From assembly GCA_964452525.1 (NCBI GenBank), contig CAYVLZ010000001.1, forward strand, positions 65,742 through 129,741: a DNA stretch of 64,000 nucleotides, in the 5' to 3' direction. A model generated the notes under the pieces. It had not been told where the DNA came from and did not search any database. It saw only the letters and a program-made list of their open reading frames with translations. Below are positions 1-64,000 of the stretch, one piece after another. The translations under genes were made by a program, and so were the position numbers. Source of the stretch: Candidatus Woesearchaeota archaeon. Lineage in GTDB: Archaea > Nanobdellota > Nanobdellia > SCGC-AAA011-G17 > CAYFGV01. How positions within the stretch are numbered: the stretch's first letter is position 1; each line of letters opens with the position of its first letter.

Positions 1-163
1 ATTCCTTGGCCTTTTTATCTTTTATTTTTAATGATTTTAGGTATTCCTCAGTTTTTTTGCTTCTGAAGTTTAATTCTTTCTCTCGTTTTTTTATTTCTTC
101 AATTTTATCTTTTAACTCTGTTAACGAGAGTGGATTTTCTTGAATTATTTCTATGTCTGACAT
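1..163 (-). CDS. Partial CDS (N-terminal 54 aa; continues past the window edge); possibly RNA polymerase subunit Rpo4/F
   Basis: ATG at complement 161-163. Translation MSDIEIIQENPLSLTELKDKIEEIKKREKELNFRSKKTEEYLKSLKIKDKKAKE lies directly downstream of rpl21e on the same strand, matching the L21e-RpoF order common in archaea. Too short for the ORF track. Confidence 0.3.
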   Translation of the reverse strand, partial: MSDIEIIQENPLSLTELKDKIEEIKKREKELNFRSKKTEEYLKSLKIKDKKAKE

Positions 164-447
164 TTTTTTAAATGAACCGGATGAACTAATACATCCTTTG
201 ATTTTCTTCCGTCTTTTATTTGTATATAGTAGCAGGAACCCTGTTTCTTTTTTACTACTCCATATTTTCCATGATATCTTGGAAAGTACATTCCTTTTTG
301 TACCGAAGGTTCTGCTTTTAGAGTTACTTTATCTCCTTCTTTGAATTCTCTGAAGTATGAAGTAAGGCTTATTTTTCCTTTTATCCTTACATTTTTCCTT
401 AGTTTATTTCTGGTTTTTCTTCGAAAACCACCAATTCTCTTAACCAT
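151..447 (-). CDS. rpl21e: 50S ribosomal protein L21e
   Basis: 98 aa, basic. FRRKTRNKL..KGKISLTSYFREFKEGDKV.LK...VQKGMYFPRYHGKYGVV matches the archaeal L21e family. Confidence 0.85.
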   Translation of the reverse strand: MVKRIGGFRRKTRNKLRKNVRIKGKISLTSYFREFKEGDKVTLKAEPSVQKGMYFPRYHGKYGVVKKKQGSCYYIQIKDGRKSKDVLVHPVHLKKCQT

Positions 448-598
448 ATTTTAATGAAGAGTGGGCGTGTTTATAAAGGTTTTTATTGATACTTTGTCCG
501 AGTGTTTAAATAGCTTAGAAATAATTTTATTAAAACATTTTTAAAGGCAGGATTAATTTTAGAAAGTATTTTATAATATGCTCGATAGATTATAATGG

Positions 599-3500
599 AT
601 GAAAAGAGGTAAAATAAAAATATTGTTTTTAAAGAATCTGGTTTTAATCATATATCTTTTTTCACTCATTCATGTAGTTCATGCAGATTCTTTTAATGGT
701 GTAATTTGGGAGCAGACAGCAGGACCTCCAGGAGGTATTTTCCATATCGTAAAGGTTAGTCCTAAAGATTCTAACTCTATCTTTGCTGGATCGACAAGGT
801 CTTTGTTTGTTTCCAGAAATGCAGGTGAAGACTGGGAAAGAGTAATCTTAACCCATGTTTCAGCAGAGCAATTTATAGGAGCAATAGAGTTTGATATTAA
901 AAATCCAAATATAATTTATGTAGGAGCGTCTGATGGAATTTTCAAATCAACTGACTATGGAAAATCCTGGGAAAAAATGCAAGAAAAAGAAAATCTAAGA
1001 ATGATTACAGCAATTGCAATAGATCCCGAAGAGAGTAATATTCTTTATGCTGGAGCTCTGAATGACGGAGACAGCAGGATTTTCAAATCAACAGATTCAG
1101 GAGAAACCTGGAAAGATATAACTAATAATCTGCATATTAAAGAGATAAATTCTATTATAGTGGATAAAAAAGATAGTATTTGGATGGGGGCAGGCCATGA
1201 AATGGCAAAAGAAGGCTCCCTATATCATTCAACAGATGGTGGTTCCTCATGGAAGGTTATTGATATTGGAGCTCAAAAAGAAACTTTTGTAAGTGAAATC
1301 GCCCTAGACCCTTTTGATTCTAATCATATTATAGTAGGGCTTGCAGATGCTTTTAATAGAGGGGGTGAATTTTCTGAGCATCATTTTGAAACCAGAGATG
1401 GAGGAAAAACATGGAATAAGATGATATATTCATCTGGTCCTTCTTGTCCTGATATTCCTCAACCGAATCCAACCGACATAGAGTTTTCAAGATCAAAAAA
1501 AGGAATATTTTACATGATTAGTCCAGCTCATAAAACAACAGATGGCGGAAAAACGTTTTGTGGATTAGGAGGATGGCAAAAAATAGAAGATTTTGGAACA
1601 GCAGAGCAGACATCAATTGCAACTGATCCTAATAATGAAAATATCTTATATGCTACTTATATTGGCCAGGGCATTGCAAAATCTACTGACGAAGGAAAAA
1701 CATGGTGGCTAGCAAATAAAGGATTAATTAATCCTGCTGTTACTAACATTGCTGTTCATCCAACTGATGAAAAAGTAGTTTATGTTTCTGGAGGAGATGG
1801 TTCAGGGACATGGAAAACCGAAGACAGAGGAGAAACATGGGGAATATTAAACAAAGGAGGCATTACTCATCCGTGGGTTGACGAACTCGCTACAGAGCCT
1901 GCAAATGGAAATATTGTTTATGATATTGCCGACATTGGTAACATTTACAGATCAGAAGATGCAGGAATGGCCTGGGAGCAGATAAATAATGGTTTTAGTT
2001 TTTCTTCAATATACGCTATGGCTGTACACCCAACTGATGAGGAAGTTGTGTATGTTATAAACAATGGACAGGGAATGTTTAAAGGAAATTGTAGGCATAA
2101 TGAATGTGATTGGAGATACCTTCTTGGTTCTCCTGATTATTCTTACTCCATAGCAATTGACCCTGAAAATCCTAATATAATCTATAGTGGTTATAACAAA
2201 AAAGTGTTTGAAAAAGAATCAAAAGTTTACCGCTCAGAAGATGCTGGAGAGTCGTGGGGTGTTTCTTTAGCAATCCCTTCAGCTCAGGCTGTTACTTCAG
2301 TAGCTATTGATAAGCAAAATCCAAATAATGTTTATGCAGGAGCAACAGGAAAAAAAGGGGAGATTTATGTAAGTAATGATAAGGGTGTTTCCTGGGATAA
2401 GTTAAATAATAAATTTACATTCTCAACAATCCACACAATTACAGTTGATCCAAATAACGAAGAAGTAGTTTATTCTGCTCCGTGGGGCGCTGGTTTGTTC
2501 GTTTCAGAAGATGCTGGTGGAAGCTGGACAAAAATAGATACTCCAACAATTTCAATTCCAGCTATAATAGTAGATTCTAAAAACTCTAACCACATTATTA
2601 TTGCTGATAGAACAAAACCAAAAATATACCAATCATATGACAAAGGCAAAACATGGAAAGAATTAGTTTCTTTAGATGAAGAAAAATATTATCGTATCAG
2701 TACTATAGCATTGTATAATGGAGAGATTTATTTCTCTGTCTTTAATAAAATAACAGGGATGATATCTTTGTTTATTAATGGTCCTATGTCTGGAACAAAT
2801 TTCAGGTTAGATTTGAATGATCCTCAAGCTGAGCCTGTTGAATTTTCAAAAGTAATAGATGGAAAAATAATAATAGACTTTTTTTCAAAAGACAAGCTTT
2901 ATGCAGTAAGCCATGTTTATGGTGTATATGAATATGATGGCAGCAAATGGAAAGATATTTCTCCTGATATAGATATGGGCTTTAATAACATAATAGCTGA
3001 TGACAATAAATTATATTTAACAGGTGCATCAGATATTGATCTGGACATGAATTTTAGATTAGAAGGCAATCCTAGCCAAGAAAATATTATCAGCAATATT
3101 TACAGGAGTGAAGATAATGGAAATAGTTGGATACCCTTACTTGAGAACAATCCCTTTAAGAGTAGCACTAAGAAATTATTAAAGCATCCTAGTAAAGACA
3201 TTTTATTTGCTGTTACTGCTACAGGATTATACGTTTCAGATGATAACGGAAAAACATGGAAACAGCATAACAAAGGTTTGAATTTCAAAAACACTGGTTC
3301 AATGGCAATGAGCAACAATTACATCTATGTTGGAACCTTGGGCGGGGGAGTCTATTCAGGGAAAATAAATCCAGACAACTCCATTTCATGGGTAGAAAGT
3401 AATGGACCATTCCCAGAAATCTTTAATATCCAACTAAAAGTAGACCCGACTGATTCAAATGTTATTTATGCAACATCTTACCCTGGAGGAGTTTTTAAGT

Positions 3501-4924
3501 CAACAGATAAAGGCAATACATGGATTGAAATAAATTTTGCAATGCCAAGTTTTGAAGTTACTGATCCTTTAAGACAGGGGTATTATGCTTTGGATATTGA
3601 TCTTCTGAATACAAATAATCTGTATTTAGGAATTGCTAGTAAAGGGGTTTACAAGTCAACAGATGGTGGAGCAACATGGATGCCTATGTATGGAAAGTTC
3701 GGCCAAAATAAAGAGATTATGAGAGAAGAAATATACGCAATAAAGACTGATCCAATAAAAGAAGATACTATTTATCTTGCTACAAATAATGGAGTATACT
3801 TCTCTAATGATGGTGCTGAGAATTGGGAACAGATAAATAACGGACTTGTCACTAAAGACATTAAAACTCTTGAAGTGAATAAAGGAAAAGTTTTTGTAGG
3901 AAGCAGGGGGTATGGATTATATTATCTTGATAAAGGATATGATCATTGGTTTGGGCCTTTTGGAGTTTCTAATTTTGGCGTCTTTTGGCATTGGTGGGAA
4001 AGACCGCTATATCTTTACAACGCTATGCTGATAAATCCTTTTTACCCAAATATCATTTATCTAGGAACATTTCCGGGAGGATTTTACAAATCTGTCGATA
4101 AAGGAGAAACTTGGAAAGAAACAAACCTGGGATTTACAATAGATGGTACATTTGCCATGGAATTTCACCCTTACAATAAAAGCATCATCTATGCAGGAAC
4201 TTATAATGGCGTATCAATATCTGAAGATAAGGGAAAGACATGGAGAAAAATAGAAGAGGGAATGCCTTCAGAACAATGGGTTTTTTCCTTTGCTTTTGAT
4301 CCCAGAAATCCAGATATAATTTATGCTACATCAAAAAACGGGCAAAACAAGGGCTTCTGTGGAAGAAATGATTTTTGTGGAGGGGTTTTTAAATCAGTTG
4401 ATGGTGGGGAAAACTGGATTGAACTTACCAATGGGCTCGGTGAAATGCAGGAATATTACCAGATCATCATGTATCCTTTTAACTATGATGTTTTGTTTGT
4501 AAGCAGCACAAATGGAGTCCATATAACTTTAGATGCTGGAAAGACATGGCAAGATTTTTCATCAGGACTTGAAGGGATATCATCTGCAGCAAAAAATAAT
4601 GTAGCAAACAACATGAAAATAGATAGATTAGGAGAGTTTCTTTATCTTGGAACACAAGGACTTGGAGTTTTCAAAGCAGATCTTAGGGAGCTTGATCTTC
4701 CCAAATCAGACGATGTTTACCCTTTGCATTGTTTTAATTATAAAAAAGACAGCGATGAAAAAGGAATAGATTGCGGAGGAGATTGTGCTGTTAGTTGTGA
4801 GGGTTATGATTATGGATTTGAAGAAAAGATTGATATTGGATATAGAAAAGAAAATCTTGTAGAAGATATAGGTTTTCTTCAAAGTATAATAAATTGGTTT
4901 AAGTCTTTGCTTAATTATATTTGA
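599..4924 (+). CDS. Very large (1441 aa) secreted protein with many BNR/Asp-box (SxDxGxTW) repeats, likely a beta-propeller surface protein; Cys-rich C-terminal module
   Basis: N-terminal signal/TM segment. More than 15 copies of STDxGxxW / SxDGGxTW motifs. C-terminal CGGDCAVSCEG motif. Confidence 0.7.
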   Translation: MKRGKIKILFLKNLVLIIYLFSLIHVVHADSFNGVIWEQTAGPPGGIFHIVKVSPKDSNSIFAGSTRSLFVSRNAGEDWERVILTHVSAEQFIGAIEFDIKNPNIIYVGASDGIFKSTDYGKSWEKMQEKENLRMITAIAIDPEESNILYAGALNDGDSRIFKSTDSGETWKDITNNLHIKEINSIIVDKKDSIWMGAGHEMAKEGSLYHSTDGGSSWKVIDIGAQKETFVSEIALDPFDSNHIIVGLADAFNRGGEFSEHHFETRDGGKTWNKMIYSSGPSCPDIPQPNPTDIEFSRSKKGIFYMISPAHKTTDGGKTFCGLGGWQKIEDFGTAEQTSIATDPNNENILYATYIGQGIAKSTDEGKTWWLANKGLINPAVTNIAVHPTDEKVVYVSGGDGSGTWKTEDRGETWGILNKGGITHPWVDELATEPANGNIVYDIADIGNIYRSEDAGMAWEQINNGFSFSSIYAMAVHPTDEEVVYVINNGQGMFKGNCRHNECDWRYLLGSPDYSYSIAIDPENPNIIYSGYNKKVFEKESKVYRSEDAGESWGVSLAIPSAQAVTSVAIDKQNPNNVYAGATGKKGEIYVSNDKGVSWDKLNNKFTFSTIHTITVDPNNEEVVYSAPWGAGLFVSEDAGGSWTKIDTPTISIPAIIVDSKNSNHIIIADRTKPKIYQSYDKGKTWKELVSLDEEKYYRISTIALYNGEIYFSVFNKITGMISLFINGPMSGTNFRLDLNDPQAEPVEFSKVIDGKIIIDFFSKDKLYAVSHVYGVYEYDGSKWKDISPDIDMGFNNIIADDNKLYLTGASDIDLDMNFRLEGNPSQENIISNIYRSEDNGNSWIPLLENNPFKSSTKKLLKHPSKDILFAVTATGLYVSDDNGKTWKQHNKGLNFKNTGSMAMSNNYIYVGTLGGGVYSGKINPDNSISWVESNGPFPEIFNIQLKVDPTDSNVIYATSYPGGVFKSTDKGNTWIEINFAMPSFEVTDPLRQGYYALDIDLLNTNNLYLGIASKGVYKSTDGGATWMPMYGKFGQNKEIMREEIYAIKTDPIKEDTIYLATNNGVYFSNDGAENWEQINNGLVTKDIKTLEVNKGKVFVGSRGYGLYYLDKGYDHWFGPFGVSNFGVFWHWWERPLYLYNAMLINPFYPNIIYLGTFPGGFYKSVDKGETWKETNLGFTIDGTFAMEFHPYNKSIIYAGTYNGVSISEDKGKTWRKIEEGMPSEQWVFSFAFDPRNPDIIYATSKNGQNKGFCGRNDFCGGVFKSVDGGENWIELTNGLGEMQEYYQIIMYPFNYDVLFVSSTNGVHITLDAGKTWQDFSSGLEGISSAAKNNVANNMKIDRLGEFLYLGTQGLGVFKADLRELDLPKSDDVYPLHCFNYKKDSDEKGIDCGGDCAVSCEGYDYGFEEKIDIGYRKENLVEDIGFLQSIINWFKSLLNYI

Positions 4925-4951
4925 TTAAGATAATTTTATGAGAATTAGGGT

Positions 4952-5227
4952 TTAAGCTTTATCTAATTTGCTTAATAATTTATCTAAGGCAAAAAATAAA
5001 TTCTTATCTGAGACTTCCTCTACTGTTTCCTTTCCAGCGATGGTTAAATTACCTTTGACTTCGTTTTTTTCCTTGTTTTTTAGTTCTATGATTATCTTTT
5101 CAAAGTCTTTTTTAGAATCAGCAATCTTCTTAACGTAATTACCAATCATCTTCTTTGCTACAATCAATCTTTCAGGCTCAAGGTCATCAAAGTTGATGAG
5201 TTCTATGTTGCCGCCTATCTCTACCAT
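4952..5227 (-). CDS. Hypothetical small protein (91 aa)
   Basis: Intact ORF with good coding appearance; no recognisable family. Confidence 0.4.
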   Translation of the reverse strand: MVEIGGNIELINFDDLEPERLIVAKKMIGNYVKKIADSKKDFEKIIIELKNKEKNEVKGNLTIAGKETVEEVSDKNLFFALDKLLSKLDKA

Positions 5228-5376
5228 ACCATAAATTAGTTTATATACTACAATTTAAGCTTTTCTATTTCAAATTTTATATAATTTAGTTACTATCCTA
5301 TAATAGTGTCAAATAGTAAGATTTATAAAGGAATAGAATATCCTGATTTCTGGAGGTATTATCAATTGGTAATAAA

Positions 5377-6504
5377 GTGAAAGTTAAAAATTTTATAAGA
5401 AAAGTTGTTACATTGCCTGTTGTTTTGGCTACGTTGGCAAGTCCTGTTAGGGGCCAGTGTGTTGATCATAAGGCAAAGATATACCCTGGAGAAGGGGATC
5501 CTAATGTTCTTTTGAATTTAATTGGGCCAGCTACTTATCCAGTAGTTAAAGTTGGCAATGATGGTTTGGAGTTTAATTACGGCACTGACGAGGGCAATCA
5601 TATTGTTTATGAAGGCAATGGTGCTGGAGATATTGTAGGTAACCTAGATAAATATCTTGAGAATGATGGTTGTAGATTATACACAGATTGTGGAGAAGAT
5701 TCTAAAAGAAGAAATTTAGCAAATATAATTGAGAAAGAGGGCGAAGATGTTGTTAAGTTTAGAGAAGCTATCAAAGATGGTAAATTGAGCCCTGAAGAAG
5801 TATATGAGTTAAGAGATTCAGAAGGAACTTATGGATTGTGGGTTTTGTCAAAAGATGATAAAACAGGAAATGTTGAGGCTAGTGTTCCCGTTTTATTGGA
5901 TATAGATTATACGGAGCCTGGAAAAGTTGTTGATGTTACTGTAGATTATGGAGATTCTTGTCAAGTTAAGGATGAAGATGTCTCTGGATATAATAACTGG
6001 AAGGTCGCTGGTGGAGCAAGAATTTTTGAGGAAGGTGAAGCTCCCGAATTTAGCATAGTTGGTTATCTTAGCGATAAATTTGGTATTGGTGGATATGCTA
6101 GTTTTGGGCCTAGCCATGAAAATTATGATCTAGAGTTAATAACCGGTGATCCTAGTCCTGAAGGTATTCATGGAGAAGGGAGAATAGAAACTAAATCCGA
6201 TAAAAATTATACTAGTTTTGGACCAGTGTTCTCTTTTAGATCTGGAAACTGGAGTTTTGATGTTGCTCCGGGTATTGGAAAGGTCAGTAAAAAGAAAGAT
6301 GAGAGACATGTTGCAAGATTATTAAGAGGAGATGAAGTATTAGATCAAGATATTGATGTTTGCCATAAGGAAGATTCTTATTGGACTGGAGACGTAAGTG
6401 GTAATGTTAATATTCCACTTGGAGATAATGTTTCGGCATACGTTGGAGCAGGAAGTTTAAACGGAGATGGTTATGGTAAAATCGGAGCGGGGGTTAGATT
6501 TTGA
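5377..6504 (+). CDS. Secreted hypothetical protein (signal peptide)
   Basis: N-terminal hydrophobic signal (VVTLPVVLATLASPVRG), Gly/Asp-rich. 4-nt overlap (ATGA) with the next gene suggests an operon. Confidence 0.5.
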   Translation: MKVKNFIRKVVTLPVVLATLASPVRGQCVDHKAKIYPGEGDPNVLLNLIGPATYPVVKVGNDGLEFNYGTDEGNHIVYEGNGAGDIVGNLDKYLENDGCRLYTDCGEDSKRRNLANIIEKEGEDVVKFREAIKDGKLSPEEVYELRDSEGTYGLWVLSKDDKTGNVEASVPVLLDIDYTEPGKVVDVTVDYGDSCQVKDEDVSGYNNWKVAGGARIFEEGEAPEFSIVGYLSDKFGIGGYASFGPSHENYDLELITGDPSPEGIHGEGRIETKSDKNYTSFGPVFSFRSGNWSFDVAPGIGKVSKKKDERHVARLLRGDEVLDQDIDVCHKEDSYWTGDVSGNVNIPLGDNVSAYVGAGSLNGDGYGKIGAGVRF

Positions 6505-8105
6505 AAATGAATAAGAAATTATTTTCTTTAATATTTGCAATGCTTTTAATAAGCGGAGTTGCTTTTGCAGCTCTTGCTTTAGTTGGTTATTGGACTGGTA
6601 ACCAGGAAAGTACATTGCAGATAGATGAAGGCGAGAGTGCAGAATTTTATGCACATTTCTTTACTACACAGAAGCCTGTGGAGTATAGTGTAAAACTTTA
6701 TGATAATGGTTATTTAATTTATACTTTTGATGATAGGACAATAAACAGTTATGATTATTGGAGTTATTATACTGTTAATGAAGCTAAGTATGGAGAAGCT
6801 GGAACTTATACTGTTGAAATCAGGGGGGAAGATGCTGGTGGAAGCATCAGTACAAAGATTTTGACTTTAATAGTTAATGAAGTTAGTGAACCAGAAGATT
6901 TAGAATTTACTGGTATAGATGTAAGTGCTTATCCTAAAAGTGGAGAAGAACCATTGACAGTTAGCTTTACTTGTAATGCTGAAGGTGGTAATACGCCTAT
7001 TACTTATTCATGGAGTTTTGGAGATTATGCATTGAGTAATGAGCAAAATCCAACACATACTTATTACGATGAAGGAGTTTATTATGCTGTATGTACTGCG
7101 CATGATGCTGATGATGATGTAATAAGTGATGAAGTTAGGATTGATGTTTATGGATCTCAGGAAATTAATGAAGCTCCTGTATTAGCAGGAATTCCAGATG
7201 TTCATGTTGAAAGTGATGAAGAAGCTGTAAACATTGTTGATTTATGGAAATATACTTCTGACGACCATGATAACGATGCAGAATTAAGCTTTAATATTAT
7301 AAGTCAGACTAATCCTGGTTTAATAGGATGTACAATAATGTCTGATAGATATGTTAGTTGTAATAGACCTCATTCAGATTATGGATATAGTGATATAACT
7401 GTAAGGGTAATTGATACTGGTGGTTTGGCTGATACAGATATGTTTAGAATTACTGTTATTAGTGATGGAGATGAAAATAGAGCTCCTGTATTAGAACATA
7501 TCGGAGATCAGACTGCAAGGGTTGGTAAGAGATTCTACTTAGATGTAGATGCTTATGATCCTGATGGAGATAAGTTATACTTTAAAGACAATACTGATCT
7601 GTTTGATATTAATAGAGATACGGGTGAGATTGTATTTACTCCTGATAAACACGAGATTGGGACACATAGTGTTACTGTTTGTGTAAGAGACAGATTTGAT
7701 TACATTGAAGGAACTTTGGAAGATTGCGAAACTTTTGATATTAAGATTAAGAGTAAGCCTTCTGGAGATGATGATGACGATGATGACGATGATGATGAAG
7801 ATGAAGGTAGAACTGAGATTACCTTTAATGATTGTCTAGATGATGGAGATGGAGATAAATATGGAACTTATAAACAGATAACAAGAGAATATGATGAGGA
7901 CGGAGATTTAATTGATGAAGATATTGTAGAGATGACATGTGTATTGCCTAGCGATGGAGATGGATTTATAGTGAATATTGGTGATGGATTTAAACAAGAA
8001 GAGAAGAAACTAGATCCATTCTGGATATTTATAACAGCGTTATTGTTTGTAGCATTAATGTTATTGATTATATTCAGTATCTATAAACTTGTAAAGAGGT
8101 ATTAA
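6501..8105 (+). CDS. Surface protein with PKD-like domain(s), poly-Asp tract and C-terminal TM anchor
   Basis: Signal peptide. PKD-like motif (TYSWSFGDY...NPTHTY). D10EDE acidic tract. C-terminal hydrophobic helix followed by KLVKRY. Confidence 0.6.
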   Translation: MKMNKKLFSLIFAMLLISGVAFAALALVGYWTGNQESTLQIDEGESAEFYAHFFTTQKPVEYSVKLYDNGYLIYTFDDRTINSYDYWSYYTVNEAKYGEAGTYTVEIRGEDAGGSISTKILTLIVNEVSEPEDLEFTGIDVSAYPKSGEEPLTVSFTCNAEGGNTPITYSWSFGDYALSNEQNPTHTYYDEGVYYAVCTAHDADDDVISDEVRIDVYGSQEINEAPVLAGIPDVHVESDEEAVNIVDLWKYTSDDHDNDAELSFNIISQTNPGLIGCTIMSDRYVSCNRPHSDYGYSDITVRVIDTGGLADTDMFRITVISDGDENRAPVLEHIGDQTARVGKRFYLDVDAYDPDGDKLYFKDNTDLFDINRDTGEIVFTPDKHEIGTHSVTVCVRDRFDYIEGTLEDCETFDIKIKSKPSGDDDDDDDDDDEDEGRTEITFNDCLDDGDGDKYGTYKQITREYDEDGDLIDEDIVEMTCVLPSDGDGFIVNIGDGFKQEEKKLDPFWIFITALLFVALMLLIIFSIYKLVKRY

Positions 8106-8167
8106 CTTTATTTCTTTTTCTTAACTTATTTTTAGTTACAAAATTTTAAATAGTTCTTAATCTTAGG

Positions 8168-9088
8168 TTGGTTATGGCTAAGAGAAAAAGTAAGAAACAA
8201 AGCAAATGGATTTATGTTTTAATAGTTTTTATTGGAATAGCTTCCATATTCTTAATGGTTGATTTTTTTATTAATTTAAATGTGGATATTAGTGATAAAA
8301 TAGCTGTAATACCGATACATGGAACCATAACCATGGGAGGATCTAGTTTTCTTGGAGGTGAAGTAGCTTCTAGTGAAGACATTGTTGAGTTGATTAAGAA
8401 AGCTGATGAAGATGTAAGTGTTAAGGCAATTATATTGGATATTAATAGTCCTGGTGGTGCGGTTGTGGCTAGTGAAGAAATAGCTATGGCTGTCAAGGAT
8501 GTTGATAAACCCGTTGTTTCTTTGATTAGAGAGGTTGGTGCTAGTGGTGGTTATTGGGTTGCAAGTGCTGGTAACATAATTGTTGCTAGTCCCATGAGCA
8601 TTACTGGAAGCATAGGAGTTTTAAGCTCTTATTTACAGATATCAGATTTGATGGAAAACTATGGAATAGAATATGAAAGATTAGTGGCAGGACAGTACAA
8701 GGATGCGGGAAGCCCTTTTAAGGAGTTAACTAGTGCTGAGAGGAATATTATACAGAACAAATTGAATAAGATTCATAGATATTTTATTGAGCAGGTTGCA
8801 ATGAATAGAAATATGGAATATGAAGAAGTTGAAGAATTAGCAACAGGAATTTATTATCTTGGAATAGAGGCTGTAGATATTGGATTAGTGGATGAACTTG
8901 GTGGTAAAGATGAGGCTATTGAAATAGCTGAGCAAGCATCTGGAATAGAAGACGCAGATATAATAATCTTGGAGAGGAAGAGAACAGTCTTTGATGTTTT
9001 TAATGGGATAAGTGCAGAGGTCTCTTATTATATTGGTAAAGGGATGGGAAATGCCTTTACTGATTTTAATGCAAATCCTAAAGTTTAA
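8168..9088 (+). CDS. sppA: Signal peptide peptidase SppA (S49 family, 36K type)
   Basis: N-terminal TM. ILDINSPGGAVVASEEI and GASGGYWVASAG motifs typical of the ClpP/crotonase-fold S49 peptidases. Confidence 0.8.
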   Translation: MVMAKRKSKKQSKWIYVLIVFIGIASIFLMVDFFINLNVDISDKIAVIPIHGTITMGGSSFLGGEVASSEDIVELIKKADEDVSVKAIILDINSPGGAVVASEEIAMAVKDVDKPVVSLIREVGASGGYWVASAGNIIVASPMSITGSIGVLSSYLQISDLMENYGIEYERLVAGQYKDAGSPFKELTSAERNIIQNKLNKIHRYFIEQVAMNRNMEYEEVEELATGIYYLGIEAVDIGLVDELGGKDEAIEIAEQASGIEDADIIILERKRTVFDVFNGISAEVSYYIGKGMGNAFTDFNANPKV

Positions 9089-9124
9089 TGGAAAGTTTTT
9101 TAAGACATTAAAGTTTAATTATTT

Positions 9125-9385
9125 TGTAGGCTAGACTGGGCTGGTAGCCGTAGCTTGTAACCGTAAATCGGCTTTATGACGGGGTTGAAGTCTGGTGAGG
9201 TTCAAGATTTAGTTAGTGGTCTTGGTCCGTACGTTGATCCTTTGTCCTGTAGGGTCGGTAGTTTTGAGAATCTAGTCAGGATGGGAACATAGCAGCTATA
9301 ATCATTACTACTGGCGCTTATGGGGTAACAAGGGGGAGGAAAGATCAAGGTTAAGCCATTGGCTAGATCTTGTATCGAATCCAGG
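9125..9385 (+). ncRNA. Putative signal recognition particle RNA (7S/SRP RNA)
   Basis: GC-rich ~260-nt island in an AT-rich intergenic region. Contains GUCAGGAUGGGAACAUAGCAGC, resembling the conserved SRP RNA helix-8 motif GUCAGGCCGGAAGGGAGCAGC. 5' hairpin GGCUAGACUGGGCUGGUAGCC. Boundaries approximate. Confidence 0.5.
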
Positions 9386-9390
9386 CATGC

Positions 9391-9870
9391 CTACTTCATT
9401 ATTTCACTTCTAATTTCTAAGATTATGTCACCAAGATTTTGAGCTATTGTAGAATACATTTTTTGTATTATTACTTGATACATGGTTTCTTTTAATGGAC
9501 CTGAGCAATATTCAATGTTCTCCGAAGTTTTTGATATCATATCGAATGTTATTTCTTCTTTCGGTATTTTACAGTCCATGTCTTTTCCGAGAAATATATC
9601 TGTTTCAGGAGACGAATCTTTGATGTCAACTATTTTTACATTTATAACACATCTATCTCCTTCAGAACCTTTTACAGTATAAAGGAATGTTGTTTCGTTA
9701 TTCTCAATTAAAACTCTGGCTTTATTACATTTGCTTGCAGCTTTATTGAAACAGAGTTTATCGTCGTTACAGTTTTTTTCATAACCGATATAGAAAACTA
9801 CAAAAATAATGAAAAGCATTACCAAGATAGGTATTGCTTTATTTGAAGACCTCTTTTTTGGTTTTTTCAT
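9391..9870 (-). CDS. Membrane-anchored hypothetical protein
   Basis: N-terminal basic stretch plus TM helix (IPILVMLFIIFVVFYIGY); Cys-containing ectodomain. Confidence 0.45.
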   Translation of the reverse strand: MKKPKKRSSNKAIPILVMLFIIFVVFYIGYEKNCNDDKLCFNKAASKCNKARVLIENNETTFLYTVKGSEGDRCVINVKIVDIKDSSPETDIFLGKDMDCKIPKEEITFDMISKTSENIEYCSGPLKETMYQVIIQKMYSTIAQNLGDIILEIRSEIMK

Positions 9871-9911
9871 ATCACTAATTTTTTGATATTGGTGTTTTTA
9901 TGTTTTTTGGT

Positions 9912-11126
9912 TCAAAAATCTCTTTTAGTCACTATATTGATCTTGGATCTTCCATTAGGAACTTTGGATTCCATCCCAACTATGAATTTAACATTAGAGT
10001 TCTCTGCTGTTTTAACTAAGTCATAGTCTATGGTTCCATCTAGGATTATTGCATGAACGCCAGTTCTTAAATTTCTTATTGTTGTTGATAATTCTGATGT
10101 AGGTACTTTTCCAAGAACATTGGTTTTTTCGTCTAGAACATATGCTCCACGAGTTCCTATTAAGTCATCTAACATCTGTTTGAATTGTGGAGAGTATTTC
10201 CTAGAGATGGTTTTTTTATGATATCTTTCTTTTCTTTCTTTTTGTTCTCTATCTCTTTGATATTTTTCATTTCCATTAGTTTTACCGTTTTTTCCTGCAA
10301 ATTCTAGTTTTGCCTGCTCTACTGCAATCTTTCCACGTATAGATTTATGTAATTCTTTTTTAGTAAGTTCTTCAACTTCTTTTCCATCTGGTGCTTTTAT
10401 TACATAATCTACTTCTAGAGAATTTGAAGCTTCTTTAATTATTAAATCTCCTCCCCTGTCACCATCTACAAATAAAGTTATTACTTTTTTCTTACTTAAT
10501 TCTTTTATTGTATCTGGTATGGAAGTTCCATTCATTGCTATTGCATTCTTAAATCCGTGTTTTAATAGATTAAGAACATCTGCTCTTCCTTCTACAAGCA
10601 CTATCTCATCAGATTCGTCTATTGCTGGACCTGCTGGAAGTCTTTCTCTACCATATTCAGTAATTTCCATCATTCTTACTGAATATGAAACTTCATCTGC
10701 TATTTCCTGTGAATCTGGAAGTACTTTTTCAGTTAAATCCTTTAGAAGTGCTTTTGCTCTGTCTATTACGTAGTTTCTTTTACTTATTCTTACGTCTTCT
10801 ATAGACTGGGATTTTACAGTAGCATTACAAGGACCTATCCTTTGTATTGTTTCTAAAGAAGCAGCTATTATTGCTGTCTCTGCTTTATCTAAGCTTGAAG
10901 GAATGATTATTGTTCCAGAGCTTTTTCCGGATCTTGTGTCTAATCTTACTTCTATCCTTCCTATTCTACCGTTTCTTTGTAGTTCTCTGAGTTCAAGTTC
11001 AGAACCTAGAAGACCTTCTGTTTGGCCAAAGATTGCTCCTATGACGTCAGGTCTGTCTACCACCCCTTCTATTTCTATTGATGAATGAACTATATATTTG
11101 GCTGATACAGGACTTATCTTTCCCAT
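9912..11126 (-). CDS. dnaG: Archaeal DnaG-type primase (TOPRIM domain; exosome-associated)
   Basis: N-terminus MGKISPVSAKYIVHSSIEIEGVVDRPDVIGAIFGQTEGLLGSELELRELQ is the hallmark archaeal DnaG N-terminus. TOPRIM region LFVDGDRGGDLI. Confidence 0.85.
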   Translation of the reverse strand: MGKISPVSAKYIVHSSIEIEGVVDRPDVIGAIFGQTEGLLGSELELRELQRNGRIGRIEVRLDTRSGKSSGTIIIPSSLDKAETAIIAASLETIQRIGPCNATVKSQSIEDVRISKRNYVIDRAKALLKDLTEKVLPDSQEIADEVSYSVRMMEITEYGRERLPAGPAIDESDEIVLVEGRADVLNLLKHGFKNAIAMNGTSIPDTIKELSKKKVITLFVDGDRGGDLIIKEASNSLEVDYVIKAPDGKEVEELTKKELHKSIRGKIAVEQAKLEFAGKNGKTNGNEKYQRDREQKERKERYHKKTISRKYSPQFKQMLDDLIGTRGAYVLDEKTNVLGKVPTSELSTTIRNLRTGVHAIILDGTIDYDLVKTAENSNVKFIVGMESKVPNGRSKINIVTKRDF

Positions 11127-11439
11127 TTTTATGCCTCCCTATCATTTTATATTTTCCTATAGAACAAGGTAAGGTCATTTGCCTTTTCTCTTAAATAATG
11201 AATAGTGATATAATGAATATCCTTGTCCTTAAACATTGTAGCCCGTGACACTAACCCCCAAGCTCATAGCTTGACGTTGTCGTGAGCTCCATTGAGTATT
11301 CTCGTGACGGGCCAGATTAAGAAAGTTAAAGGGATATAAAAAGGTTTTGTTTCTTTCAGTAGATCGCAAAGTAACTCTGTAGATTAGTTTGCCCCATTCC
11401 GGCAATATTTATATATGCTATTACTATTAAAAAAATAGG

Positions 11440-12816
11440 ATGAATCATAAAGATAGTAAAATAAATAAGATTATAAGTAGTAGATATACTTTACTTTTCC
11501 TATTTATATTGTCCACAACTTTTTTTCTATTTCAGCACTTTAAATCTGTATCTTGGGATTTTATGGCTTATTCATTAAATGCGAGATATTTCATTGGAAA
11601 TTCTGAGTATTTTGAATGGGTAAGACCCCCTCTAACCCCCTTTTTAATCTCGTTATTTAATATTTTTACTTGGAAAATAGCAGAATATGGTTATATAATC
11701 TTTGTTTCAACTTTACATTTATTTTCTTGTGTTTGTCTAAGTAAAAGATTAAAGTTTAATCCAACATGCTTTTATATACTATCTATAAACCCATTTTTAT
11801 TATTTAATGGTGTATTTGTTGGAACGGAACTATTAGCCATTTCTTTATTCCAATTAATGATTGCTTATTTAGATTATTCTGGGATTTTTTTAGCTTTGTT
11901 ATTTTTAACAAGATATCCCACAATAATTTTTTCTCCAGTGATACTATTTTTAAAAAATCATAAAAAAATAATAAAAAACATAATCTTTTTTTGTTTAATA
12001 GCTGGAATTTGGTTTTTATTCAATTACATTAAAACAGGAAATCCGCTTACAAGTATGTTAGACATATATGCAAAAGACATTAAATCAGGATCTTATCACA
12101 CGATGCCTTTTAATTTTTTAGACATTTTGAAAGTTGGATTATATCTTATTCCATTAGCTCTGTTTGGTTTGCTTAAGAAAATTAAAAAAATAAAAGAGAT
12201 GAATAAATTTGATTACATTATGATATTAATATTATTTTTAGTTATTTTTCAATATTATTCAATACCATTTAAAAGTGCTAGATACTTATTTCTTCTACTA
12301 CTACCGTTGATTTATTTTTCGATGCTATTCATCAAAGATTCAAAATATGTTAAACCAATAATTTTTATAATTTTATTGTTTAACATAATATCTATATTTT
12401 ATCTATTTTCTATTTTGCCAACTCAAGAAAATATCTATGAAGAAGCAATATCACATTTACCAGATAATTGTATAGTTTCTTCTAATGCATGGGTTCCAGT
12501 CAATTATTATGGCAGACCTTCTACATTTGCTCAGAGAAAAGAACTACTGAATTCCACCTTAAATGAGGGTTTCAGAACTATTATATTTTATGATATATCA
12601 GAACCAGATTATTCATCAAATAAAACATTTTTAGGACAATTTCCAATTATTTATGAAGATGATGATTATATAATTTTAGGATATGAAAATAAATGTAAAA
12701 AAGAGATTGAATTAGATAGAACTTACCTAGAAAATTTAAAAGAAACTATCTTATTGATTCATGGGTATGAAATAGATACAAGCACTTTGTCTGTTATTTT
12801 TGGTCCTTCTTACTAA
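11440..12816 (+). CDS. Polytopic membrane protein, possibly GT-C-type glycosyltransferase (PMT/ArnT-like)
   Basis: About 10 predicted TM helices followed by a soluble C-terminal domain. Convergent with a GT2 (DPM1-like) gene. Confidence 0.4.
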   Translation: MNHKDSKINKIISSRYTLLFLFILSTTFFLFQHFKSVSWDFMAYSLNARYFIGNSEYFEWVRPPLTPFLISLFNIFTWKIAEYGYIIFVSTLHLFSCVCLSKRLKFNPTCFYILSINPFLLFNGVFVGTELLAISLFQLMIAYLDYSGIFLALLFLTRYPTIIFSPVILFLKNHKKIIKNIIFFCLIAGIWFLFNYIKTGNPLTSMLDIYAKDIKSGSYHTMPFNFLDILKVGLYLIPLALFGLLKKIKKIKEMNKFDYIMILILFLVIFQYYSIPFKSARYLFLLLLPLIYFSMLFIKDSKYVKPIIFIILLFNIISIFYLFSILPTQENIYEEAISHLPDNCIVSSNAWVPVNYYGRPSTFAQRKELLNSTLNEGFRTIIFYDISEPDYSSNKTFLGQFPIIYEDDDYIILGYENKCKKEIELDRTYLENLKETILLIHGYEIDTSTLSVIFGPSY

Positions 12817-13480
12817 AGGAATTTTTTATCAATATTTTCGAGAGATCTAATCCTTGTTTAAAGACTACTTTATTTGTTCTTTTATTATCTCCAAAATATT
12901 TACAAGTTATTGGAACTTCAACTACCCTATAATTTTTATTTATAACTTGAAATAATATTTCTAAAGAAGCGCCCATTGTTGTATCTTTTAAGTTTAGATT
13001 ATATACAGTATTATAACTAAAGGCACGAAATCCGCTCTGACTATCTGTTATTTTAACTTTTGTTATACAATATACTATTTTAGTTATAATTTTAATAGCA
13101 ATTCTTCTAAAAAGAGGCATATCCATTTTGTTAATAAATCTAGAACCTATGACAAAATCAGCTTGATTTTTTATTATTGGTTTTATTAAATCTTTAATTT
13201 CTTTTGGATCATGCTGTCCATCCCCATCAATTAAAACAATAATATCTGGCTTGACTTCAATAGCTTTTTTAAAACCGGATATTATTGCTTGACCATAACC
13301 TTTATTTCTTTTATGATTTACAATATTAGCTCCTGCTTTTTTAGCATATTCTTTTGTTTTATCGGTGCTTCCATCATTTATCACAAAAGTAGTGGCGTTT
13401 AATTCAGAAGGGATTTTTTTAATTACATTGTAAATTGTTTTTTCTTCGTTGTATGCTGGAATTAAAATAATTAATTTCAT
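12794..13480 (-). CDS. Family 2 glycosyltransferase (dolichyl-phosphate mannose/glucose synthase-like)
   Basis: IPAYNEEKTI...INDGSTDKT...DGDGQHDP motifs of the GT2 DPM1-like family. Confidence 0.8.
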   Translation of the reverse strand: MKLIILIPAYNEEKTIYNVIKKIPSELNATTFVINDGSTDKTKEYAKKAGANIVNHKRNKGYGQAIISGFKKAIEVKPDIIVLIDGDGQHDPKEIKDLIKPIIKNQADFVIGSRFINKMDMPLFRRIAIKIITKIVYCITKVKITDSQSGFRAFSYNTVYNLNLKDTTMGASLEILFQVINKNYRVVEVPITCKYFGDNKRTNKVVFKQGLDLSKILIKNSFSKKDQK

Positions 13481-13482
13481 TA

Positions 13483-13740
13483 TTAATTTATTCCACCCAA
13501 TTCTTTAACTGCTTCACTAGGATCTTTTAATTTATATAATCTTTTTCTGGAATCTTCAGGATCAAGAGTTAAATCCAGCCATCCGAATTTTTTAAGTCTT
13601 GAAAGCACAATGCTTGTATTAGTTATTTTAAGTAAATCTTCTGCTTGTTGATGAGTAAACTGCTTATCTTTGAATTTAGACCACAGCTTAGAATAGTGCT
13701 TCATAATCCATTTTGGAAGAGGAGATATTATATTACCCAT
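13483..13740 (-). CDS. Hypothetical small protein (85 aa)
   Basis: Intact ORF immediately upstream of the GT2 gene on the same strand. Confidence 0.4.
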   Translation of the reverse strand: MGNIISPLPKWIMKHYSKLWSKFKDKQFTHQQAEDLLKITNTSIVLSRLKKFGWLDLTLDPEDSRKRLYKLKDPSEAVKELGGIN

Positions 13741-13847
13741 TTGGTTAATAAATTTATTAAGAGTATATAAGCTTTTCTATACTTCACTATAACAATATTC
13801 ATATATTAGTTAACCTTATAGTATATATATTAACTAAATAAGTTAAA

Positions 13848-15056
13848 CCAGAGAAGACGTAGTTTTCAAGGCAACATCTCCTCTGGCTATGGAGTCCGGA
13901 ATGAACCCCACAATCATAAATAAGACAAAGGAATTTAATAAACCTTCTCCTAATCTGAAGTCCAAAGAGATAAAGAGAATTACAAAACTTCTCAAAAAGA
14001 AAGTCTATCCTTCAATAAATCTGAAGATGCATCATAATTCAAAGTATTCTGAAACAGATTTCCTTGATCTCTTAACTTATATTGCAATAACTCATGACTT
14101 TACAAATAATGGATCAAAAACATTTGAACTGCTTAAAGAAAACACACCAGCATCAAGCACCGTTATCCATCATATCAAAAAGCTTGATTCTGAATATGTT
14201 GAAAAACTATTCATGAAAACATTTGATAAATTCATTAAAGAGGCTACAAAATACAAACCATTCAGAAAAAGAGTTGATTTGGCTATTGATATTACAGAGC
14301 AAATGTATTATGGAGATAAAAATGATTACATGGTTTGCGAGACAAAACCCAAAGACGGGACTTCTCACTGCTTTAGGTATATAACAATAAATGTGGTTGA
14401 AAATGGAAAAAGATTCACTTTATTGGCTTTGCCAATGCACAAATTTACAACAAAGGCAAAAGTTGTAAGAAAATTAATAGAATATGCAAAATCAAAAGTA
14501 AAAATAAGGCATGTTTATCTTGACAGAGGATTCTTCAATTCCGAAATAATTAATCTCCTAAAAGAGTTAAGAGTTAGATTTCTAATGCCTGCTATCAGGA
14601 ATATAAAAATACAAAGATTCATGAGGGAATACAAGGAGATACAATCAAAGATTATCGATTATGATATGGGCTATAGGGAATATAACAGAGCAGAGTTTAA
14701 GCTTGTTTTCGTTGACGATAAACAAGGAACTAAAAGAGTATTTGCAACCAATATTCCGATAGCAGAAGAATTGGCACATCAGTTCTTTTCTTTATATTCA
14801 AAGAGATGGGGTATTGAAACATCTTACAGAGTCAAAGGAGACTTCAAAGCAAGAACAACATCAAAATATTATTCGGTGAGATTATTCTATTTCATGTGGT
14901 CTGTTTGTTTGTATAATATTTGGGTTTTAGTTAGTTTAGTTGTGGCAGTTATTTTTCATATTGATCTAAAGAAACCATTAGTTACTGCTAAATTATTCGG
15001 AGCAGTTCTTTATTCTTCAGAGCCAAGAGGAATAACCTAACTTAGCGTGAGATCTC
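13848..15056. mobile_element. Putative IS element (IS4/ISH3 group) carrying one transposase gene
   Basis: DDE transposase ORF 13889-15040. Weak imperfect terminal inverted repeats (left GAGAAGACGTAGTT..., right reverse-complement GAGATCTCACGCTAAGTT...). Boundaries approximate. Confidence 0.4.
13889..15040 (+). CDS. DDE transposase, IS4/ISH3 family
   Basis: 383 aa. YLDRGFF (second D) and the C-terminal RWGIETSYRVKGDFKAR (E/K of the YREK signature) are typical of IS4-group transposases. Confidence 0.7.
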   Translation: MESGMNPTIINKTKEFNKPSPNLKSKEIKRITKLLKKKVYPSINLKMHHNSKYSETDFLDLLTYIAITHDFTNNGSKTFELLKENTPASSTVIHHIKKLDSEYVEKLFMKTFDKFIKEATKYKPFRKRVDLAIDITEQMYYGDKNDYMVCETKPKDGTSHCFRYITINVVENGKRFTLLALPMHKFTTKAKVVRKLIEYAKSKVKIRHVYLDRGFFNSEIINLLKELRVRFLMPAIRNIKIQRFMREYKEIQSKIIDYDMGYREYNRAEFKLVFVDDKQGTKRVFATNIPIAEELAHQFFSLYSKRWGIETSYRVKGDFKARTTSKYYSVRLFYFMWSVCLYNIWVLVSLVVAVIFHIDLKKPLVTAKLFGAVLYSSEPRGIT

Positions 15057-15281
15057 TTATTTTGATTCTTCATAATTCTTGATTGCTAAATAAATACCAA
15101 CTAATGTGGGAATAGCAAACACTCCAACTTGAATAAGTTTAAGATAGGGAATAGCTACTTCACTGCTATTATCAATTACATTCTGATTATGTTCTTTTAG
15201 TATAATTTCCATTAGAATTACGGCTCCTGCAATGATAAACCATGTCCAAGCCTTAGTTACTGCTTCCTTTAACCAATCCAT
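15057..15281 (-). CDS. Small membrane protein (2 TM)
   Basis: 74 aa with two hydrophobic helices. Confidence 0.35.
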   Translation of the reverse strand: MDWLKEAVTKAWTWFIIAGAVILMEIILKEHNQNVIDNSSEVAIPYLKLIQVGVFAIPTLVGIYLAIKNYEESK

Positions 15282-15360
15282 AAAGAGACAGAATTAAGTA
15301 GATTTATTTACTTTGCGATCTACTGTCTTTATCCGTATTCTTTAATATACTGCTTGGTAA

Positions 15361-15687
15361 TTACTCTAAATGTCTTAATAACATTGTTCCAGGATCATCG
15401 AAGCAGCCATTTGTAAGATATACATAATCACCCGCATGGATTTCTTCCCCTATACAATCCCTATCCACTATAAAAGTAGCAGAATCATCGATTGTTGCGT
15501 AGAGATCCCATCTATCTCCTTCTACGGGTTTTAATGAAGTTAGTTCTCCTTGGTATATTACTCTTTCTCCCCGATATCTTATTCCTGGTTCTTGGTAAAC
15601 CTTTGGAGTATCTTCTGACGAACCAGAACAGCAATTTAGCATTGTTATTAGACTTAGAGTTGCTACGCTTTCTTTTAAGATTCCCAT
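15361..15687 (-). CDS. Small secreted/lipoprotein-like protein
   Basis: Signal-like N-terminus ending in CCSGSS. Confidence 0.4.
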   Translation of the reverse strand: MGILKESVATLSLITMLNCCSGSSEDTPKVYQEPGIRYRGERVIYQGELTSLKPVEGDRWDLYATIDDSATFIVDRDCIGEEIHAGDYVYLTNGCFDDPGTMLLRHLE

Positions 15688-15724
15688 GTGAGGGGGATAG
15701 AATATAGATATAAAAAAGTTTTGT

Positions 15725-16213
15725 TTATTTGAATTTTTCTTGGCCTAAGAAAGACTTCGCTTTATTAAATATATCATAGGTTTGTTCTTTTAATCCTTTT
15801 TCGTATTTTGATGAAGACGAGGTGTGAATAAATTTATCATATATGCCCCTTATGAATTTCGCTACTGGCCTTTCCCATTTTTCTTCATAATCTGTTTCTA
15901 AGTAAGATTCGAATACAATCTTTATTTCTCCAGATTGGATTTTTCCTTTTTTGCTGTCTAGTTTTTCAATATCAGATCCAGTAAGAGTTAAATTGATATT
16001 GAATTTTGTGTAATCATCTACTTCTTTCATAGATTCCCATCTGATACTGAAATCTTTTGTTCCTGGTTTTAGCACATCTTTGTAATCTTTTTCTAGTAAA
16101 CTATAACCATTAACATCGAACCATTTATTTAAGGTTTTATAGAATTCTGATAAGTCAAATTTTCCCTTGTGAGTTAATTTTAATTTTGATACTATATAAT
16201 CTATGTTGCTCAT
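15725..16213 (-). CDS. Uncharacterised ~165-aa protein, paralog 1 of a tandem triplicated family
   Basis: Shares KGxFDxxxLYxxLxxWF...EKxYxxxxKxxxxxxxIxWxxxxxVxDYxKFNIxIxF...W...LH spacing with the ORFs at 16516-17034 and 17073-17567. Confidence 0.5.
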   Translation of the reverse strand: MSNIDYIVSKLKLTHKGKFDLSEFYKTLNKWFDVNGYSLLEKDYKDVLKPGTKDFSIRWESMKEVDDYTKFNINLTLTGSDIEKLDSKKGKIQSGEIKIVFESYLETDYEEKWERPVAKFIRGIYDKFIHTSSSSKYEKGLKEQTYDIFNKAKSFLGQEKFK

Positions 16214-16250
16214 TAAATTAGTAAGATATGAGGTTTAATAAATATTTTGG

Positions 16251-16484
16251 TTATTTATTTTTCTCTATTTTTATGCAGCTTGCTGGGCATACATTAGAAG
16301 CTTCTTTTATTGAATCTATGTCATCTGTTTCTAGGACTTCCTTTCCATTATCATCTTTAGCTCCTTTAAGATGTGCTTTGAATCCAGAATCTTCTTTTAA
16401 TTCAAAGTATTCTGGACAGACAGAAGCGCAAGCTCCACAGCCCATACATTCTTTTGTATCGTGTATAACTTTGAATTTTGTCAT
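16251..16484 (-). CDS. 4Fe-4S ferredoxin (single-cluster, Pyrococcus-type)
   Basis: 77 aa. CMGCGACASVCP ... CPASC cysteine pattern. Confidence 0.85.
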   Translation of the reverse strand: MTKFKVIHDTKECMGCGACASVCPEYFELKEDSGFKAHLKGAKDDNGKEVLETDDIDSIKEASNVCPASCIKIEKNK

Positions 16485-16515
16485 GGCTAGAAAATAATTA
16501 GCTTATATAAATAGT

Positions 16516-17034
16516 TTACTGAAATCTATGGAGATCCAACATTGCTTTTATCTCATCTCGGAAATTATATGTCATTTCGTATAAATCTATCGTGTTTTGT
16601 TCTATTCTGTCTTTGATTATGTAGCTTTCATATATCTTTTTCATTAAACCATCTTTTTTCCATTTTCCTTGTCTATTTGTTACTAGATGTGCTGAAAATC
16701 TCATTTCTATCTCTCCAGTATTCTTACCTATTTGTTTTCCATCTTCTTCCACTTTGATATCTTTTAAACCTAAAGCAAAGAAAGTTATGGTTATTACATA
16801 ACTGAAATAATCGTTAATTATTTTTTCCCCTTTCCATCTTATCTCTATTTGTTTAGAATCTCCTTTTAATCTTTGAACATATTTCTCTTCTTTAAATGAG
16901 GAATTTTCATCTCCGAAACCATAGAAATCTAACCAGAATTTCATCTTTTGGTAGAGATCATCGAAATCAAAAATACCTTTCCATTTTAATTTAAGGCCAG
17001 AACAGACTTTGTTTTTATCTGCGTCTTTGTACAT
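16516..17034 (-). CDS. Uncharacterised ~170-aa protein, paralog 2 of the tandem family
   Basis: WKGIFDFDDLYQKMKFWLDFYGF...EKYVQRLKGDSKQIEIRW...NDYFSYVITITF aligns with paralogs 1 and 3. Confidence 0.5.
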   Translation of the reverse strand: MYKDADKNKVCSGLKLKWKGIFDFDDLYQKMKFWLDFYGFGDENSSFKEEKYVQRLKGDSKQIEIRWKGEKIINDYFSYVITITFFALGLKDIKVEEDGKQIGKNTGEIEMRFSAHLVTNRQGKWKKDGLMKKIYESYIIKDRIEQNTIDLYEMTYNFRDEIKAMLDLHRFQ

Positions 17035-17072
17035 ACAACAGATTTAGAATACAGCATTAATAAGCGTTTTGG

Positions 17073-17567
17073 TTATTTATGTAGGTCTAAGACCCATTTT
17101 GCTATGTTTTGTATTTCTGTTACTTCTTCGTATAACTTATCTTCTAATTCTATGATTTTTCCTTTTATTATGTAGTTGTTATAAATGTGGAAAAATAGAT
17201 TACTTAGAGGTTTTGCTTGCCATTTTTTTTTATAATCAAGAGTCAAATACGCGAAAGTTTTCATTTCAAAATCACCCTTGTAGATTTCTTTTCTCTGAGT
17301 TTTTACTTTATTTAGTTTTTCTAGACGGAATTTTATTTTAATGTTGAATTTAATATAATCTGTTACTTCTCTTTCTGCAATCCATTCTAACTCTATACCT
17401 CTACCCACTGGTTTTATTTTTTCTGTTTGTCCTTTTTCCTGGAAGAAATAATTTTTAGAATTAAAATAGCTCCTGAGTTTCCTCCATAGTTTGTCTGCAT
17501 CGAAAACACCTTTTTGTGTTATCCTTATGCCTGTTGGCGGTGTAACGTAATCTTCTTTATCTATCAT
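17073..17567 (-). CDS. Uncharacterised ~165-aa protein, paralog 3 of the tandem family
   Basis: QKGVFDADKLWRKLRSYF...EKGQTEKIKPVGRGIELEWIAEREVTDYIKFNIKIKF aligns with paralogs 1 and 2. Confidence 0.5.
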   Translation of the reverse strand: MIDKEDYVTPPTGIRITQKGVFDADKLWRKLRSYFNSKNYFFQEKGQTEKIKPVGRGIELEWIAEREVTDYIKFNIKIKFRLEKLNKVKTQRKEIYKGDFEMKTFAYLTLDYKKKWQAKPLSNLFFHIYNNYIIKGKIIELEDKLYEEVTEIQNIAKWVLDLHK

Positions 17568-17605
17568 AGAATTAATTAAGAAGACTAATTAATAAGGATT
17601 TTGGT

Positions 17606-18124
17606 TTAATCTCTACAAACTTCACATAACAACTTTCCTTTAATTTTCTTTACTGGTCCAATAGACCCACAGGACTTACATTTTCCCTGTATTATTTTAT
17701 CTTCTTGTTCTCTTAATATTATCTTCTCAGACACTATTTCGAAAAGACTTGGTTGTAATTTTAATATGTCCGTGTCTGTTAATAATCCTACTAATTTATT
17801 GTTTAGGACTACTGGTAATCTTCTTATTTCTTCTTGATTCATCAGAATTAATGCTTCATAAATATCTTTTTCTGGATCTATTGTTGTTATTCTTGTACTC
17901 ATTACATCTTTAACAGGTGTTTCTTGACTAAGGTTTTGTGCTATGACTCTTTGAACAATATCTTTTTCAGTAATCAAACCGAGCACTTTGTTGTTTTCTC
18001 TTATTATTAATCCTCCTACGTCGTTTTTTTTCATAATTTCTGCACATTTGTCTATTGTTGTTTCTTTAGGGACAGTTATTAATTTCTTTGTCATTGCATC
18101 AGAAACCTTTATGCCCGTTTTCAT
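17606..18124 (-). CDS. CBS-domain pair protein with C-terminal zinc ribbon
   Basis: Two CBS motifs (DVM..ITV / EALILM...RLPVV) and C-terminal CKSCGS...CEVC. Confidence 0.8.
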   Translation of the reverse strand: MKTGIKVSDAMTKKLITVPKETTIDKCAEIMKKNDVGGLIIRENNKVLGLITEKDIVQRVIAQNLSQETPVKDVMSTRITTIDPEKDIYEALILMNQEEIRRLPVVLNNKLVGLLTDTDILKLQPSLFEIVSEKIILREQEDKIIQGKCKSCGSIGPVKKIKGKLLCEVCRD

Positions 18125-18239
18125 ATGCTAATAAAGTATTATGAGTTAATAAATGCTTTGTTTTATAGACAATTCAACCGTAAGTTTTATAAATACTCTA
18201 ATTTTCTCAATTGCTGAATTTATGCTTGGGAGGGGTAAA

Positions 18240-19865
18240 ATGACTCAAAATCAACCTATTTTTATATTGCCAGAAGGTTATCAAAGAACCATGGGCAAGG
18301 ATGCCCAAAGAAATAATATTATGACTGCTAAAATTGTGGCGGAGACTGTAAGGACAACTCTTGGGCCAAAGGGAATGGACAAGATGTTAGTCGATACTAC
18401 GGGAGATGTTATTGTTACTAATGATGGTGTTACAATATTGAACGAAATGCAGATAGAGCATCCGGCTGCTAAGATGATAGTTGAGGTGGCTAAAACACAG
18501 GAAGATGAAGTTGGTGATGGTACAACTACGGCTGTTGTTTTTGCTGGAGAACTATTAAAGAATGCTGAAAATTTGTTAGATAAAGAAGTTCATCCTACTG
18601 TTATTGCTAAGGGTTATAGATTAGCAGCAACAGAGGCTCAGAAGATTCTTAATGAAATATCTGAAAATATAGATATTAAAGATGATCAGCTTTTGAAAAA
18701 TATAGCTATAACGGCTATGACTGGAAAAGGAGCAGAGGCCAATAAAGAAAGGTTGGCTGAGTTAAGTGTTAAGGCCGTTAAACAAGTTGCTGAAGATGAT
18801 GATGTTGATTTGGATAATATAAAGATAGAAAAAAATGTTGGCGGCGGAACCGAAGATAGTGAATTGGTTAATGGTATTGTTTTAGATAAAGAAAGAGTTC
18901 ATAGTGGTATGCCTAGGTCCATTAAGAATGCTAAAATAGCTTTGATAGATTCTGCTTTAGAAATTAAAAACACTGAAATAGATGCGAAGATACAGATAGA
19001 TGATCCTAGTAAGTTACAAAGCTTTATGGATCAAGAAGAGGCTATATTAAAGAAGATGGTTGATGACATCGTCAAATCCGGTGCTAATGTTGTTTTCTGT
19101 CAGAAAGGTATTGACGATGTTGCACAACATTACTTGTCTAAAAATAAAATTTATGCTGCTAGAAGAGTTAAAAAAAGTGACATGGAAAAGTTAGCTAAGG
19201 CTACTAGTGCCTCTATTGTTAGCAAGATTAGTGAATTATCAGAGGAAGAATTAGGAAATGCCGGTGTTGTTGAAGAAAAGAAAATCGGAGATGAAGAGAT
19301 GACATATGTTAAAGATTGTAAAAATCCTAAAGCAGTTACTTTACTTGTCAAGGGTGGAACTGAGCATGTTGTTGATGAGGTTGAGAGAGCTGTTAAAGAT
19401 GCTCTTGGAGACGTGGCAGCAGCTTTGAAATTAAAGAAAGTTGTTGCTGGTGGTGGAGCTCCTGAGGTTGAATTAGCTAGAAGATTAAGAGAATACTCAA
19501 ATAAGTTAAGTGGAAGAGAACAACTAGCTGTTTTATCTTTTGCAGATTCCATTGAAGTGATCCCAACAACTTTAGCAGAGAATGCCGGATTAGACCCTAT
19601 TGATTTGTTAACAGAATTAAAAGTTAGACATGATAAAAATGAAAAGTGGGCAGGCATTGATATCTTTACAGGAAAAATAGTTGACTCGTGGAAAGAAGGC
19701 GTAGTAGAGCCTTTGAAAATTAAAACACAAGCAATAAAATCTGCTAGCGAAGTTGCTGAATTGATATTAAGAATAGATGATGTAATAGCGGCAGGAAGTT
19801 CAACTAGAGAGCCAGCTATGCCTCCTGGTGGCATGGGCGGTATGGGTGGAATGCCACAGATGTAA
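18240..19865 (+). CDS. ths: Thermosome subunit (group II chaperonin)
   Basis: [27 protein letters not shown]...[12 protein letters not shown]...GDGTTT. C-terminal GGMGGMGGM tail. The track ORF begins at 18153, but the canonical start is the ATG at 18240. Confidence 0.9.
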
Positions 19866-19904
19866 TAGAAAGTTTTTTAAGATATTAAATTAATTTTATT
19901 TTTT

Positions 19905-21269
19905 ATGAAAAGAGGGATTTTGTTCTTGATTATTTTTATTTTAATAGCTTCACCTTTAGTTAATGCTTATTCTTTTTGGGATTTTAGAGAGGATAGAGAT
20001 GAATTAAAGGATAGGCTTATTAGACTAATTACTGGTTCTGGAACTTCTTCTACTGGTTCTGGAACTTCTTCGTCTCTTCCTGCTGAGCCTCCTGATGACG
20101 GGTGTCCTCCTGAAGGTTGTGCTGTTCCTGAAGAAGACTCAAATCTATTCCCCGGTGGTGGTGGAGGAGGTCCTGACGACGATGTTTGTGACCCTGATGA
20201 CCCTCATTTTTGTGTACCTGTTCCTTATTTTGATTTAGATAAATATGGGGTTGCTGCATGGGTACCTTGGCTGAATTTAAGTCAATGTGGGGATGGTACT
20301 TTATATGGAGAATGCTCTAAAAATGTTCCTAAGTATTGTGAAGATGGCGATTTGATAGATGATTGCAGTATTTGTGGATGTCCTCCTGGGACTGGAGAAT
20401 GTTTAGAAGATGGTAGTTGTGGAGATGCTGTTAATTGTGATTATGCTGGTGGAATTTGTGATACTACTTGCTCTTCTGGATTTATACATTATTCTAGGTT
20501 GGATGATACTTGTAGTAGTGAAGTTATAAGTCAGGATGCTAGACCTTTAATAGAAATTGCTGGAGAAGCAGTGGCAGAAGGTATAAAGTGTTGTATTCCT
20601 TTTAGATATGGAACTTTCACTAATGTGACTTATAAACAATACGTAGAAAAGGAATGGCTTAATGTTAGTATGAATAGGACTTTGACTTATTTTGGTGCTA
20701 TTGATGAGTGTGTTGATTTAAGTGATTATAATAAATGTTCTAGTGATAAACCTTTGTATTGTTATAGAGGTGATCTTTATAATTTCTGTAGTAAATGTGG
20801 ATGTCCTGAAGGACAGTTTTGTAATCCTCTGACTAATGTTTGTGTTGGTGTCGCTGAGAAAGAACAGGTAGATGTATTTGTTAAATTCTCTCAGTTGTCT
20901 TCTACTGAAAAAACTGTTATGGAAAGTTTCTTAACCGATCTGTATAGTGCAGAACAAATTTCTGGAAAAGTTGTCGCTGATTACGATGGGAGTAAAATTA
21001 CTGTAGATGTGAATAAGAATTTGATGCTGGTTAGATTTGATGAGCTTGGAAGACCTTCCATAGATTTTGATTTCTCCTCCTCTGTTCCTAAAATTATCCC
21101 TGATTCTGGAGGTAGTGTAGATGAAGAACAAGAACTAGAAGAAAGAGAATCTCCTGGTAGAGATATTTTTAATAGCCCAAAGGTACAGATTATCACGTGG
21201 GGTACTGTTATATTGGGCATAGTTCTTATAGTTGGTGGACAGATATTGTCTAGGAAGTATAAAAGATAA
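19905..21269 (+). CDS. Cys-rich secreted protein with C-terminal TM anchor
   Basis: Signal peptide. Internally duplicated module CS(K/S).....YC..GDL...CS.CGCP.G. C-terminal TM helix plus KYKR. Confidence 0.55.
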   Translation: MKRGILFLIIFILIASPLVNAYSFWDFREDRDELKDRLIRLITGSGTSSTGSGTSSSLPAEPPDDGCPPEGCAVPEEDSNLFPGGGGGGPDDDVCDPDDPHFCVPVPYFDLDKYGVAAWVPWLNLSQCGDGTLYGECSKNVPKYCEDGDLIDDCSICGCPPGTGECLEDGSCGDAVNCDYAGGICDTTCSSGFIHYSRLDDTCSSEVISQDARPLIEIAGEAVAEGIKCCIPFRYGTFTNVTYKQYVEKEWLNVSMNRTLTYFGAIDECVDLSDYNKCSSDKPLYCYRGDLYNFCSKCGCPEGQFCNPLTNVCVGVAEKEQVDVFVKFSQLSSTEKTVMESFLTDLYSAEQISGKVVADYDGSKITVDVNKNLMLVRFDELGRPSIDFDFSSSVPKIIPDSGGSVDEEQELEERESPGRDIFNSPKVQIITWGTVILGIVLIVGGQILSRKYKR

Positions 21270-21300
21270 GTTTTAAAAATAATCCTAGTTCTTATTTTCT

Positions 21301-22350
21301 ATGTTTAAAATACTAAAAAAAGGATTCAAGGATGTAGTATCTAAGTTTTCTAAGAAAATAGATGAGGAAGGAAAGGAAGAAGTAGTAGAACAGCCTGTAG
21401 AGAAAGAGGTTGAAAAGGGAAAAGAAGGAAAAGAAACTGAAGAAGTAAAAGAAGAAATTAAGAAGGAGAAAGAAAGTTTTATTAAAAAACTTAAGAAGAA
21501 GGTAACTACGAAGAGAATAAATGATAATCAATTTGAAGATTTATTTTCTGAATTAGAATTGATTCTGCTACAGAATAATGTTGCTTTAGAAGTTATTGAT
21601 AAGATCAAAGAAGGTTTAAAAATGGATTTAGTTGATGTTCCCATTGATAAAAAGAGGATAGATAAGATTATAGAAGATAATCTTAAGAATACACTAGAAG
21701 AATTATTTGATGTAGAAAATATTAATTTAGTTAATAAGATCAAAGATAAGAAGAATGAACCTTATGTAATTGTTTTTGTAGGTATTAATGGGAGCGGTAA
21801 GACTACTAGTATAGCTAAGATAGCTAATTTTTTGAATAAGAATAAATTAAGCGTGGTTTTGGTTGCTGCTGATACTTGGAGACAGGCCGCTATTGAGCAA
21901 TTGGAAGAGCACGGTAAAAGACTAGGATTGAAAGTTATAAAACATTCTTATGGGAGTGATCCTGCTGCTGTTGCTTTTGATGGAATAAAATATGCTAAGT
22001 CAAGATCTATTGATGCAGTCTTGATAGATACTGCTGGAAGACAGCACAGTAATGTTGATTTAATGAACGAACTTAGTAAGATAGTTAGAGTTGCTAAACC
22101 AGACTTAAAATTATTTGTTGGCGAGAGTATAACTGGAAACGATTGCATTTTACAAGCTAAACAGTTTAATGATACTGTTGGTATCGATGGGATTATTTTA
22201 TCAAAAGCAGATATTGATGAGAAAGGTGGCGCTGCTATTTCTGTTTCTTTTGTTACAAAGAAACCAATACTTTATCTTGGAACGGGACAAAATTATGAAG
22301 ATTTACAAAAATTTGATGAAAAAAAATTAATTAAAAATCTAGGTTTTTAA
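21301..22350 (+). CDS. ftsY: Signal recognition particle receptor FtsY
   Basis: Acidic N-domain, then the SRP-GTPase NG domain: GINGSGKTTSIAKIA, AADTWRQAAIEQL, DTAGRQ, KADID. Confidence 0.9.
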   Translation: MFKILKKGFKDVVSKFSKKIDEEGKEEVVEQPVEKEVEKGKEGKETEEVKEEIKKEKESFIKKLKKKVTTKRINDNQFEDLFSELELILLQNNVALEVIDKIKEGLKMDLVDVPIDKKRIDKIIEDNLKNTLEELFDVENINLVNKIKDKKNEPYVIVFVGINGSGKTTSIAKIANFLNKNKLSVVLVAADTWRQAAIEQLEEHGKRLGLKVIKHSYGSDPAAVAFDGIKYAKSRSIDAVLIDTAGRQHSNVDLMNELSKIVRVAKPDLKLFVGESITGNDCILQAKQFNDTVGIDGIILSKADIDEKGGAAISVSFVTKKPILYLGTGQNYEDLQKFDEKKLIKNLGF

Positions 22351-22535
22351 AACTAATTTTGTCGACGGTAAATTTATTAAAAAATAAATTTAAAAATTAA
22401 AAAACGAAACTTTTTTAAACAAATAAGTTATGTAAAATATATAACAAAACATACAAAATATATCATTATTTACTTTCTATTTTGATATCATTGTTAACTT
22501 TAAATTGTTATTTTGTATGTAAGGGGGAAAAACGT

Positions 22536-22646
22536 ATGGTTAAACAAAAAAGAAAAGTAGCTAAGAAATCTGTTAAAAAGACTTCTAAAAGAGCTACTAA
22601 AAAAAGAGCTTCTAAAAAAAGAAGTTCAAAAAAGAGAAAAAGGTAG
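22536..22646 (+). CDS. Unannotated 36-aa extremely basic micro-protein (MVKQKRKVAKKSVKKTSKRATKKRASKKRSSKKRKR)
   Basis: ATG preceded by a GGGGG Shine-Dalgarno-like motif 6 nt upstream; followed immediately by a hairpin plus T-tract. Below the ORF-track length cutoff. Confidence 0.4.
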   Translation: MVKQKRKVAKKSVKKTSKRATKKRASKKRSSKKRKR

Positions 22647-22667
22647 TTTTCTACCTTTTTCTTTTTT
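22635..22667 (+). terminator. Hairpin + oligo-T terminator-like element
   Basis: AGAAAAAGGTAG tttt CTACCTTTTTCT inverted repeat followed by a T-run. Confidence 0.45.
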
Positions 22668-22714
22668 ATTTCTAATCTAAAGTTTTATAAAGTTCTTGGC
22701 TGTTATTTGATTCA

Positions 22715-24079
22715 ATGGTATTAGACAAATTAGGAAATTCATTGAAAGAAAGTTTGAGAAAGATAGCTAAATCTATATTTGTTGATGAGAGGTTAATTAA
22801 TGAGCTTGTTAAAGATATTCAGAGAGCTCTATTGATGGCTGATGTTAAAGTTGATTTAGTTTATGATTTAAGTAAGAAGATTAAAGAAAGAGCTTTAAAA
22901 GAGAAAGTTCCTGAAGGTATTAATCAAAAAGAGTTTCTTGTTAAGATTGTTTATGAAGAACTTGTTAACCTTATGGGGCAAGAAGAGAGCGGAATAGAGA
23001 TAAAAAAGAAAAGACCTTTTAAAATAATGATGGTCGGATTATTGGGAAATGGTAAGACTACAAGTATAGGCAAGTTATCAAAGTATTATTCTAAAAGGGG
23101 CTATAAGGTAGCAACTCTTGGTTTGGATGTTCATAGGCCTGCTGCTATGGATCAATTGGAACAGGTGAGCAAGCAAGCGAATGTTAAATGTTTCTCTGAT
23201 AAGGAGGAGAAAAATGTTATTAAGCTTTATAATAAATTTAAAAGTGAGCTTGATAAATTTGACATCGTATTTATTGATACTGCTGGAAGACATGCTTTGG
23301 ACAAGGAATTGGTTAAAGAGCTGGAAGAGTTAAACGAGAAAATAGAGCCCGATGAAAACCTACTTGTAATGAGCGCTGATGTTGGACAGACTGCTTATGA
23401 TCAAGCTTCTCAGTTCCATAAGAGTTGTGGTGTTACTGGAGTAATGATTACTAAGTTAGATGGTACTGCTAAAGCTGGAGGGGCTTTGGCTGCAACTTCT
23501 GCCACTGATGCCAGAATCAAGTTTATCGGTGTTGGGGAAAAATTAGAGGACTTGGAGTTATTTGATCCTAAAGGCTTTGTTTCCAGATTACTCGGCATGG
23601 GTGATTTAAAAACTTTATTAGAGAAGGCTGAAGATGCTATTTCTAAGGGTAAAGCGGAGGATCTTGGAAAGAAGTTTTTGAAAGGTGATTTTAATTTTAT
23701 TGATCTTTATGAACAGATGCAGGCTATGAAGAAGATGGGGCCGCTAAGTAAAATTGTAGATTTAATACCTGGTGCGGGAAATATGGGTTTGCCTAAGGAA
23801 ATGTTACAGGTTCAAGAAGATAAATTGAAGAAATGGCGTTATATTCTTGATAGTATGACTAAAGAAGAACTAGAGGATCCAGATCTTTTGACTAGATCCA
23901 GAATAGATAGAATTGCTAAAGGTAGTGGAGTTACATCTAAGGAGGTTAGAGAATTATTAAAACAGTATAGACAAGTTAAGAAAGTAAGTAAGTTGATGAA
24001 GGGAACAGGCAAGGATCAAGATATTGGCAAATTAATGAAAAAGTTTAAGGGTAAATTACCCAAGGGTTTTAAAGTTTAG
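22715..24079 (+). CDS. srp54: Signal recognition particle protein SRP54
   Basis: NG domain (GLLGNGKTTSIGKL, DTAGRH, TKLDGTAKAGGAL) plus M-domain (MKKMGPLSKIVDLIPG). Confidence 0.9.
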   Translation: MVLDKLGNSLKESLRKIAKSIFVDERLINELVKDIQRALLMADVKVDLVYDLSKKIKERALKEKVPEGINQKEFLVKIVYEELVNLMGQEESGIEIKKKRPFKIMMVGLLGNGKTTSIGKLSKYYSKRGYKVATLGLDVHRPAAMDQLEQVSKQANVKCFSDKEEKNVIKLYNKFKSELDKFDIVFIDTAGRHALDKELVKELEELNEKIEPDENLLVMSADVGQTAYDQASQFHKSCGVTGVMITKLDGTAKAGGALAATSATDARIKFIGVGEKLEDLELFDPKGFVSRLLGMGDLKTLLEKAEDAISKGKAEDLGKKFLKGDFNFIDLYEQMQAMKKMGPLSKIVDLIPGAGNMGLPKEMLQVQEDKLKKWRYILDSMTKEELEDPDLLTRSRIDRIAKGSGVTSKEVRELLKQYRQVKKVSKLMKGTGKDQDIGKLMKKFKGKLPKGFKV

Positions 24080-24156
24080 TTTGTTTTCTATATTTTAAAT
24101 ACACGAAATTTATTTAAGTTTTTTATTCTTTTAATAAAGAAACAGTTCTTGTTTTT

Positions 24157-24414
24157 TTGAAAATGACCATAACTGAAAGAGATTTTAATATTTTTATTGG
24201 AAATGTAATCAGGCAGAAGAGATTTTGTCCTTATTATAGTCTAGGAGATTCTGACTGTTTACATAACATCTTGCATAAAGGCGAATATTGGTTTTCTTAT
24301 TGTGTTTTTTATGAAGATGATTTGGGACTGAGATGTAGGTATGAGCATTCTAGATTAAGCAAGATAGTTATTGAGGAGAGAGAAGATAATAACTATTTAG
24401 TATCAAAAGATTAA
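24157..24414 (+). CDS. Hypothetical small protein (85 aa)
   Basis: ORF only; Cys/His containing. Confidence 0.3.
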   Translation: MKMTITERDFNIFIGNVIRQKRFCPYYSLGDSDCLHNILHKGEYWFSYCVFYEDDLGLRCRYEHSRLSKIVIEEREDNNYLVSKD

Positions 24415-24439
24415 TAAGGTTTGATTAAAGACTTCTTTT

Positions 24440-25051
24440 ATGAAAGAAATAATAGCTAGGGGTGCTGAAAGTATAATTTACTTAGATGGGTGTAATTTGG
24501 TAAAGGAGAGAATCAAAAAGGGTTATAGGCACAAGGATATTGATGTTAGGTTAAGAAAGTATAGGACCAGGGGTGAAATGAAACTTCTAGAGAAAAGTGG
24601 TAAGTATATACCTGTTCCTAAGGTTAACAGTTATTCTGATATTGATATGAAGATAGTTATGGAACACATTGATGGTAGACTATTGAAAGATTTTGTTGAT
24701 TCTTTAAGTAAGAAAGAAATTAATAGAATTTTTATTCAAATTGGTAAACAGATCGCTAAGCTACATGATGAGAGTATAATTCATGGTGATTTGACTACTA
24801 GTAATATGGTTATGAAAGATAAGATTTATTTCATTGATTTTGGTCTGGGTTTTATTTCTAATAAATTAGAAGATAAGGCAGTAGACTTGCATTTATTAAA
24901 TCAGGCCTTGGATTCGAAACATTATAAAATATCTAAGGATGCATTTAATTCTGTTTTAACAGGATATAAAAGTAGCAAAAGTTTTAGAGATGTCTTTGAA
25001 AGGTTGAAGAAAGTGCAGCAAAGAGGCAAGTATAAGGAAAAATCTATTTGA
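24440..25051 (+). CDS. bud32: Bud32/PRPK-type small protein kinase (KEOPS component)
   Basis: 203 aa atypical kinase with HGDLTTSNMV catalytic loop and DFGLG motif, the size and signature of archaeal Bud32. Confidence 0.7.
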   Translation: MKEIIARGAESIIYLDGCNLVKERIKKGYRHKDIDVRLRKYRTRGEMKLLEKSGKYIPVPKVNSYSDIDMKIVMEHIDGRLLKDFVDSLSKKEINRIFIQIGKQIAKLHDESIIHGDLTTSNMVMKDKIYFIDFGLGFISNKLEDKAVDLHLLNQALDSKHYKISKDAFNSVLTGYKSSKSFRDVFERLKKVQQRGKYKEKSI

Positions 25052-25098
25052 TAGTTATCAAGAAAGCTTTAAAAATGATACTATTTCTTTTAAATTGT

Positions 25099-25171
25099 AG
25101 CCCCGTAGTCTAGTGGTCAAGGATAGCGGACTTTGGATCCGTTGACGGAGGTTCGAATCCTCCCGGGGCTA
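25099..25171 (+). tRNA. tRNA-Gln (anticodon TTG)
   Basis: Cloverleaf with acceptor AGCCCCG/CGGGGCT, D-arm GUCU/GGAU, anticodon arm GCGGA-CUUUGGA-UCCGU, T-arm GGAGG-UUCGAAU-CCUCC. No encoded CCA. Confidence 0.85.
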
Positions 25172-25214
25172 TCAAAATCTTTATAAACTATTAGAATAAA
25201 CATTAAACTGTAAA

Positions 25215-25469
25215 ATGGCTGAGCCAAAAGAAATCGGAAAGGTATTTACTTATTATACGCATGTTGAGGTGGCAGGCGTTGAGTTAAGTGGTACTTTAAA
25301 GGCAGGAGACACTATCCATATAAAAGGCAGTACTACGGATTTTCAACAGAAAATAACTAGCATGCAGGTAGAAAATGAATCTGTTGAAGAAGCTAAGAAG
25401 GGAGACCAAATAGGAATTAAAGTTAAGGATAGAGTTAGACCTGGTGATAGGGTTTATAAAGTAGAATAA
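25215..25469 (+). CDS. Hypothetical small beta-rich protein (84 aa)
   Basis: Intact ORF with RBS-like context upstream of rps15. Confidence 0.35.
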   Translation: MAEPKEIGKVFTYYTHVEVAGVELSGTLKAGDTIHIKGSTTDFQQKITSMQVENESVEEAKKGDQIGIKVKDRVRPGDRVYKVE

Positions 25470-25521
25470 AAACTTCAACATTTAATGAGCTTGTAGAGAA
25501 TCCAAGCTTATTCTGATAAAA

Positions 25522-25977
25522 ATGGCTAGAATGCATAGTAGAGCTAAAGGAAAAAGTAAAAGTACTAAACCAAGTAAAAAAGTTAAAAAGACTTGGATTA
25601 GGTATAATGGTAAGGAAATAGAGAGTTTAATATTGAAATTTGCTAAAGAAGGTAAGAATTCTACTGAAATCGGATTGATCCTTAGGGATAGTTATGGTGT
25701 TCCGGATGTAAGGGATATAACTAAGAAGAAAATATCTAAAGTTTTAGAAGATAACAAAGTTAAAGTTGATTTGCCCGATGATCTTAAAGCTTTGATTAAG
25801 AAAGAACTCAAAATCATGAAACATATGGGGGGTAAGGAGAAAGACAAAACTGCTAAAAGAGGTTTACAATTAACAGAGAGTAAGATAAGAAGACTTTCTA
25901 AGTATTATAAAAGAACCGGAAAGTTACCACAGGATTGGGTTTATGATAGAGATAGGATTAAGCTGCTTATAAGCTAA
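25522..25977 (+). CDS. rps15: 30S ribosomal protein S15 (S13e)
   Basis: MARMHSRAKGKSKSTKP N-terminus and overall S15P/S13e pattern. Confidence 0.85.
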   Translation: MARMHSRAKGKSKSTKPSKKVKKTWIRYNGKEIESLILKFAKEGKNSTEIGLILRDSYGVPDVRDITKKKISKVLEDNKVKVDLPDDLKALIKKELKIMKHMGGKEKDKTAKRGLQLTESKIRRLSKYYKRTGKLPQDWVYDRDRIKLLIS

Positions 25978-25978
25978 A

Positions 25979-27346
25979 ATGAATTTTAAGGATGCGGTAC
26001 TTGACGTAGTTAAAAAGTTTAGAAAAACTTCTGGAGCTGTTAGAGTAGTATCTAACTTTGATACGGATGGTATTACTTCTGCTGCTATTATCGTTAAGGC
26101 TTTACAAAAGGAAAATAGAAATTTTTCATTAAGTATAGTTAAACAATTAACAGAAGATGTTTTAAAGGAGTTAAGTAAAGAGGATTATGAAACCTTTTTA
26201 ATTCTTGATATGGGTTCTGGTTCTTTAGATTTAATAAATAAGTATCTAAAAGGAAAGAATGTTTTTGTTTTAGATCACCACCAGGTTGAAGATGTTAGAA
26301 GTGATGCCAATATTTTGAATCCTTTGCTTTATGGAGTTGAAGATTACAAAGAGATTTCTGCTGCTGGCGTATGTTATTTTTTTGCGAAGGCTTTGGATGA
26401 AAAGAATATAGATAGTGCTTATCTGGCTGTTATCGGAGCTATCGGAGACGTTCAAGAGAATAAAGGTTTTGTTGGGTTGAATCAAGAAATTCTGAAGGAT
26501 GCAGAAGGTAAACTGGAGATTAGAAATGGTTTAAGAATGTTCGGAGCTCAGACTAGGCCATTACATAAATTGTTGATGTTTAGTACCGATCCCTATATTC
26601 CCGGGGTAAGTGGTAGTGAGATTGGTGCTTTAAGATTTTTAGAAAGTATAGGGATTAAATTTAGAGAAGATGGTAAATTCAGAAAATTAATACATTTGGG
26701 TATAGATGAAATTAAGAAGTTAACTTCTGCTATTATTATTAAAAGATTTGATGGAAAGATTAGTGATCCCATGGATGTTATAGGTCCTGTTTACTTATTA
26801 AGGGAAGAAGAGGAAGGAAGTCCAATTAAAGATGCTAGAGAATTTTCTACTTTGTTAAATGCTAGCGGAAGACTTGGAAAGCCTTCTATTGGTTTGGGAG
26901 TTTGTTTGGGAAGTAAAAAAATTAAGGAAAAGGCCGTCGAATTATTGGACGAATACAGAGCAGAAATCGTTAAAAGTTTGAATTGGTTCTATGATAATAG
27001 GAAAGACTTTGGAGCAGGAGAAATAATTATTATTAATGCTAAAGAAAATATTAAAGATACTTTTATAGGGGTTGTTGCTTCAATTATAGCTAATTCTAAG
27101 ATTTATGAAGATGGAACTTTGATATTGGCGATGGCTTATACTGACGAGAATATAAAATTAAGCATTAGGCAAGTTGGAATGAATACTACTGATTTGAAAA
27201 AATTTTTGAGTGGATTCACTGAAAAGGTCGGAGGGATAGCTGGAGGACATGTTAGTGCTGCTGGAGGTTTCATCCCTACTGAGAAAGAAGAAGAGTTTAT
27301 TAGTAATATTAAAAACTCTTTTAAGGAATTGAAATTAAAGCAATAG
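25979..27346 (+). CDS. DHH/DHHA1 family phosphoesterase (archaeal RecJ-like/GAN-like)
   Basis: NFDTDGITSAAII and LDHHQ motifs (DHH) with a C-terminal DHHA1-like GGGH region. Positioned between rps15 and rps3ae, a linkage recalled from other archaea. Confidence 0.7.
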   Translation: MNFKDAVLDVVKKFRKTSGAVRVVSNFDTDGITSAAIIVKALQKENRNFSLSIVKQLTEDVLKELSKEDYETFLILDMGSGSLDLINKYLKGKNVFVLDHHQVEDVRSDANILNPLLYGVEDYKEISAAGVCYFFAKALDEKNIDSAYLAVIGAIGDVQENKGFVGLNQEILKDAEGKLEIRNGLRMFGAQTRPLHKLLMFSTDPYIPGVSGSEIGALRFLESIGIKFREDGKFRKLIHLGIDEIKKLTSAIIIKRFDGKISDPMDVIGPVYLLREEEEGSPIKDAREFSTLLNASGRLGKPSIGLGVCLGSKKIKEKAVELLDEYRAEIVKSLNWFYDNRKDFGAGEIIIINAKENIKDTFIGVVASIIANSKIYEDGTLILAMAYTDENIKLSIRQVGMNTTDLKKFLSGFTEKVGGIAGGHVSAAGGFIPTEKEEEFISNIKNSFKELKLKQ

Positions 27347-27380
27347 AAAGTTTTATTAATTGAACCCATTGGGGTAAAAT

Positions 27381-27950
27381 ATGGCAAGAAAGGGTAGCAA
27401 GGGGGTAAAGAAAAAATGGTATACTATAGTTGCTCCTAAGGATTTTGGTAATGTTGAAATAGGAGAGAGTTTAGTTTCTGATGCTAATACTTTGGTAGGT
27501 AGGACAGTTAAGGCTAATCTTAATTTTGTTACTGGTCAAAGTCAAAGGCACAACACTAAACTTACTTTTTTGATAAAAGAAGCCAAGGAGGGAAAAGCTT
27601 TAACCGAAATTACGAAATATGAGTTAATGTCTTCTTATGTTCGAAGGGCAGTTCATAGAGATAAAACCAAAATAGAAGACTCTATTCTGATTAAAACTAA
27701 AGATAATATTAGTGCTAGAATCAAACCTTTGGTTTTAACTAGAGGCAAAATAAAAAGCTCTCTTAGAAAATTTCTTAAAATAGAATTAAATAAGTATTTA
27801 GTTGATTTCTGTAAAAATAAGAATTATGATGATATTGTTGGTTCGTTAGTTAAAGGTTTTCTTCAGAGAGATCTGAGAAAGAAATTAAGTAAAATTTATC
27901 CTATATCTATCTCCGAAGTTAGGATTTTTCAAAAAACTAGAAAAAAATAA
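27381..27950 (+). CDS. rps3ae: 30S ribosomal protein S3Ae (S1e)
   Basis: MARKGSKGVKKKWYTIVAPKDFGNVEIGESL matches the S3Ae N-terminus. Confidence 0.85.
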   Translation: MARKGSKGVKKKWYTIVAPKDFGNVEIGESLVSDANTLVGRTVKANLNFVTGQSQRHNTKLTFLIKEAKEGKALTEITKYELMSSYVRRAVHRDKTKIEDSILIKTKDNISARIKPLVLTRGKIKSSLRKFLKIELNKYLVDFCKNKNYDDIVGSLVKGFLQRDLRKKLSKIYPISISEVRIFQKTRKK

Positions 27951-28030
27951 TCTTCTATTTTATAACTTTTAATATGTATTGTTCGCAACATTTATATATC
28001 TATAATCTTAATTTTTAATTTAGAGGTGAT

Positions 28031-29173
28031 GTGATGTCTTTATATAAGAGAAGTATTTCTGTTCTTAAGAATCTACAATTTAAGAATGGCGCTATATTAG
28101 CTACTCCTTTAGATGGTGCCTATCCTTATGTTTACCCTAGAGATGCGGTTTTTGTTACTAAGGCTTTTAATAAGTTGGGCTTATTTAAAAAATCCGAAAA
28201 GTTTTATCATTTTATGAATAAATTTGCGAGACTTGAAAAACACAAAGAAGTTTTTCATAGATACACTCAGGAAGGTTGGCCTTGTGTTACTAGAAAGAAA
28301 GAAAGTGATGTAGCTGGTTTAGTTCTACATGGGATATATGATACTTACGAATATAATAAGGATATTTCCTTCTTAGAGGTGATGTGGCCCACTGTTCAGG
28401 CATTATTGAAATTTATTGATAAAAATACAAGAAAAGGATTAGTCCATACTTATAATAGCATACATGAATTTTATAGATTAGAATTTGGTTATGAGATATG
28501 GGCTAATAGTGCATGTTGTCGCGGGTTATATGATGCTTCTGAGATAGCCAAAGCTATTGGGAATAAGAAAGATGGTAGAAGATTGAAGTTAAAAGCAGAT
28601 TTTTTGAAGAAGAATATTATAAAAAAGTTGTTTGATAAGAAAAGAAATACGTTCATAAAAAATATTAAATTTAAAAGGTATGTACATGATATCTCTCAAC
28701 TAGCACCCTTTTATTTTAATTTAGTTAATAATAAAAGAATATTAAATTCCACTATGAAGATATTGAGAAAGAATATCTGGAATAAAGATATTGGTGGTTT
28801 TAGGAGATTTAAGAAATTTGAGGTTTGTAAGGATTGGCATTGGTATACTGGTGGAAGTGGAAGTTGGATTACTCTTACTGCTTGGGGATGTAGGTTTTAT
28901 AGAGAACTAGGTCAGAAGAAATATGCTGAAGAATGTGAACAATGGATAGAAGAAGCAGCTAGATTAAATAAAGGTTTGTTACCCGAACATATTGCTACTT
29001 GTGAAGAATATGAGTTGTGGAAAGAAAATGAAATAGAATTTAACAGAAGAATTTTGTCTGAGATGAATAAAACCGAGAAAGTAGTTAAGTTATGTAAGGA
29101 CGGGGTAGTTGGCTGGGCAGTACCTTTAGCTTGGTCCCATGCTGAATATTTATCGTTAAATCATGAGGGGTGA
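28031..29173 (+). CDS. Glycoside hydrolase family 15-like (glucoamylase/glucodextranase-related)
   Basis: YPYVYPRDAVF and GLLPEHI segments resemble GH15 (alpha/alpha)6-barrel catalytic motifs; first gene of the glycolytic operon. Confidence 0.5.
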   Translation: MMSLYKRSISVLKNLQFKNGAILATPLDGAYPYVYPRDAVFVTKAFNKLGLFKKSEKFYHFMNKFARLEKHKEVFHRYTQEGWPCVTRKKESDVAGLVLHGIYDTYEYNKDISFLEVMWPTVQALLKFIDKNTRKGLVHTYNSIHEFYRLEFGYEIWANSACCRGLYDASEIAKAIGNKKDGRRLKLKADFLKKNIIKKLFDKKRNTFIKNIKFKRYVHDISQLAPFYFNLVNNKRILNSTMKILRKNIWNKDIGGFRRFKKFEVCKDWHWYTGGSGSWITLTAWGCRFYRELGQKKYAEECEQWIEEAARLNKGLLPEHIATCEEYELWKENEIEFNRRILSEMNKTEKVVKLCKDGVVGWAVPLAWSHAEYLSLNHEG

Positions 29174-29177
29174 TAAG

Positions 29178-37729: not shown

Positions 37730-40700
37730 AAGAAGTTTGGTGGCGGTATTTTTAGTATTTTTGGTAGTTGTATCTGGTCTTCCTGCTAGTGCACAGTATT
37801 ATGGAGATAGAGATCAGGATCTTTATGGTACTGGAAGAGGAAATCTTGGAGTTTGGGGCGTGGATGTTGTCGAGCAGTCACCTTTGATTGTACCTGCTGT
37901 AGCATTGGAGCATAGATCTAGAGCGCCCGTTTTACTTAGGTTAAGATTCTACCCTTTAACTTTGCTGACTGCTGATAATTTAGAAATTACCCATGTAACT
38001 GTTTCTTTAGATAAATCCAGTAAGGGTGTTACGAGTGTTGGCAGATATACTGAAATAGAACCTGAAGATGATATTACATCTAGAGATTTTACTCCAGAAA
38101 TAGCTGAAACAAAAAGTGAGGGAGTGGTTAAGGTCTATTTAGATAGGTATGGTGTTGGGAGAGATAGGACTCCGAGGATTAGTGAAGATACAGTAGAGAA
38201 AGCTTGTCAAGAATCTGGAGGAAAGGGTGTAGAAGATGTGGTTCCTGATCAGATTGAATTGTCTTTGAAAGCTGTTGTAAGATTTAAAGCTAAGAAATCT
38301 GATGGTACTTATATAGATAGAAGAGATTTCATATCCGGTAGTGTTGATGCGACTGAATACGAAATTCAAGAGAGAGTGGAAGAAAGATTAAGGCAATTAA
38401 ATAATAGAAGAGAGCAATTAGGTGAACTGCCTATAACTGGTGAAAAAGAAATTGAGAAGATAGAGGAAGATGTCAGAAAGCAAATTGAAGGCGGAACTCA
38501 AGAATATATAACTGATGTCGTTTATTTTGATACTGTCATTCCCATTGATAAAAGTAGAGTTTATGATCCAAGTCCAGAGAGTTTAAGAAAAAGAATTTGT
38601 AATACTATTGATATTAGAGAAAAATTACAGGGTGTTATAGATAAAGTTAGAAAAGTTGAGAATGTTATGACTGTTAGTTGTCTGGCAACTATGGTTGGAA
38701 GCTATGTAAGTGTTTTATTTGGAACCAGCTATTGCGATGCTACTGATGCTATTTCATTGGGTTGTGATTGGGTATTTTGTCCAAGGAGCAGATGTGCTGA
38801 AGAGAAAGTAGATCCTTTTGGAAGTATTTTATCAAGCTCTTTATTATGTTGGGATAGAGATAGACAATTCTTTGGTAAATCATTATTATCTGTAAAAGAA
38901 GGTGTTGATGAAAAAGGAGAAGATGAGACTAAAATTGAATGTGGTTATACTAATTTAGATGAAACAACAGGAAAAAGTCCAAGTGCTGGATTGACTATTC
39001 CTCATTACGGATGTATTTCTGGAGTTAGAGGTAATTTGGAATTGATAGATTTAATTGTTGAAAAATATCAACAGTGTTTAGTTGCAGCTAAGAACGGAGG
39101 AGTAAGTGTCGGTATCTGTGATAGGCTGAGAAATCTGTATATTTGTGACAGAGCTGTTGGAGCATTTTTAGATTATATGAATTCTAAAGGAGGAAGCAGT
39201 ATATTTACAGATTCTTTGATTAACTTACAAAATATGGAAACTGGAGATGCTGTTCCGGATAAGCCAGGAGAAGTTAGAAGTGAATGGGATGAGAAGAAAG
39301 ATACCTGGGCAGCTGTAAGTAAATCCTTGGTTGATGATTATCAGAGAGTTCCTTTCTTTAAGATGTTCGCTAATAAGGAAGAATATTTGAGGAGTCAGGT
39401 ATGTGCCGTATTTATCGAAGGTGGATTCTTTGATCTTGATAGTTTTAAGAATAATATGTTGACAGTTCCAATACCCGATAGTTATTTAGTTTATACTGAG
39501 AAAAGAGACTGGGGGGGCATTGGAGATGAGAAATCTTATTCATATGATGTATTTTACCAAGTTTATAGTGGAGAAGAAGGTTATTATGGAAGAGGTGGAA
39601 ATTATAATGTTTATCTAAGGGGAACTAGGATAGATATGAATGGGAAAAAAAGGCAATGTTCATTGCCTATTGCTAGTGGTTATGTTCCTGCTGGAGAAAT
39701 GGTGCAGGAAAACGTGTATAAAGTAGATACCTGTAATGCTGAGCAACAATGTATTAGGTTTAAAGGAAGAGAGAATTGTAATGACATTAGCTTACTTACT
39801 GCCTTGACTCCTCAGGGAGCGGATCCTTTTGGTTTAAGTTTGCTGTATAATGATGATAGGGATGGAGATGGGTTACCAGATAGTTGGGAAAGTGCTAATA
39901 ATGTTGATAATCCTTATGATGATGCGGATAGAGATGGATATTGTAATGCGATGGAATTTGAGAAAGGTACAGATCCTTTAGATGAAAATAGTTATCCTAA
40001 TGTTAAAGGTTGGAAAGATGATTCTTCAGAATGTATAAGTCTGGTTAAAACTCTTAAGTTAAGAAATGAGAAAGGTTATGAAGAAGATAAAGAAGATTTT
40101 GATTCTTCTCAAGAAACTGAGGACATCATAGAAGATATAGAGGAGGAAGAAGGAGACCTTCTGAGTTTAACTCTTAATTCTATAAAGATTAAAAAGGATG
40201 GAGTTACTTTTGACGATTATCAAGATTCTAATCTGGAAATTGATTCTGGAGGCATTTATGATGTAGAGTTTACTTTTGATAGAAAAATTAAAAATTGTAA
40301 TTTTGTTGGTGATATTTATGGTGATGTGGTTGTTGATGATACTGTTTGTGTACTTGATGACGAATCTTTTGCCAGAAGGGATTCTTGGCTATTCACTATA
40401 AATATTGAGCCTTTAGATGAAGGGTACAATAGTTTTATTAAAAGTTATGTTTTGAATAATGTAGAAACTAAGGTTGTTAATAATAATCTATTATGTGAAG
40501 TAACAAATGGAAATAATGGAGAGGAGTTTGGATATTGTTTATACGCTGATACTGACTCTGAAAAGAGATGTAGTGATTATTCCATAATAGGACAGACTTT
40601 TTATGGCTCTTTTATTGACCAGACATCCTCTAAAACAGCTTGTAATAATAGATGTAATGAAGATTATTCTGGTCTGTGCTTAACTAATGACGGCGATAAG

Positions 40701-40730
40701 CTTAATGATAACGTTATAGAAGAAGTTTAG
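37722..40730 (+). CDS. Large secreted protein (1002 aa) with thrombospondin-type-3-like Ca-binding Asp motifs
   Basis: Signal peptide. DDRDGDGLPDSWE...DDADRDGYCN...GTDPLDENS (DxDxDG-type motifs). Overlaps the upstream gene by 8 nt. Confidence 0.55.
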   Translation: MVKRSLVAVFLVFLVVVSGLPASAQYYGDRDQDLYGTGRGNLGVWGVDVVEQSPLIVPAVALEHRSRAPVLLRLRFYPLTLLTADNLEITHVTVSLDKSSKGVTSVGRYTEIEPEDDITSRDFTPEIAETKSEGVVKVYLDRYGVGRDRTPRISEDTVEKACQESGGKGVEDVVPDQIELSLKAVVRFKAKKSDGTYIDRRDFISGSVDATEYEIQERVEERLRQLNNRREQLGELPITGEKEIEKIEEDVRKQIEGGTQEYITDVVYFDTVIPIDKSRVYDPSPESLRKRICNTIDIREKLQGVIDKVRKVENVMTVSCLATMVGSYVSVLFGTSYCDATDAISLGCDWVFCPRSRCAEEKVDPFGSILSSSLLCWDRDRQFFGKSLLSVKEGVDEKGEDETKIECGYTNLDETTGKSPSAGLTIPHYGCISGVRGNLELIDLIVEKYQQCLVAAKNGGVSVGICDRLRNLYICDRAVGAFLDYMNSKGGSSIFTDSLINLQNMETGDAVPDKPGEVRSEWDEKKDTWAAVSKSLVDDYQRVPFFKMFANKEEYLRSQVCAVFIEGGFFDLDSFKNNMLTVPIPDSYLVYTEKRDWGGIGDEKSYSYDVFYQVYSGEEGYYGRGGNYNVYLRGTRIDMNGKKRQCSLPIASGYVPAGEMVQENVYKVDTCNAEQQCIRFKGRENCNDISLLTALTPQGADPFGLSLLYNDDRDGDGLPDSWESANNVDNPYDDADRDGYCNAMEFEKGTDPLDENSYPNVKGWKDDSSECISLVKTLKLRNEKGYEEDKEDFDSSQETEDIIEDIEEEEGDLLSLTLNSIKIKKDGVTFDDYQDSNLEIDSGGIYDVEFTFDRKIKNCNFVGDIYGDVVVDDTVCVLDDESFARRDSWLFTINIEPLDEGYNSFIKSYVLNNVETKVVNNNLLCEVTNGNNGEEFGYCLYADTDSEKRCSDYSIIGQTFYGSFIDQTSSKTACNNRCNEDYSGLCLTNDGDKLNDNVIEEV

Positions 40731-40737
40731 TTTTAGA

Positions 40738-40834
40738 TGCGGGAGACAGGGTTCGAACCTGCGTAGGCACTAAGCCATTGGGTTTCTTATTATTATCCTA
40801 AGCCCAACCCGTTTGACCACTCCGGCACTCCCGC
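40738..40834 (-). tRNA. tRNA-Leu (anticodon TAG) with a 13-nt canonical-position intron
   Basis: Minus strand. GCGGGAG-UG-CCG..CGG-G-UUGGG-CUUAGG[AUAAUAAUAAGAA]A-CCCAA plus a long variable arm UGGCUUAGUGCCUA and T-arm GCAGG-UUCGAAC-CCUGU. Confidence 0.8.
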
Positions 40835-40923
40835 ATGAAAAAAGTTTATTTAGTATATTTAAAAAAGTTTCGAGTTTAATAACAATTAAATTTATTAATC
40901 TCTACTTTCAAGTAATATGAAAA

Positions 40924-42207
40924 ATGAGGGAGCGTTGGTCTAAGTTTGGATTAGTCTTAGCAGGCATTGGTTCTGCTATTGGCTTAGGAAATATATGGAG
41001 ATTTTCTTATATAGCTGGAGAAAGTGGTGGCGGTGCTTTTTTGATTCCTTATTTTATAGCTATATTCTTCTTTGCTGTTCCAGTTATGTTAATAGAATTA
41101 AGTGTTGGTAGAAAATATAAGGGGTCCGTTCTTACTTCTTTAAAGAATATAAATCCCAAATTAAAGTATATTGGATTAGTTCCTTTGTTTATTACATTGT
41201 TTATACTAAGCTATTATTTAGTTATTAGTGGGTGGACTTTGGCTTATTTCATATTTTCTTTTGGTGGATACGTTGATTTTAGCTTCTTTACCCAATCTTA
41301 TTATCCTTTGTTTTATTTTATTGGAACTTTGCTTGTTGTTACAGTGCTGGTTTCATTGGGCATTAAGAAAGGTATTGAGAGGACTTGTAGGTATTTATTG
41401 CCTTTGTTGTTTGTTTTTCTTTTAATATTATTAGTGAAGGCTATAACATTGCCTGGTGCTATTGATGGAATAAAATTTTACTTAATGCCGAATTTTTCCG
41501 CTTTATCTGATTCTAGGATATGGATATTAGGATTTGGACAAGCCTTTTTTTCTTTGTCTGCAGGTTACGGAATATTGTTAACTTATGGGAGTTATATGGG
41601 TAAGAAAGATAGTGTTCCTGGTTCTGTAGTTAGGATTGCTAGTGCGGATACTTTAGTTGCTTTGTTATCTGGGTTAATTATATTCCCAATTGTTTTCTCA
41701 TTTGGTTATAATCCTGCAGCTGGTCCTGAATTGGCGTTCGTTACCTTGCCTACGATTTTTAGTGATATGTCATTTGGTTTTATTTTCGGGGCCATATTTT
41801 TTGGATTATTGTTTATAGCTGCTATAACTTCTGCAATAGCAATGTTAGAAGTCGGAGTTACTAGTTTTATTGATGAATTTAGATTAAGTAGACTTAAATC
41901 AACGGCTTTGATATCTTTGTTTTTGCTTTTTGTAGGTTTGCCTTCTGCTTTGAGCTATTCTGGTTATGATATAAGTTTAATCGGAAAACCTTTTTTAGAT
42001 GGAATGGATTTCATTTTTGGTTCTTTATTAATTCCAGTTTCTGTAGCTATAATTAGTATAGCTGTATCTTGGTTCTTAAAACCAAAAAAATTATTAGAAG
42101 AAGTAAATAGAAATAGTAAAATTAAATTTTCTAACACTATGGTTTATTTACTCAGATATGTGATACCTTTGATATTGTTTGTTGTGTTTATATTAGAACT
42201 TATCTAG
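40924..42207 (+). CDS. Neurotransmitter:sodium symporter (NSS/SNF, LeuT-like) family transporter
   Basis: N-terminal R..W..K....LAGIGSAIGLGNIWRFSY signature and about 11-12 TM helices. Confidence 0.8.
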   Translation: MRERWSKFGLVLAGIGSAIGLGNIWRFSYIAGESGGGAFLIPYFIAIFFFAVPVMLIELSVGRKYKGSVLTSLKNINPKLKYIGLVPLFITLFILSYYLVISGWTLAYFIFSFGGYVDFSFFTQSYYPLFYFIGTLLVVTVLVSLGIKKGIERTCRYLLPLLFVFLLILLVKAITLPGAIDGIKFYLMPNFSALSDSRIWILGFGQAFFSLSAGYGILLTYGSYMGKKDSVPGSVVRIASADTLVALLSGLIIFPIVFSFGYNPAAGPELAFVTLPTIFSDMSFGFIFGAIFFGLLFIAAITSAIAMLEVGVTSFIDEFRLSRLKSTALISLFLLFVGLPSALSYSGYDISLIGKPFLDGMDFIFGSLLIPVSVAIISIAVSWFLKPKKLLEEVNRNSKIKFSNTMVYLLRYVIPLILFVVFILELI

Positions 42208-42370
42208 ATTTTTTCTGCCAACTGTAATTCCTTTTTCTCTTGCTTTTTCCATACCCACATTTACTGCATACACCTTTCTTTTTATGATACGAGGGTTGAC
42301 CGCATCTTCTACATCGAATATGAAGTTTGGCTCTACCCTTCTTACCCATAGAAGCAGTTCCTTTAGACAT
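42200..42370 (-). CDS. rpl37e: 50S ribosomal protein L37e (unannotated in ORF track)
   Basis: 56 aa MSKGTASMGKKGRAKLHIRCRRCGQPSYHKKKGVCSKCGYGKSKRKRNYSWQKKSR with a C4 zinc ribbon. Directly downstream of the Sm gene, a conserved archaeal pair. Its 3' end overlaps the convergent transporter gene by 8 nt. Confidence 0.8.
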   Translation of the reverse strand: MSKGTASMGKKGRAKLHIRCRRCGQPSYHKKKGVCSKCGYGKSKRKRNYSWQKKSR

Positions 42371-42371
42371 T

Positions 42372-42608
42372 TTACTCTGGGGATATCATAACTATTGTGT
42401 CTCCTCTAATGAAAACTAAGCCAATTTTTCTCTTTAATTCGCCGTTTTCATGTTCTTCTGCATTTTCTAATACTGTGTTTATATGTATGTCGAATGCTTT
42501 TAGTGTTCCTATTATTTGTTTTCCGTTTTTTAGTTCAATTAATACTCTTTTGTCCCTAGATTGGTTTAAAGAATCTAATGGTCTTTGTTCCATATTTAAT
42601 TCCCCCAC
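42372..42608 (-). CDS. Sm-like archaeal protein (SmAP/LSm)
   Basis: Sm1 (VLIELKNGKQIIGTLKAFDIHINTVL) and Sm2 (GLVFIRGDTIVMI) motifs. Confidence 0.85.
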   Translation of the reverse strand: MGELNMEQRPLDSLNQSRDKRVLIELKNGKQIIGTLKAFDIHINTVLENAEEHENGELKRKIGLVFIRGDTIVMISPE

Positions 42609-42727
42609 ATAATTTACATTTTACAAAAGTTTTACATTTAAAAACTTATCGGTTTGTGTTTTTTGTAAAACAAATAAATTTTTATATTAGAAGTATTAGA
42701 GGAATATATAATAAAATTGGTGATAAC

Positions 42728-44788
42728 TTGAAGAAGAAAAGAAGGGATAATATAATTGTATTTGTAACTCTCGTTTCTATATTGCTTGTTATGTATTTTT
42801 CTGATATTAGATATACTGGTTTTGCTGTTTTTGAATTTGGAGATGAAGAAGGTTTTGGAAATGGAACTTATAGTAATACAGAATGGATTACTGATCATAT
42901 TGAACTAGGTTCTGGAAATTTATCTGGTACTTATATTAGTAATGTTTTGGATGCTGGAGTGATTTCAACATGGAATCACATTAATTGGACTGAGACCTTA
43001 AACACTCTGGATTTGTTGATCGTTGTTGATGGGCAAGATGATGTTTGGAAGTCTAATGATTCTGGAGTTACTTGGACATTAGTTAAGGATGATCTTAGTG
43101 AAGGAGAAAGCAATGATGCTAATTATATGATAAAGGATAGCAATAATAATCTGTATGTTATTGATGGAGATGATGATGTGTGGCAGAGTACTGATCTTGG
43201 AGTTAGTTGGAGTAAAGTAAATGATGATTATAATGGTGAAGGACAACATGTAAATGTTGCAGTTGTTGATGGTAATGATAATTTGTTCATTATTGAAGGT
43301 GATCAGGATGTCTGGAAGTCTAATGATTCTGGAAGTAATTGGAATAAGGTAAATGTTACTTATGGTAATAATAATGCTCAGGGTATTGTTGCTTTTGATA
43401 CCGATTTATATGTTGTTAGCGGTGCAGCAGACATTTTTAAAAGTACTGATTCTGGAGTGAGCTGGGATAAAATAAATGACGATTATAATGGTGCTGAGAC
43501 AAATAATCCTTTGTATATGCTGGGAGACAGTAGTAACTATCTGTACATCGTTGATGGAGATGATGATGTATGGCAGAGTACTGATCTTGGAGTTAGTTGG
43601 AGTAAACTGACTGATGATTTCAATAATGGAGAAGGGCAAGATATTAAAGCAGGAACAGTTGATATTGATGATAATCTATATGTTATAGAGGGGGATGAAG
43701 ATGTTTGGCAATCTAATGATTCTGGAAGTAATTGGAATAAACAGATTGTGAATTTTAACGGGGACAATGGAAATGCTAAGGGCATGGTTGCATTGCATTT
43801 TGATACGGATATTACTTTTGAGATAAGATCTTGTTCTTCAGACGATTGTAGCGATTCTAGTTTTTCAGGAAGTTATACTAATCCTGATGGAGAGTATTTT
43901 GGTATTGATGATAATAGATATTTTCAGTATAGAGCTACTTTGACTAGCGATAATACAGATATAAGTTCTGAGTTGTATGGTGTTACGGTTGATTATACAA
44001 CCATAGATAATGACCCTGTTTTAGTGTCTCAAACTCCTGTTGATGGCTATAATTCTACAGATGGAGATGTTAATTTTAATTGTTCTGCTACTGATGATGT
44101 TGATTTAGATACTATTACTTTGTATCATGATTTGAATGGATCTTTAGAGGCTAATCAAACAATGATTGTTGATGGATTAAGCGATTCAGCTACTTTTAAC
44201 TTATCTAATTTGGTGAGTGGTGATTTTACTTGGAATTGTTTAGTTTATGATTCAAGTTTACAATTAGCTTGGGGAGAAAATAGAACTGTTAATGTTATTA
44301 TTGAAAGTTCAGAAGATGAGGATACGGGTAGTAGTGGTGGAAGTAGTGGTGGAAGTAGTGGTGGTGATGACAAAGTTGTGGAAGAAGAAAATAGCGAATG
44401 TGTTGAGAGTTGGACTTGTAGTGAATGGAGTGATTGCATTGAAGGAATTCAAAGTAGAGAATGTATTGATAGAAATGGATGCGGAACTTCTGATGGTAAA
44501 CCTCAAGAGAGACAAGAATGTGTTGAAGAAAATGTAGAAGAAGAAGAAACTAATTTAGAAAATGGTAATTCTGATGTAGGATTTACTGGACAAGTTGTAA
44601 ATGCTGGGAAAAACATAGTTGATTTTGCTAAACAAGAGTATTTGGCTTTTGTATTTATAATAGGCGTTGCTTTAATATATGTTAATTTTAGATTTGGTGG
44701 TTTGTTCAAGAGGAAGTTTTCAAGAGTTAAGAAAAGAAGAATTAAATCCAGTAATAAGAGAATAAGAACTAAGAGAAGAAGACGTTAA
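42728..44788 (+). CDS. Surface protein with repeated BNR/Asp-box-like modules, Gly/Ser linker, Cys-rich module and C-terminal TM plus poly-basic tail
   Basis: Probable TTG start at 42728 (the track ORF begins upstream at 42578 with no ATG). Eight or more D.DVW.S.D.G..W.K repeats. (SSGG)3 linker. CxxxWxCxxWxxC module. TM followed by KRKFSRVKKRRIKSSNKRIRTKRRRR. Confidence 0.5.
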   Translation: MKKKRRDNIIVFVTLVSILLVMYFSDIRYTGFAVFEFGDEEGFGNGTYSNTEWITDHIELGSGNLSGTYISNVLDAGVISTWNHINWTETLNTLDLLIVVDGQDDVWKSNDSGVTWTLVKDDLSEGESNDANYMIKDSNNNLYVIDGDDDVWQSTDLGVSWSKVNDDYNGEGQHVNVAVVDGNDNLFIIEGDQDVWKSNDSGSNWNKVNVTYGNNNAQGIVAFDTDLYVVSGAADIFKSTDSGVSWDKINDDYNGAETNNPLYMLGDSSNYLYIVDGDDDVWQSTDLGVSWSKLTDDFNNGEGQDIKAGTVDIDDNLYVIEGDEDVWQSNDSGSNWNKQIVNFNGDNGNAKGMVALHFDTDITFEIRSCSSDDCSDSSFSGSYTNPDGEYFGIDDNRYFQYRATLTSDNTDISSELYGVTVDYTTIDNDPVLVSQTPVDGYNSTDGDVNFNCSATDDVDLDTITLYHDLNGSLEANQTMIVDGLSDSATFNLSNLVSGDFTWNCLVYDSSLQLAWGENRTVNVIIESSEDEDTGSSGGSSGGSSGGDDKVVEEENSECVESWTCSEWSDCIEGIQSRECIDRNGCGTSDGKPQERQECVEENVEEEETNLENGNSDVGFTGQVVNAGKNIVDFAKQEYLAFVFIIGVALIYVNFRFGGLFKRKFSRVKKRRIKSSNKRIRTKRRRR

Positions 44789-44789
44789 A

Positions 44790-45749
44790 ATGTTGGTTAT
44801 TAATCTAATATTATTATTAGTCTCTTGTTTTGTTTTGGTTTTAAGCGGATCTTTTTTAGTTAAAAGTTTAGTTAAGATTGCTTCTTTCTTAAGGCTAAGC
44901 GAATATGTGGTGGCTTTTATAATAATGGCATTCGCTACTTCTATTCCAGAATTGTTTATTGGTATTAGTTCTGCTTTAGCTCACAATACTGCCTTAGCTT
45001 TAGGCACTGTAATTGGGAGTAATATAGCAGATCTGACTTTGGTTATTGGTGTTGCTATTGTGATGTCTAAGTATATCAAGGTTAAACCAAAAAATAGAAT
45101 AAGGAGAGATACTTTGTATATGTTTGCTCTTGTTATTCTTCCTTTAGTTTTGATGTATATTGGAGATGGTCTTTCTAGGAGTGACGGTATCGTTTTATTA
45201 TTCGTATTTATTTTTTATGTGTATGGTATGGTTAAGAAGAGAACTAAGTTCACAAAAGAAGTTGAGAATAATGTTAAAAGGCGTAATATTGTTTTATACT
45301 CTATGTCATTCTTAATAAGCGTGGCTTTACTTTATTTTAGTGCAAAATATGTCGTTAAATATGCTAATCTTCTTTCTATTGATTTGATGTTTCCCCCTAT
45401 TTTAGTTGGTTTGTTCTTAATAGCTATTGGAACATCTCTACCAGAGTTAGTATTTGAAGTAAAAGCTGTTTTATCTAAGCATTCGGAAATGGCACTGGGG
45501 AATATAATTGGCAGCGTTATAGCGAATTCTACTCTTGTTCTGGGGGTTACTGCTTTGATATACCCTATAACTGCTAGTTATTTGCTTTTTATTATTAGTG
45601 GTATTTTTATGATGATAATAACCTTCTTATTTATGACTTTTGTTCAAACTAGTGATCAGTTGCACTGGAAGATGGGAATCTCTTTAATTTTACTTTATGT
45701 TTTCTTTATAATGGTTGAGTTCTATATAAAAACCTTGGTTGGTGGATAA
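44790..45749 (+). CDS. Na+/Ca2+ exchanger (CaCA family, YrbG-like) membrane protein
   Basis: Two alpha-repeat signatures (ATSIPELF..., GTSLPELVFEV) with about 10 TM helices. Confidence 0.75.
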   Translation: MLVINLILLLVSCFVLVLSGSFLVKSLVKIASFLRLSEYVVAFIIMAFATSIPELFIGISSALAHNTALALGTVIGSNIADLTLVIGVAIVMSKYIKVKPKNRIRRDTLYMFALVILPLVLMYIGDGLSRSDGIVLLFVFIFYVYGMVKKRTKFTKEVENNVKRRNIVLYSMSFLISVALLYFSAKYVVKYANLLSIDLMFPPILVGLFLIAIGTSLPELVFEVKAVLSKHSEMALGNIIGSVIANSTLVLGVTALIYPITASYLLFIISGIFMMIITFLFMTFVQTSDQLHWKMGISLILLYVFFIMVEFYIKTLVGG

Positions 45750-45787
45750 ATCAAAAGTTATTTAAAGAGATTATTTTTTAGAATCTC

Positions 45788-46168
45788 ATGGCAGTTGCTC
45801 AAGATAGAAGCAAGAGAAAAGTATCTGGTGGAATCTATAGGGATTTTAGAAAAAAAAGATTATTTAATATTGGTAGGGATCCAACTATGACTAAACTAGG
45901 TAGAACTAAAGTAAAGGCAATAAGAGTTAGGTCTGCTGGTGTTAAAAGAGTTGTTTTGAGTGGAGAATTTGTAAATGTTGTTGATCCTAAAACCAAAAAA
46001 CATAAGAAAGTTAAGATTAAAGCAGTGTTAGAGAATCCTGCTAACAGACATTTTGTTAGAAGAAATATCTTGACTAAAGGTACTGTTGTTGATACTGAGC
46101 TTGGAAAGGCAAAGATTACTTCTAGACCAGGTCAACATGGTGTCATTAATGCTCTTTTAATTAAATAG
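45788..46168 (+). CDS. rps8e: 30S ribosomal protein S8e
   Basis: MAVAQDRSKRKVSGG... N-terminus and size typical of archaeal S8e. Confidence 0.85.
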   Translation: MAVAQDRSKRKVSGGIYRDFRKKRLFNIGRDPTMTKLGRTKVKAIRVRSAGVKRVVLSGEFVNVVDPKTKKHKKVKIKAVLENPANRHFVRRNILTKGTVVDTELGKAKITSRPGQHGVINALLIK

Positions 46169-46262
46169 AATCAGTACTTCTAAATTAAAAACGAAAGCTT
46201 TATAAATAGAAATATAGTATGCTTTATAAAGCTTTGTATGCTTTTATCGGGGGGTAGTATTT

Positions 46263-47174
46263 ATGGTTAATTATGTTAAGAAATGCCCAGAATGCGGTAG
46301 CATAAATCTAATTTTTAATAAAGAGCGTGGAGAAGTTATTTGTAAGGATTGTGGATTGGTTGTTGAAGAGAAGATGATTGATTTCTCTCATGAATGGAGA
46401 GAGTTTGAGCAAGAAGCTTCTAAAATGAGGAGAGCTGGTGCTCCTATGACTTATACTAAGCACGATATGGGCATGGGAACTAGTATTGGAAAGACTGCTG
46501 ATCTTTATCAGTTAAGAGGGAAAGATAGAGATAAGTATTTTAGATTGAAGAAATGGCAACATAGAATATCTACTGCTATCGAAAGAAATCTAAAATTAGC
46601 TTTGGCTGAGTTGAAAAGAGTTAGTAGTTATTTAAAATTACCAGAATCTGTAGAAGAAGAATCCGCAAGAATTTATACTTTAGCTGTTCAAAGAGGCTTG
46701 GTAAGGGGTAGAAGTATGGAATCTGTAGTTGCCGGAGCTTTATACGCTGCTTGTAGAAGACATGAGGTTCCTAGAACTTTGGATGAATTAAGCGAGGCTT
46801 CTGGGATAGATAAAAAAGAAATAGGCAGAACTTATAGATTCATAACAAGAGAACTAGGGATTAGAATATTACCAAGTAATCCTGTTGATTATATTCCGAG
46901 ATTTGCTTCTGCTTTGAAGTTAAGCGCGGAGTCTCAATCAAAAGCTGTTGAGATTTTGGAGATGGCTCAGAAAGCAGAGTTGACTTCTGGTAGAGGACCA
47001 ACCGGAATAGCTGCAGCTTCTTTGTATGTAGCAGCTTTAATGAATAATGAAAAGAGAACACAACGAGAAGTTGCTGATGTGGCTGGAGTAACCGAAGTCA
47101 CAATTAGGAATAGATATAAGGAATTACTTAAAGAGTTAAATCTTAAGGACGAATTGAAGAAGAAAATCAAGTAG
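46263..47174 (+). CDS. tfb: Transcription initiation factor TFB (TFIIB)
   Basis: N-terminal Zn ribbon CPECGS...CKDCG, B-finger and two cyclin repeats. Confidence 0.9.
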   Translation: MVNYVKKCPECGSINLIFNKERGEVICKDCGLVVEEKMIDFSHEWREFEQEASKMRRAGAPMTYTKHDMGMGTSIGKTADLYQLRGKDRDKYFRLKKWQHRISTAIERNLKLALAELKRVSSYLKLPESVEEESARIYTLAVQRGLVRGRSMESVVAGALYAACRRHEVPRTLDELSEASGIDKKEIGRTYRFITRELGIRILPSNPVDYIPRFASALKLSAESQSKAVEILEMAQKAELTSGRGPTGIAAASLYVAALMNNEKRTQREVADVAGVTEVTIRNRYKELLKELNLKDELKKKIK

Positions 47175-47221
47175 AAACCTTTTTATATTTTAATCTTTTA
47201 TTGTTTTAGAGAGGTGCAAGG

Positions 47222-47593
47222 GTGGCAAAGAAAAAAAAGAGAGCTTCTAAGAAGAGTCCTAAAAGGTCGGTTAAAAGGAAAGATTCTAAACAGGATAAAA
47301 TTCATGAATCTTTAGTGAAATACACTATTTATTTACAGAAGATTACTATTGGTTTAATTAAAAGTAATACTGAATTGGTTGATAGAATAGATAAGTTAGT
47401 TGGTTTGTTTGAAGAAGCATCCAAGCATATTAGCTCTGGTACTGAAGAAGAGGAAATAAAGAATTTATCTATGAAATTAGAGTCTTTAACATTGCAGAAT
47501 AAAGACTTGGCAAAAGCTATAGTTCTTTTGGAAGAATATGTTAGGGATAAGAGTATGAGTGAGGAGTTTAGAGCAAGACCTTTACCTAGATAA
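47222..47593 (+). CDS. Hypothetical protein with Lys-rich N-terminus and coiled-coil
   Basis: MAKKKKRASKKSPKRSVKRK then a helical region; no family recognised. Confidence 0.4.
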   Translation: MAKKKKRASKKSPKRSVKRKDSKQDKIHESLVKYTIYLQKITIGLIKSNTELVDRIDKLVGLFEEASKHISSGTEEEEIKNLSMKLESLTLQNKDLAKAIVLLEEYVRDKSMSEEFRARPLPR

Positions 47594-47594
47594 A

Positions 47595-48095
47595 ATGGAA
47601 GAGCCACATTTCATAGTTGATGAGCAATTGGAGAAAAGGTTAGACTTTTTGAATAGCATTTCAAGGGCTGTTAAGAAACCGATTGCTTATGATTTAAGGA
47701 CTATTTTTCTAAGAAGATTTACTATGGGTTTGATAGAAGCTGCTGCTCATAGACGTAGAAAAATTGAAAAGGGAGAGCTTGTTGATGGTTTATTAAATTT
47801 TAGAGGTATTGATGAAATGATTATGGATCCTGATGTTAATGCTATTTATTGTAATGGTCCTAATAATCCTTTATTGGTGAATTATGGTGACAAAGGAAAG
47901 ATAGCTACGAGAGTCCAATTTAAAACTAAAAAAGAAGTTAACGATGTGATAAAAAAATTTGCTAAGAGGGGAAATCTAAATCCAGATAAGAACCCTATCC
48001 TAGATTTCGGATTTGATGGTTTTAGGGTTGAGGCTACGTTGGGTAATGAGATATTGAATCCAAGGTTTGTTCTTAGGAGGATAAATGACATTTAA
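47595..48095 (+). CDS. Stand-alone/truncated N-terminal domain of a FlaI/GspE-type secretion ATPase (T2SE_Nter-like)
   Basis: DPDVNAIYCNGPNNPLLVNYGDKG...VQF.TKKEVNDVIKKFAKRGNLNPDKNPILDFGFDGFRVEATL resembles the N-domain preceding the Walker A region of FlaI/VirB11 ATPases. The ORF stops before any P-loop. Confidence 0.4.
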   Translation: MEEPHFIVDEQLEKRLDFLNSISRAVKKPIAYDLRTIFLRRFTMGLIEAAAHRRRKIEKGELVDGLLNFRGIDEMIMDPDVNAIYCNGPNNPLLVNYGDKGKIATRVQFKTKKEVNDVIKKFAKRGNLNPDKNPILDFGFDGFRVEATLGNEILNPRFVLRRINDI

Positions 48096-48333
48096 AGAAA
48101 ACCTGATAGCTGCTTTTGTAACATTAGTGTTATTCTTCTCTATTTTGTTTATAGGTCAGGGGATTACTGGATCTTTTATTATTGAATTGCCTTCTAATCA
48201 AAGTTATTCTATCTTTTCAGGGATATTGATATTGATCATATTCTTATTGTTTGTTGTTGTTTTGGGTGGTAAATTTGTGGATAAGAAAAATAAAAAGAAA
48301 ATAAATAAATTTTTTGGGTCCCTTTTTAGATAA
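48085..48333 (+). CDS. Small membrane protein (82 aa)
   Basis: AGGAGG RBS 8 nt upstream; two hydrophobic helices; Lys-rich tail. Confidence 0.35.
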   Translation: MTFKENLIAAFVTLVLFFSILFIGQGITGSFIIELPSNQSYSIFSGILILIIFLLFVVVLGGKFVDKKNKKKINKFFGSLFR

Positions 48334-48384
48334 GTGATTTTGTAAATCAAAAGTTATATAAGTCTTTTAATTTAATTAATCATA

Positions 48385-48585
48385 ATGTCCACAATTCAAG
48401 AAGGTTTGATGAAGATTGATTGGAAAATGAGGTCTGCCTTATTGATTATGGCTGGAGTTTTGATAATACTATTTTCTATAATTTCACTCTCTGTCTATCC
48501 TTATACTTTGTTTGCAGTGATTGTAGGTGTAGTCTTTATGTTAATAGGACTTTGGATGTGGAGAGGGGTTAAATTAAATCGATAG
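48385..48585 (+). CDS. Small membrane protein (66 aa, 2 TM)
   Basis: Hydrophobic hairpin ORF. Confidence 0.3.
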   Translation: MSTIQEGLMKIDWKMRSALLIMAGVLIILFSIISLSVYPYTLFAVIVGVVFMLIGLWMWRGVKLNR

Positions 48586-48630
48586 CATATTTATAGAAAA
48601 CTTTATAAAATTAAAAATAAAATTTTCTTT

Positions 48631-49569
48631 ATGAAAAAGATAATCGCAGTAATGTTTGTACTTATATTGATTCCAAGCGTAAGTGCTTATTCTTTTGGAG
48701 ACTTTATGGAACAACTAGGATCCATCTTTACGGATCATCTTCCTTTTACTGGAGGAGCTATAGCTGCAGTTAAACAATCTATAGATGCTGTTACTGAGCC
48801 TAACATAAGTAGCGCAGCTCCCCCGAGTGTTAAAAAGGTTGTTAAAGACAAAGTCGTGGAAGATGTTGTGGATGATATTGAAGAGGAGGATGTTGTGGAA
48901 GATGTTCCTGATGAAGAAATAGTTAAAACCCCTAGTTGCTCTGATTATTTGGATAATAACGTAAATTACTATGTTAGAGGGGTTTGTAAGGATAATAGAG
49001 GGCCTTATTTGGACGGAGAATATCCTATGGACTATTGCAGTGTTGATAACTCTTTGGTAATGGAGTTTAGTTGTGTTAGTGATAGTTGTGCTGGTAGTTG
49101 GTATGTTTGTGAGAATGGTTGTGAAGATGGCGCTTGTATAATGGAGACAGAAGGTGTAGAACTAGTGGAAAAAGATAATTTCGAAGTTAGCCTTGTAGGA
49201 CTTGTTATTAATCCTGAAATGCCAGTGGTTGATGATATAGTCGATATAGATTTGAGAGTTAAGAATGTCGGTACTACTGGTGGTTATTTTGAGAACTTTT
49301 CTTATATTATTGGTGGTGTCGAGGTTAAGGAATATGTAAATTATTTCTTACAACCTGGCGAAACTGTTGACGTGGATTTGGTTGATAAGTCTTTTGACGT
49401 TGGAACTTACGGTATATTTGTTTCTGTCGATGATGATGAGTTGACGAAGACTTTGGTAGTTAGAGAGATGCCTGTTAGAGAAGAGGTAACTGGAAATGTT
49501 GTTGTTGATAAGAAGGATGAAAAGGGATTTTTCGTAAGAATATTTAGTTTCTTTAGTGAAATATTTTAA
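48631..49569 (+). CDS. Secreted acidic protein (hypothetical)
   Basis: Signal peptide; acidic VEDVVDDIEEEDVVEDVPDEE tract; Cys-rich middle. Confidence 0.5.
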   Translation: MKKIIAVMFVLILIPSVSAYSFGDFMEQLGSIFTDHLPFTGGAIAAVKQSIDAVTEPNISSAAPPSVKKVVKDKVVEDVVDDIEEEDVVEDVPDEEIVKTPSCSDYLDNNVNYYVRGVCKDNRGPYLDGEYPMDYCSVDNSLVMEFSCVSDSCAGSWYVCENGCEDGACIMETEGVELVEKDNFEVSLVGLVINPEMPVVDDIVDIDLRVKNVGTTGGYFENFSYIIGGVEVKEYVNYFLQPGETVDVDLVDKSFDVGTYGIFVSVDDDELTKTLVVREMPVREEVTGNVVVDKKDEKGFFVRIFSFFSEIF

Positions 49570-50201
49570 GCTCCGGTAATTCTTGCTATTCCAGGTTTCT
49601 CTTCTGGTCTTGCTACTACCTTTTCAATTATTATCTGTCCAGTCCCTCCCCACTCATAATTGTATAATGCGTAGAAATCTGATTTCATATTATCTGAGCT
49701 TACATCTATAGTATACCATTTGTAGTTGTTGGGGAGTTTTCCACTCAGAACCATATTGTTGTCTGGAGCCCACAATTCAAAATAAGGATTTCCATTTTCT
49801 CCTTTCATGTAAATAGATATCGAATCTACGTCTGAAGGCCATTCTAAATAAACATATCTATCCAATTCTTCAGGAGGGTTACTAGATTGTTCTAATCTTA
49901 TGAATTGGTTATCTATTTCATAGATTTCAGAGATTTTATTCTCTATTAATTTATGGTCTGTTGCTCTATTAAGTGTAGCGATTGTGGGAGGGTCGAATCT
50001 CTCTGGATACTCTTGTAGTTCTGTTTCTATACTTATTGCTTGGCCTGTTGGTCCGGTATCATAGTTTCTAATCACTTGTGAAAATCCTATCAATACATAT
50101 AAGAGTATAAAAAGAATGACCAATATAAACATAGATTGGCTTTTAGCTTTTGAGACTTTAGGATCCTTTTTTATCCTAGTTCTTCTCTTTTTTCTTTTCA
50201 T
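49566..50201 (-). CDS. Membrane-anchored hypothetical protein
   Basis: Poly-basic N-terminus then a TM helix; extracellular domain. Confidence 0.45.
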   Translation of the reverse strand: MKRKKRRTRIKKDPKVSKAKSQSMFILVILFILLYVLIGFSQVIRNYDTGPTGQAISIETELQEYPERFDPPTIATLNRATDHKLIENKISEIYEIDNQFIRLEQSSNPPEELDRYVYLEWPSDVDSISIYMKGENGNPYFELWAPDNNMVLSGKLPNNYKWYTIDVSSDNMKSDFYALYNYEWGGTGQIIIEKVVARPEEKPGIARITGA

Positions 50202-50279
50202 ACGTCATTTAGAATTTTTCTAATATAAATACTTTTTGTTTTAATGGCTCTGATGAAGTTTTATTCTTAATAATATGTA

Positions 50280-51266
50280 TTACCAATCTACTTTAACTTG
50301 ATCTATACGCCATCTTGGTTTAATATCTAATTTTTCTTTTTTATTTCCTGTTTTATATTCTAGAATTCCTTGCCAAGCTATCTGAGCGCCATTATCGCCA
50401 GAGTATTTTAAGGGTACGAAATAGAATTTTGCATTCCTCTCTTCACACATTATTGATAACATCTCAATAAGTCTTTTATTAGCTGCTACACCGCCGATTA
50501 AAAGAGCTTCGTTTTTGTTCGTATGGGCTAGTGCTCTTTCAGTTACTTCTGTTAACATTGCAAAACAAGTTTCTTGTAATGAAAAACAGAGGTCTTCTTT
50601 TTTTGCACCTTTTTTATATTTATTTATTGCTGCAGTAATTATTCCAGAGAATTCAACATCCATGCCTTTTACTACGTAAGGAAGTTCAACATACTTGCCT
50701 TTTTTTGCTAAGTTTTCTATTATAGGACCGCTTGGGAAACCAAGGTTTATTGATCTGCCGAATTTATCTAGAGCATTTCCTATGCCTATTGAAAGTGCTT
50801 CTCCCATTATCCTATAGTAATCTCCTTCAAGAGATATTATCTGTGTGTTAGCTCCTGTTGCTAGGATGAAAACTGGGTTTTTTGCTTTTGTCAATAATTT
50901 ACCAATTTCTAAATGACCACATAGATGGTTAACACCAATTGTTGTAATATTACTTTCTTTTGAAAGTTTTTTTGCAAATTCTAGTCCTGCTAATAAACAA
51001 GGGGCTAGGCCAGGGCCAATCGCTACACTTATTAAGTTAATATCTTTTAGTTCTAGTTTGGCTTCTTTTAGTGCTTTCCTTAGAGCGTTATCTTGTATTT
51101 TTTTGTGATGCAGTGCTGCTTCCCTTGGTATTATCCCACCTGATTTAGTTTTATACATCTCTCTTATGTCACTTAAAATCTTTCCTTTATCTGTCACTAT
51201 TGATAAGCCAAATGTATGTGCTGTGCTTTCTATACCTAAACAAATTGTTTCTGCCATTTTATACAA
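50280..51266 (-). CDS. kae1: tRNA N6-adenosine threonylcarbamoyltransferase Kae1 (KEOPS)
   Basis: ICLGIESTAHTFGLSIV, HxxxH metal site region (NHLCGHLEIG) and ASKH-fold GIGN motif. Confidence 0.9.
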   Translation of the reverse strand: MYKMAETICLGIESTAHTFGLSIVTDKGKILSDIREMYKTKSGGIIPREAALHHKKIQDNALRKALKEAKLELKDINLISVAIGPGLAPCLLAGLEFAKKLSKESNITTIGVNHLCGHLEIGKLLTKAKNPVFILATGANTQIISLEGDYYRIMGEALSIGIGNALDKFGRSINLGFPSGPIIENLAKKGKYVELPYVVKGMDVEFSGIITAAINKYKKGAKKEDLCFSLQETCFAMLTEVTERALAHTNKNEALLIGGVAANKRLIEMLSIMCEERNAKFYFVPLKYSGDNGAQIAWQGILEYKTGNKKEKLDIKPRWRIDQVKVDW

Positions 51267-51994
51267 CGATTGATCATTTCTTTTAAGTGCTGTGTGTTTG
51301 TAAAATTGTGGTCTGCGTTTTCAATTATCTTTATTTCTTTCGGTTGATTTGCTTCCTCATGTAGCTTTTTAGTTTCTTCTACTGGAATACTTTTATCTTC
51401 TGAACCATGTATAAATAACATTGGAATATTTATTTTTTTAACAGCTTCTAATGGTTTATGATTTTCTAAATCTTTTACATTACTTGGGGTTATAGGATAT
51501 TTTTTTCCTGCTACTTCTTCACCCCAATAGAAATGTTTTCCTTTTAAGATCTTTTCTCTCTGATGAGAATATATTCTCTCTATGAAATTATTAGGGTAGG
51601 CACTTGCTGATATGGATACTATCGACTTTATATCTTTATTTTTAGAACCTACTAATAAGGATTGCATTGCTCCCCTGCTATGTCCCATTAGACTTATACT
51701 ATATCCTTTGTTTTTGAAGTGATTTATTACGGATTCTATATCTTCTATTTCTTTTGTGGTTGTGGTTTCTATGAATTCTCCTTCTGATTCTCCGCGTCCG
51801 GAAAGATCAAATCTGAATGAATTTATGTTAGACTCTTTAAGTTTTTTACATAATTCTTTTATTAAAGTTCTATCTTTATGTCCAGGAAAACCATGACAAA
51901 CCACCACTATTTCTTTCTTGTTGTTTGCTCTATGTAAAATTCCTACTAGTTCTTCTCCATATTCGTTTTTAATTGATATTTTTTCTTCTACCAT
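51236..51994 (-). CDS. Alpha/beta-hydrolase fold esterase/peptidase
   Basis: Nucleophile elbow GHSRGA, HGF oxyanion region and C-terminal D/H. Confidence 0.7.
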   Translation of the reverse strand: MVEEKISIKNEYGEELVGILHRANNKKEIVVVCHGFPGHKDRTLIKELCKKLKESNINSFRFDLSGRGESEGEFIETTTTKEIEDIESVINHFKNKGYSISLMGHSRGAMQSLLVGSKNKDIKSIVSISASAYPNNFIERIYSHQREKILKGKHFYWGEEVAGKKYPITPSNVKDLENHKPLEAVKKINIPMLFIHGSEDKSIPVEETKKLHEEANQPKEIKIIENADHNFTNTQHLKEMINRCIKWQKQFV

Positions 51995-52036
51995 AATATA
52001 CAGGATTTTTCAATATTTATTAAGCTTACTTAAATT

Positions 52037-52624
52037 ATGAGAAATTTTAAATACCCGTCATGTGATAATTTATATATGCCTAAAAAAGGATTGATTAAAA
52101 ATGGGAAATGGACTTTTGCTTGTTATATTACCTTGATTAGGATTATTTTATCTCCATTGGTCATGATTCTATTAATACAACATAGAACTTATCTGGGTTT
52201 GATTTTGTTTTTGATTACAGGATTTACTGATAAGTTAGACGGTATGATATCTAGGAAAAGAAAAGAAATAACTAAGTTTAGCAGTAATTTTGACACTATA
52301 GCCGATATGGTATTTTGGATATTTGTTTTTACTGGCCTTTTATTTGGCGGTTTTATTCCTTTGTGGTCAGTTAATTGGATAGTTGCTTATCTTTTTATTA
52401 TAGCTTTGCTGATGTATATAACAGCATGGAGAAATAACTGGAAGTTAAGGTTTCCCCATAGAACTAGTGCAAGAACCGCTATAGTTTTTGTTTTTATCGG
52501 GGTTATTTTTTTGATTTTAGATGTTTATAGATCTTTTTTTATAGTACTGGGATTTATTATAGGTGTTATTGCTTTGATAGACTATATTATTTTTGCTAAG
52601 AATATAAAAAATGAAAAATCGTGA
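52037..52624 (+). CDS. CDP-alcohol phosphatidyltransferase-like membrane protein
   Basis: DKLDGMISRKRKE...D..AD, a degenerate D(x)2DG(x)2AR...D motif, in a 5-6 TM protein. Confidence 0.45.
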   Translation: MRNFKYPSCDNLYMPKKGLIKNGKWTFACYITLIRIILSPLVMILLIQHRTYLGLILFLITGFTDKLDGMISRKRKEITKFSSNFDTIADMVFWIFVFTGLLFGGFIPLWSVNWIVAYLFIIALLMYITAWRNNWKLRFPHRTSARTAIVFVFIGVIFLILDVYRSFFIVLGFIIGVIALIDYIIFAKNIKNEKS

Positions 52625-54317
52625 AGTCGCTGAAGTACTTTATGAAATTGCAGACCTCCTTGAGATTAAGGGAGTAGAATGGAAACCTAGGGCCTACAGA
52701 GAAGCTGCTCAGAATATAGAGTCTATGGCCGATGATATTGAGGAAATCTACAAGAACGGAGAGTTGAATACTATACCTGGTGTCGGTTCTGGTATTGCAA
52801 AAAAGATTTCTGAATTTATTGATACTGGCAAGCTTAGATATCTGGATAGATTAAAGAAACAAATTCCGCAGATAGTTGCAGATCTTATTGAAGTTCCTGA
52901 CATAGGTCCTAAGACTGCTAAGATTATCTATAAGAAATTAAAAATCAAAAATCTTTCAGATTTAAGAAAAGCTATAAAGGAAAATAAAATTTCAAAAATA
53001 AGGGGGCTAGGTAGTAAGACTGAAGATGCTATAGAGAAAGGGATTAAAAATTTAAAAACTTCCAAAAGATCTTTACTTGGTTATATCTTACCTGAAGCAA
53101 GAGAGATTGAAAATTCTTTAAGAAAATTAAAAGAAGTTAAGAAAGTAAATCTTGCTGGCTCTATTAGGAGAGGTCTAGAAACGGTTCATGATGTTGATAT
53201 TTTGATAGCTTCCAATCATCCTGCGAGGGTTATAGATTATTTTACTAATATGAAAGTTGTTAAAAATGTAATTTCTAAAGGTTCTACTAAATCCAGTGTT
53301 AAGTTAAGAGATAATCTACAGGTAGATTTAAGAGTTGTTAATTTAAGTTCTTATGGTTCTGCTTTACAATATTTTACTGGAAGCAAATCACACAGTATAG
53401 AGTTAAGGAAGATTGCTATGAAAAGTAAGTTAAAGCTTAGTGAATATGGTGTTTTTAGGGGTGAAAAACAGGTTGCAGGTAAAACTGAGAAAGAAGTTTA
53501 TGGTAAGTTGGGATTAAAATATATTGAACCAGAATTGAGAGAGAATAATGGCGAGATAAAAGCTGCGCAGAAGGGTAAACTGCCCCGTTTAGTGAAGCTG
53601 GTAGACATTAAAGGAGATTTACATATTCATAGTAATTGGAGTGAGGGCAATAATAGTATTTTAGAGATGGTTAGGGGAGCTATTAAAAGAGATTATAGTT
53701 ATTTGGCTATTACTGATCATAGCAAGACCAGTGCTATTGCGGGAGGATTAAAAACCGATATTTTGCTCAAACAAATAAAAGAAGTTAAGAGAATTGATAA
53801 GAAATTTAAAAATATTAAAGTTTTTACTGGTAATGAGGTCAATATTCTTGGTGATGGTAGTTTAGATTACGATGATAATGTATTAAAGAAGTTAGATATT
53901 GTAATTGGTGCTGTTCACAGCGGATTCAAGATTAATGAAAGAAAGATGACAGATAGAATCATTAGGGCTTTAGAAAACAAATACGTCAAGATTTTATCAC
54001 ACCCTACAGGCAGGTTAGTAAATAAGAGAGAGCCTTATTCTATTAATTTTGATCAAATCCTTGAAGTTGCTAAAGAAAAGAATAAGATACTAGAAATAAA
54101 TTCTTTTCCTGATAGACTTGATTTGAAAGATGTCTATATTAAAGAGGCCATAGAAAAAGGTGTTAAATTAGTTATAAATACAGACTCTCATGATTTGGGT
54201 CATTTGAGGTATATGGAATTGGGGGTCATGCAAGCTAGGAGAGGATGGGCTGAGAAGAAAGATATTGTTAACACTTTTAATTTGAAAAAAATAAAGAGGA
54301 TTTTCGGTGTTTCTTAG
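52611..54317 (+). CDS. polX: DNA polymerase X family protein with C-terminal PHP domain
   Basis: HhH motifs, nucleotidyltransferase GSIRRG...VHDVDILI, and PHP domain (DLHIHSNWSEG, DH). Confidence 0.85.
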   Translation: MKNREVAEVLYEIADLLEIKGVEWKPRAYREAAQNIESMADDIEEIYKNGELNTIPGVGSGIAKKISEFIDTGKLRYLDRLKKQIPQIVADLIEVPDIGPKTAKIIYKKLKIKNLSDLRKAIKENKISKIRGLGSKTEDAIEKGIKNLKTSKRSLLGYILPEAREIENSLRKLKEVKKVNLAGSIRRGLETVHDVDILIASNHPARVIDYFTNMKVVKNVISKGSTKSSVKLRDNLQVDLRVVNLSSYGSALQYFTGSKSHSIELRKIAMKSKLKLSEYGVFRGEKQVAGKTEKEVYGKLGLKYIEPELRENNGEIKAAQKGKLPRLVKLVDIKGDLHIHSNWSEGNNSILEMVRGAIKRDYSYLAITDHSKTSAIAGGLKTDILLKQIKEVKRIDKKFKNIKVFTGNEVNILGDGSLDYDDNVLKKLDIVIGAVHSGFKINERKMTDRIIRALENKYVKILSHPTGRLVNKREPYSINFDQILEVAKEKNKILEINSFPDRLDLKDVYIKEAIEKGVKLVINTDSHDLGHLRYMELGVMQARRGWAEKKDIVNTFNLKKIKRIFGVS

Positions 54318-54387
54318 TATATTTTTAAAAATATGTTTAATTTTTTAATTAAGTTTATATATTGATCTTAACTATATAATCTTTTTA

Positions 54388-54660
54388 ATGTTAACTGAAA
54401 TACAAAAGAGATTTCTGGAAGATGTGGATAGAGATGTTTTGTCTGCTGGAATTTCGGATATAGGTGACACTTTGCAGCATATTGATATGGAAGCTGGTAG
54501 ATTGGGAATACCAAAAGAAACTTTGAAGGAAAAGATGTCAAGAGTTTTTGATTCTTTATACGATATCGGTTTTGAGACTAGAGCTTGTTTGGTCTCCAGG
54601 CATTATGGCGGTTTACCAAAGGTTAATGGCAGTGGTTTTTATCCTAGAAATGTTTGCTAG
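54388..54660 (+). CDS. Hypothetical small protein (90 aa)
   Basis: ORF only. Confidence 0.3.
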   Translation: MLTEIQKRFLEDVDRDVLSAGISDIGDTLQHIDMEAGRLGIPKETLKEKMSRVFDSLYDIGFETRACLVSRHYGGLPKVNGSGFYPRNVC

Positions 54661-54697
54661 ACAAAAACATTATAAACATCTTTAGTTTATCTCTTGT

Positions 54698-55534
54698 ATG
54701 GCTAAAAAGAAAAAGGGAATCTTTAGTGTATTAGCTAAGATAATTCTATTTTTCTTGAAGGGTGTATACGGAATATTTCTTGGATTGTACTTGCTTTTTA
54801 AATGGATTTTTTCTTTTCTTAAGGAAAGAAGTGTAGAGGTAGTTAAAGAGAAAAAAAGACCTAAAATTAATGCTAAGTTTAATGCTCTAAAAGAATTAGA
54901 AAATAAGAAGGGAAATGTTGAGGAATTTAGTGATAAAGTTTTAAGAAGCTCTAGTAGTGTTGGGTTAATTCTAGGAGCAAGAGGTTCAGGTAAGAGTGCA
55001 ACCGGTTTGAGATTAATAGAGAATATTAAAACTAAGACCGATAAAAAAGTAGATGCTATGGGTTTTAAGAAAGAAAATATTCCTTCTTGGATCAATATTG
55101 TAGATTCTTTAGACGAAGTGGATGATAATTCTATTTTGCTTGTAGATGAGGGAGGTATTCAGTTTGGTGCTAGAGATGCTATGACAAATGTTAATAAATT
55201 AATTTCCAATATTTTACTTGTTGCTAGACATAGGGACCTAAGCGTTGTTTTTATTACTCAAAGTTCAGCTAATCTTGAGATAAATGCTATAAGACAGGCA
55301 GATTATTTGATATTGAAGAAGTCGTCTTTATTACAGAGAGATTTTGAAAGGAAGAAGATAAGGGATATCTATGATTCTGTTAAGGAGGATTTTGAAAAGT
55401 ATAAAGGTGATAAGGGGGTTTCTTATATATATTCTGATGCTTACCTGGGTTTTGTTAACATAGATTTGCCTTCCTTCTGGTCAGAAGAAGTTAGTAAATC
55501 CTTTAAGGGTTTTAAAGGCAAAAAGAAAGAATAA
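54698..55534 (+). CDS. Membrane-anchored P-loop NTPase (Zot/phage pI-like or KaiC/RecA-superfamily ATPase)
   Basis: N-terminal TM helices, Walker A GARGSGKSAT, Walker B ILLVDEGG. Confidence 0.5.
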   Translation: MAKKKKGIFSVLAKIILFFLKGVYGIFLGLYLLFKWIFSFLKERSVEVVKEKKRPKINAKFNALKELENKKGNVEEFSDKVLRSSSSVGLILGARGSGKSATGLRLIENIKTKTDKKVDAMGFKKENIPSWINIVDSLDEVDDNSILLVDEGGIQFGARDAMTNVNKLISNILLVARHRDLSVVFITQSSANLEINAIRQADYLILKKSSLLQRDFERKKIRDIYDSVKEDFEKYKGDKGVSYIYSDAYLGFVNIDLPSFWSEEVSKSFKGFKGKKKE

Positions 55535-55537
55535 AAA

Positions 55538-56734
55538 TTATTTTTTATTTATAATCTCTATTACATCCAGATTTTTTAGAGGATGATCTTTTCCTATTAC
55601 TCTTTTTGTTTTAACATCTATAGCTTTAATGAACTTATTTCCTATGTCGGTGTGTAATTTAAAAGCAAAATCTAGGGCTGTTGATTTTTCTTGCATTAAA
55701 TAACAGTCAGGAAGTATGTTTCCTTTACTATCCTTTAAATTATTTAATCCTCCCGGGAATACTGCTATGTATTTAAGTAAATCAAAAATTACTTTATTTA
55801 GTATGTCTTGTACCCCTGTTGTTGAGTATTTTTCCAATACATTTTTCTTTATGGAATCTAGAGCGTTTAATTGAACATTAGACATCTGTTTTTTACTCAA
55901 AATTGTAAAGTTATTTTCTCCTGGGATATATTCGATTAATTTTGATTTTGCCGCTTCTCTTAGTGCTAATTCAGAATCTGCTGAGCACCCCATGATTATC
56001 TCTTCTTTAAACTGTTTTTTTACTCTTTCTAAATTTTTTTCGCTTCCGGGAATATCCGTTTTATTAGCTGCGATTATCATGGGTTTAGATAACCTTCTTA
56101 ACATTGAAGAAAGTGTTTTAAGATCTTCATCTTTCCATGATAGTGGGTTTGAGGATAAATTTAATTTTCTTACTGAATCTTTTACATGTTGTTCTGTGAC
56201 TCTTAATCCAGATAGTTGTTTAGCCAAAGCTTTTACAACATTCTCTTTTTCTTGTTTTACTTTTCTTGCAAATTTCTCCCACCCCCTTTTTAGTATTTGA
56301 TAATACCACATATTCAATTCATTTTCAATGAATTTTATATCATTTATAGGATCATAGGATAATGGAGGCACTGGTTCTCCGGCAGTGTTTGTAGAACCGG
56401 ATATGTCTACGATATGTATTAGAGCGTCTGCTTCCATAATGTCACTTAGAAATTCATTACCCAATCCTTTTCCTGTATGACTTCCTTCAATCAAACCAGG
56501 GATATCCATTAGTTCTATTGGAACAAATCTATTTCCTTTTATACAGTATCCGAATCTAGGGTTACATTTTACTTTGAAAAAAGAATCCACACACTTTATC
56601 TTTACATAAGCTGTACCACGATTACTTTTTATTGTTGTGAAAGGTCTTGAAGAAATCTCTATGTTTGCTAGAGTTGCAGCTTTGAAAAAAGTACTTTTCC
56701 CTGTTGAGGGTTTTCCGCTTAACGCAATGATCAT
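55538..56734 (-). CDS. Obg-family GTPase YchF/OLA1-like with C-terminal TGS domain
   Basis: G1 GKPSTGKSTF, G3 DIPGLIEG, GLGNEFLSDIMEADALIHIVD. Confidence 0.75.
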   Translation of the reverse strand: MIIALSGKPSTGKSTFFKAATLANIEISSRPFTTIKSNRGTAYVKIKCVDSFFKVKCNPRFGYCIKGNRFVPIELMDIPGLIEGSHTGKGLGNEFLSDIMEADALIHIVDISGSTNTAGEPVPPLSYDPINDIKFIENELNMWYYQILKRGWEKFARKVKQEKENVVKALAKQLSGLRVTEQHVKDSVRKLNLSSNPLSWKDEDLKTLSSMLRRLSKPMIIAANKTDIPGSEKNLERVKKQFKEEIIMGCSADSELALREAAKSKLIEYIPGENNFTILSKKQMSNVQLNALDSIKKNVLEKYSTTGVQDILNKVIFDLLKYIAVFPGGLNNLKDSKGNILPDCYLMQEKSTALDFAFKLHTDIGNKFIKAIDVKTKRVIGKDHPLKNLDVIEIINKK

Positions 56735-56813
56735 ATTTTTTTAAATGATTATAATTTTAAATATGTTTCTATTAGAAAGTTTTAAATATCAACTTTTGAT
56801 TTAATTTTTTACT

Positions 56814-56915
56814 GGGCCCGTGGCTTAGCCTGGTTAAAGCGCTGGTCTTATATGACGGTTAAGCTAACAGCTCTAAGAGAGCCAGAGATCGCCAGTTCAA
56901 ATCTGGCCGGGCCCA
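56814..56915 (+). tRNA. tRNA-Ile (anticodon TAT) with ~27-nt canonical-position intron
   Basis: GGGCCCG-UG-GCUU-AGCCUGGUUA-AAGC-G-CUGGU-CUUAUA[intron]A-GCCAG-AGAUC-GCCAG-UUCAAAU-CUGGC-CGGGCCC-A; mature loop CUUAUAA. Followed by T5. Confidence 0.65.
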
Positions 56916-56925
56916 TTTTTCTAAA

Positions 56926-57714
56926 ATGAGGAAACCTAAGATATTGGTTGGATGTCCTACATCCAGTTTGTATGATTATTGTTTAGAACCTTATATTGAC
57001 TGTGTTAAGAATTTATCTTATGAAAATTTTGATGTTATGTTGGTAGACAATAGTAAGAACAAATGGTATTATGATAAAATTAAGAAACTTGGTTTAAATG
57101 TTATAAAAGACCAATGGCAAAAAAATGCTAGAGATAGAATAATAGGTGGTAGAAATCTTTTGAGAGAATATTGTTTAGAGAATGGATATGATTATTTCTT
57201 TAGTTTGGAGCAAGATGTTATTTGTCCAAAAGACTCGATTGAAAGATTATTAAATTGGAAAAAGAAAATTGTTAGTGGTTTATATTGTGGAACGTTTAGA
57301 TCTGTACTCAATCCAAAAGAGATTAAGATTCTACCTTTAGTTTATCAACATATAGATAAGAAAACCTATGAGAAAATGTTAACTCATAATAATTTTAAAG
57401 ATAGTAAGATTAGGAAGGAAGTGGAGGAAGGTAAAATTAAATCGTATAAAGATGTAATGAGACAATGTGAATTAAAAGAAGTAAAAGATAAAGGCTTGAT
57501 GAAGGTCTGGATTTCTGGTGTTGGTTGTTTAATGATTCATAGGGACGTTTTAGAGAAAATAAAATTTAGATATGATAAAGAAGCTGAAGGTTTTGATGAT
57601 GTGTTCTTTTGTAAGGATGCAGAAAAAAATGGTTTTGAAGTCTTTGTTGATACTTCTATACATTGTAAGCACTATAGTAAGAAATCTTGGGATTGGAGAG
57701 ATATAAGGTTATAG
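56926..57714 (+). CDS. Putative glycosyltransferase (GT-A-like) / hypothetical
   Basis: VLVDNSKN and EQD acidic motifs in a 262-aa soluble protein. Weak assignment. Confidence 0.35.
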   Translation: MRKPKILVGCPTSSLYDYCLEPYIDCVKNLSYENFDVMLVDNSKNKWYYDKIKKLGLNVIKDQWQKNARDRIIGGRNLLREYCLENGYDYFFSLEQDVICPKDSIERLLNWKKKIVSGLYCGTFRSVLNPKEIKILPLVYQHIDKKTYEKMLTHNNFKDSKIRKEVEEGKIKSYKDVMRQCELKEVKDKGLMKVWISGVGCLMIHRDVLEKIKFRYDKEAEGFDDVFFCKDAEKNGFEVFVDTSIHCKHYSKKSWDWRDIRL

Positions 57715-57750
57715 AAAATATTATAAATAAACTAGAAGCAATAATTCTAA

Positions 57751-57881
57751 GCTCCTGTAGTCTAGTCCGGCCAAGGATGCAGTTGCTTTGCAGCAGAACC
57801 CTTTCGAGTAAGCTTTTTAGGAAAAGCTTAACCAAAAATCGAAGAAAGGCTGAGACCCGGGTTCAAATCCCGGCAGGAGCA
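57751..57881 (+). tRNA. tRNA-Glu (anticodon TTC) with two intervening segments (about 16 nt before and about 40 nt after the anticodon loop)
   Basis: Acceptor GCUCCUG/CAGGAGC+A. D-loop AGUCCGGCCAAGGAU and T-arm GACCCGGGUUCAAAUCCCGG are characteristic of archaeal tRNA-Glu. Loop CUUUCGA at 57801-57807. The anticodon stem CAGUU/GGCUG forms only after removing 57785-57800 and 57808-57847. Confidence 0.55.
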
Positions 57882-57914
57882 TATATTTAAATATTAGTAT
57901 AAACTATAGATTGT

Positions 57915-58184
57915 ATGGTAACTAAAAAGAAAAAAACAAGTAAAACGAGTAAAGATCTTGATATTAATATAAAAATAAATAATCTTGATAAGGCAATAAA
58001 GGCAGGCATGAGAAAACATAATAAACAAAAGTTGAAGTGTGATGGTGGTGGTTTCTGGTTGTTCGGTTCTGCTCTTGCAATGATTCTTTCTTATACACAA
58101 AATTCTTCTATTTTATGGGCAATAATTCATGGAATAGTTAGCTGGATATATGTTATTTATAGAATGATAATTCTTTATTTTTAA
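57915..58184 (+). CDS. Small protein with Lys-rich N-terminus and two C-terminal TM helices
   Basis: 89 aa ORF. Confidence 0.4.
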   Translation: MVTKKKKTSKTSKDLDINIKINNLDKAIKAGMRKHNKQKLKCDGGGFWLFGSALAMILSYTQNSSILWAIIHGIVSWIYVIYRMIILYF

Positions 58185-58186
58185 TT

Positions 58187-58951
58187 TTATCTTTTGATTC
58201 CTACAACTATATGATGTTCTCTTTTTTTGTCAGCTTTTTCAATCATTAAACTGAAGTTTTCTTTGATATCCACTCCACAATCTTCCATTGATCCTTTAAC
58301 TTCATCCGGAAAATTATCGTATCCGTTGTGTTCTAATATTAATTTACCGTTCTTTTTAATAACTCTTGAAAGTTCTGATACCTTTTCGTGTATATGATAT
58401 TCGTACCAGCTATTCATATAATTTCCGTAGTGAGTTCCGCTTTCTTGTATAGCATTACAAAATAATACGCAGTCAAATTGATTGTCTTTAAAAGGTAGAA
58501 AGTAAAAGTTTCCTTTTACATACTTCATATTATTTCTCTTTTTGGTGTTTGCTAATCTCACTGTAGATCCATTTATATCAATACCGATTATTTCTCCTTC
58601 TATATTTTCAGCGAAGAATTTTGTTTTAACTCCGATTCCTGATCCGACATCTAGAGTGAGTTTATTTTTTTTGATATGATCTAGGATTATTGGTGCTGTT
58701 TTTTCTGTTTCCTCTCTATCCAATCCCATCAAATAGTTTATTATTGGTATGCCTCTTAGTATCAACTCGCAAGATAGAGTGTATACGTTTTGATTGTTTT
58801 CATAACTCCAAGGAGTTGTTTCATAAGCATTGAAAGCATTATTAAATCTTATTCTCTCTTCTTCACATAATTCTTCATTTATTATTTTTTCAATATCTTC
58901 CCAACTAATCAAAGGAATCTTTTCTTTATCTAGGTAATCCTGAATATTCAT
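58187..58951 (-). CDS. Class I SAM-dependent methyltransferase
   Basis: Motif I LDVGSGIGV and motif II/III spacing. Confidence 0.75.
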   Translation of the reverse strand: MNIQDYLDKEKIPLISWEDIEKIINEELCEEERIRFNNAFNAYETTPWSYENNQNVYTLSCELILRGIPIINYLMGLDREETEKTAPIILDHIKKNKLTLDVGSGIGVKTKFFAENIEGEIIGIDINGSTVRLANTKKRNNMKYVKGNFYFLPFKDNQFDCVLFCNAIQESGTHYGNYMNSWYEYHIHEKVSELSRVIKKNGKLILEHNGYDNFPDEVKGSMEDCGVDIKENFSLMIEKADKKREHHIVVGIKR

Positions 58952-59055
58952 TTTTAGATGGGAAAAATGGATTATTTATAAAAACTTCTTTTTGTATCCT
59001 TCTTAATTGGATTTAAAATAAAAAGTTTTATAAACTTTCTAAGAGCTAAAAAATT

Positions 59056-59157
59056 ATGAAGCGTAGTAGCAGGCGATGGAAAAAGAAAGGACAGATGCGT
59101 TGGAAGTGGCAACGTAAAAAAATGAAGAAAAAGAAACGAAAAGCGAAAGCTAAATAG
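59056..59157 (+). CDS. Unannotated micro-ORF encoding an Arg/Lys/Trp-rich peptide, L41e-like
   Basis: MKRSSRRWKKKGQMRWKWQRKKMKKKKRKAKAK; the MRWKWQRKKMKKKKRK segment resembles ribosomal protein L41e ([21 protein letters not shown]). Lies about 180 nt upstream of the 16S rRNA. Confidence 0.3.
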   Translation: MKRSSRRWKKKGQMRWKWQRKKMKKKKRKAKAK

Positions 59158-59775
59158 TAAGCTTTATATATAAGTCTGCTTCTTAAATCGTTACCTCATG
59201 AGGGAGATAGTGTTTTTATCTTCTAATAAATTTTCTTTGAGGGTAATTTATGAATACTTGATGTTTTATTAAGTATGATGTACAGACCTAGTAAGATAGT
59301 AGAGTTTCCTGCTAACTTTTTTTGCGATCACAATAATTCCCGTTGATCCTGCGGGAGGTTGCTGCTATTCGGATTCGACTTAGCCATGCAAGTCAGGGAG
59401 CTTCGGCTGCCGGCGTAAGGCTCAGTAACACGTAGTTAACTTACCCTTAGATCCAGGATAACCTCTGGGAAACTGAGGATAATACTGGATAAGGAATTGT
59501 TGCTGGAAGGCACTTTTCCTCAAAAGTAATGTCTAAGGATAGGACTGCGGCTGATTAGATTGTTGGTGAGGTAATGGCTCACCAAGTCTGGGATCAGTAG
59601 GGGGGATGAGAGTCCTAGCCCCGAGAAGGGCACTGAGAAACTGGCCCTAGTCCTAAGGGATGCAGCAGGCGCGAAACCTTTACAATGCACGAAAGTGTGA
59701 TAAGGGGATCCGAAGTGCTTTGCCTTTGGTAAAGCTTTTGTCAAGTGTAAATAGCTTGAAGAATAAGGAGTGGGT

Positions 59776-59809
<34 letters not shown>

Positions 59810-60192
59810 CTCCAAGTGGCAACCGTTTTTATTGGGTCTAAAGCGTCCGTAGCCGGTTTAGCAAATCTTTTGTGAAATTGTTCTGCTTAACAGAACAGCG
59901 TGCAAGAGACACTGTTGAACTTGGAACCGGGAGGGGATAGAAGTATTCTTTGGGGAGCGGTAAAATGCTATAATCCTTGGAAGACTACCTATGGCGAAGG
60001 CATCTATCCAGAACGGGTTCGACGGTGAGGGACGAAGGCTGGGGGAGCGAACAGGATTAGATACCCTGGTAGTCCCAGCAGTAAACGCTGCGAGCTGGGT
60101 GACGCGTGTTCTTCGAGGACATGCGGTGCCTAAGTGAAGACGTTAAGCTCGCCACCTGGGAAGTATGATCGCAAGATTGAAACTTAAAGGAA

Positions 60193-60828
60193 AGAGACTA
60201 AGAAGAAAACTATAAAAGGAATAAGATCCACTAATTACTATGGATAACAGTAAACTTTGTTATATATTGGGAGCATTGAGAGATTCAAGCATCGACATCA
60301 GGAAAGGGAAAAATTACGAGTTAAAGTTCAGTCAAAAGGATGAAAGATGGTTGTTTTATATATCTGACTTAATCTATTGTCTTTTTGGTGAGAGATTTAA
60401 TGTAAGAAATAATATGTTGAGGATTACCAACAAAAACATTGTATTAGAGATTCAAAATGTTTCAGAAATGGTTTCTCCACAAAAGTATTGGAAGACACCA
60501 TCTTTTGTTTTTAAGTTAGATGTTCTGGATTTAATTCCTTATATTCAAGGTTTCTGGGATGCTGAAGGTGGTTTACCTAGAAAACCTTTGATTGCTAAAC
60601 AGAAATATTTGTCTTTTGATCAGAAAAACAAACAATGTTTGTTTTTCTTGAGAACAAAATTGCTAAAGTTGGGATATAGACCAACAAACCTGACTTTTAC
60701 TAACCATGTTTGGCAATTTCGATTGACAAGAAAAAATGATATAATAAGTTATATTCAAAATATAGGTTCTTCACATCCCGAGAAATCTTCTCGAATGTTA
60801 AAAATGATTTCTTCTTTGTCTCCCTGAT
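60193..60828 (+). other. 16S rRNA intron 1 (~636 nt) inserted after AAAGGAA (E. coli ~position 908-915)
   Basis: Universal AAACUUAAAGGAAUUGGCGGGGGAGCAC is split at GGAA|UUGG by a 636-nt insert carrying a LAGLIDADG ORF. Confidence 0.75.
60240..60827 (+). CDS. LAGLIDADG homing endonuclease (16S intron-encoded)
   Basis: Two LAGLIDADG-type motifs: LCYILGALRDSS and YIQGFWDAEGG. The stop codon abuts the 3' splice site. Confidence 0.8.
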   Translation: MDNSKLCYILGALRDSSIDIRKGKNYELKFSQKDERWLFYISDLIYCLFGERFNVRNNMLRITNKNIVLEIQNVSEMVSPQKYWKTPSFVFKLDVLDLIPYIQGFWDAEGGLPRKPLIAKQKYLSFDQKNKQCLFFLRTKLLKLGYRPTNLTFTNHVWQFRLTRKNDIISYIQNIGSSHPEKSSRMLKMISSLSP

Positions 60829-61112
60829 TTGGCGGGGGCTCACCACAAGGAGTGGAGCGTGCGGTTTAATTGGATTCTACACCGGAAATCTCACCAGGAG
60901 CGATGGCAGGATGAAGGTCAGATTGAAGGTCTTACCTAACAGGCCAAGAGGAGGTGCATGGCCGCCGTCAGTTCGTGCCGTGAGGTATCATGCTAAGCCA
61001 TGCAACGAACGAGACCCATGCCTGTATTTGCTAACAGGTTTTTATGACTGAGCACAATACAGGGACCGCCTTCGAAAGGAGGAGGAAGGTGTGGGCAACG
61101 GTAGGTCAGTAT

Positions 61113-61173
61113 ACGCTGGAGCTTTCCTATTCATTCCAATGAATTGTGTGCTTATGTTAGCTTAGCGGCTAAA
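61113..61173 (+). other. 16S rRNA intron 2 (~61 nt, no ORF) between GGUAGGUCAGUAU and GCCCCGAAUCUCCUGGGCUACACGCG
   Basis: The conserved ~1210 region is interrupted by ACGCUGGAGCUUUCCUAUUCAUUCCAAUGAAUUGUGUGCUUAUGUUAGCUUAGCGGCUAAA. Boundaries ±3 nt. Confidence 0.5.
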
Positions 61174-61540
61174 GCCCCGAATCTCCTGGGCTACACGCGC
61201 GCAACAATGGTAAGGACAATGGGTCGCAACTCCGAAAGGAGAAGCCAATCCTCGAAACCTTGCCCTAGTTCGGATTGAGGACTGTAACTTGTTCTCATGA
61301 CGCTGGAATTCCTAGTAATCGGGTTTCATTATGGCCCGGTGAACATGTCCCTGAGCCTTGCACACACTGCCCGTCAAATCAACCGAGCAGGGTCTAGGTG
61401 AGGATTAATTTTTTGGTTAATTCGAACCTAGGTTCAGTAAGGTGGGTTAAGTCGTCACAAGGTAACCGTAGGGGAACCTGCTGTTGGATCACCTCCTTTT
61501 ATTTTTGAAGCTTTACTATACTAGAAGGTCTGTACTTTAT

Positions 61541-61711
61541 GGGCCCGTAGCTCAGTGGTAGAGCATCGCCCTTGCAAGAAACTTTTTGAGAAAGTTTCAT
61601 CAAAAATATCAAAAATAAGAACAAGAAAGGCGGGGGCCTCGGGTTCGAAAATAAGGATTGTATCCTTATCAACCTGCTTTTTAGTGAGTGTCGAGAGTCC
61701 CGACGGGTCCA
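61541..61711 (+). tRNA. tRNA-Ala (anticodon TGC) in the 16S-23S spacer, with a ~50-nt canonical intron and a second ~47-nt insertion in the T-loop
   Basis: GGGCCCG-UA-GCUC-AGUGGUA-GAGC-A-UCGCC-CUUGCA[intron]A-GGCGG-GGGCC-UCGGG-UUCGAA[insert]-CCCGA-CGGGUCC-A. Confidence 0.65.
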
Positions 61712-62327
61712 TACAAACTTTTTAAGAAAAAGTTTGATTAAAAAGTGAAAAAGTTTGAAAACTTTAAAACTTTGTTAGATATCATGTTTTTCATTTTTAA
61801 TAATGCAGCTCGATAATGAATATTTCGGGTGAAGAGCTTTAATATTTATTGAAGCTATGCATAGGCTATACTTCCCACGCCATTAGATGGATGACTTGGC
61901 TCAGAATGACGATGAAGAGCGTGGCAAGCTGCGATAAGCTTTGGGAAGGCGCATGCAGCCTTTGAACCAAAGATCCTTGAATGAGACTTCTTGTCTCTTT
62001 GAGACGATCAGTAGTGATCGGTGACGCGGTGAATTGAAGCGTCTTAGTAACCGCAGGAAAAGAAATCAAATGAGATGCCGTTATTATCAGCGAGAGAAAG
62101 CGGTATAAGACAAACCGAATTCTTATTAGAGATAATAAGAACATGTGGTGTTGTAGGACTTACTTTTAATCTTACTGGATGACTTAAAGTTCTCTGGAAA
62201 GAGATGCCTTAGAAGGTGACAGCCCTGTAGAGGAAGTCCAGAAGATGTGTAAGTATCCTGAGTAGGGCTCATTGGTTATTGAGTCTGAATTTGGGAGACA
62301 TTAACTTCCAATCTTAAATACATTCTG

Positions 62328-62360
<33 letters not shown>

Positions 62361-63010
62361 TTGAAAAGAACCCTTAACAGGGAGTTAAAAGATCCTGAAA
62401 TCTAATGGTAATGGTGTGATACTGCTCTTCGGAGTTGTATCGTGCGTTTTGAATAACGCGCCAGGGAGTGTATTTAAGTGGCGAAAGTAAATCTTTTGGA
62501 TGTACTTGAAAGGAAACTGAATGCTCGCAAGTAATGAGGAGCAGGGTATTAATGTGCCTTAAGTCACTTGGATACGACCCGAAACCAGGTGATCTAACCC
62601 TGAGCAAGGTGAAGCAATAGCGATATTGTGGAGGCCTGAAGAGGTGCTGTGGTAAAAGCGTTCTTCTGACTTGGGGTTAGGGGTGAAAAGCCAATCGAAC
62701 CTGGTGATAGCTGGTTCCTGTCGAAGTGGGCCGTAGTCCAGTCTCGAGCGAGATTGTTAGTATTGTAGAGCTACGGATTAGAAATTTAGGGGAAGAAATT
62801 CCTCGGTTTCTCGTCCAACTCCAAATGTGCTAATGTCATAGACCTCGGGAGACGGGGGTAGGCGGTAAGCGTCTATTCCGAGAGGGGAACAACCCTAACT
62901 GTAGTTAAGGTCCCAAAATACTGGTTAAGTGTTAAAGGGTGAAAGGTGTATATCTTCATAGACAGCGGGGAGGTAGGCTTAGAAGCAGCCATCCTTTAAA
63001 GAAAGCGTAA

Positions 63011-63679
63011 GTTGTTTACTAGCGATAACTTTATATAATCAGATGACTTAGAATACTATGCAGCTCACCTGTGATTTAGCTTATTTGCTTGGAGCTTTGA
63101 GAGACGGAACAGTCACAAGATATAAAGAAAAGAATAAAACACATAGTCATGTGACGTTCTATAGTAAAGACATTGAATGGTTAACATATCTACAGAAACT
63201 GTTTAATAAAGTTTTTCAAGAGGAGCTAAAAGTGAATAAGCCCAAAGGTGGTACAGCATATATACGAAAGTATTCTAAGGAACTCGTTAATCTTTTAGAA
63301 AAAAGATTTCAACATCCTGTTGGGAAACAGATAAAGTGGGAAACTCCAGATTCTTTGTTAAAATCTAGTAACAAAAAAATTTGGGCAAGTTATATTTCAG
63401 GTTTCTTCGATGCAGAAGGAGGGACAATTCCAGGAAGACAAATTATTTTTTACTTGTCAGGGGATGGAGAAAGATGCCCAGTTTTAGAAGACATTAAGAA
63501 GAAATTAAAAAGTATGTTTGACATTGATAGCGGAAAGGTAAGAGGATATGAAAATAAAAATGGAGTTTATCCTAGATTCTGTTTAAGGATAGCGAGTAAG
63601 AGAAGTAGAGCTTTATTTTGTGAGCATATAAAGCTTCATAATCCTAGTAAGATAATTAGGCTAGTAAACAGCCGCTAGA
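63011..63679 (+). other. 23S rRNA intron (~669 nt) inserted in the conserved GCGUAA|UAGCUCAC helix region (E. coli ~1090)
   Basis: Conserved sequence is split; flanking duplicated AGCUCACCUGU segments (intron 5' region and exon 2) are consistent with a BHB intron. Confidence 0.7.
63058..63678 (+). CDS. LAGLIDADG homing endonuclease (23S intron-encoded)
   Basis: LAYLLGALRDGTV and YISGFFDAEGG motifs. Clearly paralogous to the 16S intron ORF. The stop codon abuts the 3' splice site. Confidence 0.8.
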   Translation: MQLTCDLAYLLGALRDGTVTRYKEKNKTHSHVTFYSKDIEWLTYLQKLFNKVFQEELKVNKPKGGTAYIRKYSKELVNLLEKRFQHPVGKQIKWETPDSLLKSSNKKIWASYISGFFDAEGGTIPGRQIIFYLSGDGERCPVLEDIKKKLKSMFDIDSGKVRGYENKNGVYPRFCLRIASKRSRALFCEHIKLHNPSKIIRLVNSR

Positions 63680-64000
63680 TAGCTCACCTGTCAAGAGGTT
63701 ATGCCCTGAAGATGGACGGGGCTAAATCAGTTACCGATACTACAGACTAGCTAAGGCTAAGTGGTAGACAGGCGTTCTGCTTGACTAGAAGCTATTTCGT
63801 GAGAGGTAGTGGATCGAGTAGAAATGAGAATCCTGGTAGTAGTAGGAGCTAAACAGAGTGAGAATCTCTGATACCGTAAGGGCAAGGGTTTCTTAGCACT
63901 GCAGTTCAGCTAAGAGTAAGTTGATCCTAACTTGATTCATAAATTGACGTCGAGGAAAGGGAAAAAGGTTAAGATTCCTTTACTAATTGGATACTTATGG

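Follow-up and report, generated by a model that had tools for sequence, protein, structure and literature searches.

The analyzed stretch of DNA, hereafter the window (64,000 nucleotides of a contig from a Candidatus Woesearchaeota archaeon), carries three small genes, X1, X2 and X3, which lie in tandem on the minus strand and are numbered here in coding order (Table 1). Upstream of X1 there are a gene for a CBS-pair protein and a divergent thermosome gene; a ferredoxin gene is found between X2 and X3, and genes for a DnaG-like Toprim protein and for a second small protein, C3, are located downstream of the array. In addition, the window carries archaeal 16S/23S rRNA genes and an SRP RNA. The original prediction, made from the letters of the window, had described three paralogous reading frames on one strand, and it was exact both in this and in their boundaries.

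Table 1. Genes and predicted promoter elements around the X array, in positions of the window.
Feature	Positions	Strand	Remarks
C3, membrane-anchored, Cys-rich protein of ~160 aa, after the DnaG-like gene	9391-9870	minus	phmmer family of 16 members including C3
DnaG-like Toprim protein, 404 aa	9912-11126	minus	Toprim_4, E = 5.8e-10
~4.6-kb block from X3 to the DnaG-like gene	11127-15724	.	Membrane protein, GT2 glycosyltransferase, small ORFs, DDE transposase
DDE transposase in the ~4.6-kb block	13889-15040	plus	Pfam DDE_Tnp_1
X3, third paralog, position-3 orthogroup	15725-16213	minus	ORF of 162 aa
BRE/TATA-like element AACCAAAAtatTTATTAA	16235-16252	minus	21 nt before the X3 ATG; exact match
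Single-cluster 4Fe-4S ferredoxin, 77 aa, between X2 and X3	16251-16484	minus	Fer4_15, E = 1.4e-13
X2, second paralog, position-2 orthogroup	16516-17034	minus	ORF of 172 aa
BRE/TATA-like element AACCAAAAcgcTTATTAA	17057-17074	minus	22 nt before the X2 ATG; exact match
X1, first paralog, position-1 orthogroup	17073-17567	minus	ORF of 164 aa
BRE/TATA-like element AACCAAAAtccTTATTAA	17589-17606	minus	21 nt before the X1 ATG; exact match; first bases overlap the CBS stop codon
CBS-pair protein with C-terminal CxxC...CxxC zinc ribbon, directly upstream of X1	17606-18124	minus	CBS, E = 6.5e-31
Related element AAACAAAGcatTTATTAA	18146-18163	minus	2 mismatches; precedes the CBS gene
Thermosome (group II chaperonin), divergent from the CBS-X array	18153-19865	plus	Cpn60_TCP1, E = 4e-187

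X1, X2 and X3 are true paralogs. The BLASTP alignments of their products span almost the entire proteins, at 28-31% identity (E = 5e-18, 2e-21 and 5e-20 for the X1/X2/X3 pairs), and a profile-profile comparison between the X3 and X1 orthogroups gave a probability of 99.9% (E = 4.9e-35). Statistical support for the three-way similarity had been singled out beforehand as a point on which the prediction could fail, and it holds. The motif first quoted for these proteins, KGxFD...LY...W...EK...W...DY...I, corresponds to conserved columns of the alignment. The positions that are nearly or fully invariant in the family are, in X3 numbering, G17, F19, Y25, E41, D67, Y68, I73, G95 and K153, and no conserved Cys or His columns are present in the alignments. 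Since the N-termini, as read from the sequence, are hydrophilic, the X proteins would have neither a signal peptide nor a membrane segment; the absence of a signal peptide had also been foreseen. Their net charge, read in the same way, is mildly positive (+2 to +4), with a mean pI of 8.0-8.6. X2 presents a conserved loop insert, G-[YF]-G-[DN]-E, after helix 1.

The search in databases showed that the X family is new to the libraries consulted, and we encountered it solely in DPANN archaea of the Woesearchaeota/Nanoarchaeia type. X1 and X3 had no Pfam family at E <= 1 and X2 only a chance-level match to LytM_N, while 62 diverse members of the family gave no Pfam match; NCBIfam returned nothing above chance for X1, X2 and X3, and profiles of 3 and of 62 members found no PDB sequence at E <= 10. 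We found no description of the family in the literature consulted, which included work on DPANN/Nanobdellota protein families. The view of an uncharacterised family of ~165 aa was therefore sustained, and the profile searches that might have placed these proteins in a known family did not do so. A defence or viral role was also considered and rejected, since PADLOC gave no match for X1, X2 and X3, PHROGs gave only chance-level ones (E >= 0.0055), no relative was found in the IMG/VR viral contigs and Foldseek against BFVD was empty at E <= 1e-3.

A word-indexed protein search recovered only 21-42 relatives, all of them unnamed or annotated as "hypothetical protein" and devoid of Pfam domains, the few named ones belonging to "Candidatus Woesearchaeota archaeon". 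An exhaustive profile search recovered 2106 cluster representatives (50% identity) at E <= 1e-3, and with the stricter limit of E <= 1e-10 there were 1653. Among the 150 representatives listed, lengths of 158-182 aa are the rule, and the only others are two short fragments and three proteins of 197-211 aa. The scan of GTDB representative genomes provided 20 loci, 17 in MAGs labelled as Woesearchaeota, Nanoarchaeia or Nanoarchaeota and three labelled only as "archaeon", and the closest orthologs of the X proteins of the window are found in Woesearchaeota MAGs. Together with the archaeal rRNA genes, the SRP RNA and the thermosome gene, these orthologs make it very probable that the window comes from a DPANN genome of the Woesearchaeota type.

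To compare loci, retrieval was seeded throughout on X2 motifs, so the sampling is biased towards X2 relatives. Three tandem copies were detected with the family HMM in 19 of the first 27 non-redundant loci. Average-linkage clustering sorted the copies of this first set into three groups in exact correspondence with the gene positions 1, 2 and 3, with mean identities of 34%, 42% and 38% within the groups and of 24-25% between them. After the addition of 80 metagenome loci, 45 non-redundant loci with at least 700 bp on both sides were counted, of which 25 have three copies, 12 two and 8 one; the order 1-2-3 is kept in 23 of the 25 triple loci. Saturation prevented us from rooting the triplication with a neighbour-joining tree of 177 members, and the scores against orthogroup HMMs were used instead. 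Each protein of the window scored highest with its own orthogroup: X1 with 202 bits (85 and 103 with the remaining orthogroups), X2 with 283 bits (88 and 78) and X3 with 217 bits (98 and 92). Furthermore, the unsaturated ortholog pairs have dN/dS values of 0.02-0.12, which indicates purifying selection on all three genes. Judged from the sequences, the triplication is ancient and its copies have fallen into three orthogroups that match the gene positions. The orthogroups, the scores against the own HMM and the purifying selection thus agree, as far as evidence of this kind reaches, with the old duplication with subfunctionalisation that had been proposed for these distinct copies.

A single X gene was observed in another lineage (loci L009, L091, L093, L100, L102, L104, L108 and L111-L113). 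With the HMMs of X1, X2 and X3 its product reaches ~100, 127 and 125 bits, respectively; it is thus roughly equidistant from the orthogroups and does not belong clearly to any of them. These loci keep the local order, that is, the thermosome gene on the opposite strand, the CBS gene, X, and then a gene for an unrelated 458-aa protein that has no match in Pfam or PDB. Locus L105 comes from the same lineage, but it carries two tandem X2-like copies, which are the product of an independent duplication, and in the distant loci L008 and L031-L033 the gene context is another, with X present as a tandem of two or three copies. Tandem duplication of this family is therefore recurrent.

One recurrent neighbour of the array is the CBS gene. 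It had originally been placed immediately after the X genes, and as a conserved adjoining partner it stands, being adjacent and upstream on the same strand in 17 of the 25 triple loci, but the coding strand puts it before X1 and not after the array. The first set included 14 distinct loci with a CBS homolog upstream of the array, at a distance of 31-45 bp in 12 of these loci and of 356-388 bp in the other two; the zinc ribbon is present in most of the first-set homologs and was lost in four. As for the single-copy loci, seven of the eight have the CBS gene upstream, on the same strand and within 6 kb. A divergent thermosome gene is also located upstream in 9 of the 25 triple loci and in 7 of the 8 single-copy loci. 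The Cpn60_TCP1 match begins at residue 62 of the long thermosome ORF, whose 5' extension contains the promoter element of the CBS gene, and the true start is probably at 18240; in that case, the intergenic region between the thermosome and CBS genes of the window would measure ~115 bp. The linkage of X to the CBS gene and to the thermosome appears to be older than the triplication.

On the other side of the array, the DnaG-like gene is found downstream of X3 and on the same strand in 19 of the 25 triple loci, followed by a C3 homolog in 13 of the 25. C3 gave no match with Pfam. We considered it as a possible fourth X paralog and rejected it, given that hhalign against the X family yielded a probability of 0.1% and that the protein is membrane-anchored and Cys-rich. 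The window keeps the usual gene order, in which the DnaG-like and C3 genes are merely split from X3 by the ~4.6-kb block, where the glycosyltransferase corresponds to Pfam Glycos_transf_2. In most related loci the DnaG-like gene comes directly after X3, and the block is an insertion that displaced it. The thermosome and DnaG-like genes had not been mentioned in the original prediction, and both emerged as recurrent neighbours from the comparison of loci. The more distant genes around X loci are those for SRP54, FtsY, ELP3, the ribosomal proteins S15, S3Ae and L21e, and RpoF, to which one lineage adds a proteasome subunit with aCPSF1. The surroundings of X are, then, a housekeeping neighbourhood.

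Another aspect to mention is the organization of the putative promoters. Exact copies of the pattern AACCAAAANNNTTATTAA number only three in the 64-kb window, where they precede the start codons (ATG) of X1, X2 and X3 by 21-22 nt, and when up to 2 mismatches were allowed there were 8 matches compared to 1.87 expected. In this layout a BRE-like stretch rich in purines leads into a TATA-like box located ~22-34 nt ahead of the start codon, in the absence of a Shine-Dalgarno sequence, an arrangement that is typical of leaderless archaeal promoters. The same layout precedes many first genes in the window, whereas in tight operons the internal genes have GGAGG-like sites. In each X promoter the stop codon of the upstream gene falls inside the BRE-like stretch, and X3 has kept its element after the insertion of the ferredoxin gene. 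Elsewhere most X genes have comparable elements in front of them, while some loci show an overlap or direct contact of X1 and X2 instead. With elements before the individual genes, each X gene seems to have its own, matched predicted promoter; such promoters would fit an equal expression of X1, X2 and X3 and are not proof of an operon.

AlphaFold2 models were obtained for X3 (pLDDT 88.9, pTM 0.81) and X2 (pLDDT 87.2, pTM 0.80), and both have the same topology, beta-alpha-beta4-alpha-alpha. Each model begins with a strand of 17 residues and a helix, continues with four strands of 11-20 residues, and ends with two helices, the last one of 26-30 residues, so that a five-stranded antiparallel sheet is covered on one face by the three helices. 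When the sequence was read against the X3 model, the inward positions of the strands were hydrophobic and the outward ones mostly K, E, N, T and R. According to these models, X would fold as a two-layer alpha+beta sandwich of the TBP-like/KA1 type, a class that is common, and Foldseek found no specific homolog: the searches against PDB and BFVD gave nothing at E <= 1e-3, with TM-scores below 0.4. The best structural neighbours are interaction modules, and among them is the AMPK domain that docks a CBS subunit.

Our preferred interpretation, to which we assign a probability of about 0.35 and which must therefore be taken as tentative, is that X1, X2 and X3 are three diverged subunits of a 1:1:1 hetero-oligomeric, non-enzymatic adaptor that derived from a homo-oligomer and works together with the CBS sensor. 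The ancestral single-copy X would have been a homo-oligomer encoded beside a gene for a CBS-pair/Zn-ribbon nucleotide sensor and the thermosome gene. Triplication would then have given three non-interchangeable subunits of a cytoplasmic hetero-oligomer, and this could serve as an adaptor or scaffold, bound or regulated by the adjacent CBS protein, that links the adenine-nucleotide status to a housekeeping process, for example proteostasis. We infer the formation of the hetero-oligomer, the contact with the CBS protein and the absence of enzymatic activity from several indirect lines. The fixed order and co-retention of X1, X2 and X3 and their matched predicted promoters point to joint assembly, as does the fact that the distances among the three correlate better with each other (r 0.57-0.73) than with those of the adjacent DnaG-like gene (r 0.18-0.39). 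The persistence of the CBS link across deep divergence suggests the partner, and the nature of the best structural neighbours suggests an adaptor.

A more specific version of this idea, which we regard as speculative and improbable in its full detail, would be a pseudo-symmetric heterotrimeric platform of KA1/AMPK-alpha-CTD-like subunits that docks a CBS-pair/Zn-ribbon dimer. Such a complex would play in archaea, without a kinase, the part of the AMPK regulatory core; it would sense adenine nucleotides and gate either thermosome-linked proteostasis or, with the DnaG-like protein, RNA/DNA transactions in energy-dependent, host-associated DPANN cells, its homo-oligomeric ancestor surviving in the single-copy lineages.

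Other roles have to be weighed against the adaptor. The position of the ferredoxin gene, on the same strand and separated by gaps of 31 and 37 bp from the flanking X2 and X3, could suggest that the four proteins constitute a redox module, and a partnership with the ferredoxin had been implied in the original prediction, which saw the array as built around its gene. The gene does lie between two X genes, X2 and X3 in coding order. However, among the 45 informative non-redundant loci the window is the only one with a ferredoxin inside the array, and the loci contain just one further ferredoxin, at 4.5 kb from the array (L006/L007). The X2-X3 spacer elsewhere measures ~30-40 bp, and it is this place that the ferredoxin gene, with its own TATA-like element, occupies in the window; it is therefore a lineage-specific insertion. 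The ferredoxin is not part of the conserved X module and its link with it is incidental. Since the X proteins also lack a conserved Cys/His cluster and the ferredoxin has a predicted promoter of its own, the redox module is largely refuted by the comparative data, and we give it hardly any credit.

It is also conceivable, if unlikely, that each of X1-X3 carries small molecules or lipids on its own, in the manner of START/Bet v 1 (SRPBCC) proteins and with differing ligands, for example host isoprenoid lipids in a lipid-auxotrophic DPANN cell. Against this, none of the 62 members matched START, Bet_v_1, Polyketide_cyc or AHSA1 in Pfam, and the models have five strands instead of seven, with a 1+2 arrangement of the three covering helices that differs from the helix-grip fold (beta-alpha-alpha-beta6-alpha); the TM-scores given by Foldseek to START proteins are only 0.17-0.28. 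In addition, independent carriers would account less well than co-assembly for the fixed order and for the 1:1:1 retention. We consider it distinctly unlikely that the X proteins are RNA- or nucleic-acid-binding accessories of information processing that use a KA1/TBP-like surface and work with the DnaG-like protein. Their net charge is only mildly positive and the exposed face of the sheet mixes acidic and basic residues, no known nucleic-acid-binding family was matched, and the X proteins evolve ~2.5-3 times faster than the DnaG-like protein, which in the single-copy lineage is not even a neighbour, its place being taken by the unrelated 458-aa protein. A role as thermosome co-chaperones or substrate adaptors, co-regulated from a shared divergent promoter region, would agree with a linkage that spans deep divergence, as the thermosome counts in triple and single-copy loci attest, and with the short intergenic region of the window if the start at 18240 is correct. 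Nevertheless, the thermosome and X are always separated by the CBS gene, a nearby thermosome is missing from many triple loci, and nothing in the X proteins resembles prefoldin, sHSP or other known co-chaperone families, for which reason we judge this role very unlikely.

If the X proteins do assemble with the CBS sensor, they would represent a regulatory complex specific to one lineage, in organisms reliant on hosts for energy, as well as a clean case of a homo-oligomer turned into a hetero-oligomer. If they do not, it would still be useful to define them as a new domain family, which could mark genomes of the Woesearchaeota type. Only a minority of DPANN proteins have been given a function. 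The X family is large and under purifying selection, has matched predicted promoters that look strong, and is surrounded by core genes (thermosome, SRP54/FtsY, DnaG-like protein, ribosomal proteins), yet it is missing from Pfam, NCBIfam and PDB. The comparative picture is that of one gene that became three genes in fixed order, with the CBS nucleotide-sensor neighbour kept throughout.

With respect to known systems, the X models share the beta-alpha-beta4-alpha fold with KA1 and with the C-terminal domain of the AMPK/SNF1 alpha subunit. Nonetheless, none of the 62 X members matched KA1 (PF02149) at E <= 0.1, and KA1 is a C-terminal appendage of kinases with a basic patch that binds acidic phospholipids, whereas X is a stand-alone and longer protein of 160-180 aa. 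The models also follow the S1-H1-S2-S3-S4-S5-H2 order of the TBP-like fold, with the helices on one face of the sheet. The TBP-like proteins that come near X are DUF4468, BDI_3606 ("TBP-like"), the C-terminal domain of phosphoglucomutase and the SAMDC-like domain of spermine synthase, all of them with no sequence relationship to X, and TBP itself is outside the 60 best matches. Moreover, X has one repeat per polypeptide and three separate paralogs instead of an internal duplication. Several archaeal hetero-oligomers arose from duplicated homo-oligomer subunits, such as crenarchaeal PCNA1-3, thermosome alpha/beta/gamma and proteasome alpha/beta. Their folds and sequences are unrelated to those of X, whose oligomers we only infer, so the likeness is an evolutionary analogy and not a membership. 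As an analogy, the pattern would be the same: some lineages have a single copy, and in others there are two or three paralogs that have diverged, lie together and are individually conserved.

The order of genes around the three tandem paralogs (X1, X2 and X3) is interrupted by a block of about 4.6 kb that breaks the junction, conserved elsewhere, between X3 and the DnaG-like gene. Besides a DDE_Tnp_1 transposase, this block encodes a 458-aa membrane protein and a GT2 glycosyltransferase, and it also holds ORFs of 85 aa, 74 aa (a membrane protein) and 108 aa (with a lipoprotein-like N-terminus). The X2-X3 junction tolerates change in other genomes too (L029, L049 and L057): related locus L029 carries a 2.3-kb insertion at this position (7475-9760), and in L049 and L057 X3 is inverted along with the DnaG-like and C3 genes, X1 being inverted as well in L057.

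C3 (9391-9870, -) encodes a conserved protein, roughly 160 aa long, that is anchored in the membrane by its N-terminus and has several Cys residues as well as the motif CSGPLKESMYEL; Pfam gave no match for it. Homologs occur in at least 13 loci, and in 13 of the 25 loci with three X copies they come after the DnaG-like gene. In most loci of the single-copy lineages, a gene for a conserved 456-461-aa protein, with no match in Pfam or PDB, was observed after the X gene, and this protein may be a further functional partner. The SRP RNA and the C3 ORF lie on opposite strands, and the 3' end of the former overlaps the end of the latter by a few bases; the genes for SRP54 (22715-24079) and FtsY (21301-22350) share the neighborhood of the SRP RNA gene.

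Features of the window and of related loci (window positions unless a locus is named)
Feature	Position	Strand	Remarks
1441-aa protein, large, putative surface	599-4924	+	Sortilin-Vps10/BNR repeats
PKD/Ig-domain protein, large, putative surface	6501-8105	+	
SRP RNA, archaeal	9124-9396	+	137.7 bits
Block of ~4.6 kb between X3 and DnaG-like gene	11127-15724		
DDE_Tnp_1 transposase in the block	13889-15040	+	
454-aa Cys-rich protein, large, putative surface	19905-21269	+	signal-like N-terminus, C-terminal membrane anchor
tRNA match (Rfam)	40738-40834	-	
tRNA match (Rfam)	56814-56915	+	
tRNA match (Rfam)	57751-57881	+	
16S rRNA gene, archaeal	59336-61497	+	rRNA model match
195-aa ORF inside the 16S rRNA gene insertion	60240-60827		
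23S rRNA gene, incomplete, ends at window edge	61863-64000	+	
206-aa ORF within the 23S rRNA gene	63058-63678		LAGLIDADG_3 domain, E 1.5e-7
C3 homolog (example)	L012 9597-10079		
456-461-aa protein gene	L009 6553-7929		homologs in L100, L102, L104, L105, L108, L112, L113, L091

An insertion was also found in the 16S rRNA gene. The rRNA match extends over 2162 nt compared with 1478 nt in the model, and therefore the gene contains an insertion of approximately 680 nt; the ORF inside it had no Pfam match, and the insertion is probably an rRNA intron that holds this unrecognised ORF. The LAGLIDADG_3 ORF of the 23S rRNA gene, in turn, looks like an intron-encoded homing endonuclease. In addition, the three Rfam tRNA matches (97-131 nt each) were missed by ARAGORN, which reported only a tRNA-Gln at 25098-25173 in the window; they are probably intron-containing tRNA genes.

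As regards expression signals, many first genes (for example those at 599, 22715, 24440, 27381, 48631 and 49566-50201) present a AAAnnTTTATAA/TTATTAA element that ends about 22-26 nt ahead of the ATG, without a Shine-Dalgarno site, which suggests leaderless mRNAs. In the tight cluster 28031-34883, the internal genes carry GGAGG/GAGGTG sites instead. The longest ORF of the thermosome gene starts at 18153 (+), and its Cpn60_TCP1 match runs from residue 62 onward. Ahead of the ATG at 18240 (+) there are a GGGAGGGG site and a TTTTATAAATA element, and the 5' extension of the long ORF (18153-18240) contains the promoter element of the divergent CBS gene; the true start is probably 18240.

Adjoining the thermosome gene is that of the 454-aa Cys-rich protein, one of three putative surface proteins that might have a bearing on the cell-cell contacts of a DPANN archaeon.

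What the first reader, a model, noticed from the sequence alone, without database searches (positions are those of the whole stretch)
56814..56915. tRNA-Ile with anticodon UAU, with a ~27-nt intron
The mature anticodon loop reconstructs as CUUAUAA, so the anticodon is UAU rather than the agmatidine-modified CAU most archaea use to read AUA. tRNA-Ile(UAU) is known from only a few archaeal lineages such as Nanoarchaeota and Korarchaeota. It implies a different AUA-decoding strategy and possibly absence of TiaS.
Basis: partly seen in the sequence, partly recalled or inferred. Interest (0 to 1): 0.55.

Follow-up and report, generated by a model that had tools for sequence, protein, structure and literature searches.

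The report
Intron-containing tRNA-Ile(UAU) gene, DPANN archaeon
This is a real, intact archaeal gene for an isoleucine tRNA with anticodon UAU, interrupted by a standard 27-base intron, but such genes turn out to be common in DPANN archaea and were described for that group in 2011, so it is an ordinary member of a known kind.

Summary
Window 56814-56915 (+) is a tRNA gene (Rfam 59.4 bits, E 2.6e-10). A 27-nt intron (56853-56879) sits at the canonical 37/38 position in a strict bulge-helix-bulge motif. The spliced product is a 75-nt cloverleaf with loop CUUAUAA, anticodon UAU and discriminator A73. No excision can give CAU, because no CAT lies between the anticodon-stem strands.

The rarity claim is out of date. 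Fujishima et al. 2011 reported tRNA-Ile(UAU) in ARMAN-2, -4 and -5, which lack both tRNA-Ile(CAU) and TiaS; ARMAN-2's gene has a 25-nt intron at 37/38. Of the archaeal genes, 36 of 49 carry an intron at the same position.

The source is a Woesearchaeota/Nanoarchaeota-like organism. AUA is 44.6% of its Ile codons, so a dedicated AUA reader is needed. The window has no TiaS and no CAU tRNA among its seven tRNA genes. The rest of the genome could not be reached, so TiaS absence is inferred, not shown.

More unusual is a neighbouring tRNA-Thr(UGU) gene. Its 453-nt intron encodes a PD-(D/E)XK homing-endonuclease-like protein.

The parts
56774..56788 (+). Putative archaeal promoter: purine-rich BRE-like AGAAAG followed by the TATA-like box TTTTAAATA. 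The box ends 26 nt before the mature 5' end.
   Evidence: Read directly from the sequence. A similar GAAA..TTTAAA(T)A motif lies at about the same distance upstream of the Gln, Leu, Thr and Glu tRNA genes in the window. Function is inferred, not tested.
56814..56852 (+). 5' exon, tRNA positions 1-37: acceptor strand GGGCCCG, D-arm GCUU/AAGC, anticodon stem strand CUGGU, loop bases CUUAUA.
   Evidence: Rfam alignment, ARAGORN, in-silico spliced fold.
56849..56851 (+). Anticodon U34 A35 U36, which reads the codon AUA.
   Evidence: No alternative excision yields CAU.
56853..56879 (+). 27-nt bulge-helix-bulge intron at canonical position 37/38. It contains an internal AGCU-AAC-AGCU hairpin. Bases 56874-56877 (UAAG) pair with positions 32-35.
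   Evidence: Central helix of 4 Watson-Crick pairs, anticodon stem of 5 bp and intron helix of 2 bp. The length lies within the 23-138 nt range seen in 36 archaeal homologs.
56880..56915 (+). 3' exon, tRNA positions 38-73: A38, anticodon stem strand GCCAG, variable loop AGAUC, T-arm GCCAG-UUCAAAU-CUGGC, acceptor strand CGGGCCC, discriminator A73. No CCA is encoded.
   Evidence: All 21 cloverleaf pairs are kept in 26 homologs, and 11 of those pairs show compensatory changes.
56916..56920 (+). TTTTT run directly after the discriminator base, a likely oligo-T transcription terminator.
   Evidence: Read directly from the sequence. The same TTTTTCT follows tRNA-Val at 35734. Function is inferred.

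Best explanation
This is a functional gene for the minor isoleucine tRNA, tRNA-Ile(UAU), of a Woesearchaeota/Nanoarchaeota-like DPANN archaeon.

Shown here: the gene has an intact cloverleaf, a strict bulge-helix-bulge (BHB) intron at 37/38, anticodon UAU, A37, A38 and discriminator A73. It belongs to a large family of archaeal tRNA-Ile(UAU) genes that show compensatory covariation. It sits in a conserved position, tRNA-Ile(UAU) then tRNA-Glu(UUC) then 16S rRNA. The organism uses AUA for 44.6% of its Ile codons.

Inferred: the gene is transcribed from a TATA-type promoter as a pre-tRNA. The archaeal splicing endonuclease cuts in the two 3-nt bulges and RtcB-type ligase joins the exons. CCA is added afterwards. 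A37 is made t6A by the Kae1/Sua5 pathway (a Kae1/TsaD gene lies at 50280-51266). IleRS charges the tRNA with isoleucine, and U34 pairs with the A of AUA.

This most likely replaces the usual archaeal tRNA-Ile2(CAU)/TiaS (agmatidine) system, as reported for Nanoarchaeum equitans, Korarchaeum cryptofilum and ARMAN-2/-4/-5. How misreading of AUG is avoided is unknown. Candidates are a U34 modification, or co-adaptation of the tRNA, IleRS and ribosome as in Mycoplasma mobile.

My confidence is about 0.9 that this is a functional AUA-reading tRNA-Ile(UAU), and about 0.7 that it is the only AUA decoder and that TiaS is absent.
For: Rfam tRNA match of 59.4 bits, E 2.6e-10. ARAGORN calls Ile(tat) with a 27-nt intron. 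Strict hBHBh' motif. Clean spliced cloverleaf. No route to a CAU anticodon. In 26 spliced archaeal homologs no cloverleaf pair is broken, and 11 of 21 pairs show compensatory changes. 36 of 49 archaeal homologs have an intron at the same site, 25 of them with a full 4-bp central helix. Linkage to tRNA-Glu(UUC) and 16S is conserved. AUA occurs 38.8 times per 1000 codons, is 44.6% of Ile codons and is the 7th most frequent codon. Promoter-like and T-run signals are present. Kae1/TsaD is in the window. No TiaS was found by Pfam on 30 ORFs, nor by tblastn and phmmer with a PDB-validated TiaS query. None of the window's seven tRNA genes has a CAU anticodon. Precedents: PMC3239211, PMC6000648, PMC8450103, PMC3575796.
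Against: There is no expression, splicing, charging or modification data for this gene. Only 64 kb of the genome was visible; its source contig alone is 140,806 bp. A TiaS gene and a tRNA-Ile2(CAU) gene elsewhere cannot be excluded. Taniguchi et al. (PMC3575796) discuss bacteria that carry both the LAU and the UAU decoder, so the two systems can coexist. IleRS is not in the window, so its anticodon-binding residues could not be examined.
Confidence: 0.85

Rival explanations
1. Redundant decoder: the genome also encodes TiaS and tRNA-Ile2(CAU), and tRNA-Ile(UAU) is a second AUA reader that helps meet very high AUA demand.
For: Only 64 kb of the genome was inspected. Taniguchi et al. describe bacteria that keep both the LAU and the UAU decoders. 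AUA demand here is very high.
Against: All published archaeal cases (N. equitans, K. cryptofilum, ARMAN-2/-4/-5) lack both TiaS and the CAU gene. No TiaS and no CAU tRNA occur in the window.
Confidence: 0.12
2. Non-functional copy: the gene is a decaying duplicate of a tRNA-Ile gene and is not used in translation.
For: None specific. tRNA-Ile(UAU) genes can arise by anticodon mutation of a paralog, as proposed for K. cryptofilum in PMC6000648.
Against: All 21 stem pairs are intact. The BHB is strict, conserved T-loop and D-loop residues are present, and promoter and terminator signals are in place. The gene sits in the conserved position next to tRNA-Glu and 16S, as in many relatives. AUA is the 7th most frequent codon, so it needs a reader.
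Confidence: 0.02
3. Wrong anticodon or identity: the intron lies elsewhere, so the mature tRNA reads another codon (Leu UAA, Ser UGA or AGA, or Met/Ile2 CAU).
For: Non-canonical intron positions do occur in this genome, in the Val, Glu and Ala genes.
Against: Only the 37/38 placement has a strict 4-bp central helix with both flanking helices and still leaves a foldable tRNA. The 5-nt variable loop excludes Leu and Ser. No CAT lies between the stem strands. The acceptor stem GGGCCC with A73 matches the tRNA-Ile(UAU) family.
Confidence: 0.01

Closest known systems
ARMAN-2 (Micrarchaeota) pre-tRNA-Ile(UAU), Fujishima et al. 2011, NAR 39:9695 (PMC3239211)
   Same: DPANN archaeon. Anticodon UAU. 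Intron at canonical 37/38 in a strict hBHBh' motif, 25 nt there against 27 nt here. Proposed to replace the tRNA-Ile(CAU)/TiaS system.
   Different: The lineage differs: here Woesearchaeota/Nanoarchaeota-like, with at most 81% 16S identity to any fetched locus. In ARMAN, splicing was shown in vitro and the absence of TiaS and the CAU gene was shown genome-wide.
tRNA-Ile(UAU) of Nanoarchaeum equitans and Korarchaeum cryptofilum
   Same: Archaeal UAU isoacceptor in genomes that lack tRNA-Ile2(CAU) (PMC8450103). The K. cryptofilum gene also has an intron (PMC6000648).
   Different: Those are thermophiles with complete genomes. The present organism has 33% GC overall and a 45% GC 16S gene, and is known only from a metagenome-derived contig.
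Eukaryotic cytoplasmic tRNA-Ile(UAU) with intron-dependent pseudouridine-34/36 formation by Pus1
   Same: UAU anticodon, and an intron one base 3' of the anticodon that pairs with the anticodon region. The Ile(UAU) isoacceptor is frequently intron-bearing.
   Different: In yeast the intron is required for Pus1 to convert UAU to pseudoU-A-pseudoU (PMC4090602). No such dependence is known or tested in archaea, and 13 of 49 archaeal homologs have no intron.
Mycoplasma mobile tRNA-Ile2(UAU), Taniguchi et al. 2013 (PMC3575796)
   Same: A prokaryote without the C34-modifying enzyme reads AUA with a UAU anticodon. t6A37 is present.
   Different: It is bacterial and has no intron. U34 was shown to be unmodified, and specificity depends on IleRS Arg865 and on the ribosome. 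None of this is known for the archaeal gene.
Canonical archaeal tRNA-Ile2(CAU) with agmatidine made by TiaS
   Same: Same decoding task (AUA as Ile, not AUG) and the same general tRNA-Ile body.
   Different: The gene here encodes T, not C, at position 34, so TiaS has no substrate in this tRNA.

Membership tests
tRNA (Rfam RF00005) | Full-length match to the covariance model above the gathering score | tested here: met
   59.4 bits against a gathering score of 29, model positions 1-71, E 2.6e-10.
tRNA (Rfam RF00005) | Cloverleaf whose stems are maintained by compensatory changes among homologs | tested here: met
   In 26 spliced archaeal homologs, 21 of 21 pairs are never broken and 11 pairs show changes on both sides. 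Caveat: the homologs were found with a pattern that fixed parts of the 5' half.
Archaeal bulge-helix-bulge (BHB) intron, canonical 37/38 type | 4-bp central helix flanked by two 3-nt bulges on opposite strands, with cleavage after the second bulge base | tested here: met
   CUUA pairs with UAAG (4 Watson-Crick pairs). The bulges are U36 A37 | U and A G | A38.
Archaeal bulge-helix-bulge (BHB) intron, canonical 37/38 type | Outer helices h (the anticodon stem) and h' (within the intron), which make the motif the strict hBHBh' form | tested here: met
   h is 5 bp and h' is 2 bp (G-C, A-U).
Archaeal bulge-helix-bulge (BHB) intron, canonical 37/38 type | Actual excision by the splicing endonuclease and ligation of the exons | not testable with these tools
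   This needs RNA data or an in-vitro assay. No endonuclease gene was recognised among the 30 window ORFs scanned.
tRNA-Ile (isoleucine identity) | A35, U36, A37 (the t6A site) and discriminator A73, with the GGGCC acceptor stem typical of archaeal tRNA-Ile | tested here: met
   Read directly from the sequence. The same features occur in all 26 aligned family members. That these are the identity elements rests on general knowledge of tRNA-Ile.
tRNA-Ile (isoleucine identity) | Aminoacylation by IleRS | not testable with these tools
   IleRS is not encoded in the window, and no biochemical data exist.
TiaS-independent AUA decoding (N. equitans / K. cryptofilum / ARMAN type) | Presence of a tRNA-Ile(UAU) gene | tested here: met
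TiaS-independent AUA decoding (N. equitans / K. cryptofilum / ARMAN type) | Absence of tRNA-Ile2(CAU) from the genome | tested here: inconclusive
   The window's seven tRNA genes are Gln UUG, Thr UGU, Val GAC, Leu UAA, Ile UAU, Glu UUC and Ala UGC. None is CAU. The rest of the genome was not available.
TiaS-independent AUA decoding (N. equitans / K. cryptofilum / ARMAN type) | Absence of a TiaS homolog from the genome | tested here: inconclusive
   No TiaS family appears in Pfam scans of the 30 largest ORFs. A TiaS N-terminal domain validated against PDB 3AMT/4RVZ gives no significant tblastn or phmmer hit in the window. Only 64 kb was searched.

The most novel reading that the evidence does not exclude
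The 37/38 intron of DPANN tRNA-Ile(UAU) might not be a neutral passenger. It might be needed for an intron-dependent modification of U34 and/or U36, which the BHB holds in a defined helix-and-bulge geometry. That would be analogous to the Pus1-dependent pseudoU-A-pseudoU formation in eukaryotic tRNA-Ile(UAU), and would be a eukaryote-like solution to telling AUA from AUG in archaea that have lost TiaS. In favour: 36 of 49 archaeal tRNA-Ile(UAU) genes carry the intron, against 21 of 48 neighbouring tRNA genes (Fisher p = 0.004). Against: lineage confounds this comparison, and 13 homologs have no intron.
Probability: 0.08. Interest if true: 0.55.

Novelty: new member of a known kind. Interest (0 to 1): 0.15.

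Why it matters
The gene adds one more example to an established pattern: DPANN archaea with reduced genomes read AUA with a genomically encoded UAU anticodon instead of the agmatidine/TiaS system. The survey result is the more useful outcome. It shows this solution is common across DPANN archaea and CPR bacteria rather than a curiosity of two or three genomes, so annotation pipelines and statements such as 'tRNA-UAU is nearly absent from Archaea' need updating. How these tRNAs avoid reading AUG remains an open question, but this gene does not make it more testable than the published cases do.

Tried and rejected
1. Alternative intron placement giving CAU. I enumerated all BHB candidates and all 27-nt excisions. 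None gives CAU, and the other strong BHB candidate would delete the T-arm.

2. A hidden tRNA-Ile2(CAU) at 35629-35733, which contains 'CACAUAU'. A local Rfam scan (42.7 bits) and in-silico splicing show it is tRNA-Val(GAC) with two non-canonical introns. The CAU-like string lies in the D-arm intron.

3. The tRNA 3'-half-like hit at 35560-35626 as a split tRNA or an attachment-site remnant. It is the 3' exon of tRNA-Thr(UGU), which has a 453-nt intron.

4. The weak tRNA hit in the 16S-23S spacer as a possible CAU gene. It is tRNA-Ala(UGC) with the G3-U70 pair and two introns.

5. Retrieving the source genome. Three exact look-ups failed. The cluster look-up showed only an unnamed NCBI contig of 140,806 bp. 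A 3-kb Logan contig from SRR7048218 is the same organism. A genome-wide search for TiaS and CAU tRNAs was therefore impossible.

6. Literature linking DPANN with TiaS or agmatidine. No paper in the library holds both terms.

7. ARAGORN's default mode and the whole-window Rfam scans miss the intron-rich Thr and Val genes and score Ala below the gathering threshold. A custom scan for the acceptor stem and T-arm plus local Rfam scans were needed.

8. Brute-force resolution of the second intron in tRNA-Glu using ARAGORN was too permissive to be decisive.

Full report
**Observation.**
Rfam's tRNA covariance model matches window 56814-56915 on the plus strand over its full length at 59.4 bits (gathering score 29, E 2.6e-10 for this window). 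About 28 extra bases sit in the anticodon loop. ARAGORN in its default, intron-blind mode missed the gene. With introns allowed it calls tRNA-Ile(tat) with the 27-nt intron UGACGGUUAAGCUAACAGCUCUAAGAG inserted between positions 37 and 38.

**Intron boundaries.**
Archaeal tRNA introns are defined by the bulge-helix-bulge (BHB) motif: a 4-bp helix flanked by two 3-nt bulges, with cleavage after the second bulge base.
- Positions 32-35 (CUUA, 56847-56850) pair with intron bases -6 to -3 (UAAG, 56874-56877) as four Watson-Crick pairs.
- The bulges are U36 A37 | U and A G | A38.
- The outer helices are the 5-bp anticodon stem and a 2-bp intron helix.
- An enumeration of every BHB-like arrangement in the gene gave one other candidate with equally long flanking helices. 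It exists only because GCCAG occurs both in the anticodon stem and in the T-stem, and using it would delete the T-arm.
- Removing 56853-56879 gives a 75-nt RNA that folds as a clean cloverleaf with loop CUUAUAA, a 5-nt variable loop and discriminator A73.
- All eight ways of removing 27 nt from the 34 nt between the stem strands give UAU, UAA, UGA or AGA. The string CAT does not occur there at all.

**Expression signals.**
An AGAAAG-TTTTAAATA motif (56774-56788) ends 26 nt before the mature 5' end. Similar motifs precede the Gln, Leu, Thr and Glu genes of the window at the same distance. A TTTTT run follows the discriminator base, and no CCA is encoded. These features are read from the sequence; their function is inferred.

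**Other tRNA genes in the window.**
A separate tRNA-Ile2(CAU) gene would weaken the interpretation, so I resolved every tRNA-like signal.
- **Routine calls:** Gln(UUG) at 25099-25171, Leu(UAA) at 40738-40834 on the minus strand, and Glu(UUC) at 57751-57881.
- **35629-35733:** this oddly folded ARAGORN call contains 'CACAUAU'. In a local Rfam scan (42.7 bits) it is tRNA-Val(GAC) with a 15-nt intron in the D-arm and a 17-nt intron at 43/44. The spliced form is a clean Val cloverleaf, so the CAU-like string is intronic.
- **35560-35626:** this 3'-half-like hit pairs with a 5' half starting at 35102. Together they form tRNA-Thr(UGU) with a 453-nt intron.
- **16S-23S spacer:** the weak hit there is tRNA-Ala(UGC) with the G3-U70 pair and two introns.
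- **Custom scan:** a search for acceptor stem plus T-arm found nothing else.

None of the seven tRNA genes has a CAU anticodon.

**TiaS.**
Pfam scans of the 30 largest ORFs found no TiaS family. I recalled the N-terminal 197 residues of Archaeoglobus fulgidus TiaS and validated them against the PDB: 195 of 197 residues are identical to 3AMT/4RVZ, 'tRNA(Ile2) 2-agmatinylcytidine synthetase TiaS'. With that query, tblastn on the window and phmmer --max on all six-frame ORFs gave nothing significant. This covers only 64 kb.

The neighbouring YchF-like GTPase has a 100% identical entry from an unnamed NCBI contig of 140,806 bp. That contig could not be retrieved. Genome-wide absence of TiaS is therefore an inference from precedent, not a result.

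**Codon demand.**
In 47 ORFs (16,826 codons) AUA occurs 38.8 times per 1000 codons. It makes up 44.6% of Ile codons, is the 7th most frequent codon, and has the same share in eight conserved genes. An efficient AUA reader is therefore essential in this 33% GC genome. A Kae1/TsaD gene, part of the t6A37 pathway that ANN-reading tRNAs need, lies at 50280-51266.

**How common is this?**
The literature held here shows that the 'few lineages' view rests on surveys of cultivated or complete genomes.
- One survey found UAU in 2 of 167 archaeal genomes (PMC6000648). Another names the same two archaea, N. equitans and K. cryptofilum (PMC8450103).
- Fujishima et al. 2011 (PMC3239211) reported that ARMAN-2, -4 and -5 all carry tRNA-Ile(UAU) and lack both tRNA-Ile(CAU) and TiaS. 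ARMAN-2's pre-tRNA has a 25-nt intron at 37/38 in a strict hBHBh' motif, which its endonuclease cut in vitro.

I scanned one genome per GTDB species with a degenerate pattern for the 5' half of tRNA-Ile(UAU).
- ARAGORN confirmed a UAU tRNA in 100 of the 120 loci. All but one of the rest (L051) were confirmed by eye: they have longer introns or a second intron.
- By record title, 49 loci are archaeal: Woese-, Pace-, Nano-, Micr-, Aenigm-, Undin-, Iain- and Marsarchaeota, one Thermoplasmata, and several 'binchicken' assemblies whose labels may be placeholders. The other 71 are bacterial, mostly CPR/Patescibacteria.
- Among the 49 archaeal genes, 36 have an intron at 37/38: 25 with a full 4-bp central helix, 9 with 3 of the 4 pairs and 2 ambiguous. 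Intron lengths are 23-138 nt. Thirteen genes have no intron.
- The window gene, with 27 nt and a strict BHB, is typical.
- In 26 spliced homologs all 21 cloverleaf pairs are kept, and 11 pairs show compensatory changes.
- Caveat: the search pattern fixed CTTATA and parts of the 5' half, so conservation there is by construction.

**Context and lineage.**
In several relatives the tRNA-Ile(UAU) gene lies just upstream of tRNA-Glu(UUC) and the 16S rRNA gene, as it does here. The YchF-like GTPase also neighbours it in three loci. The best 16S identity to any fetched locus is about 81%. The best non-self GTPase hits are at most 72% identical. The named hits, at 59-65% identity, are from Woesearchaeota or Nanoarchaeota, and the closest cluster (72%) includes a Tara mesopelagic 0.1-0.22 um sequence. 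The organism is thus a divergent member of the Woese/Pace/Nanoarchaeota radiation of DPANN.

**Mechanism.**
- **Shown:** an intact intron-bearing tRNA-Ile(UAU) gene in a conserved family and genomic position, in a genome with heavy AUA use.
- **Inferred from established archaeal tRNA biology:** transcription, BHB cleavage by the splicing endonuclease, ligation, CCA addition, t6A37 formation, charging by IleRS, and reading of AUA through a U34-A pair.
- **Unknown:** how AUG is rejected. In M. mobile U34 is unmodified and specificity comes from IleRS Arg865 and the ribosome (PMC3575796). In yeast the intron is required for Pus1 to make pseudouridine at positions 34 and 36 (PMC4090602). Introns are commoner in archaeal tRNA-Ile(UAU) genes (36/49) than in neighbouring tRNA genes (21/48; Fisher p = 0.004). 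This hints at such a role, but lineage confounds the comparison and the 13 intron-less genes contradict a strict requirement.

**Verdict.**
The feature is an ordinary member of a kind already described for DPANN archaea, so its interest is low.

**Side observations.**
The window holds more unusual things than the finding itself. Most notable is tRNA-Thr(UGU) at 35102-35626.
- Its 453-nt BHB intron encodes a 132-aa PD-(D/E)XK protein (Pfam PF11645, E 7.7e-22).
- The protein family's profile matches PDB 2OST at E 1.7e-5. From memory, 2OST is I-Ssp6803I, the homing endonuclease of a cyanobacterial tRNA-fMet intron.
- I sampled six homolog contexts. One repeats the intron-borne arrangement (L128/L129). 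Four place the ORF directly beside a tRNA-Thr(UGU) gene or, in L133, a tRNA-Thr(UGU)-like gene (L122-L124, L125-L127, L130, L133). One places it beside tRNA-Tyr (L131).

This is the behaviour expected of a homing-endonuclease gene that targets tRNA-Thr(UGU) genes.

Noticed in passing
window 35102-35626 (+); also L121, L128/L129, L125-L127, L130, L133, L122-L124, L131: tRNA-Thr(UGU) carries a 453-nt strict-BHB intron (35138-35590) at 37/38. The intron encodes a 132-aa PD-(D/E)XK protein (ORF 35193-35591; its TGA stop spans the 3' splice site). The ORF matches Pfam PF11645 at E 7.7e-22, and its family profile hits PDB 2OST at E 1.7e-5 (from memory, I-Ssp6803I, a tRNA-intron homing endonuclease). 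About 30 homologs exist. In L128/L129 the ORF again lies inside a 459-nt tRNA-Thr(UGU) intron. In four other contexts it lies within 100 nt of a tRNA-Thr(UGU) or Thr(UGU)-like gene, and in one next to tRNA-Tyr. It looks like a mobile homing-endonuclease gene that tracks tRNA-Thr(UGU) genes, either intron-borne or free-standing. I know of no report of an endonuclease ORF in an archaeal BHB tRNA intron, and I did not search the literature exhaustively.
   Followed up: partly
window 35629-35733 (+): tRNA-Val(GAC) lies 2 nt downstream of tRNA-Thr. It has two non-canonical introns: 15 nt in the D-loop/D-stem (about position 20/21) and 17 nt at 43/44. Both whole-window Rfam scans missed it. A local scan scores it at 42.7 bits.
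   Followed up: partly
window 57751-57881 (+): tRNA-Glu(UUC), 131 nt long, has a 40-nt intron at 37/38 and probably a second 16-nt intron at 29/30. Removing local bases 33-48 restores a perfect CAGCC/GGCUG anticodon stem. No strict BHB was found for the second intron.
   Followed up: partly
window 61541 to about 61721 (+), in the 16S-23S spacer: tRNA-Ala(UGC) has the G3-U70 pair, an intron of about 50 nt at 37/38 and a second insertion in the T-loop. It scores only 24 bits in Rfam because of the T-loop intron. Similar T-loop introns occur in the tRNA-Ile(UAU) genes of L054, L059, L061, L067, L068, L093 and L115. Six of the seven tRNA genes in the window are interrupted, which implies a splicing endonuclease of broad specificity.
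   Followed up: partly
window 59336-61497 (16S) and 61863-64000 (23S): The 16S gene is 2162 nt long against a 1478-position model. Compared with L022, the insertions lie at about 60193-60825 (holding ORF 60240-60827, 195 aa, weak LAGLIDADG_3 hit, E 0.003) and at about 61113-61173. The 23S gene holds ORF 63058-63678 (206 aa, LAGLIDADG_3, E 1.5e-7). These are probable rRNA introns with homing endonucleases. Rfam reported no group I intron.
   Followed up: partly
window about 59055-59156 (+): A small, very basic ORF (MKRSSRRWKKKGQMRWKWQRKKMKKKKRKAKAK) lies about 180 nt upstream of the 16S gene. The DNA is 80-95% identical to L061, L054, L067 and L009 at the same position. It resembles ribosomal protein L41e; I did not test this against a profile.
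   Followed up: partly
L001-L120 (genome-contig scan): 71 of the 120 loci carrying tRNA-Ile(UAU) are bacterial by record title, mostly CPR/Patescibacteria (Saccharibacteria, Paceibacterota, Uhrbacteria, Peregrinibacteria and others). None has an intron. UAU-type AUA decoding therefore appears widespread in both groups of ultra-small prokaryotes. Several 'uncultured Gammaproteobacteria' and 'Methanosarcinales' labels on binchicken assemblies look like placeholders.
   Followed up: partly
alignment A2, columns 34/42: The closing pair of the anticodon stem (31-39) is a U-G wobble in 18 of 26 archaeal tRNA-Ile(UAU) sequences, including the window gene, and U-A in 7. A conserved wobble pair next to the anticodon loop might affect decoding. 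I did not examine this further.
   Followed up: no
window 599-4924, 37722-40730 and 42578-44788 (+); 13889-15040 (+): Very large putative surface proteins with Sortilin/BNR repeats (1441 and 736 aa) and a 1002-aa ORF with only a weak TSP3 repeat hit. There is also a DDE transposase at 13889-15040.
   Followed up: no

Follow-up and report, generated by a model that had tools for sequence, protein, structure and literature searches.

In a stretch of DNA of 64,000 nt (hereafter the window), one tRNA gene raises the question of how a tRNA could be made when its anticodon is set apart on a very short internal exon, and of where exactly the exons end. A sequence-only reading had proposed a tRNA-Glu(UUC) here, with its anticodon loop on a 7-nt exon, a first intron of 16 nt at position 31/32 and a second of about 40 nt, or alternatively a single rearranged BHB. 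Archaeal tRNA genes can have up to three BHB introns each, and non-canonical intron positions are well documented (PMC3239211, PMC4033280). Where such introns lie very close together, the second BHB can in some cases form only after one of them has been excised (tRNAscan-SE 2.0 paper, PMC8450103). Kaneta et al. 2018 reported that disruption of tRNA genes is marked and increased in DPANN lineages, with a Woesearchaeota genome among them, linked this disruption to an EndA of the alpha4 form with an L3 loop, and considered that disrupted tRNA genes probably remain to be identified (PMC5829648). For the present locus, our preferred reading is a functional tRNA-Glu(UUC) gene with two protein-spliced BHB introns, one of 16 nt at 29/30 and one of 40 nt at 37/38, to which we assign a probability of about 0.85.

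Identity of the gene and its host

The window is low-GC archaeal DNA with archaeal SSU and LSU rRNA and SRP RNA genes. A neighbouring YchF-type GTPase has its best matches in MAGs labelled Woesearchaeota or Nanoarchaeota, the best non-self match being 72% identical. On these matches, the host of the tRNA-Glu gene is a DPANN archaeon of the Woesearchaeota/Nanoarchaeota type.

The Rfam tRNA model matched the gene end to end (model positions 1-71) with 40.5 bits against a gathering score of 29, giving exactly the boundaries that had been read by eye (Table 1). This is the lowest Rfam score among the tRNAs of the window, and the match includes an unaligned block of 67 nt within the anticodon arm. 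Reading the arms from the sequence yields an acceptor stem of 7 bp (GCUCCUG/CAGGAGC), a D-arm of the form GUCU-AGUCCGGCCAA-GGAU, a 4-nt variable loop (AGAC), a T-arm CCGGG-UUCAAAU-CCCGG and the discriminator base A73. The heptamer CUUUCGA is present at 57801..57807, as the sequence-only reading had it, and the approximately 56 surplus nucleotides form one block of 16 nt on the 5' side of the anticodon loop and another of 40 nt on its 3' side. The assignment of the D-loop and T-arm to the tRNA-Glu type also held. Species-representative genomes were scanned for genes that combine D- and T-loops of the tRNA-Glu type with an excess of 31-61 nt, and this pattern returned at least 119 archaeal matches, nearly all of which were tRNA-Glu.

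The gene was missed by ARAGORN in its default mode. When introns were allowed, of which ARAGORN handles one only, its sole call was a tRNA-Gln(UUG) in which an intron of 36 nt is combined with a very long variable arm. Such an arm would be unexpected, since tRNA-Gln belongs to class I and has no long variable arm. Both the D-loop and the T-arm indicate tRNA-Glu instead, the window has a normal tRNA-Gln(UUG) gene at 25099..25171, and the fold is not conserved in the relatives described below. We give this call next to no chance, the comparative data having effectively refuted it. On the reverse strand of the locus, Rfam gave noise-level matches only (SmY, mir-208), which are due to the hairpin in the second intron.

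Upstream of the gene lies a BRE/TATA-like element (Table 1). Elements of the type GAAA-N-TTTAAATA are likewise found at an equal distance upstream of the tRNA-Ile, tRNA-Gln, tRNA-Thr and tRNA-Leu genes of the window. This promoter-like element argues that the tRNA-Glu gene is expressed.

Table 1. Positions in the window of the tRNA-Glu(UUC) gene, its parts and the other features discussed.
Feature	Positions	Strand	Description
BRE/TATA-like element GAAAATATTATAAAT	57714..57728	+	-37..-23 from the tRNA-Glu start; read from sequence; putative promoter function
tRNA-Glu(UUC), whole gene	57751..57881	+	precursor body of 131 nt; CCA not encoded; Rfam RF00005
Exon 1	57751..57782	+	32 nt; Sprinzl 1-29 (acceptor 5' strand, D-arm, G26, C27 A28 G29); BHB scan
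Intron 1, UUGCUUUGCAGCAGAA	57783..57798	+	16 nt; non-canonical, Sprinzl 29/30, in the 5' strand of the anticodon stem; BHB scan
Exon 2, micro-exon CCCUUUCG	57799..57806	+	8 nt; positions 30-37; bounded by both BHB splice sites
Intron 2	57807..57846	+	40 nt; canonical, 37/38; internal 9-bp hairpin 57809-57817 / 57822-57830
Exon 3	57847..57881	+	35 nt; positions 38-73 (A38, GGCUG 39-43, AGAC, T-arm, acceptor 3' strand, A73); sequence and Rfam alignment
tRNA-Thr(UGU)	35102..35626	+	453-nt intron at canonical 37/38; hinted at by ARAGORN, confirmed by BHB scan; missed by Rfam
tRNA-Thr intron ORF	35193..35591	+	132 aa; full-length Pfam PF11645 PDDEXK_5, E 7.7e-22; PD-(D/E)XK endonuclease
tRNA-Val(GAC)	35629..35733	+	2 nt downstream of tRNA-Thr; two non-canonical introns, no canonical one
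LAGLIDADG_3 ORF within 16S	60240..60827		about 200 aa; E 0.003; 16S at 59336..61497
LAGLIDADG_3 ORF within 23S	63058..63678		about 200 aa; E 1.5e-7; 23S from 61863
DDE transposase ORF	13889..15040	+	PF01609, E 4.5e-10
Run of three ORFs	15725..17567	-	162-172 aa each; near the transposase ORF; no Pfam match

Two BHB motifs and the exon boundaries

In archaeal BHB motifs, each strand contributes four nucleotides to the central helix and then a 3-nt bulge, in which the cut follows the second base; this core lies between an outer and an inner helix. All splice-site pairs of the Glu precursor were scanned for this geometry, with the tRNA-Ile(UAU), tRNA-Leu(UAA) and tRNA-Thr(UGU) genes of the window as positive controls; the canonical 37/38 site ranked first in all three. 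For tRNA-Glu, the top BHB of this unbiased scan was at 29/30, with the cuts after gene base 32 and before gene base 49. A second BHB was found at 37/38. Two separate introns of 16 and 40 nt around an anticodon on a micro-exon had been anticipated in the sequence-only reading, and the search for two BHB motifs that it called for finds both; with two independent BHBs present, its alternative of a single rearranged BHB finds no support.

The first motif (BHB-1) has a 4-bp outer helix, AAGG (57773-57776) with CCUU (57800-57803), and a central helix of AUGC (57777-57780) with GCAG (57793-57796), comprising three base pairs and one A*G. Its bulges are AG|U and AA|C, and the inner helix of 3 bp belongs to a UGC-UUU-GCA hairpin. 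This is a relaxed form of BHB that shows the features defining the class, namely two 3-nt bulges, a 4-bp helix position and flanking helices. The A*G is at the first central-helix pair, where 8 of the 10 aligned sequences described below have A-U. Neither 30/31 nor 31/32 gave a BHB for intron 1 in the splice-site scan of the precursor.

The second motif (BHB-2) pairs CUUU (57801-57804) with GAAG (57841-57844) in its central helix, where a single G-U stands beside three Watson-Crick pairs. Its two bulges, CG|A and AA|A, are followed by an inner G-C pair and then the hairpin. As expected of a canonical site, bases 32-35 pair with the 3' end of the intron and the bulges are of 3 nt. The outer helix is 2 bp while intron 1 is present and becomes 5 bp once intron 1 has been removed. 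Registers 36/37 and 38/39 were tried for intron 2, and the BHB was absent or worse than at 37/38. The exon drawing of the sequence-only reading had implied 38/39, where no BHB forms; as an A flanks both sides, 37/38 and 38/39 give an identical mature sequence.

Removal of both introns leaves a canonical cloverleaf of 75 nt with an all-Watson-Crick anticodon stem (CAGCC/GGCUG) and a 7-nt loop, CUUUCGA, with U33 and the anticodon UUC. The micro-exon, as bounded by the BHB splice sites, has 8 nt rather than the 7 nt first drawn: C30, C31, C32, U33, the anticodon U34 U35 C36, and G37. ARAGORN calls this product tRNA-Glu(ttc), in agreement with the identity originally read. As a test of register ARAGORN was discarded, all three candidate spliced products being called tRNA-Glu. 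The plain MFE fold of the precursor was of no use for the exon boundaries either; in this fold the D-loop captures the 3' strand of the anticodon stem, so that neither a cloverleaf nor a BHB forms.

The originally proposed arrangement, with intron 1 at 31/32, CUUUCGA as a 7-nt middle exon and a CAGUU/GGCUG stem with two G-U pairs, can be drawn on paper, since the pairing is formally possible in the window sequence, and ARAGORN also calls its product tRNA-Glu(ttc). But at this register 0 of 4 central-helix pairs form and both the outer and the inner helix are missing, and the cloverleaf of the product has a worse energy (-23.6 vs -28.1 kcal/mol). We therefore place the splice site two bases away from the one first proposed and regard 31/32, which also fails in the relatives (below), as highly improbable.

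The statistical weight of the motifs was estimated by shuffling. With the splice sites fixed, the observed BHB score was reached by 113 of 20000 shuffles of intron 1 and by 940 of 20000 shuffles of intron 2. Because a BHB of equal score arose somewhere in 105 of 300 fully shuffled precursors, a BHB motif alone is weak evidence. The support for BHB-1 comes, at the level of sequence, from its exact position, at which excision restores the canonical anticodon arm, and from covariation in relatives.

Conservation and covariation of the 29/30 intron in relatives

A scan of metagenomes in which both an insertion 5' of the loop and a 3' intron were required yielded 13 contigs with nine distinct sequences of the same layout. 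All nine contain a BHB with its 5' cut after base 32. The 29/30 intron is thus common to ten other distinct genes, namely these nine and one from a Micrarchaeota MAG (L110), a small and partly redundant set in which only L110 has a taxonomic label. In L110, the 29/30 intron is 32 nt long and is the only intron. In most relatives the intron at 37/38 ends with the same GAAG and AA. The comparison with tRNA-Glu of relatives, which the sequence-only reading had suggested, therefore shows that the two-intron layout recurs and resolves the register as 29/30.

The closest relative, L127, has the same acceptor stem, a 16-nt intron 1 (AUGCAUUGCAGAAUAA) and a 20-nt intron 2. Its promoter region is near-identical to that of the window, with the element GAAAATGTTATAAAT.

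The central helix of BHB-1 changes on both strands among the relatives. It reads AUGC/GCAG in the window gene, AUUC/GAAU in L127, AUAU/GUAU in L120, AUAC/GUAU in L121 and AUAG/CUAU in L125. The pair between position 26 and the intron is G-C, U-A or A-U, that of position 27 is C-G, G-C or U-G, and the full 4-bp helix is present in 8 of 10 aligned sequences. In the alignment of these ten sequences (A1), 96% of the cells are paired and three pairs are changed on both sides. When the partners were slid by 1-3 columns, only 28-56% of the cells were paired. The covariation score of 0.158, compared to 0.054 for shuffles, was reached by 0 of 500 shuffles, for a set of ten sequences of which several are close to one another and from which the BHB model was itself derived. 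RNAalifold, which was run without the model, recovers the outer helix, the 3-nt bulge and the central helix.

The mature anticodon stem separates the two registers. With the 29/30 model, all 11 genes have a Watson-Crick pair at 30:40 (C-G in the window and L127, G-C in the other nine), whereas the 31/32 model leaves a mismatch there in 10 of 11. Over the whole stem, 48 of 55 cells are paired under the former model vs 38 of 55 under the latter, and the dinucleotide 30-31 covaries with 39-40 over the 11 genes. The CAGUU/GGCUG stem first drawn is accordingly a register without a BHB; its 3' strand stands, and the predicted stem is CAGCC/GGCUG.

One mismatch occurs in the predicted mature stem of several relatives, at 27:43 (U*C or C*A) in L120, L121, L122, L128, L131 and L110, and at 28:42 (A*C) in L123. 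All relatives with a stem mismatch nevertheless retain the central-helix pair of the BHB between position 27 and the intron. Splicing may constrain position 27 more strongly than the mature stem does, or the 3' boundaries may be slightly off.

The genome scan for tRNA-Glu-type loops gave introns of several kinds. The combination of 29/30 and 37/38 is absent among the at least 119 matches listed; this absence means little because the window's own genome was not returned either. In haloarchaea, Halorubrum included, those matches have long canonical introns; in Asgard MAGs the introns are in the D-loop, and DPANN MAGs have assorted single or double introns. The nearest single-intron genes among the matches listed are L040 (Woesearchaeota), with the stem CGGCC/GGCUG, and L104 (Aenigmatarchaeota), with CAGCC/GGCUG, which is identical to the stem predicted for the window with 29/30. 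The GGCUG strand of exon 3 is also found in L127, L040 and L104. L114 matched the 29/30 regex and was rejected as a relative, as it carries a D-loop intron.

Several further features were seen in the raw list and in the relatives. Asgard MAGs (Promethearchaeota, Hodarchaeota and related; L005, L012, L014-L016, L021, L036, L085, L094, L095, L119 and others) have a 30-40-nt insert in tRNA-Glu directly after the D-loop, and in some, e.g. L036, L085, L094, L095 and L119, another insert precedes the T-stem. The tRNA-Glu(UUC) genes of Halorubrum species have in common a conserved canonical intron of about 36 nt. Among the metagenome sequences, L121/L132, L125/L129 and L122 carry a further BHB intron of 22-25 nt at 45/46, in the variable loop. 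L121 and L125 thereby have three introns (29/30, 37/38 and 45/46), and L122 has 29/30 and 45/46 with no canonical intron. Directly upstream of tRNA-Glu in L120, L123 and L125/L129 is the 3' end of another tRNA gene, whose anticodon loop reads GAC (Val) in L120 and L125/L129; in the window, tRNA-Val follows tRNA-Thr. This suggests a tRNA cluster in the relatives that may be co-transcribed. When nine neighbouring proteins of the window were searched by tblastn against the two-intron contigs L120-L132, 0 matches were obtained. With no synteny detectable, the orthology of these relatives is drawn from the tRNA sequences.

These data bear on whether the gene is a decaying pseudogene, with inserts that are junk and an uninterrupted tRNA-Glu(UUC) encoded elsewhere that the cell uses instead. 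The low Rfam score and the one mismatch in the BHB-1 central helix could be taken in this way; the survey of tRNA genes covered the 64-kb window, so that a second copy could lie outside it. However, the exons are intact and form a perfect cloverleaf, the promoter-like element is properly placed, and 10 other distinct genes, from two or more DPANN lineages, retain the interrupted layout and show compensatory changes. Interruption is moreover normal in the window, since five of its six tRNA genes are interrupted. We consider a pseudogene quite unlikely and retain the functional two-intron gene.

Order of splicing

In the established pathway, the archaeal tRNA splicing endonuclease cuts the bulge sites and an RNA ligase joins the exons. 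Applied to the tRNA-Glu precursor, the endonuclease would cut each 3-nt bulge after its second base, that is, after gene bases 32, 48, 56 and 96, and the ligase would join exons of 32, 8 and 35 nt. The predicted mature RNA reads ...GGAUGCAG|CCCUUUCG|AGGCUG... across the two junctions, which would correspond to GGATGCAGCCCTTTCGAGGCTGAGAC at the DNA level. Among 40 ORFs of the window that were screened, none matched the splicing endonuclease families PF01974/PF02778. In the class of multi-intron tRNAs, the EndA that cuts relaxed, non-canonical BHBs is of the (alpha-beta)2, epsilon2 or alpha4 with L3 loop form.

The gene, its exon boundaries, the geometry of the BHBs, their conservation with covariation and the overlap of the motifs are all evident in the sequences compared, and it is the overlap that bears on the order in which the introns might leave. 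BHB-1 is built from positions 31-34 on one strand and, on the other, from 20b-27 in the D-arm region, which comprise the D-stem 3' strand and 26-27. The central helix of BHB-2 takes up positions 32-35, and its outer helix is the anticodon stem, which must be assembled for this purpose. Positions 32-34 are thus shared between the two motifs, and shared nucleotides or prior removal of one intron are the marks by which sequential splicing is recognised. Because of the shared nucleotides, both BHBs cannot fully form at once, and splicing is therefore probably sequential. The outer helix of BHB-2 is only 2 bp in the primary transcript because intron 1 splits the 5' strand of the anticodon stem. Under constrained folding of the primary transcript, the BHB-1 conformer had an energy of -42.5 kcal/mol, the cloverleaf with BHB-2 -30.1 kcal/mol and the unconstrained optimum -46.3 kcal/mol; these are nearest-neighbour energies, which ignore protein binding. 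From these folding energies, intron 1 is probably removed first. The RNA would then refold to a normal cloverleaf precursor, from which intron 2 would be removed. With intron 1 leaving first, the 8-nt exon would never be free and would stay attached to a larger piece.

The same exon structure could also be produced with the introns leaving in either order, or with intron 2 first, and no enforced sequence. BHB-1 can still form after the removal of intron 2, it is independent of intron 2 in L110 and L122, which have the 29/30 intron and lack that at 37/38, and binding of the endonuclease could stabilise the less favoured conformer. What speaks against this freedom is the outer helix of 2 bp in a conformer about 12 kcal/mol less stable than that of BHB-1, together with positions 32-34, which prevent both motifs from being presented in full at once. 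L110 and L122, as sequences, show only that BHB-1 works alone. A free order is possible, and we weigh it as the less likely course, behind sequential splicing with intron 1 first.

The overlap might go further and be a selected device, imposing an obligatory order of intron 1, refolding and intron 2, protecting the 8-nt exon and maybe serving as a checkpoint for folding or modification, with 29/30 as an old feature of tRNA-Glu kept across DPANN. We regard this as doubtful. The 29/30 intron was seen in the Woesearchaeota-type genome studied here, in a Micrarchaeota MAG and in many metagenome contigs, sometimes together with a third intron at 45/46.

Relation to known disrupted tRNA genes

Archaeal genes disrupted in this manner are already familiar, and the tRNA-Glu gene reveals no new mechanism. 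It resembles the multi-intron tRNAs of Thermoproteales, Korarchaeum, Nanoarchaeum and ARMAN-1/2, in which close introns are spliced sequentially (PMC4033280, PMC3239211, PMC8450103), as we infer here, whereas it comes from a DPANN archaeon of the Woesearchaeota type. Intron 2 is a typical representative of the canonical 37/38 intron with its hBHBh' structure (Marck and Grosjean 2003, cited in PMC3239211), with 32-35 paired, 3-nt bulges and the anticodon stem as outer helix, the difference being the shortness of that helix in the primary transcript. Split and tri-split tRNAs of Nanoarchaeum equitans and Caldivirga maquilingensis (PMC4033280) likewise consist of up to three pieces with BHB-like junctions and use the same endonuclease and ligase pathway. 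In contrast to these, the three exons of the window gene are on one transcript in normal order, with neither trans-splicing nor permutation. Among the disrupted DPANN tRNA genes of Kaneta et al. 2018 (PMC5829648), it is a concrete, manually resolved case of the hidden genes that were predicted. A limited literature search found no description of a tRNA-Glu with introns at 29/30 and 37/38 and an 8-nt exon conserved across DPANN metagenomes, an absence that is not proof of novelty.

The gene adds a comparatively supported case of DPANN intron loads like those of Thermoproteales. The tRNA-Glu was missed or mistyped by ARAGORN, and tRNA-Thr and tRNA-Val were missed by Rfam; the tRNA set that automatic annotation gives for such DPANN genomes will therefore be incomplete, and this could be misread as genome reduction or host dependence. 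The tRNA-Glu precursor also offers a compact natural substrate for studying how the endonuclease handles overlapping BHBs and a very short internal exon.

Other interrupted genes in the window

The six tRNA genes of the window contain seven introns in total, and tRNA-Ile and tRNA-Leu have one canonical intron each. The long intron of tRNA-Thr is bounded by a perfect hBHBh' motif with the central helix CUUG/CAAG, an outer helix of 5 bp and an inner helix of 4 bp. It contains an ORF (Table 1) whose stop codon overlaps the 3' splice site. About 30 homologues of approximately 130 aa were found, and a search of the PDB gave no sequence match. In L133, a homologue that is 70% identical is again within a tRNA-Thr(UGU) intron (903..1435 of L133), and in L134, L135 and L137 the homologue is free-standing and adjoins a tRNA-Thr(UGU) without a long intron. 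From these arrangements, the PDDEXK_5 ORF looks like a homing-endonuclease-type gene tied to tRNA-Thr and sometimes carried in a BHB intron. A brief literature search found no description of such a tRNA-Thr-associated gene.

The adjacent tRNA-Val was missed by Rfam even at E 0.05 and mis-modelled by ARAGORN. Compared to the intact tRNA-Val of L134, its D-loop is longer by an insert of 15 nt, for which the 5' cut falls after 35648 and the central helix is GUGG/CCAC. Its second insert, of 17 nt, is directly after the anticodon stem, and a UGGC/GCCA central helix identified by hand places it at 43/44.

The DDE transposase ORF of Table 1 also lies in the window, near the run of three ORFs. The rRNA genes are presumably interrupted in turn. 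The 16S spans 2162 nt compared to the 1478 positions of its model, and both it and the 23S contain a LAGLIDADG_3 ORF. These regions are presumably rRNA introns with homing endonuclease genes. They may be BHB introns, since the group I intron model had no match in the rRNA genes of the window at E 0.05. Introns with homing endonuclease genes are known from the rRNA of Woesearchaeota and other DPANN (PMC6125680).

What the first reader, a model, noticed from the sequence alone, without database searches (positions are those of the whole stretch)
60193..60828. 16S rRNA intron carrying a LAGLIDADG homing endonuclease gene
The universal AAACUUAAAGGAAUUGGCGGGGG segment is split by a 636-nt insert. 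The insert encodes a 195-aa protein with two LAGLIDADG-like motifs, and its stop codon abuts the 3' splice site. This is a protein-coding rRNA intron of the archaeal BHB type and a mobile element inside an essential gene.
Basis: partly seen in the sequence, partly recalled or inferred. Interest (0 to 1): 0.6.

Follow-up and report, generated by a model that had tools for sequence, protein, structure and literature searches.

The report
Homing-endonuclease intron in archaeal 16S rRNA
The 16S rRNA gene of this low-GC, probably DPANN archaeon is interrupted at a known archaeal intron site (E. coli position 919) by a 636-nt intron that carries an intact LAGLIDADG homing-endonuclease gene; this is a real but ordinary example of a well-known kind of selfish mobile element.

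Summary
An archaeal 16S rRNA gene lies at 59336-61497. Its conserved AAACUUAAAGGAA|UUGGCGGGGG segment is split by a 636-nt, 30.5% GC insert at 60193-60828. Related 16S genes with the same lineage-specific flank are uninterrupted.

The insert holds a 195-aa ORF (60240-60827) whose stop codon ends 1 nt before the 3' junction. The protein scores below Pfam's cut-off alone. A profile of its homologues, a pLDDT 96.8 model and Foldseek (PI-PfuI, I-DmoI, I-Tsp061I) show a two-domain LAGLIDADG fold with both catalytic acidic residues invariant.

The junctions form a bulge-helix-bulge-like structure:
- an AAA 5' bulge;
- a central helix of 3 Watson-Crick pairs plus one A·G mismatch;
- a roughly 14-bp intron helix;
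- a weak exon-exon helix.

Twenty-six homologous introns from at least seven archaeal lineages sit at the identical site. They support the helices by compensatory changes, including exon A/G matched by intron U/C. No group I or II signal was found.

Locus 919 is already catalogued for Thermoproteales, Desulfurococcales and Aigarchaeota. This is therefore a new member of a known kind. Splicing and DNA cleavage are inferred, not shown.

The parts
59336..60192 (+). 16S rRNA exon 1 (ends ...AAACUUAAAGGAA; about E. coli position 919)
   Evidence: Rfam RF01959 full-length match. Contiguous alignment to intron-less relatives.
60193..60828 (+). 636-nt intron (30.5% GC against 50.4% in the exons)
   Evidence: Boundaries are set by the conserved spliced product GGAA|UUGG and by the junction structure.
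60184..60186 (+). Outer (exon-exon) helix, 5' strand UUA. It pairs with UGG at 60830-60832 as A-U, U·G, U·G. The helix is weak and made of invariant exon bases.
   Evidence: helix 1: 98.8% paired but it never varies, so it is uninformative.
60187..60190 (+). Central helix H, 5' strand AAGG (exon). G60190-C60823, G60189-C60824 and A60188-U60825 are Watson-Crick pairs. A60187·G60826 is a mismatch.
   Evidence: the column 10-53 pair is AU in 15 and GC in 12 sequences with none unpaired; 11-52 is GC in 26 and AU in 1; 12-51 is GC in 27; 9-54 is unpaired in 24 of 27. RNAfold finds the AGG/CCU pairing.
60191..60193 (+). 5' three-nucleotide bulge A A | A. The inferred 5' cut is between 60192 and 60193.
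   Evidence: The flanking pairs G60190-C60823 and G60194-C60822 are adjacent on the 3' strand. AAA is conserved in 26 of the 27 junctions; the third base is U in L007.
60194..60208 (+). Intron (inner) helix, 5' strand GAGACUAAGAAGAAA. It pairs with 60808-60822 in 14 pairs around one U·U mismatch.
   Evidence: RNAfold on the junction constructs and on the full intron. All 14 pairs show changes on both sides across homologues.
60225..60229 (+). GAUCC, a possible Shine-Dalgarno-like element 10 nt upstream of the AUG. It is complementary to the GGAUC in the 16S 3' end (GGAUCACCUCC, window 61485-61495).
   Evidence: Read from the sequence only. Inference, not tested.
60240..60827 (+). ORF of 195 aa: a two-domain LAGLIDADG homing endonuclease. 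Motif 1 is LGALRD (D15); motif 2 is GFWDAEGG (E109). The last codons (S-P-stop) are encoded by the 3' strands of the inner and central helices.
60808..60822 (+). Intron (inner) helix, 3' strand UUUCUUCUUUGUCUC.
60823..60826 (+). Central helix H, 3' strand CCUG (intron). It overlaps the Pro codon and the first two bases of the UGA stop.
60827..60829 (+). 3' bulge A U | U. The inferred 3' cut is between 60828 and 60829.
   Evidence: Geometry: 4 positions from the 5' bulge, with the cut after the second bulge nucleotide. This yields the conserved GGAAUUGG product. Inference.
60829..61497 (+). 16S rRNA exon 2 (starts UUGGCGGGGGCUCAC). It is itself interrupted by a second, 61-nt non-coding insert at 61113-61173.

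Best explanation
This is an archaeal, protein-spliced (bulge-helix-bulge type) rRNA intron at 16S locus 919. It carries an apparently intact double-motif LAGLIDADG homing-endonuclease gene.

Inferred mechanism, step by step:
1. The intron is transcribed as part of the pre-rRNA.
2. Its two ends pair with each other (a roughly 14-bp intron helix). The last exon-1 bases AAGG pair with the intron's 3' CCUG. This presents an AAA bulge at the 5' junction and an A-U-U bulge at the 3' junction.
3. The host tRNA-splicing endonuclease cuts after the second nucleotide of each bulge (60192|60193 and 60828|60829).
4. An RtcB-type ligase joins the exons to restore ...AAAGGAAUUGGCGGGGG... and probably circularises the intron.
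5. The 195-aa protein is translated from the intron or the precursor RNA.
6. As a monomer, it would cut the roughly 20-bp intron-less 16S rDNA site that spans the insertion point.
7. Repair from an intron-containing copy then copies the intron in (homing).

The target is one of the most conserved stretches of archaeal 16S. That fits the presence of the same intron and endonuclease family at the same site in many archaeal phyla.

Shown here: the insert, its absence from relatives, the protein fold, the conserved catalytic residues, junction helices with covariation, and the absence of ribozyme signatures.

Inferred: cleavage and ligation by host enzymes, the exact cut positions, circularisation, translation, and DNA-cleavage activity.
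For: - Insert and gene: full-length archaeal SSU match with 636 extra nt at GGAA|UUGG.
- Intron-less alleles: 54 contigs with the same lineage-specific flank, the best 84-86% identical and contiguous over the junction.
- ORF not chance: 200 open codons against a maximum of 136 in 5000 shuffles of a 30.5% GC sequence.
- Protein family: 54 homologues, most with precomputed PF14528. In the alignment of 38 of these sequences, D15 and E109 are invariant in LGALRD and GFWDAEGG.
- Protein fold: the profile hits PI-PfuI 1dq3 at 4e-8 with the DAEG motifs aligned, and also I-Tsp061I and I-Vdi141I. The AF2 model has pLDDT 96.8 and a twofold alpha-beta-beta-alpha-beta-beta-alpha topology. Foldseek's top hits are PI-PfuI, I-DmoI and I-Tsp061I, probability 1.00.
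- Same site elsewhere: all 26 close homologues examined (40-63% identity) lie in 615-748-nt inserts at the identical 16S position. Hosts include Woesearchaeota, Aenigmatarchaeota, Micrarchaeota, Nanoarchaeia, Aigarchaeota/Caldarchaeum, Hermod- and Freyarchaeota, and Pyrobaculum WP30.
- Junction structure: 80.8% of cells paired against 66.4% shuffled, and a covariation score of 0.439 against 0.185, with 0 of 500 shuffles reaching either. All slid registers score lower. The exon A/G polymorphism is matched by intron U/C (15 AU, 12 GC, 0 unpaired).
- No ribozyme: no group I or II hit at E<=10.
- Literature: locus 919 is a catalogued BHB-intron site with homing-endonuclease-coding introns (PMC4496867). 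BHB introns occur beside group I introns in archaeal rRNA host genes, in a set that includes DPANN lineages (PMC6125680).
- Same operon: a second endonuclease intron in the 23S gene has a canonical 4-bp central helix. There is also a small 16S intron and a doubly interrupted tRNA-Ala, so the host evidently processes many BHB introns.
Against: - The motif is not a strict hBHBh'. The fourth central pair is A·G here and unpaired in 24 of 27 homologues. The exon-exon helix is only A-U, U·G, U·G and invariant, so it is untestable by covariation.
- There is no RNA evidence for splicing or circles.
- The host's splicing endonuclease type is unknown, and its gene was not sought in the window.
- The single sequence falls below Pfam's cut-off (18.3 against 22.5 bits) and finds nothing in the PDB by itself.
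- Endonuclease activity is not demonstrated. Fixed homing-endonuclease genes often decay.
- The nearest intron-less relatives are only 84-86% identical, so recent mobility in this lineage is not shown.
Confidence: 0.85

Rival explanations
1. It is a BHB intron, but the endonuclease is no longer an active DNase. It would be a fixed, vertically inherited passenger, a decaying gene, or a protein retained for another role such as a maturase or RNA chaperone. The element would then be immobile in this lineage.
For: - Pfam score below cut-off for this sequence.
- The homing cycle predicts decay after fixation (PMC4496867).
- Some homologous loci do carry broken or truncated ORFs, such as L027 with a stop after 93 aa and L006 and L018 with late ATGs.
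- The nearest intron-less relatives are only 84-86% identical.
Against: - The ORF is full length and aligns end to end with homologues.
- Both catalytic acidic residues and 13 columns are invariant across 38 sequences at a mean column identity of 41%.
- The model is very confident.
- The open frame stands out in a 30.5% GC background.
Confidence: 0.2
2. It is a self-splicing group I (or group II) intron carrying a LAGLIDADG gene, like those found in DPANN rRNA genes, rather than a protein-spliced BHB intron.
For: Group I introns with LAGLIDADG ORFs occur in Woesearchaeota, Pacearchaeota and Micrarchaeota rRNA genes (PMC6125680).
Against: - No Intron_gpI or group II match in 60150-60870 even at E<=10 with permissive filters, and none at gathering threshold in the window.
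- Only 47 + 1 nt of the insert are non-coding, which leaves no room for a P3-P9 core.
- Site 919 is not among the archaeal group I sites listed there (LSU 1923, 1931, 2593; SSU 1498).
- The junctions show the BHB-type bulge and helices with covariation.
Confidence: 0.02
3. The insert is not spliced with ligation. It is either retained as an expansion segment in mature 16S rRNA, or excised without ligation to give a fragmented 16S rRNA.
For: There are no RNA data. The 3' side of the BHB is imperfect.
Against: - The site lies between the central pseudoknot and helix 28, in the functional core of the small subunit (established rRNA structure). A 636-nt, 30.5% GC coding insert there is unlikely to be tolerated.
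- Relatives lack it.
- Introns at this locus are treated as excised BHB introns in Thermoproteales (PMC4496867).
- The junction helices are maintained by compensatory change, which implies selection on the RNA structure used for excision.
Confidence: 0.05

Closest known systems
16S rRNA locus-919 introns of Thermoproteales, Desulfurococcales and Aigarchaeota (Jay & Inskeep 2015, PMC4496867), for example in Pyrobaculum sp. WP30 and Caldarchaeum subterraneum
   Same: - Identical insertion point, GGAA|UUGGCGG (L020 Pyrobaculum WP30, L007 Caldarchaeum).
- Homologous endonuclease, 41-49% identical.
- Same junction architecture: AAA or AAU bulge, GG/CC core and a long intron helix.
- Similar size, 615-748 nt.
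   Different: - The host is a 33% GC archaeon whose nearest named intron-bearing relative is a groundwater Woesearchaeota MAG, so probably a mesophilic DPANN lineage.
- The intron is 30.5% GC, not GC-rich.
- The 2015 survey stated that 16S introns were confined to Crenarchaeota and Aigarchaeota.
I-DmoI (Desulfurococcus mobilis 23S rRNA intron) and I-Tsp061I (PDB 2dch, deposited as an 'archaeal intron-encoded homing endonuclease')
   Same: - Monomeric two-domain LAGLIDADG fold of about 190-200 aa, encoded in an archaeal rRNA intron.
- Foldseek probability 1.00, TM about 0.66-0.73.
- Motif 1 ends in D and motif 2 in E, as in I-DmoI D21/E117 (my recollection of the I-DmoI literature).
   Different: - Only 16-23% sequence identity.
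- I-DmoI targets a different rDNA site (23S).
- No biochemical data exist for this protein.
PI-PfuI endonuclease domain (PDB 1dq3, Pyrococcus furiosus intein)
   Same: It is the best sequence-profile hit (4e-8) and the best fold hit. GFWDAEGG aligns with PI-PfuI GLFDAEGH.
   Different: PI-PfuI is embedded in an intein within a protein-coding gene. This one is a free-standing ORF in an RNA intron with no splicing domain.
Group I introns with LAGLIDADG genes in archaeal rRNA genes (Nawrocki et al. 2018, PMC6125680)
   Same: Same host groups, the same kind of host gene, and the same endonuclease superfamily.
   Different: There is no ribozyme core here. Excision must depend on host proteins, and the insertion site is different.

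Membership tests
Archaeal BHB (splicing-endonuclease-dependent) rRNA intron | An intervening sequence interrupts a conserved rRNA segment and is absent from homologous genes | tested here: met
   636 nt lie between GGAA and UUGGCGG. 54 uninterrupted relatives were found, and the best align contiguously.
Archaeal BHB (splicing-endonuclease-dependent) rRNA intron | A 3-nt bulge at the 5' junction is flanked by a central helix and an intron-intron helix, both maintained in homologues | tested here: met
   The AAA bulge is at 60191-93. The GG/CC plus A-U central pairs and the first 5 inner pairs are almost always paired (1 exception among 216 cells) and show compensatory changes. Observed values exceed all 500 shuffles and all slid registers.
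Archaeal BHB (splicing-endonuclease-dependent) rRNA intron | Strict hBHBh' geometry: 4 Watson-Crick pairs between two 3-nt bulges, plus a stable exon-exon helix | tested here: not met
   The fourth central pair is A·G here and unpaired in 24 of 27 homologues. The outer helix is only A-U, U·G, U·G. It is therefore a relaxed BHB. From general knowledge, relaxed motifs are common in archaea with broad-specificity endonucleases.
Archaeal BHB (splicing-endonuclease-dependent) rRNA intron | No self-splicing ribozyme core | tested here: met
   No group I or II match at E<=10. 588 of 636 nt are ORF.
Archaeal BHB (splicing-endonuclease-dependent) rRNA intron | Cut by the tRNA-splicing endonuclease, exons ligated by RtcB, intron released (often circular) | not testable with these tools
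   Needs RNA-seq or RT-PCR and enzyme assays.
Archaeal BHB (splicing-endonuclease-dependent) rRNA intron | Occupies one of the recurrent archaeal 16S intron loci | tested here: met
   The site is the same as in Pyrobaculum WP30 and Caldarchaeum. Locus 919 is listed in PMC4496867. The E. coli numbering is derived from my knowledge of the 907-926 primer region.
LAGLIDADG homing endonuclease (two-motif monomer; Pfam LAGLIDADG_3, PF14528) | Pfam family score above the gathering threshold | tested here: not met
   18.3 bits against a 22.5 cut-off, C-terminal domain only. However, most of the 54 homologues carry precomputed PF14528.
LAGLIDADG homing endonuclease (two-motif monomer; Pfam LAGLIDADG_3, PF14528) | Two LAGLIDADG helices, each ending in a catalytic acidic residue | tested here: met
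   LGALRD (D15) and GFWDAEGG (E109) are both invariant in 38 sequences. E109 aligns with the E of PI-PfuI's DAEG motif.
LAGLIDADG homing endonuclease (two-motif monomer; Pfam LAGLIDADG_3, PF14528) | Pseudo-symmetric fold of two alpha-beta-beta-alpha-beta-beta-alpha units | tested here: met
   AF2 gives pLDDT 96.8 and pTM 0.92, with the secondary-structure order as expected. Foldseek hits PI-PfuI, I-DmoI, I-Tsp061I, I-AniI and others.
LAGLIDADG homing endonuclease (two-motif monomer; Pfam LAGLIDADG_3, PF14528) | Site-specific double-strand cleavage of the intron-less allele | not testable with these tools
   Requires expression of the protein and a cleavage assay.
Group I intron | Conserved P3-P9 catalytic core detectable by covariance model | tested here: not met
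   No RF00028 hit in the insert at E<=10, nor in the window at gathering threshold.

The most novel reading that the evidence does not exclude
One homing-endonuclease and intron lineage, tied to 16S site 919, is shared at 40-63% protein identity by DPANN phyla (Woese-, Aenigmat-, Micrarchaeota, Nanoarchaeia), Asgard archaea (Hermod-, Freyarchaeota), Aigarchaeota and Pyrobaculum. Relatives lacking the intron sit in between. This may reflect repeated inter-phylum transfer of protein-spliced introns, possibly helped by the cell-to-cell contact of DPANN episymbionts with their hosts. The systematically imperfect 3' half of the BHB would then imply that all these hosts have broad-specificity splicing endonucleases. 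A side aspect is that several homologous ORFs lack a stop codon inside the intron, which hints at translation from the precursor or from circular RNA.
Probability: 0.25. Interest if true: 0.4.

Novelty: new member of a known kind. Interest (0 to 1): 0.22.

Why it matters
- Practical. The intron splits the target of widely used 'universal' archaeal 16S primers and probes in the 906-934 region (PMC4496867). Organisms like this one are therefore missed or mis-sized in amplicon surveys, and rRNA annotation pipelines can mis-call the gene.
- Biological. It adds a low-GC, probably DPANN host to the range of the locus-919 intron family. The same operon carries a second small 16S intron, a 23S endonuclease intron and a doubly interrupted tRNA-Ala, so this genome is heavily colonised by BHB introns.
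- Applied. The endonuclease is a candidate meganuclease with a roughly 20-bp target in a universally conserved rDNA segment.

None of this changes current understanding of archaeal introns.

Tried and rejected
1. Searching the single sequence against PDB sequences gave only noise. A profile of homologues was needed.
3. cmscan on the truncated stretch placed a 651-nt insertion about 15 nt upstream and left AAACUUAAAGGAA unaligned. I treat this as an alignment artefact of a large insert. The boundaries were fixed by motif search and by comparison with intron-less relatives.
4. An alternative register with a 3-bp central helix and a GAU 3' bulge was rejected. Symmetric cuts would then give GGAAUUUGG or change the conserved A919, whereas the 4-position register reproduces GGAAUUGG exactly.
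5. I tested whether circularisation generally creates the stop codon in homologues whose ORF lacks a stop codon inside the intron. Only one of the eight loci examined (L017, U|AG) fits, so the idea was dropped as a general rule.
6. The group I or II hypothesis was rejected.
7. I did not test host-versus-endonuclease phylogenetic congruence or dN/dS, because divergence is too high for reliable synonymous rates. I also did not screen the window's proteins for the splicing endonuclease or RtcB.

Full report
**1. The observation**

Rfam's archaeal SSU model matches window 59336-61497 from model position 1 to 1478 at 1209 bits. The match spans 2162 nt, about 680 more than the model.

Direct reading and motif search place AAACTTAAAGGAA at 60180-60192 and TTGGCGGGGG at 60829-60838. 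Exactly 636 nt (60193-60828) therefore separate two halves of a segment that is continuous in the archaeal consensus.

The insert holds one long ORF, 60240-60827, of 195 aa. Its TGA stop (60825-60827) ends one nucleotide before the 3' junction.

The insert is 30.5% GC, the exons are 50.4%, and the whole window is 33%. In 5000 shuffles of the insert the longest open frame averaged 49 codons and never exceeded 136, against 200 observed.

**2. Is it an insertion relative to real relatives?**

I searched public metagenome contigs for the spliced junction with the lineage-specific 3' flank (GCAAGRYTGAAACTTAAAGGAATTGGCGGGGGCTCAC). This found 54 contigs.

BLAST of the window's spliced 16S against them shows the best are 84-86% identical. 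They align without a gap across the junction, for example L131 with query 3-1141 contiguous. Intron-less alleles therefore exist in the same broad lineage.

The same comparison shows that all relatives lack window 61113-61173. That is a second, 61-nt non-coding insert (see section 8).

**3. The protein**

On its own the sequence is weak evidence. Pfam LAGLIDADG_3 gives 18.3 bits, below the 22.5 cut-off, for the C-terminal half only. A single-sequence search of PDB sequences finds nothing meaningful.

The family behind it is clear:
- 54 homologues were found at E<=1e-9, most carrying precomputed PF14528. Some are annotated from Woesearchaeota and Aenigmarchaeota MAGs.
- In an alignment of 38 sequences, A12, R14 and D15 of LGALRD and F105, D107, E109 and G111 of GFWDAEGG are invariant.
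- A profile of that alignment hits the intein endonuclease PI-PfuI (1dq3, 4e-8) with GFWDAEGG aligned to GLFDAEGH. It also hits the archaeal intron endonucleases I-Tsp061I (2dch) and I-Vdi141I (3e54).
- AlphaFold2 with this alignment gives pLDDT 96.8 and pTM 0.92, with two alpha-beta-beta-alpha-beta-beta-alpha units.
- Foldseek's top PDB hits are PI-PfuI, I-DmoI (many entries, TM about 0.66-0.73) and I-Tsp061I, all at probability 1.00.

The would-refute condition 'the ORF lacks the LAGLIDADG fold' is not fulfilled. Activity as a DNase is not shown. It is inferred from the intact frame and the conserved D and E residues.

**4. The same intron elsewhere**

I obtained genomic contexts for 26 close homologues (40-63% identity) through the look-up of encoding contigs and a scan of GTDB representative genomes. 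All of them place the ORF inside an archaeal 16S gene, in inserts of 615-748 nt at precisely GGAA|...|UUGGCGG.

The hosts are annotated as:
- Woesearchaeota, Aenigmatarchaeota, Micrarchaeota, Nanoarchaeia and Norongarragalinales;
- Aigarchaeota / Caldarchaeum subterraneum;
- Hermodarchaeum and Freyarchaeota (Asgard);
- Pyrobaculum sp. WP30.

More distant relatives (below about 33% identity) are not at this site.

**5. The junction structure**

RNAfold of the junction constructs and of the whole intron pairs GAGAC.AAGAAGAAA (60194-60208) with UUUCUUCUU.GUCUC (60808-60822). In the short construct it also pairs AGG (60188-60190) with CCU (60823-60825), leaving AAA (60191-60193) as a bulge.

I laid this on the canonical BHB geometry. 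In that geometry each bulge lies 3' of its central-helix strand, with the cut after the second bulge nucleotide; this is my understanding of the tRNA BHB. The result is:
- central helix AAGG/CCUG;
- 5' bulge A A|A;
- 3' bulge A U|U;
- outer helix A-U, U·G, U·G.

The implied cuts, 60192|60193 and 60828|60829, are exactly those needed to regenerate GGAAUUGG.

I tested this on an ungapped alignment of 27 junctions (A2) with the count of structure pairs:
- 80.8% of cells are paired, against 66.4 +/- 1.2 in shuffles.
- The covariation score is 0.439, against 0.185.
- No shuffle out of 500 reaches the observed value on any of the five measures.
- Every register slid by +/-1 to 3 columns scores much lower.

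The most telling pair is exon position A/G (AAAGG versus AAGGG hosts), matched by intron U/C. It is AU in 15 sequences and GC in 12, with none unpaired. The single AAGAG host has the matching CUC.

The fourth central pair is unpaired in 24 of 27 sequences. The outer helix never varies, so it is uninformative. This is therefore a BHB that is well defined on the intron side and relaxed on the exon-exon side, not a strict hBHBh'.

The ORF's last codons (Ser/Phe-Pro-stop) are encoded by the 3' strands of the inner and central helices. In 14 of the 27 junctions examined (13 of the 26 homologues, plus this window) a TGA stop ends 1 nt before the junction, as here. In 3 a TAA ends exactly at it.

**6. 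The rivals**

- *Group I or II intron.* Group I introns with LAGLIDADG genes do occur in DPANN rRNA genes (PMC6125680). Here, however, no ribozyme model matches even at E<=10. Only 48 nt are non-coding, and site 919 is not among the archaeal group I sites listed there.
- *Retention as an expansion segment, or excision without ligation.* This cannot be excluded without RNA data. It is disfavoured by the location in the ribosome's functional core, by the intron-less relatives, and by selection on the junction helices.
- *An inactive endonuclease.* The most realistic caveat is that the endonuclease may no longer be active. Some homologous loci do show decayed ORFs.

**7. Comparison with what is known**

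Jay & Inskeep (PMC4496867) list 13 archaeal 16S intron loci. These include 919, found in Pyrobaculum, Thermoproteus, Caldivirga, Vulcanisaeta, Caldiarchaeum and Desulfurococcales, with 6 endonuclease-coding examples. All are reported to have BHB motifs, and the introns interrupt universal primers in the 906-934 region. At that time 16S introns were thought to be restricted to Crenarchaeota and Aigarchaeota.

Nawrocki et al. later showed BHB and group I introns together in archaeal rRNA host genes, in a survey that included DPANN lineages.

The present element is thus a new member, in a new host lineage, of a known intron and endonuclease family at a known site. The mechanism (endonuclease plus RtcB splicing, LAGLIDADG-driven homing) is textbook for this class and is inferred here by homology.

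**8. Context noticed**

The operon is intron-rich.
- A 61-nt insert sits at about E. coli position 1205 of the 16S gene.
- A 669-nt 23S intron carries a second LAGLIDADG ORF of 206 aa. It scores 32 bits on Pfam and is 29% identical to the 16S one. Its junction folds into a perfect 4-bp central helix with a UAA bulge and a 13-bp intron helix.
- A tRNA-Ala(UGC) in the spacer appears to carry two introns.
- Three further tRNAs are over-length.

**Verdict**

The element is real but ordinary: a new member of a known kind, with interest of about 0.2.

Noticed in passing
window 61113-61173 (+): A second, 61-nt non-coding insert in the same 16S gene. It lies between GGUCAGUAU and GCCCCGAAUC, at about E. 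coli position 1205, a catalogued locus for small hairpin introns. Every intron-less relative compared lacks it. No BHB analysis was done.
   Followed up: partly
window 63010-63679 (+); ORF 63058-63678: The 23S rRNA gene is split between AGCGUAA and UAGCUCAC by a roughly 669-nt intron. Its 206-aa LAGLIDADG ORF scores 32 bits on Pfam LAGLIDADG_3 and is 29% identical to the 16S-intron protein. The stop codon again ends 1 nt before the junction. The junction folds into a perfect 4-bp central helix, AGCG(63004-07)/CGCU(63673-76), with a UAA bulge and a 13-bp intron helix (z = -4.1).
   Followed up: partly
window 63062-63072 and 63681-63691 (+): An exact 11-nt direct repeat, AGCTCACCTGT. One copy is at the start of the 23S-intron ORF; the other begins one base into 23S exon 2 (which starts at 63680). 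About 0.02 matches to this 11-mer are expected by chance in the whole window, and none of 100 shuffles had two or more. The meaning is unknown: a target-site remnant, a gene-conversion scar, or chance.
   Followed up: no
window 61540-61712 (+), 16S-23S spacer: A tRNA-Ala(UGC) with the G3·U70 pair appears to be interrupted twice. One insert of about 50 nt follows the anticodon loop (CUUGCAA|G...), and a second of about 50 nt lies in the T-loop (GGUUCGAA|...|UCCCGA). Rfam at gathering threshold and ARAGORN both missed it. It was spliced by eye only.
   Followed up: partly
window 40736-40835 (-), 56813-56916 (+), 57751-57881 (+): Three over-length tRNA genes (97-131 nt in Rfam). aragorn -i calls them intron-containing: Leu-UAA, 'Ile-UAU' and Gln-UUG. 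The aragorn -i calls at 35101-35734 look dubious.
   Followed up: no
loci L002, L005, L008, L012, L013, L014, L017, L018, L019, L023 (5' flank of the site-919 intron): In these homologous 16S genes the sequence just upstream of ACUUAAAGG is not the conserved GAUUGAA. This implies a second intron only about 8-11 nt upstream, around locus 908. The two BHB structures would then share or compete for exon nucleotides.
   Followed up: no
loci L008, L012, L014, L017, L018, L019, L020: In these homologues the endonuclease ORF has no stop codon inside the intron and reads 3-95 nt into 16S exon 2. In L017, circularisation of the intron would create an in-frame UAG exactly at the junction (U|AG); the others do not fit that pattern.
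   Followed up: partly
loci L041-L084: More distant relatives of this endonuclease family (23-31% identity) occur in many Patescibacteria/CPR MAGs (Saccharibacteria, Paceibacterota, Parcubacteria and others) and in two 'Gammaproteobacteria' MAGs. Their genomic context was not examined.
   Followed up: no
window 9124-9396 (+): An archaeal SRP RNA (Rfam RF01857, 137.7 bits). This agrees with an archaeal origin for the whole window.
   Followed up: no

What the first reader, a model, noticed from the sequence alone, without database searches (positions are those of the whole stretch)
61541..61711. Spacer tRNA-Ala(UGC) carries two introns, one canonical and one inside the T-loop
The 16S-23S spacer tRNA-Ala has a ~50-nt insert after anticodon-loop position 37. 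A second ~47-nt insert, with an internal AUAAGGAU/AUCCUUAU hairpin, splits the T-loop between UUCGAA and the 3' T-stem strand. T-loop intron sites are known only from a few crenarchaeal/DPANN lineages and fit the pattern across this window.
Basis: seen in the sequence. Interest (0 to 1): 0.6.

Follow-up and report, generated by a model that had tools for sequence, protein, structure and literature searches.

The report
Two-intron spacer tRNA-Ala in DPANN archaeon
The alanine tRNA gene between the 16S and 23S rRNA genes of this small AT-rich archaeon carries two short protein-spliced introns, one next to the anticodon and one in the T-loop; this is real but belongs to a known kind that turns out to be common in its relatives.

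Summary
Window 61541-61711 (+) is a tRNA-Ala(UGC) gene in the 16S-23S spacer, split into three exons by a 51-nt intron at 37/38 (61577-61627) and a 48-nt intron at 59/60 in the T-loop (61650-61697). Removing both gives a perfect 72-nt tRNA-Ala with G3:U70, A73 and T-loop UUCGAAU.

At each junction the splice sites lie in two 3-nt bulges separated by a 4-bp helix, stacked on the anticodon stem or the T stem. This is the geometry cut by the archaeal splicing endonuclease. Both motifs are relaxed: an 8-bp hairpin follows the 5' bulge, but 22-23 extra bases separate it from the central helix.

One scan of GTDB species genomes found 48 more tRNA-Ala genes with an insert at this T-loop site, mostly Woesearchaeota/Nanoarchaeota MAGs, and 45 lie beside rRNA genes. 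A metagenome scan added one. In 39 of these 49 the 4-bp helix is fully paired in exactly this register, and R57 covaries with its intron partner. At least 16 also have the 37/38 intron.

Position 59/60 is a published non-canonical site. Verdict: interpretation supported; a new member of a known kind; modest interest.

The parts
61541..61711 (+). Complete tRNA-Ala(UGC) gene (three exons, two introns). G3:U70 is at 61543/61708 and discriminator A73 at 61711. No CCA is encoded; the next bases are TAC.
61541..61576 (+). Exon 1, tRNA positions 1-37
61577..61627 (+). Intron 1, 51 nt, canonical 37/38 site. Runs of A at both junctions mean a 1-nt shift of both cuts would give the same mature RNA.
   Evidence: ARAGORN reports this intron once intron 2 is removed
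61571..61574 (+). Central helix H1, 5' strand CUUG (positions 32-35). It pairs with CAAG 61622-61625. The 5' bulge is C36 A37|A (61575-77).
   Evidence: pair probability 0.62 in the unconstrained ensemble
61622..61628 (+). H1 3' strand CAAG (61622-25) plus the 3' bulge AA|A (61626-28). A38 is 61628.
61578..61598 (+). Intron-1 hairpin GAAACUUU/AAAGUUUC (8 bp). It starts right after the 5' bulge and is followed by a 23-nt A-rich linker (61599-61621).
   Evidence: pair probability 0.94-0.97
61628..61649 (+). Exon 2, tRNA positions 38-59
61650..61697 (+). Intron 2, 48 nt, non-canonical 59/60 site in the T-loop
61644..61647 (+). Central helix H2, 5' strand UUCG (positions 54-57). It pairs with CGAG 61692-61695 (U54-G is a wobble pair). 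The 5' bulge is A58 A59|A (61648-50).
61692..61698 (+). H2 3' strand CGAG (61692-95) plus the 3' bulge AG|U (61696-98). U60 is 61698.
61651..61669 (+). Intron-2 hairpin AUAAGGAU/AUCCUUAU (8 bp). It starts right after the 5' bulge and is followed by a 22-nt linker (61670-61691). A weak alternative h' (AUA 61651-53 / UGU 61689-91) would make the motif strict.
   Evidence: pair probability up to 0.99
61698..61711 (+). Exon 3, tRNA positions 60-73
59273..59309 (+). Context: 5' strand of the 16S processing stem with a canonical 3-4-3 BHB (H AGUA 59290-93, bulge AGA 59294-96)
61506..61542 (+). Context: 3' strand of the 16S processing stem (H UACU 61519-22, bulge AGA 61523-25). The predicted cut leaves a leader of about 16 nt before the tRNA.

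Best explanation
This is a functional spacer tRNA-Ala(UGC) gene of a Woesearchaeota-like DPANN archaeon, interrupted by two endonuclease-spliced introns at 37/38 and 59/60.

Shown here: the gene lies in the rRNA operon. In the pre-tRNA, loop nucleotides 32-35 (CUUG) and 54-57 (UUCG) can each pair with four intron bases lying 3-6 nt before the 3' splice site. This places both splice sites of each intron in 3-nt bulges either side of a 4-bp helix, stacked on the anticodon stem or the T stem.

Inferred from established knowledge of archaeal tRNA splicing: the splicing endonuclease EndA cuts after the second base of each bulge, and an RtcB-type ligase joins the three exons. RNase P and RNase Z trim the ends, and CCA is added because none is encoded. 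The same enzyme would also cut the canonical BHB in the 16S processing stem 16 nt upstream. Because both tRNA motifs are relaxed, a broad-specificity EndA is implied.
For: Removing 61577-61627 and 61650-61697 gives a 72-nt cloverleaf tRNA-Ala with G3:U70, A73 and T-loop UUCGAAU.

Both central helices are 4/4 paired in the exact register that restores 7-nt loops. Chance probabilities are 0.018 and 0.028.

From the two collection scans, 49 tRNA-Ala genes (48 GTDB species, 1 metagenome contig) carry an insert at the same T-loop site. There are 48 distinct intron sequences. In 39 of 49 the helix is 4/4 paired at the 3-nt-bulge offset, against 0-4 at other offsets, and N60 is U in 48 of 49.

R57 covaries with intron position -6: A:U 22, G:C 16, G:U 6, non-pairs 5. 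Most relatives form strict hBHBh' motifs.

Of the 48 GTDB loci, 41 are flanked by both the 16S 3' end and the 23S 5' end, and 4 more by one of them.

Sixteen relatives also have a 37/38 intron whose helix is 3-4 of 4 paired in register.

The window's T-loop intron shares a 10-mer (CTTTTTAGTG, p about 0.0015) and its end sequences with the intron of L020, its closest 16S relative. This points to vertical inheritance.

A strict BHB in the 16S processing stem shows that this transcript is an EndA substrate.

Literature: 59/60 is a listed non-canonical site (PMC4090602). An ARMAN-2 59/60 hBH intron was cleaved in vitro (PMC3239211). DPANN EndAs with an L3 loop are associated with increased tRNA gene disruption (PMC5829648).
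Against: There is no RNA evidence. No EndA or ligase gene was identified in the window: only 10 ORFs were scanned in that search, so nothing can be said about the enzyme type.

Neither motif is a strict hBHBh'. For intron 1 no h' closes onto the central helix. For intron 2 only a 3-bp AUA/UGU alternative exists.

RNAfold gives the T stem and H2 only 0.13-0.16 probability in the full precursor, because a competing fold pairs the G-rich variable region with the 3' T-stem strand. The same program also misfolds the mature tRNA, preferring another structure by 8 kcal/mol, so this argument is weak.

The relatives were selected by a pattern that requires an insert, so how common the intron is within the clade is unknown.
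Confidence: 0.9

Rival explanations
1. The T-loop insert is not removed. This spacer copy is a disabled tRNA pseudogene, or only an rRNA-processing scaffold, and alanine decoding relies on another gene.
For: Standard detectors miss the unspliced gene. The T-loop motif is relaxed and is disfavoured by RNAfold. Only 64 kb of the genome is visible.
Against: All exon features are intact, including G3:U70. The exons are nearly invariant while the introns differ in 48 of 49 relatives. The helix register and the R57 covariation are maintained. No other tRNA-Ala lies in the window.
Confidence: 0.04
2. The intron is spliced but at a different T-loop position (58/59 or 60/61), or by a route other than the BHB endonuclease.
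For: The run of A at 61648-61651 allows alternative 5' cuts. The 5' bulge is not closed by a contiguous h' helix.
Against: Only the 59/60 register gives a 4-bp helix with two 3-nt bulges. Shifted registers give 0 of 49 relatives fully paired on the 5' side and 0-4 of 49 on the 3' side. U60 is conserved in 48 of 49. At 48 nt the insert is far too short for a self-splicing intron, and Rfam finds no intron family here at E up to 10.
Confidence: 0.05
3. The inserts are assembly or chimera artefacts of a metagenome bin.
For: The source is unknown. A window protein was not found in the assembly index.
Against: The same architecture recurs in 49 independent assemblies. Other tRNAs and the rRNAs in this window carry introns of the same style.
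Confidence: 0.01

Closest known systems
Archaeal non-canonical tRNA introns at 59/60: Thermoproteales multi-intron tRNAs and ARMAN-2 pre-tRNA-Cys(GCA) / pre-tRNA-Pro(GGG) (PMC4090602, PMC3239211)
   Same: The insertion site is the same. T-loop bases form the central 4-bp helix on top of the T stem, with 3-nt bulges. The motif is a relaxed hBH type, as in ARMAN-2 tRNA-Cys. The site is combined with a canonical intron in one gene.
   Different: The host is tRNA-Ala(UGC) inside an rRNA operon of a Woesearchaeota-like lineage. The intron is longer (48 nt against 13 nt in ARMAN-2 tRNA-Cys). Its hairpin is separated from the central helix by a 22-nt linker. No cleavage was tested here.
Canonical archaeal 37/38 BHB tRNA introns
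   Same: Intron 1 has CUUG (32-35) paired with CAAG and the bulges CA|A and AA|A on the anticodon stem. The unconstrained MFE fold predicts this structure.
   Different: No h' helix closes the motif. An 8-bp hairpin plus a 23-nt A-rich linker replaces it, giving an hBH / bulge-helix-loop form.
BHB motifs in archaeal pre-rRNA processing stems
   Same: The same transcript carries a textbook 3-4-3 BHB flanking the 16S rRNA, and presumably the same enzyme cuts it.
   Different: That motif releases the 16S rRNA rather than an intron, and it is strict, whereas the tRNA motifs are relaxed.
T-arm introns in eukaryotic nucleomorph and Cyanidioschyzon merolae tRNAs (PMC4090602, PMC3728597)
   Same: These are ectopic and multiple introns in tRNA arms that are removed by a protein endonuclease.
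   Different: They are in eukaryotes and are often only 3-24 nt. The resemblance is not evidence of shared descent.

Membership tests
Archaeal endonuclease-spliced (BHB) tRNA intron | Removing the insert restores a complete cloverleaf tRNA with its identity elements | tested here: met
   The product is a 72-nt tRNA-Ala(UGC) with G3:U70, A73 and T-loop UUCGAAU.
Archaeal endonuclease-spliced (BHB) tRNA intron | Both splice sites lie in 3-nt bulges separated by a 4-bp helix, with the cut after the second bulge base | tested here: met
   H1 is CUUG/CAAG and H2 is UUCG/CGAG, both 4/4 paired in register. Chance probabilities are 0.018 and 0.028. The register holds in 39 of 49 relatives.
Archaeal endonuclease-spliced (BHB) tRNA intron | Strict hBHBh' form: an outer helix h' closes directly onto the central helix | tested here: not met
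   Intron 1 has no h'. Intron 2 has only a 3-bp AUA/UGU alternative. The 8-bp hairpins are separated from the central helix by 22-23 nt. The motifs therefore fit the published relaxed hBH/BHL class, not the strict class.
Archaeal endonuclease-spliced (BHB) tRNA intron | The genome encodes an EndA with broad substrate specificity and an RNA ligase | not testable with these tools
   None was found among the 10 window ORFs scanned for this purpose. The rest of the genome is not available. The literature reports L3-loop EndAs in DPANN (PMC5829648).
Archaeal endonuclease-spliced (BHB) tRNA intron | Spliced tRNA and excised intron are observed in RNA | not testable with these tools
   No transcript data are available.
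Non-canonical 59/60 T-loop intron class | The insert lies between nucleotides 59 and 60, with T-loop bases 54-57 forming the central helix | tested here: met
   Searches show this in the window. In relatives, shifted 5' registers give 0 of 49 fully paired, and U60 is kept in 48 of 49.
Group I / group II self-splicing intron | A catalytic core of hundreds of nucleotides that matches the Rfam intron models | tested here: not met
   The inserts are 51 and 48 nt. No intron family was found in 61490-61870 at E up to 10.
Split or permuted tRNA gene | Exons are encoded at separate loci or in permuted order | tested here: not met
   The three exons are colinear within 171 nt.

The most novel reading that the evidence does not exclude
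The 59/60 intron of the rRNA-operon tRNA-Ala may be an ancient, vertically inherited feature across Woesearchaeota/Nanoarchaeota-type DPANN archaea, rather than a recent sporadic gain. It may be kept because locking the T-loop in a BHB ties tRNA-Ala maturation to EndA processing of the whole pre-rRNA transcript: the 16S and 23S stems, the rRNA introns and the tRNA introns would all be cut by one enzyme. That would run against the review statement that non-canonical introns are likely recent additions (PMC4033280).
Probability: 0.15. Interest if true: 0.55.

Novelty: new member of a known kind. Interest (0 to 1): 0.28.

Why it matters
The gene is an annotation trap. ARAGORN and the Rfam tRNA model both miss it, so genomes of this kind can appear to lack tRNA-Ala(UGC). 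It adds a clear, comparatively supported example of a 37/38 plus 59/60 two-intron tRNA in a DPANN lineage. Together with the 49 relatives, it shows that a T-loop intron in the spacer tRNA-Ala recurs widely in Woesearchaeota/Nanoarchaeota. It introduces no new mechanism. The rRNA operon could nevertheless serve as a compact natural substrate set for studying EndA specificity: one strict BHB, two relaxed tRNA BHBs and three rRNA inserts on one transcript.

Tried and rejected
- Brute-force removal of two segments followed by ARAGORN, tried on the tRNA-Glu locus, was uninformative. ARAGORN accepted thousands of alternative splicings. Splice sites were therefore assigned from BHB geometry and comparison, not from detector acceptance.
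- Unconstrained RNAfold does not favour the T-arm BHB. I discounted this because the same model misfolds the mature tRNA, preferring another structure by 8 kcal/mol.
- An exact-protein look-up to identify the source contig found nothing.
- A metagenome scan requiring both introns and identical exons found only one contig, L049, and it is not a close relative.
- A Pfam scan of 10 window ORFs found no EndA or RtcB. The remaining ORFs were not scanned for these enzymes.
- Rfam at a permissive threshold found no group I intron in the spacer or in the large rRNA inserts.
- Neither tRNA-Ala intron contains a C box (UGAUGA) or a D box (CUGA), judged by eye from the sequence, so an intron-encoded C/D guide RNA is unlikely.
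- A MAFFT alignment of the intron with those of its nearest relatives was too short to be decisive. The shared 10-mer test was used instead.
- No covariance model of the T-arm BHB was built. The exons are near-identical, so a hit would have been circular.

Full report
**What is there**

Rfam places an archaeal 16S rRNA at 59336-61497 and the start of a 23S rRNA at 61863. The window has 33% G+C. Between the two rRNAs, 61541-61711 reads as a tRNA-Ala(UGC) in three pieces:

- Acceptor GGGCCCG (61541-47) pairs with CGGGUCC (61704-10). This includes the alanine identity pair G3:U70. A73 is at 61711.
- The D arm is 61550-64.
- Anticodon stem UCGCC (61566-70) pairs with GGCGG (61629-33), with loop CUUGCA before the first insert.
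- T stem UCGGG (61639-43) pairs with CCCGA (61699-703), with UUCGAA before the second insert.
- No CCA is encoded.

ARAGORN in the tool's default mode and Rfam at gathering threshold both miss the gene. At a permissive threshold the Rfam tRNA model reaches 24 bits, below its 29-bit cut-off, by forcing a wrong 3' half. After deleting 61650-61697, ARAGORN finds tRNA-Ala(UGC) and itself reports a 51-nt intron at 37/38. After deleting both inserts, the 72-nt product is a clean cloverleaf with T-loop UUCGAAU.

**Splice-site anatomy**

The archaeal splicing endonuclease recognises two 3-nt bulges on opposite strands separated by a 4-bp helix, and cuts after the second bulge base. This is established knowledge, summarised in PMC4090602 and PMC3239211.

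- Intron 1: C32-G35 (CUUG, 61571-74) pairs with CAAG (61622-25). The bulges are C36 A37|A and A A|A38, and the motif stacks on the anticodon stem. The unconstrained MFE fold predicts exactly this, with pair probability 0.62.
- Intron 2: U54-G57 (UUCG, 61644-47) pairs with CGAG (61692-95). The bulges are A58 A59|A and A G|U60, and the motif stacks on the T stem. This fixes the site as 59/60.

In both introns an 8-bp hairpin begins immediately after the 5' bulge (61578-98 and 61651-69). It is followed by a 22-23-nt linker before the 3' strand of the central helix. The outer helix h' of a strict hBHBh' motif is therefore missing in intron 1. In intron 2 it is reduced to a possible 3-bp AUA/UGU helix. 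Both motifs belong to the published relaxed hBH (bulge-helix-loop) class.

Shuffling each intron gives a fully paired central helix in the required register with p = 0.018 and p = 0.028.

**A caveat from folding**

In the full precursor, RNAfold gives the T stem and H2 only 0.13-0.16 probability. A competing fold pairs the G-rich variable region with the 3' T-stem strand, and the intron linker CAACCUG with the 5' T-stem strand. As a control, the same program prefers a non-cloverleaf fold of the mature tRNA by 8 kcal/mol. I therefore do not treat this as evidence against the motif. The isolated T arm does fold into the BHB-like form.

**Comparative evidence**

A scan of one genome per GTDB species was run for GGCCNCGGGTTCRAA, then 25-55 nt, then CCCGNCGGGTCCA. 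It returned 48 loci. By deposited label these are 27 Woesearchaeota, 11 Nanoarchaeota/Nanoarchaeia, 1 Micrarchaeia, 1 Aenigmatarchaeota, 2 'archaeon', 5 'Methanosarcinales' and 1 'bacterium'. The last two labels are probably mis-assignments. A metagenome scan requiring both introns added one contig, L049.

- Genomic context: of the 48 GTDB loci, 41 have both the 16S 3' end and the 23S 5' end flanking the tRNA. Four have one flank, with the other cut off by the locus end. Three have neither.
- Taxonomic placement: the 16S 3' region is at most about 86% identical to the window (L020, L040, L017). The window's organism is therefore a Woesearchaeota-like archaeon without a close representative.
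- Intron diversity: the 49 relatives carry 48 distinct intron sequences of 24 to about 49 nt.
- Helix register: in 39 of 49 the four bases at -6 to -3 pair fully with U54-R57 at exactly the 3-nt-bulge offset (94% of cells paired). Any other offset gives 0-4 of 49. Shifting the 5' strand gives 0 of 49. N60 is U in 48 of 49.
- Covariation: the one variable exon base in the helix, R57, covaries with its intron partner. The counts are A:U 22, G:C 16, G:U 6 and non-pairs 5 (window included). These sequences are related, so the counts are not independent events.
- Motif type: with the T stem and central helix enforced, 17 of the 50 sequences folded (49 relatives plus the window) form a hairpin that abuts both bulges, which is a strict hBHBh' motif. 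A further 15 are off by one base. Only the window and L030 carry a long extra segment after the hairpin.
- Second intron: at least 16 of 49 relatives also have a 37/38 intron whose helix is 3-4 of 4 paired in register. Six have additional D-arm inserts, and L022 has three inserts.

The window's two-intron arrangement is thus a common state in this clade.

**History of the window's T-loop intron (inference)**

Its 5' end (AAUAA...) and its 3' end (CUUUUUAGUG...CGA-GAG|U) match the intron of L020, the closest 16S relative. The shared 10-mer has p of about 0.0015 by shuffling. In L020 the AUAA/UUAU ends form h' directly. In the window an extra internal segment appears to have created a new hairpin with the 5' strand, while the old 3' strand decayed to UGU. 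This fits vertical inheritance with drift inside the only constraints that matter: the central helix and the bulges.

**Mechanism**

Shown: the gene sits in an rRNA operon whose 16S is flanked by a long processing stem (59273-59309 with 61506-61542, -37.5 kcal/mol). This stem contains a textbook 3-4-3 BHB: H is AGUA/UACU, both bulges are AGA, and the outer helices are 10 and 12 bp. It is by far the strongest BHB in a scan of the operon, whose remaining hits are close to shuffled background.

Inferred: EndA cuts this stem, leaving a leader of about 16 nt before the tRNA, and also cuts both tRNA introns. An RtcB-type ligase joins the exons. RNase P, RNase Z and the CCA-adding enzyme finish the tRNA. 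The relaxed motifs imply a broad-specificity enzyme. PMC5829648 reports that L3-loop EndAs in several DPANN lineages go with increased tRNA gene disruption. No EndA gene was found among the 10 window ORFs scanned for it, so this step is untested here.

**Comparison with what is known**

Position 59/60 is listed among the standard non-canonical sites (PMC4090602). ARMAN-2 has 59/60 introns in tRNA-Cys and tRNA-Pro, and the former, an hBH motif, was cleaved in vitro by its epsilon-2 EndA (PMC3239211). Up to three introns per tRNA are known (PMC3239211, PMC4033280). I found no paper in the held library that describes the spacer tRNA-Ala T-loop intron of Woesearchaeota specifically. That is an absence in that library, not proof of novelty. 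The finding is a new member of a known kind.

**Rivals**

- A pseudogene is unlikely, given intact identity elements, conserved exons against divergent introns, and a maintained helix register.
- A different splice position is disfavoured by the register controls.
- Self-splicing is excluded by size and by Rfam.
- An assembly artefact is excluded by recurrence in 49 assemblies.

**Verdict**

Interest is modest. The most interesting open possibility is that this non-canonical intron is ancient and clade-wide in rRNA operons.

Noticed in passing
window 35101-35627 (+): tRNA-Thr(UGU) carries a 453-nt intron at 37/38 with a strict BHB (H CUUG/CAAG, h 5 bp, h' 4 bp; cuts after 35137 and 35590). The intron encodes a 132-aa ORF (35193-35591) that matches Pfam PDDEXK_5 (PF11645, E 7.7e-22). 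From memory, this is the family of the I-Ssp6803I homing endonuclease. A protein-coding BHB intron in a tRNA looks unusual and may deserve its own follow-up.
   Followed up: partly
window 35629-35733 (+): Directly abutting tRNA-Thr is a tRNA-Val(GAC) with two apparent non-canonical inserts: about 16 nt in the D loop and about 17 nt in the variable region. Rfam misses it at gathering threshold, and ARAGORN reports only one odd intron. It was parsed by eye only.
   Followed up: partly
window 57751-57881 (+): This is tRNA-Glu(UUC) with two introns: 29/30 (57783-57798, 16 nt) and 37/38 (40 nt). ARAGORN miscalls it tRNA-Gln. Its canonical intron has the same layout as in tRNA-Ala: a 4-bp helix (CUUU/GAAG), 3-nt bulges, a 9-bp hairpin right after the 5' bulge, then an A-rich linker.
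   Followed up: partly
window 60193-60825 and about 61113-61173 (within 16S): The 16S rRNA has two inserts that are absent from relatives. The 633-nt insert lies in the AAACTTAAAGGAA|TTGGCGGGGG region and holds a 195-aa ORF (60240-60827) with LAGLIDADG-like motifs; the Pfam match is weak (LAGLIDADG_3, E 0.003, below cut-off). The second insert is about 61 nt. Rfam gives no group I match for the large insert at E up to 1; the small one was not searched. The BHB boundaries are ambiguous.
   Followed up: partly
window 63010-63678 (within 23S): A 669-nt insert in the 23S is absent from relatives. It encodes a 206-aa LAGLIDADG_3 protein (63058-63678, E 1.5e-7). At its ends are a 4-bp helix AGCG/CGCU and a 13-bp h' (HBh'-type motif). 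There is no group I match.
   Followed up: partly
window 59273-59309 with 61506-61542: The 16S processing stem contains a canonical 3-4-3 BHB (H AGUA/UACU, bulges AGA/AGA). Its 3' strand runs up to the first two bases of tRNA-Ala.
   Followed up: yes
window 61670-61676 versus 61641-61648: The intron-2 linker CAACCUG is complementary to the 5' T-stem/T-loop strand (GGGUU.GA). RNAfold prefers this alternative fold for the precursor. It is not seen in the relatives folded (L020, L034, L039), so it is probably incidental.
   Followed up: partly
L001, L006, L019, L028, L048, L010: Five GTDB records labelled 'uncultured Methanosarcinales archaeon' and one labelled 'bacterium' carry a Woesearchaeota-like rRNA operon with the same T-loop-intron tRNA-Ala. 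Their 16S 3' ends are 81-84% identical to the window where enough of the 16S is held; L028 holds only 39 nt of it (92% identical). The deposited taxon labels are probably wrong.
   Followed up: no
L002, L022, L029, L030, L032, L033: These relatives carry an additional insert of about 30-45 nt in the D arm of tRNA-Ala. L022 combines D-arm, 37/38 and 59/60 inserts, making three introns. L007 and L030 are tRNA-Ala(CGC) genes outside rRNA operons that have the same 59/60 intron site.
   Followed up: no
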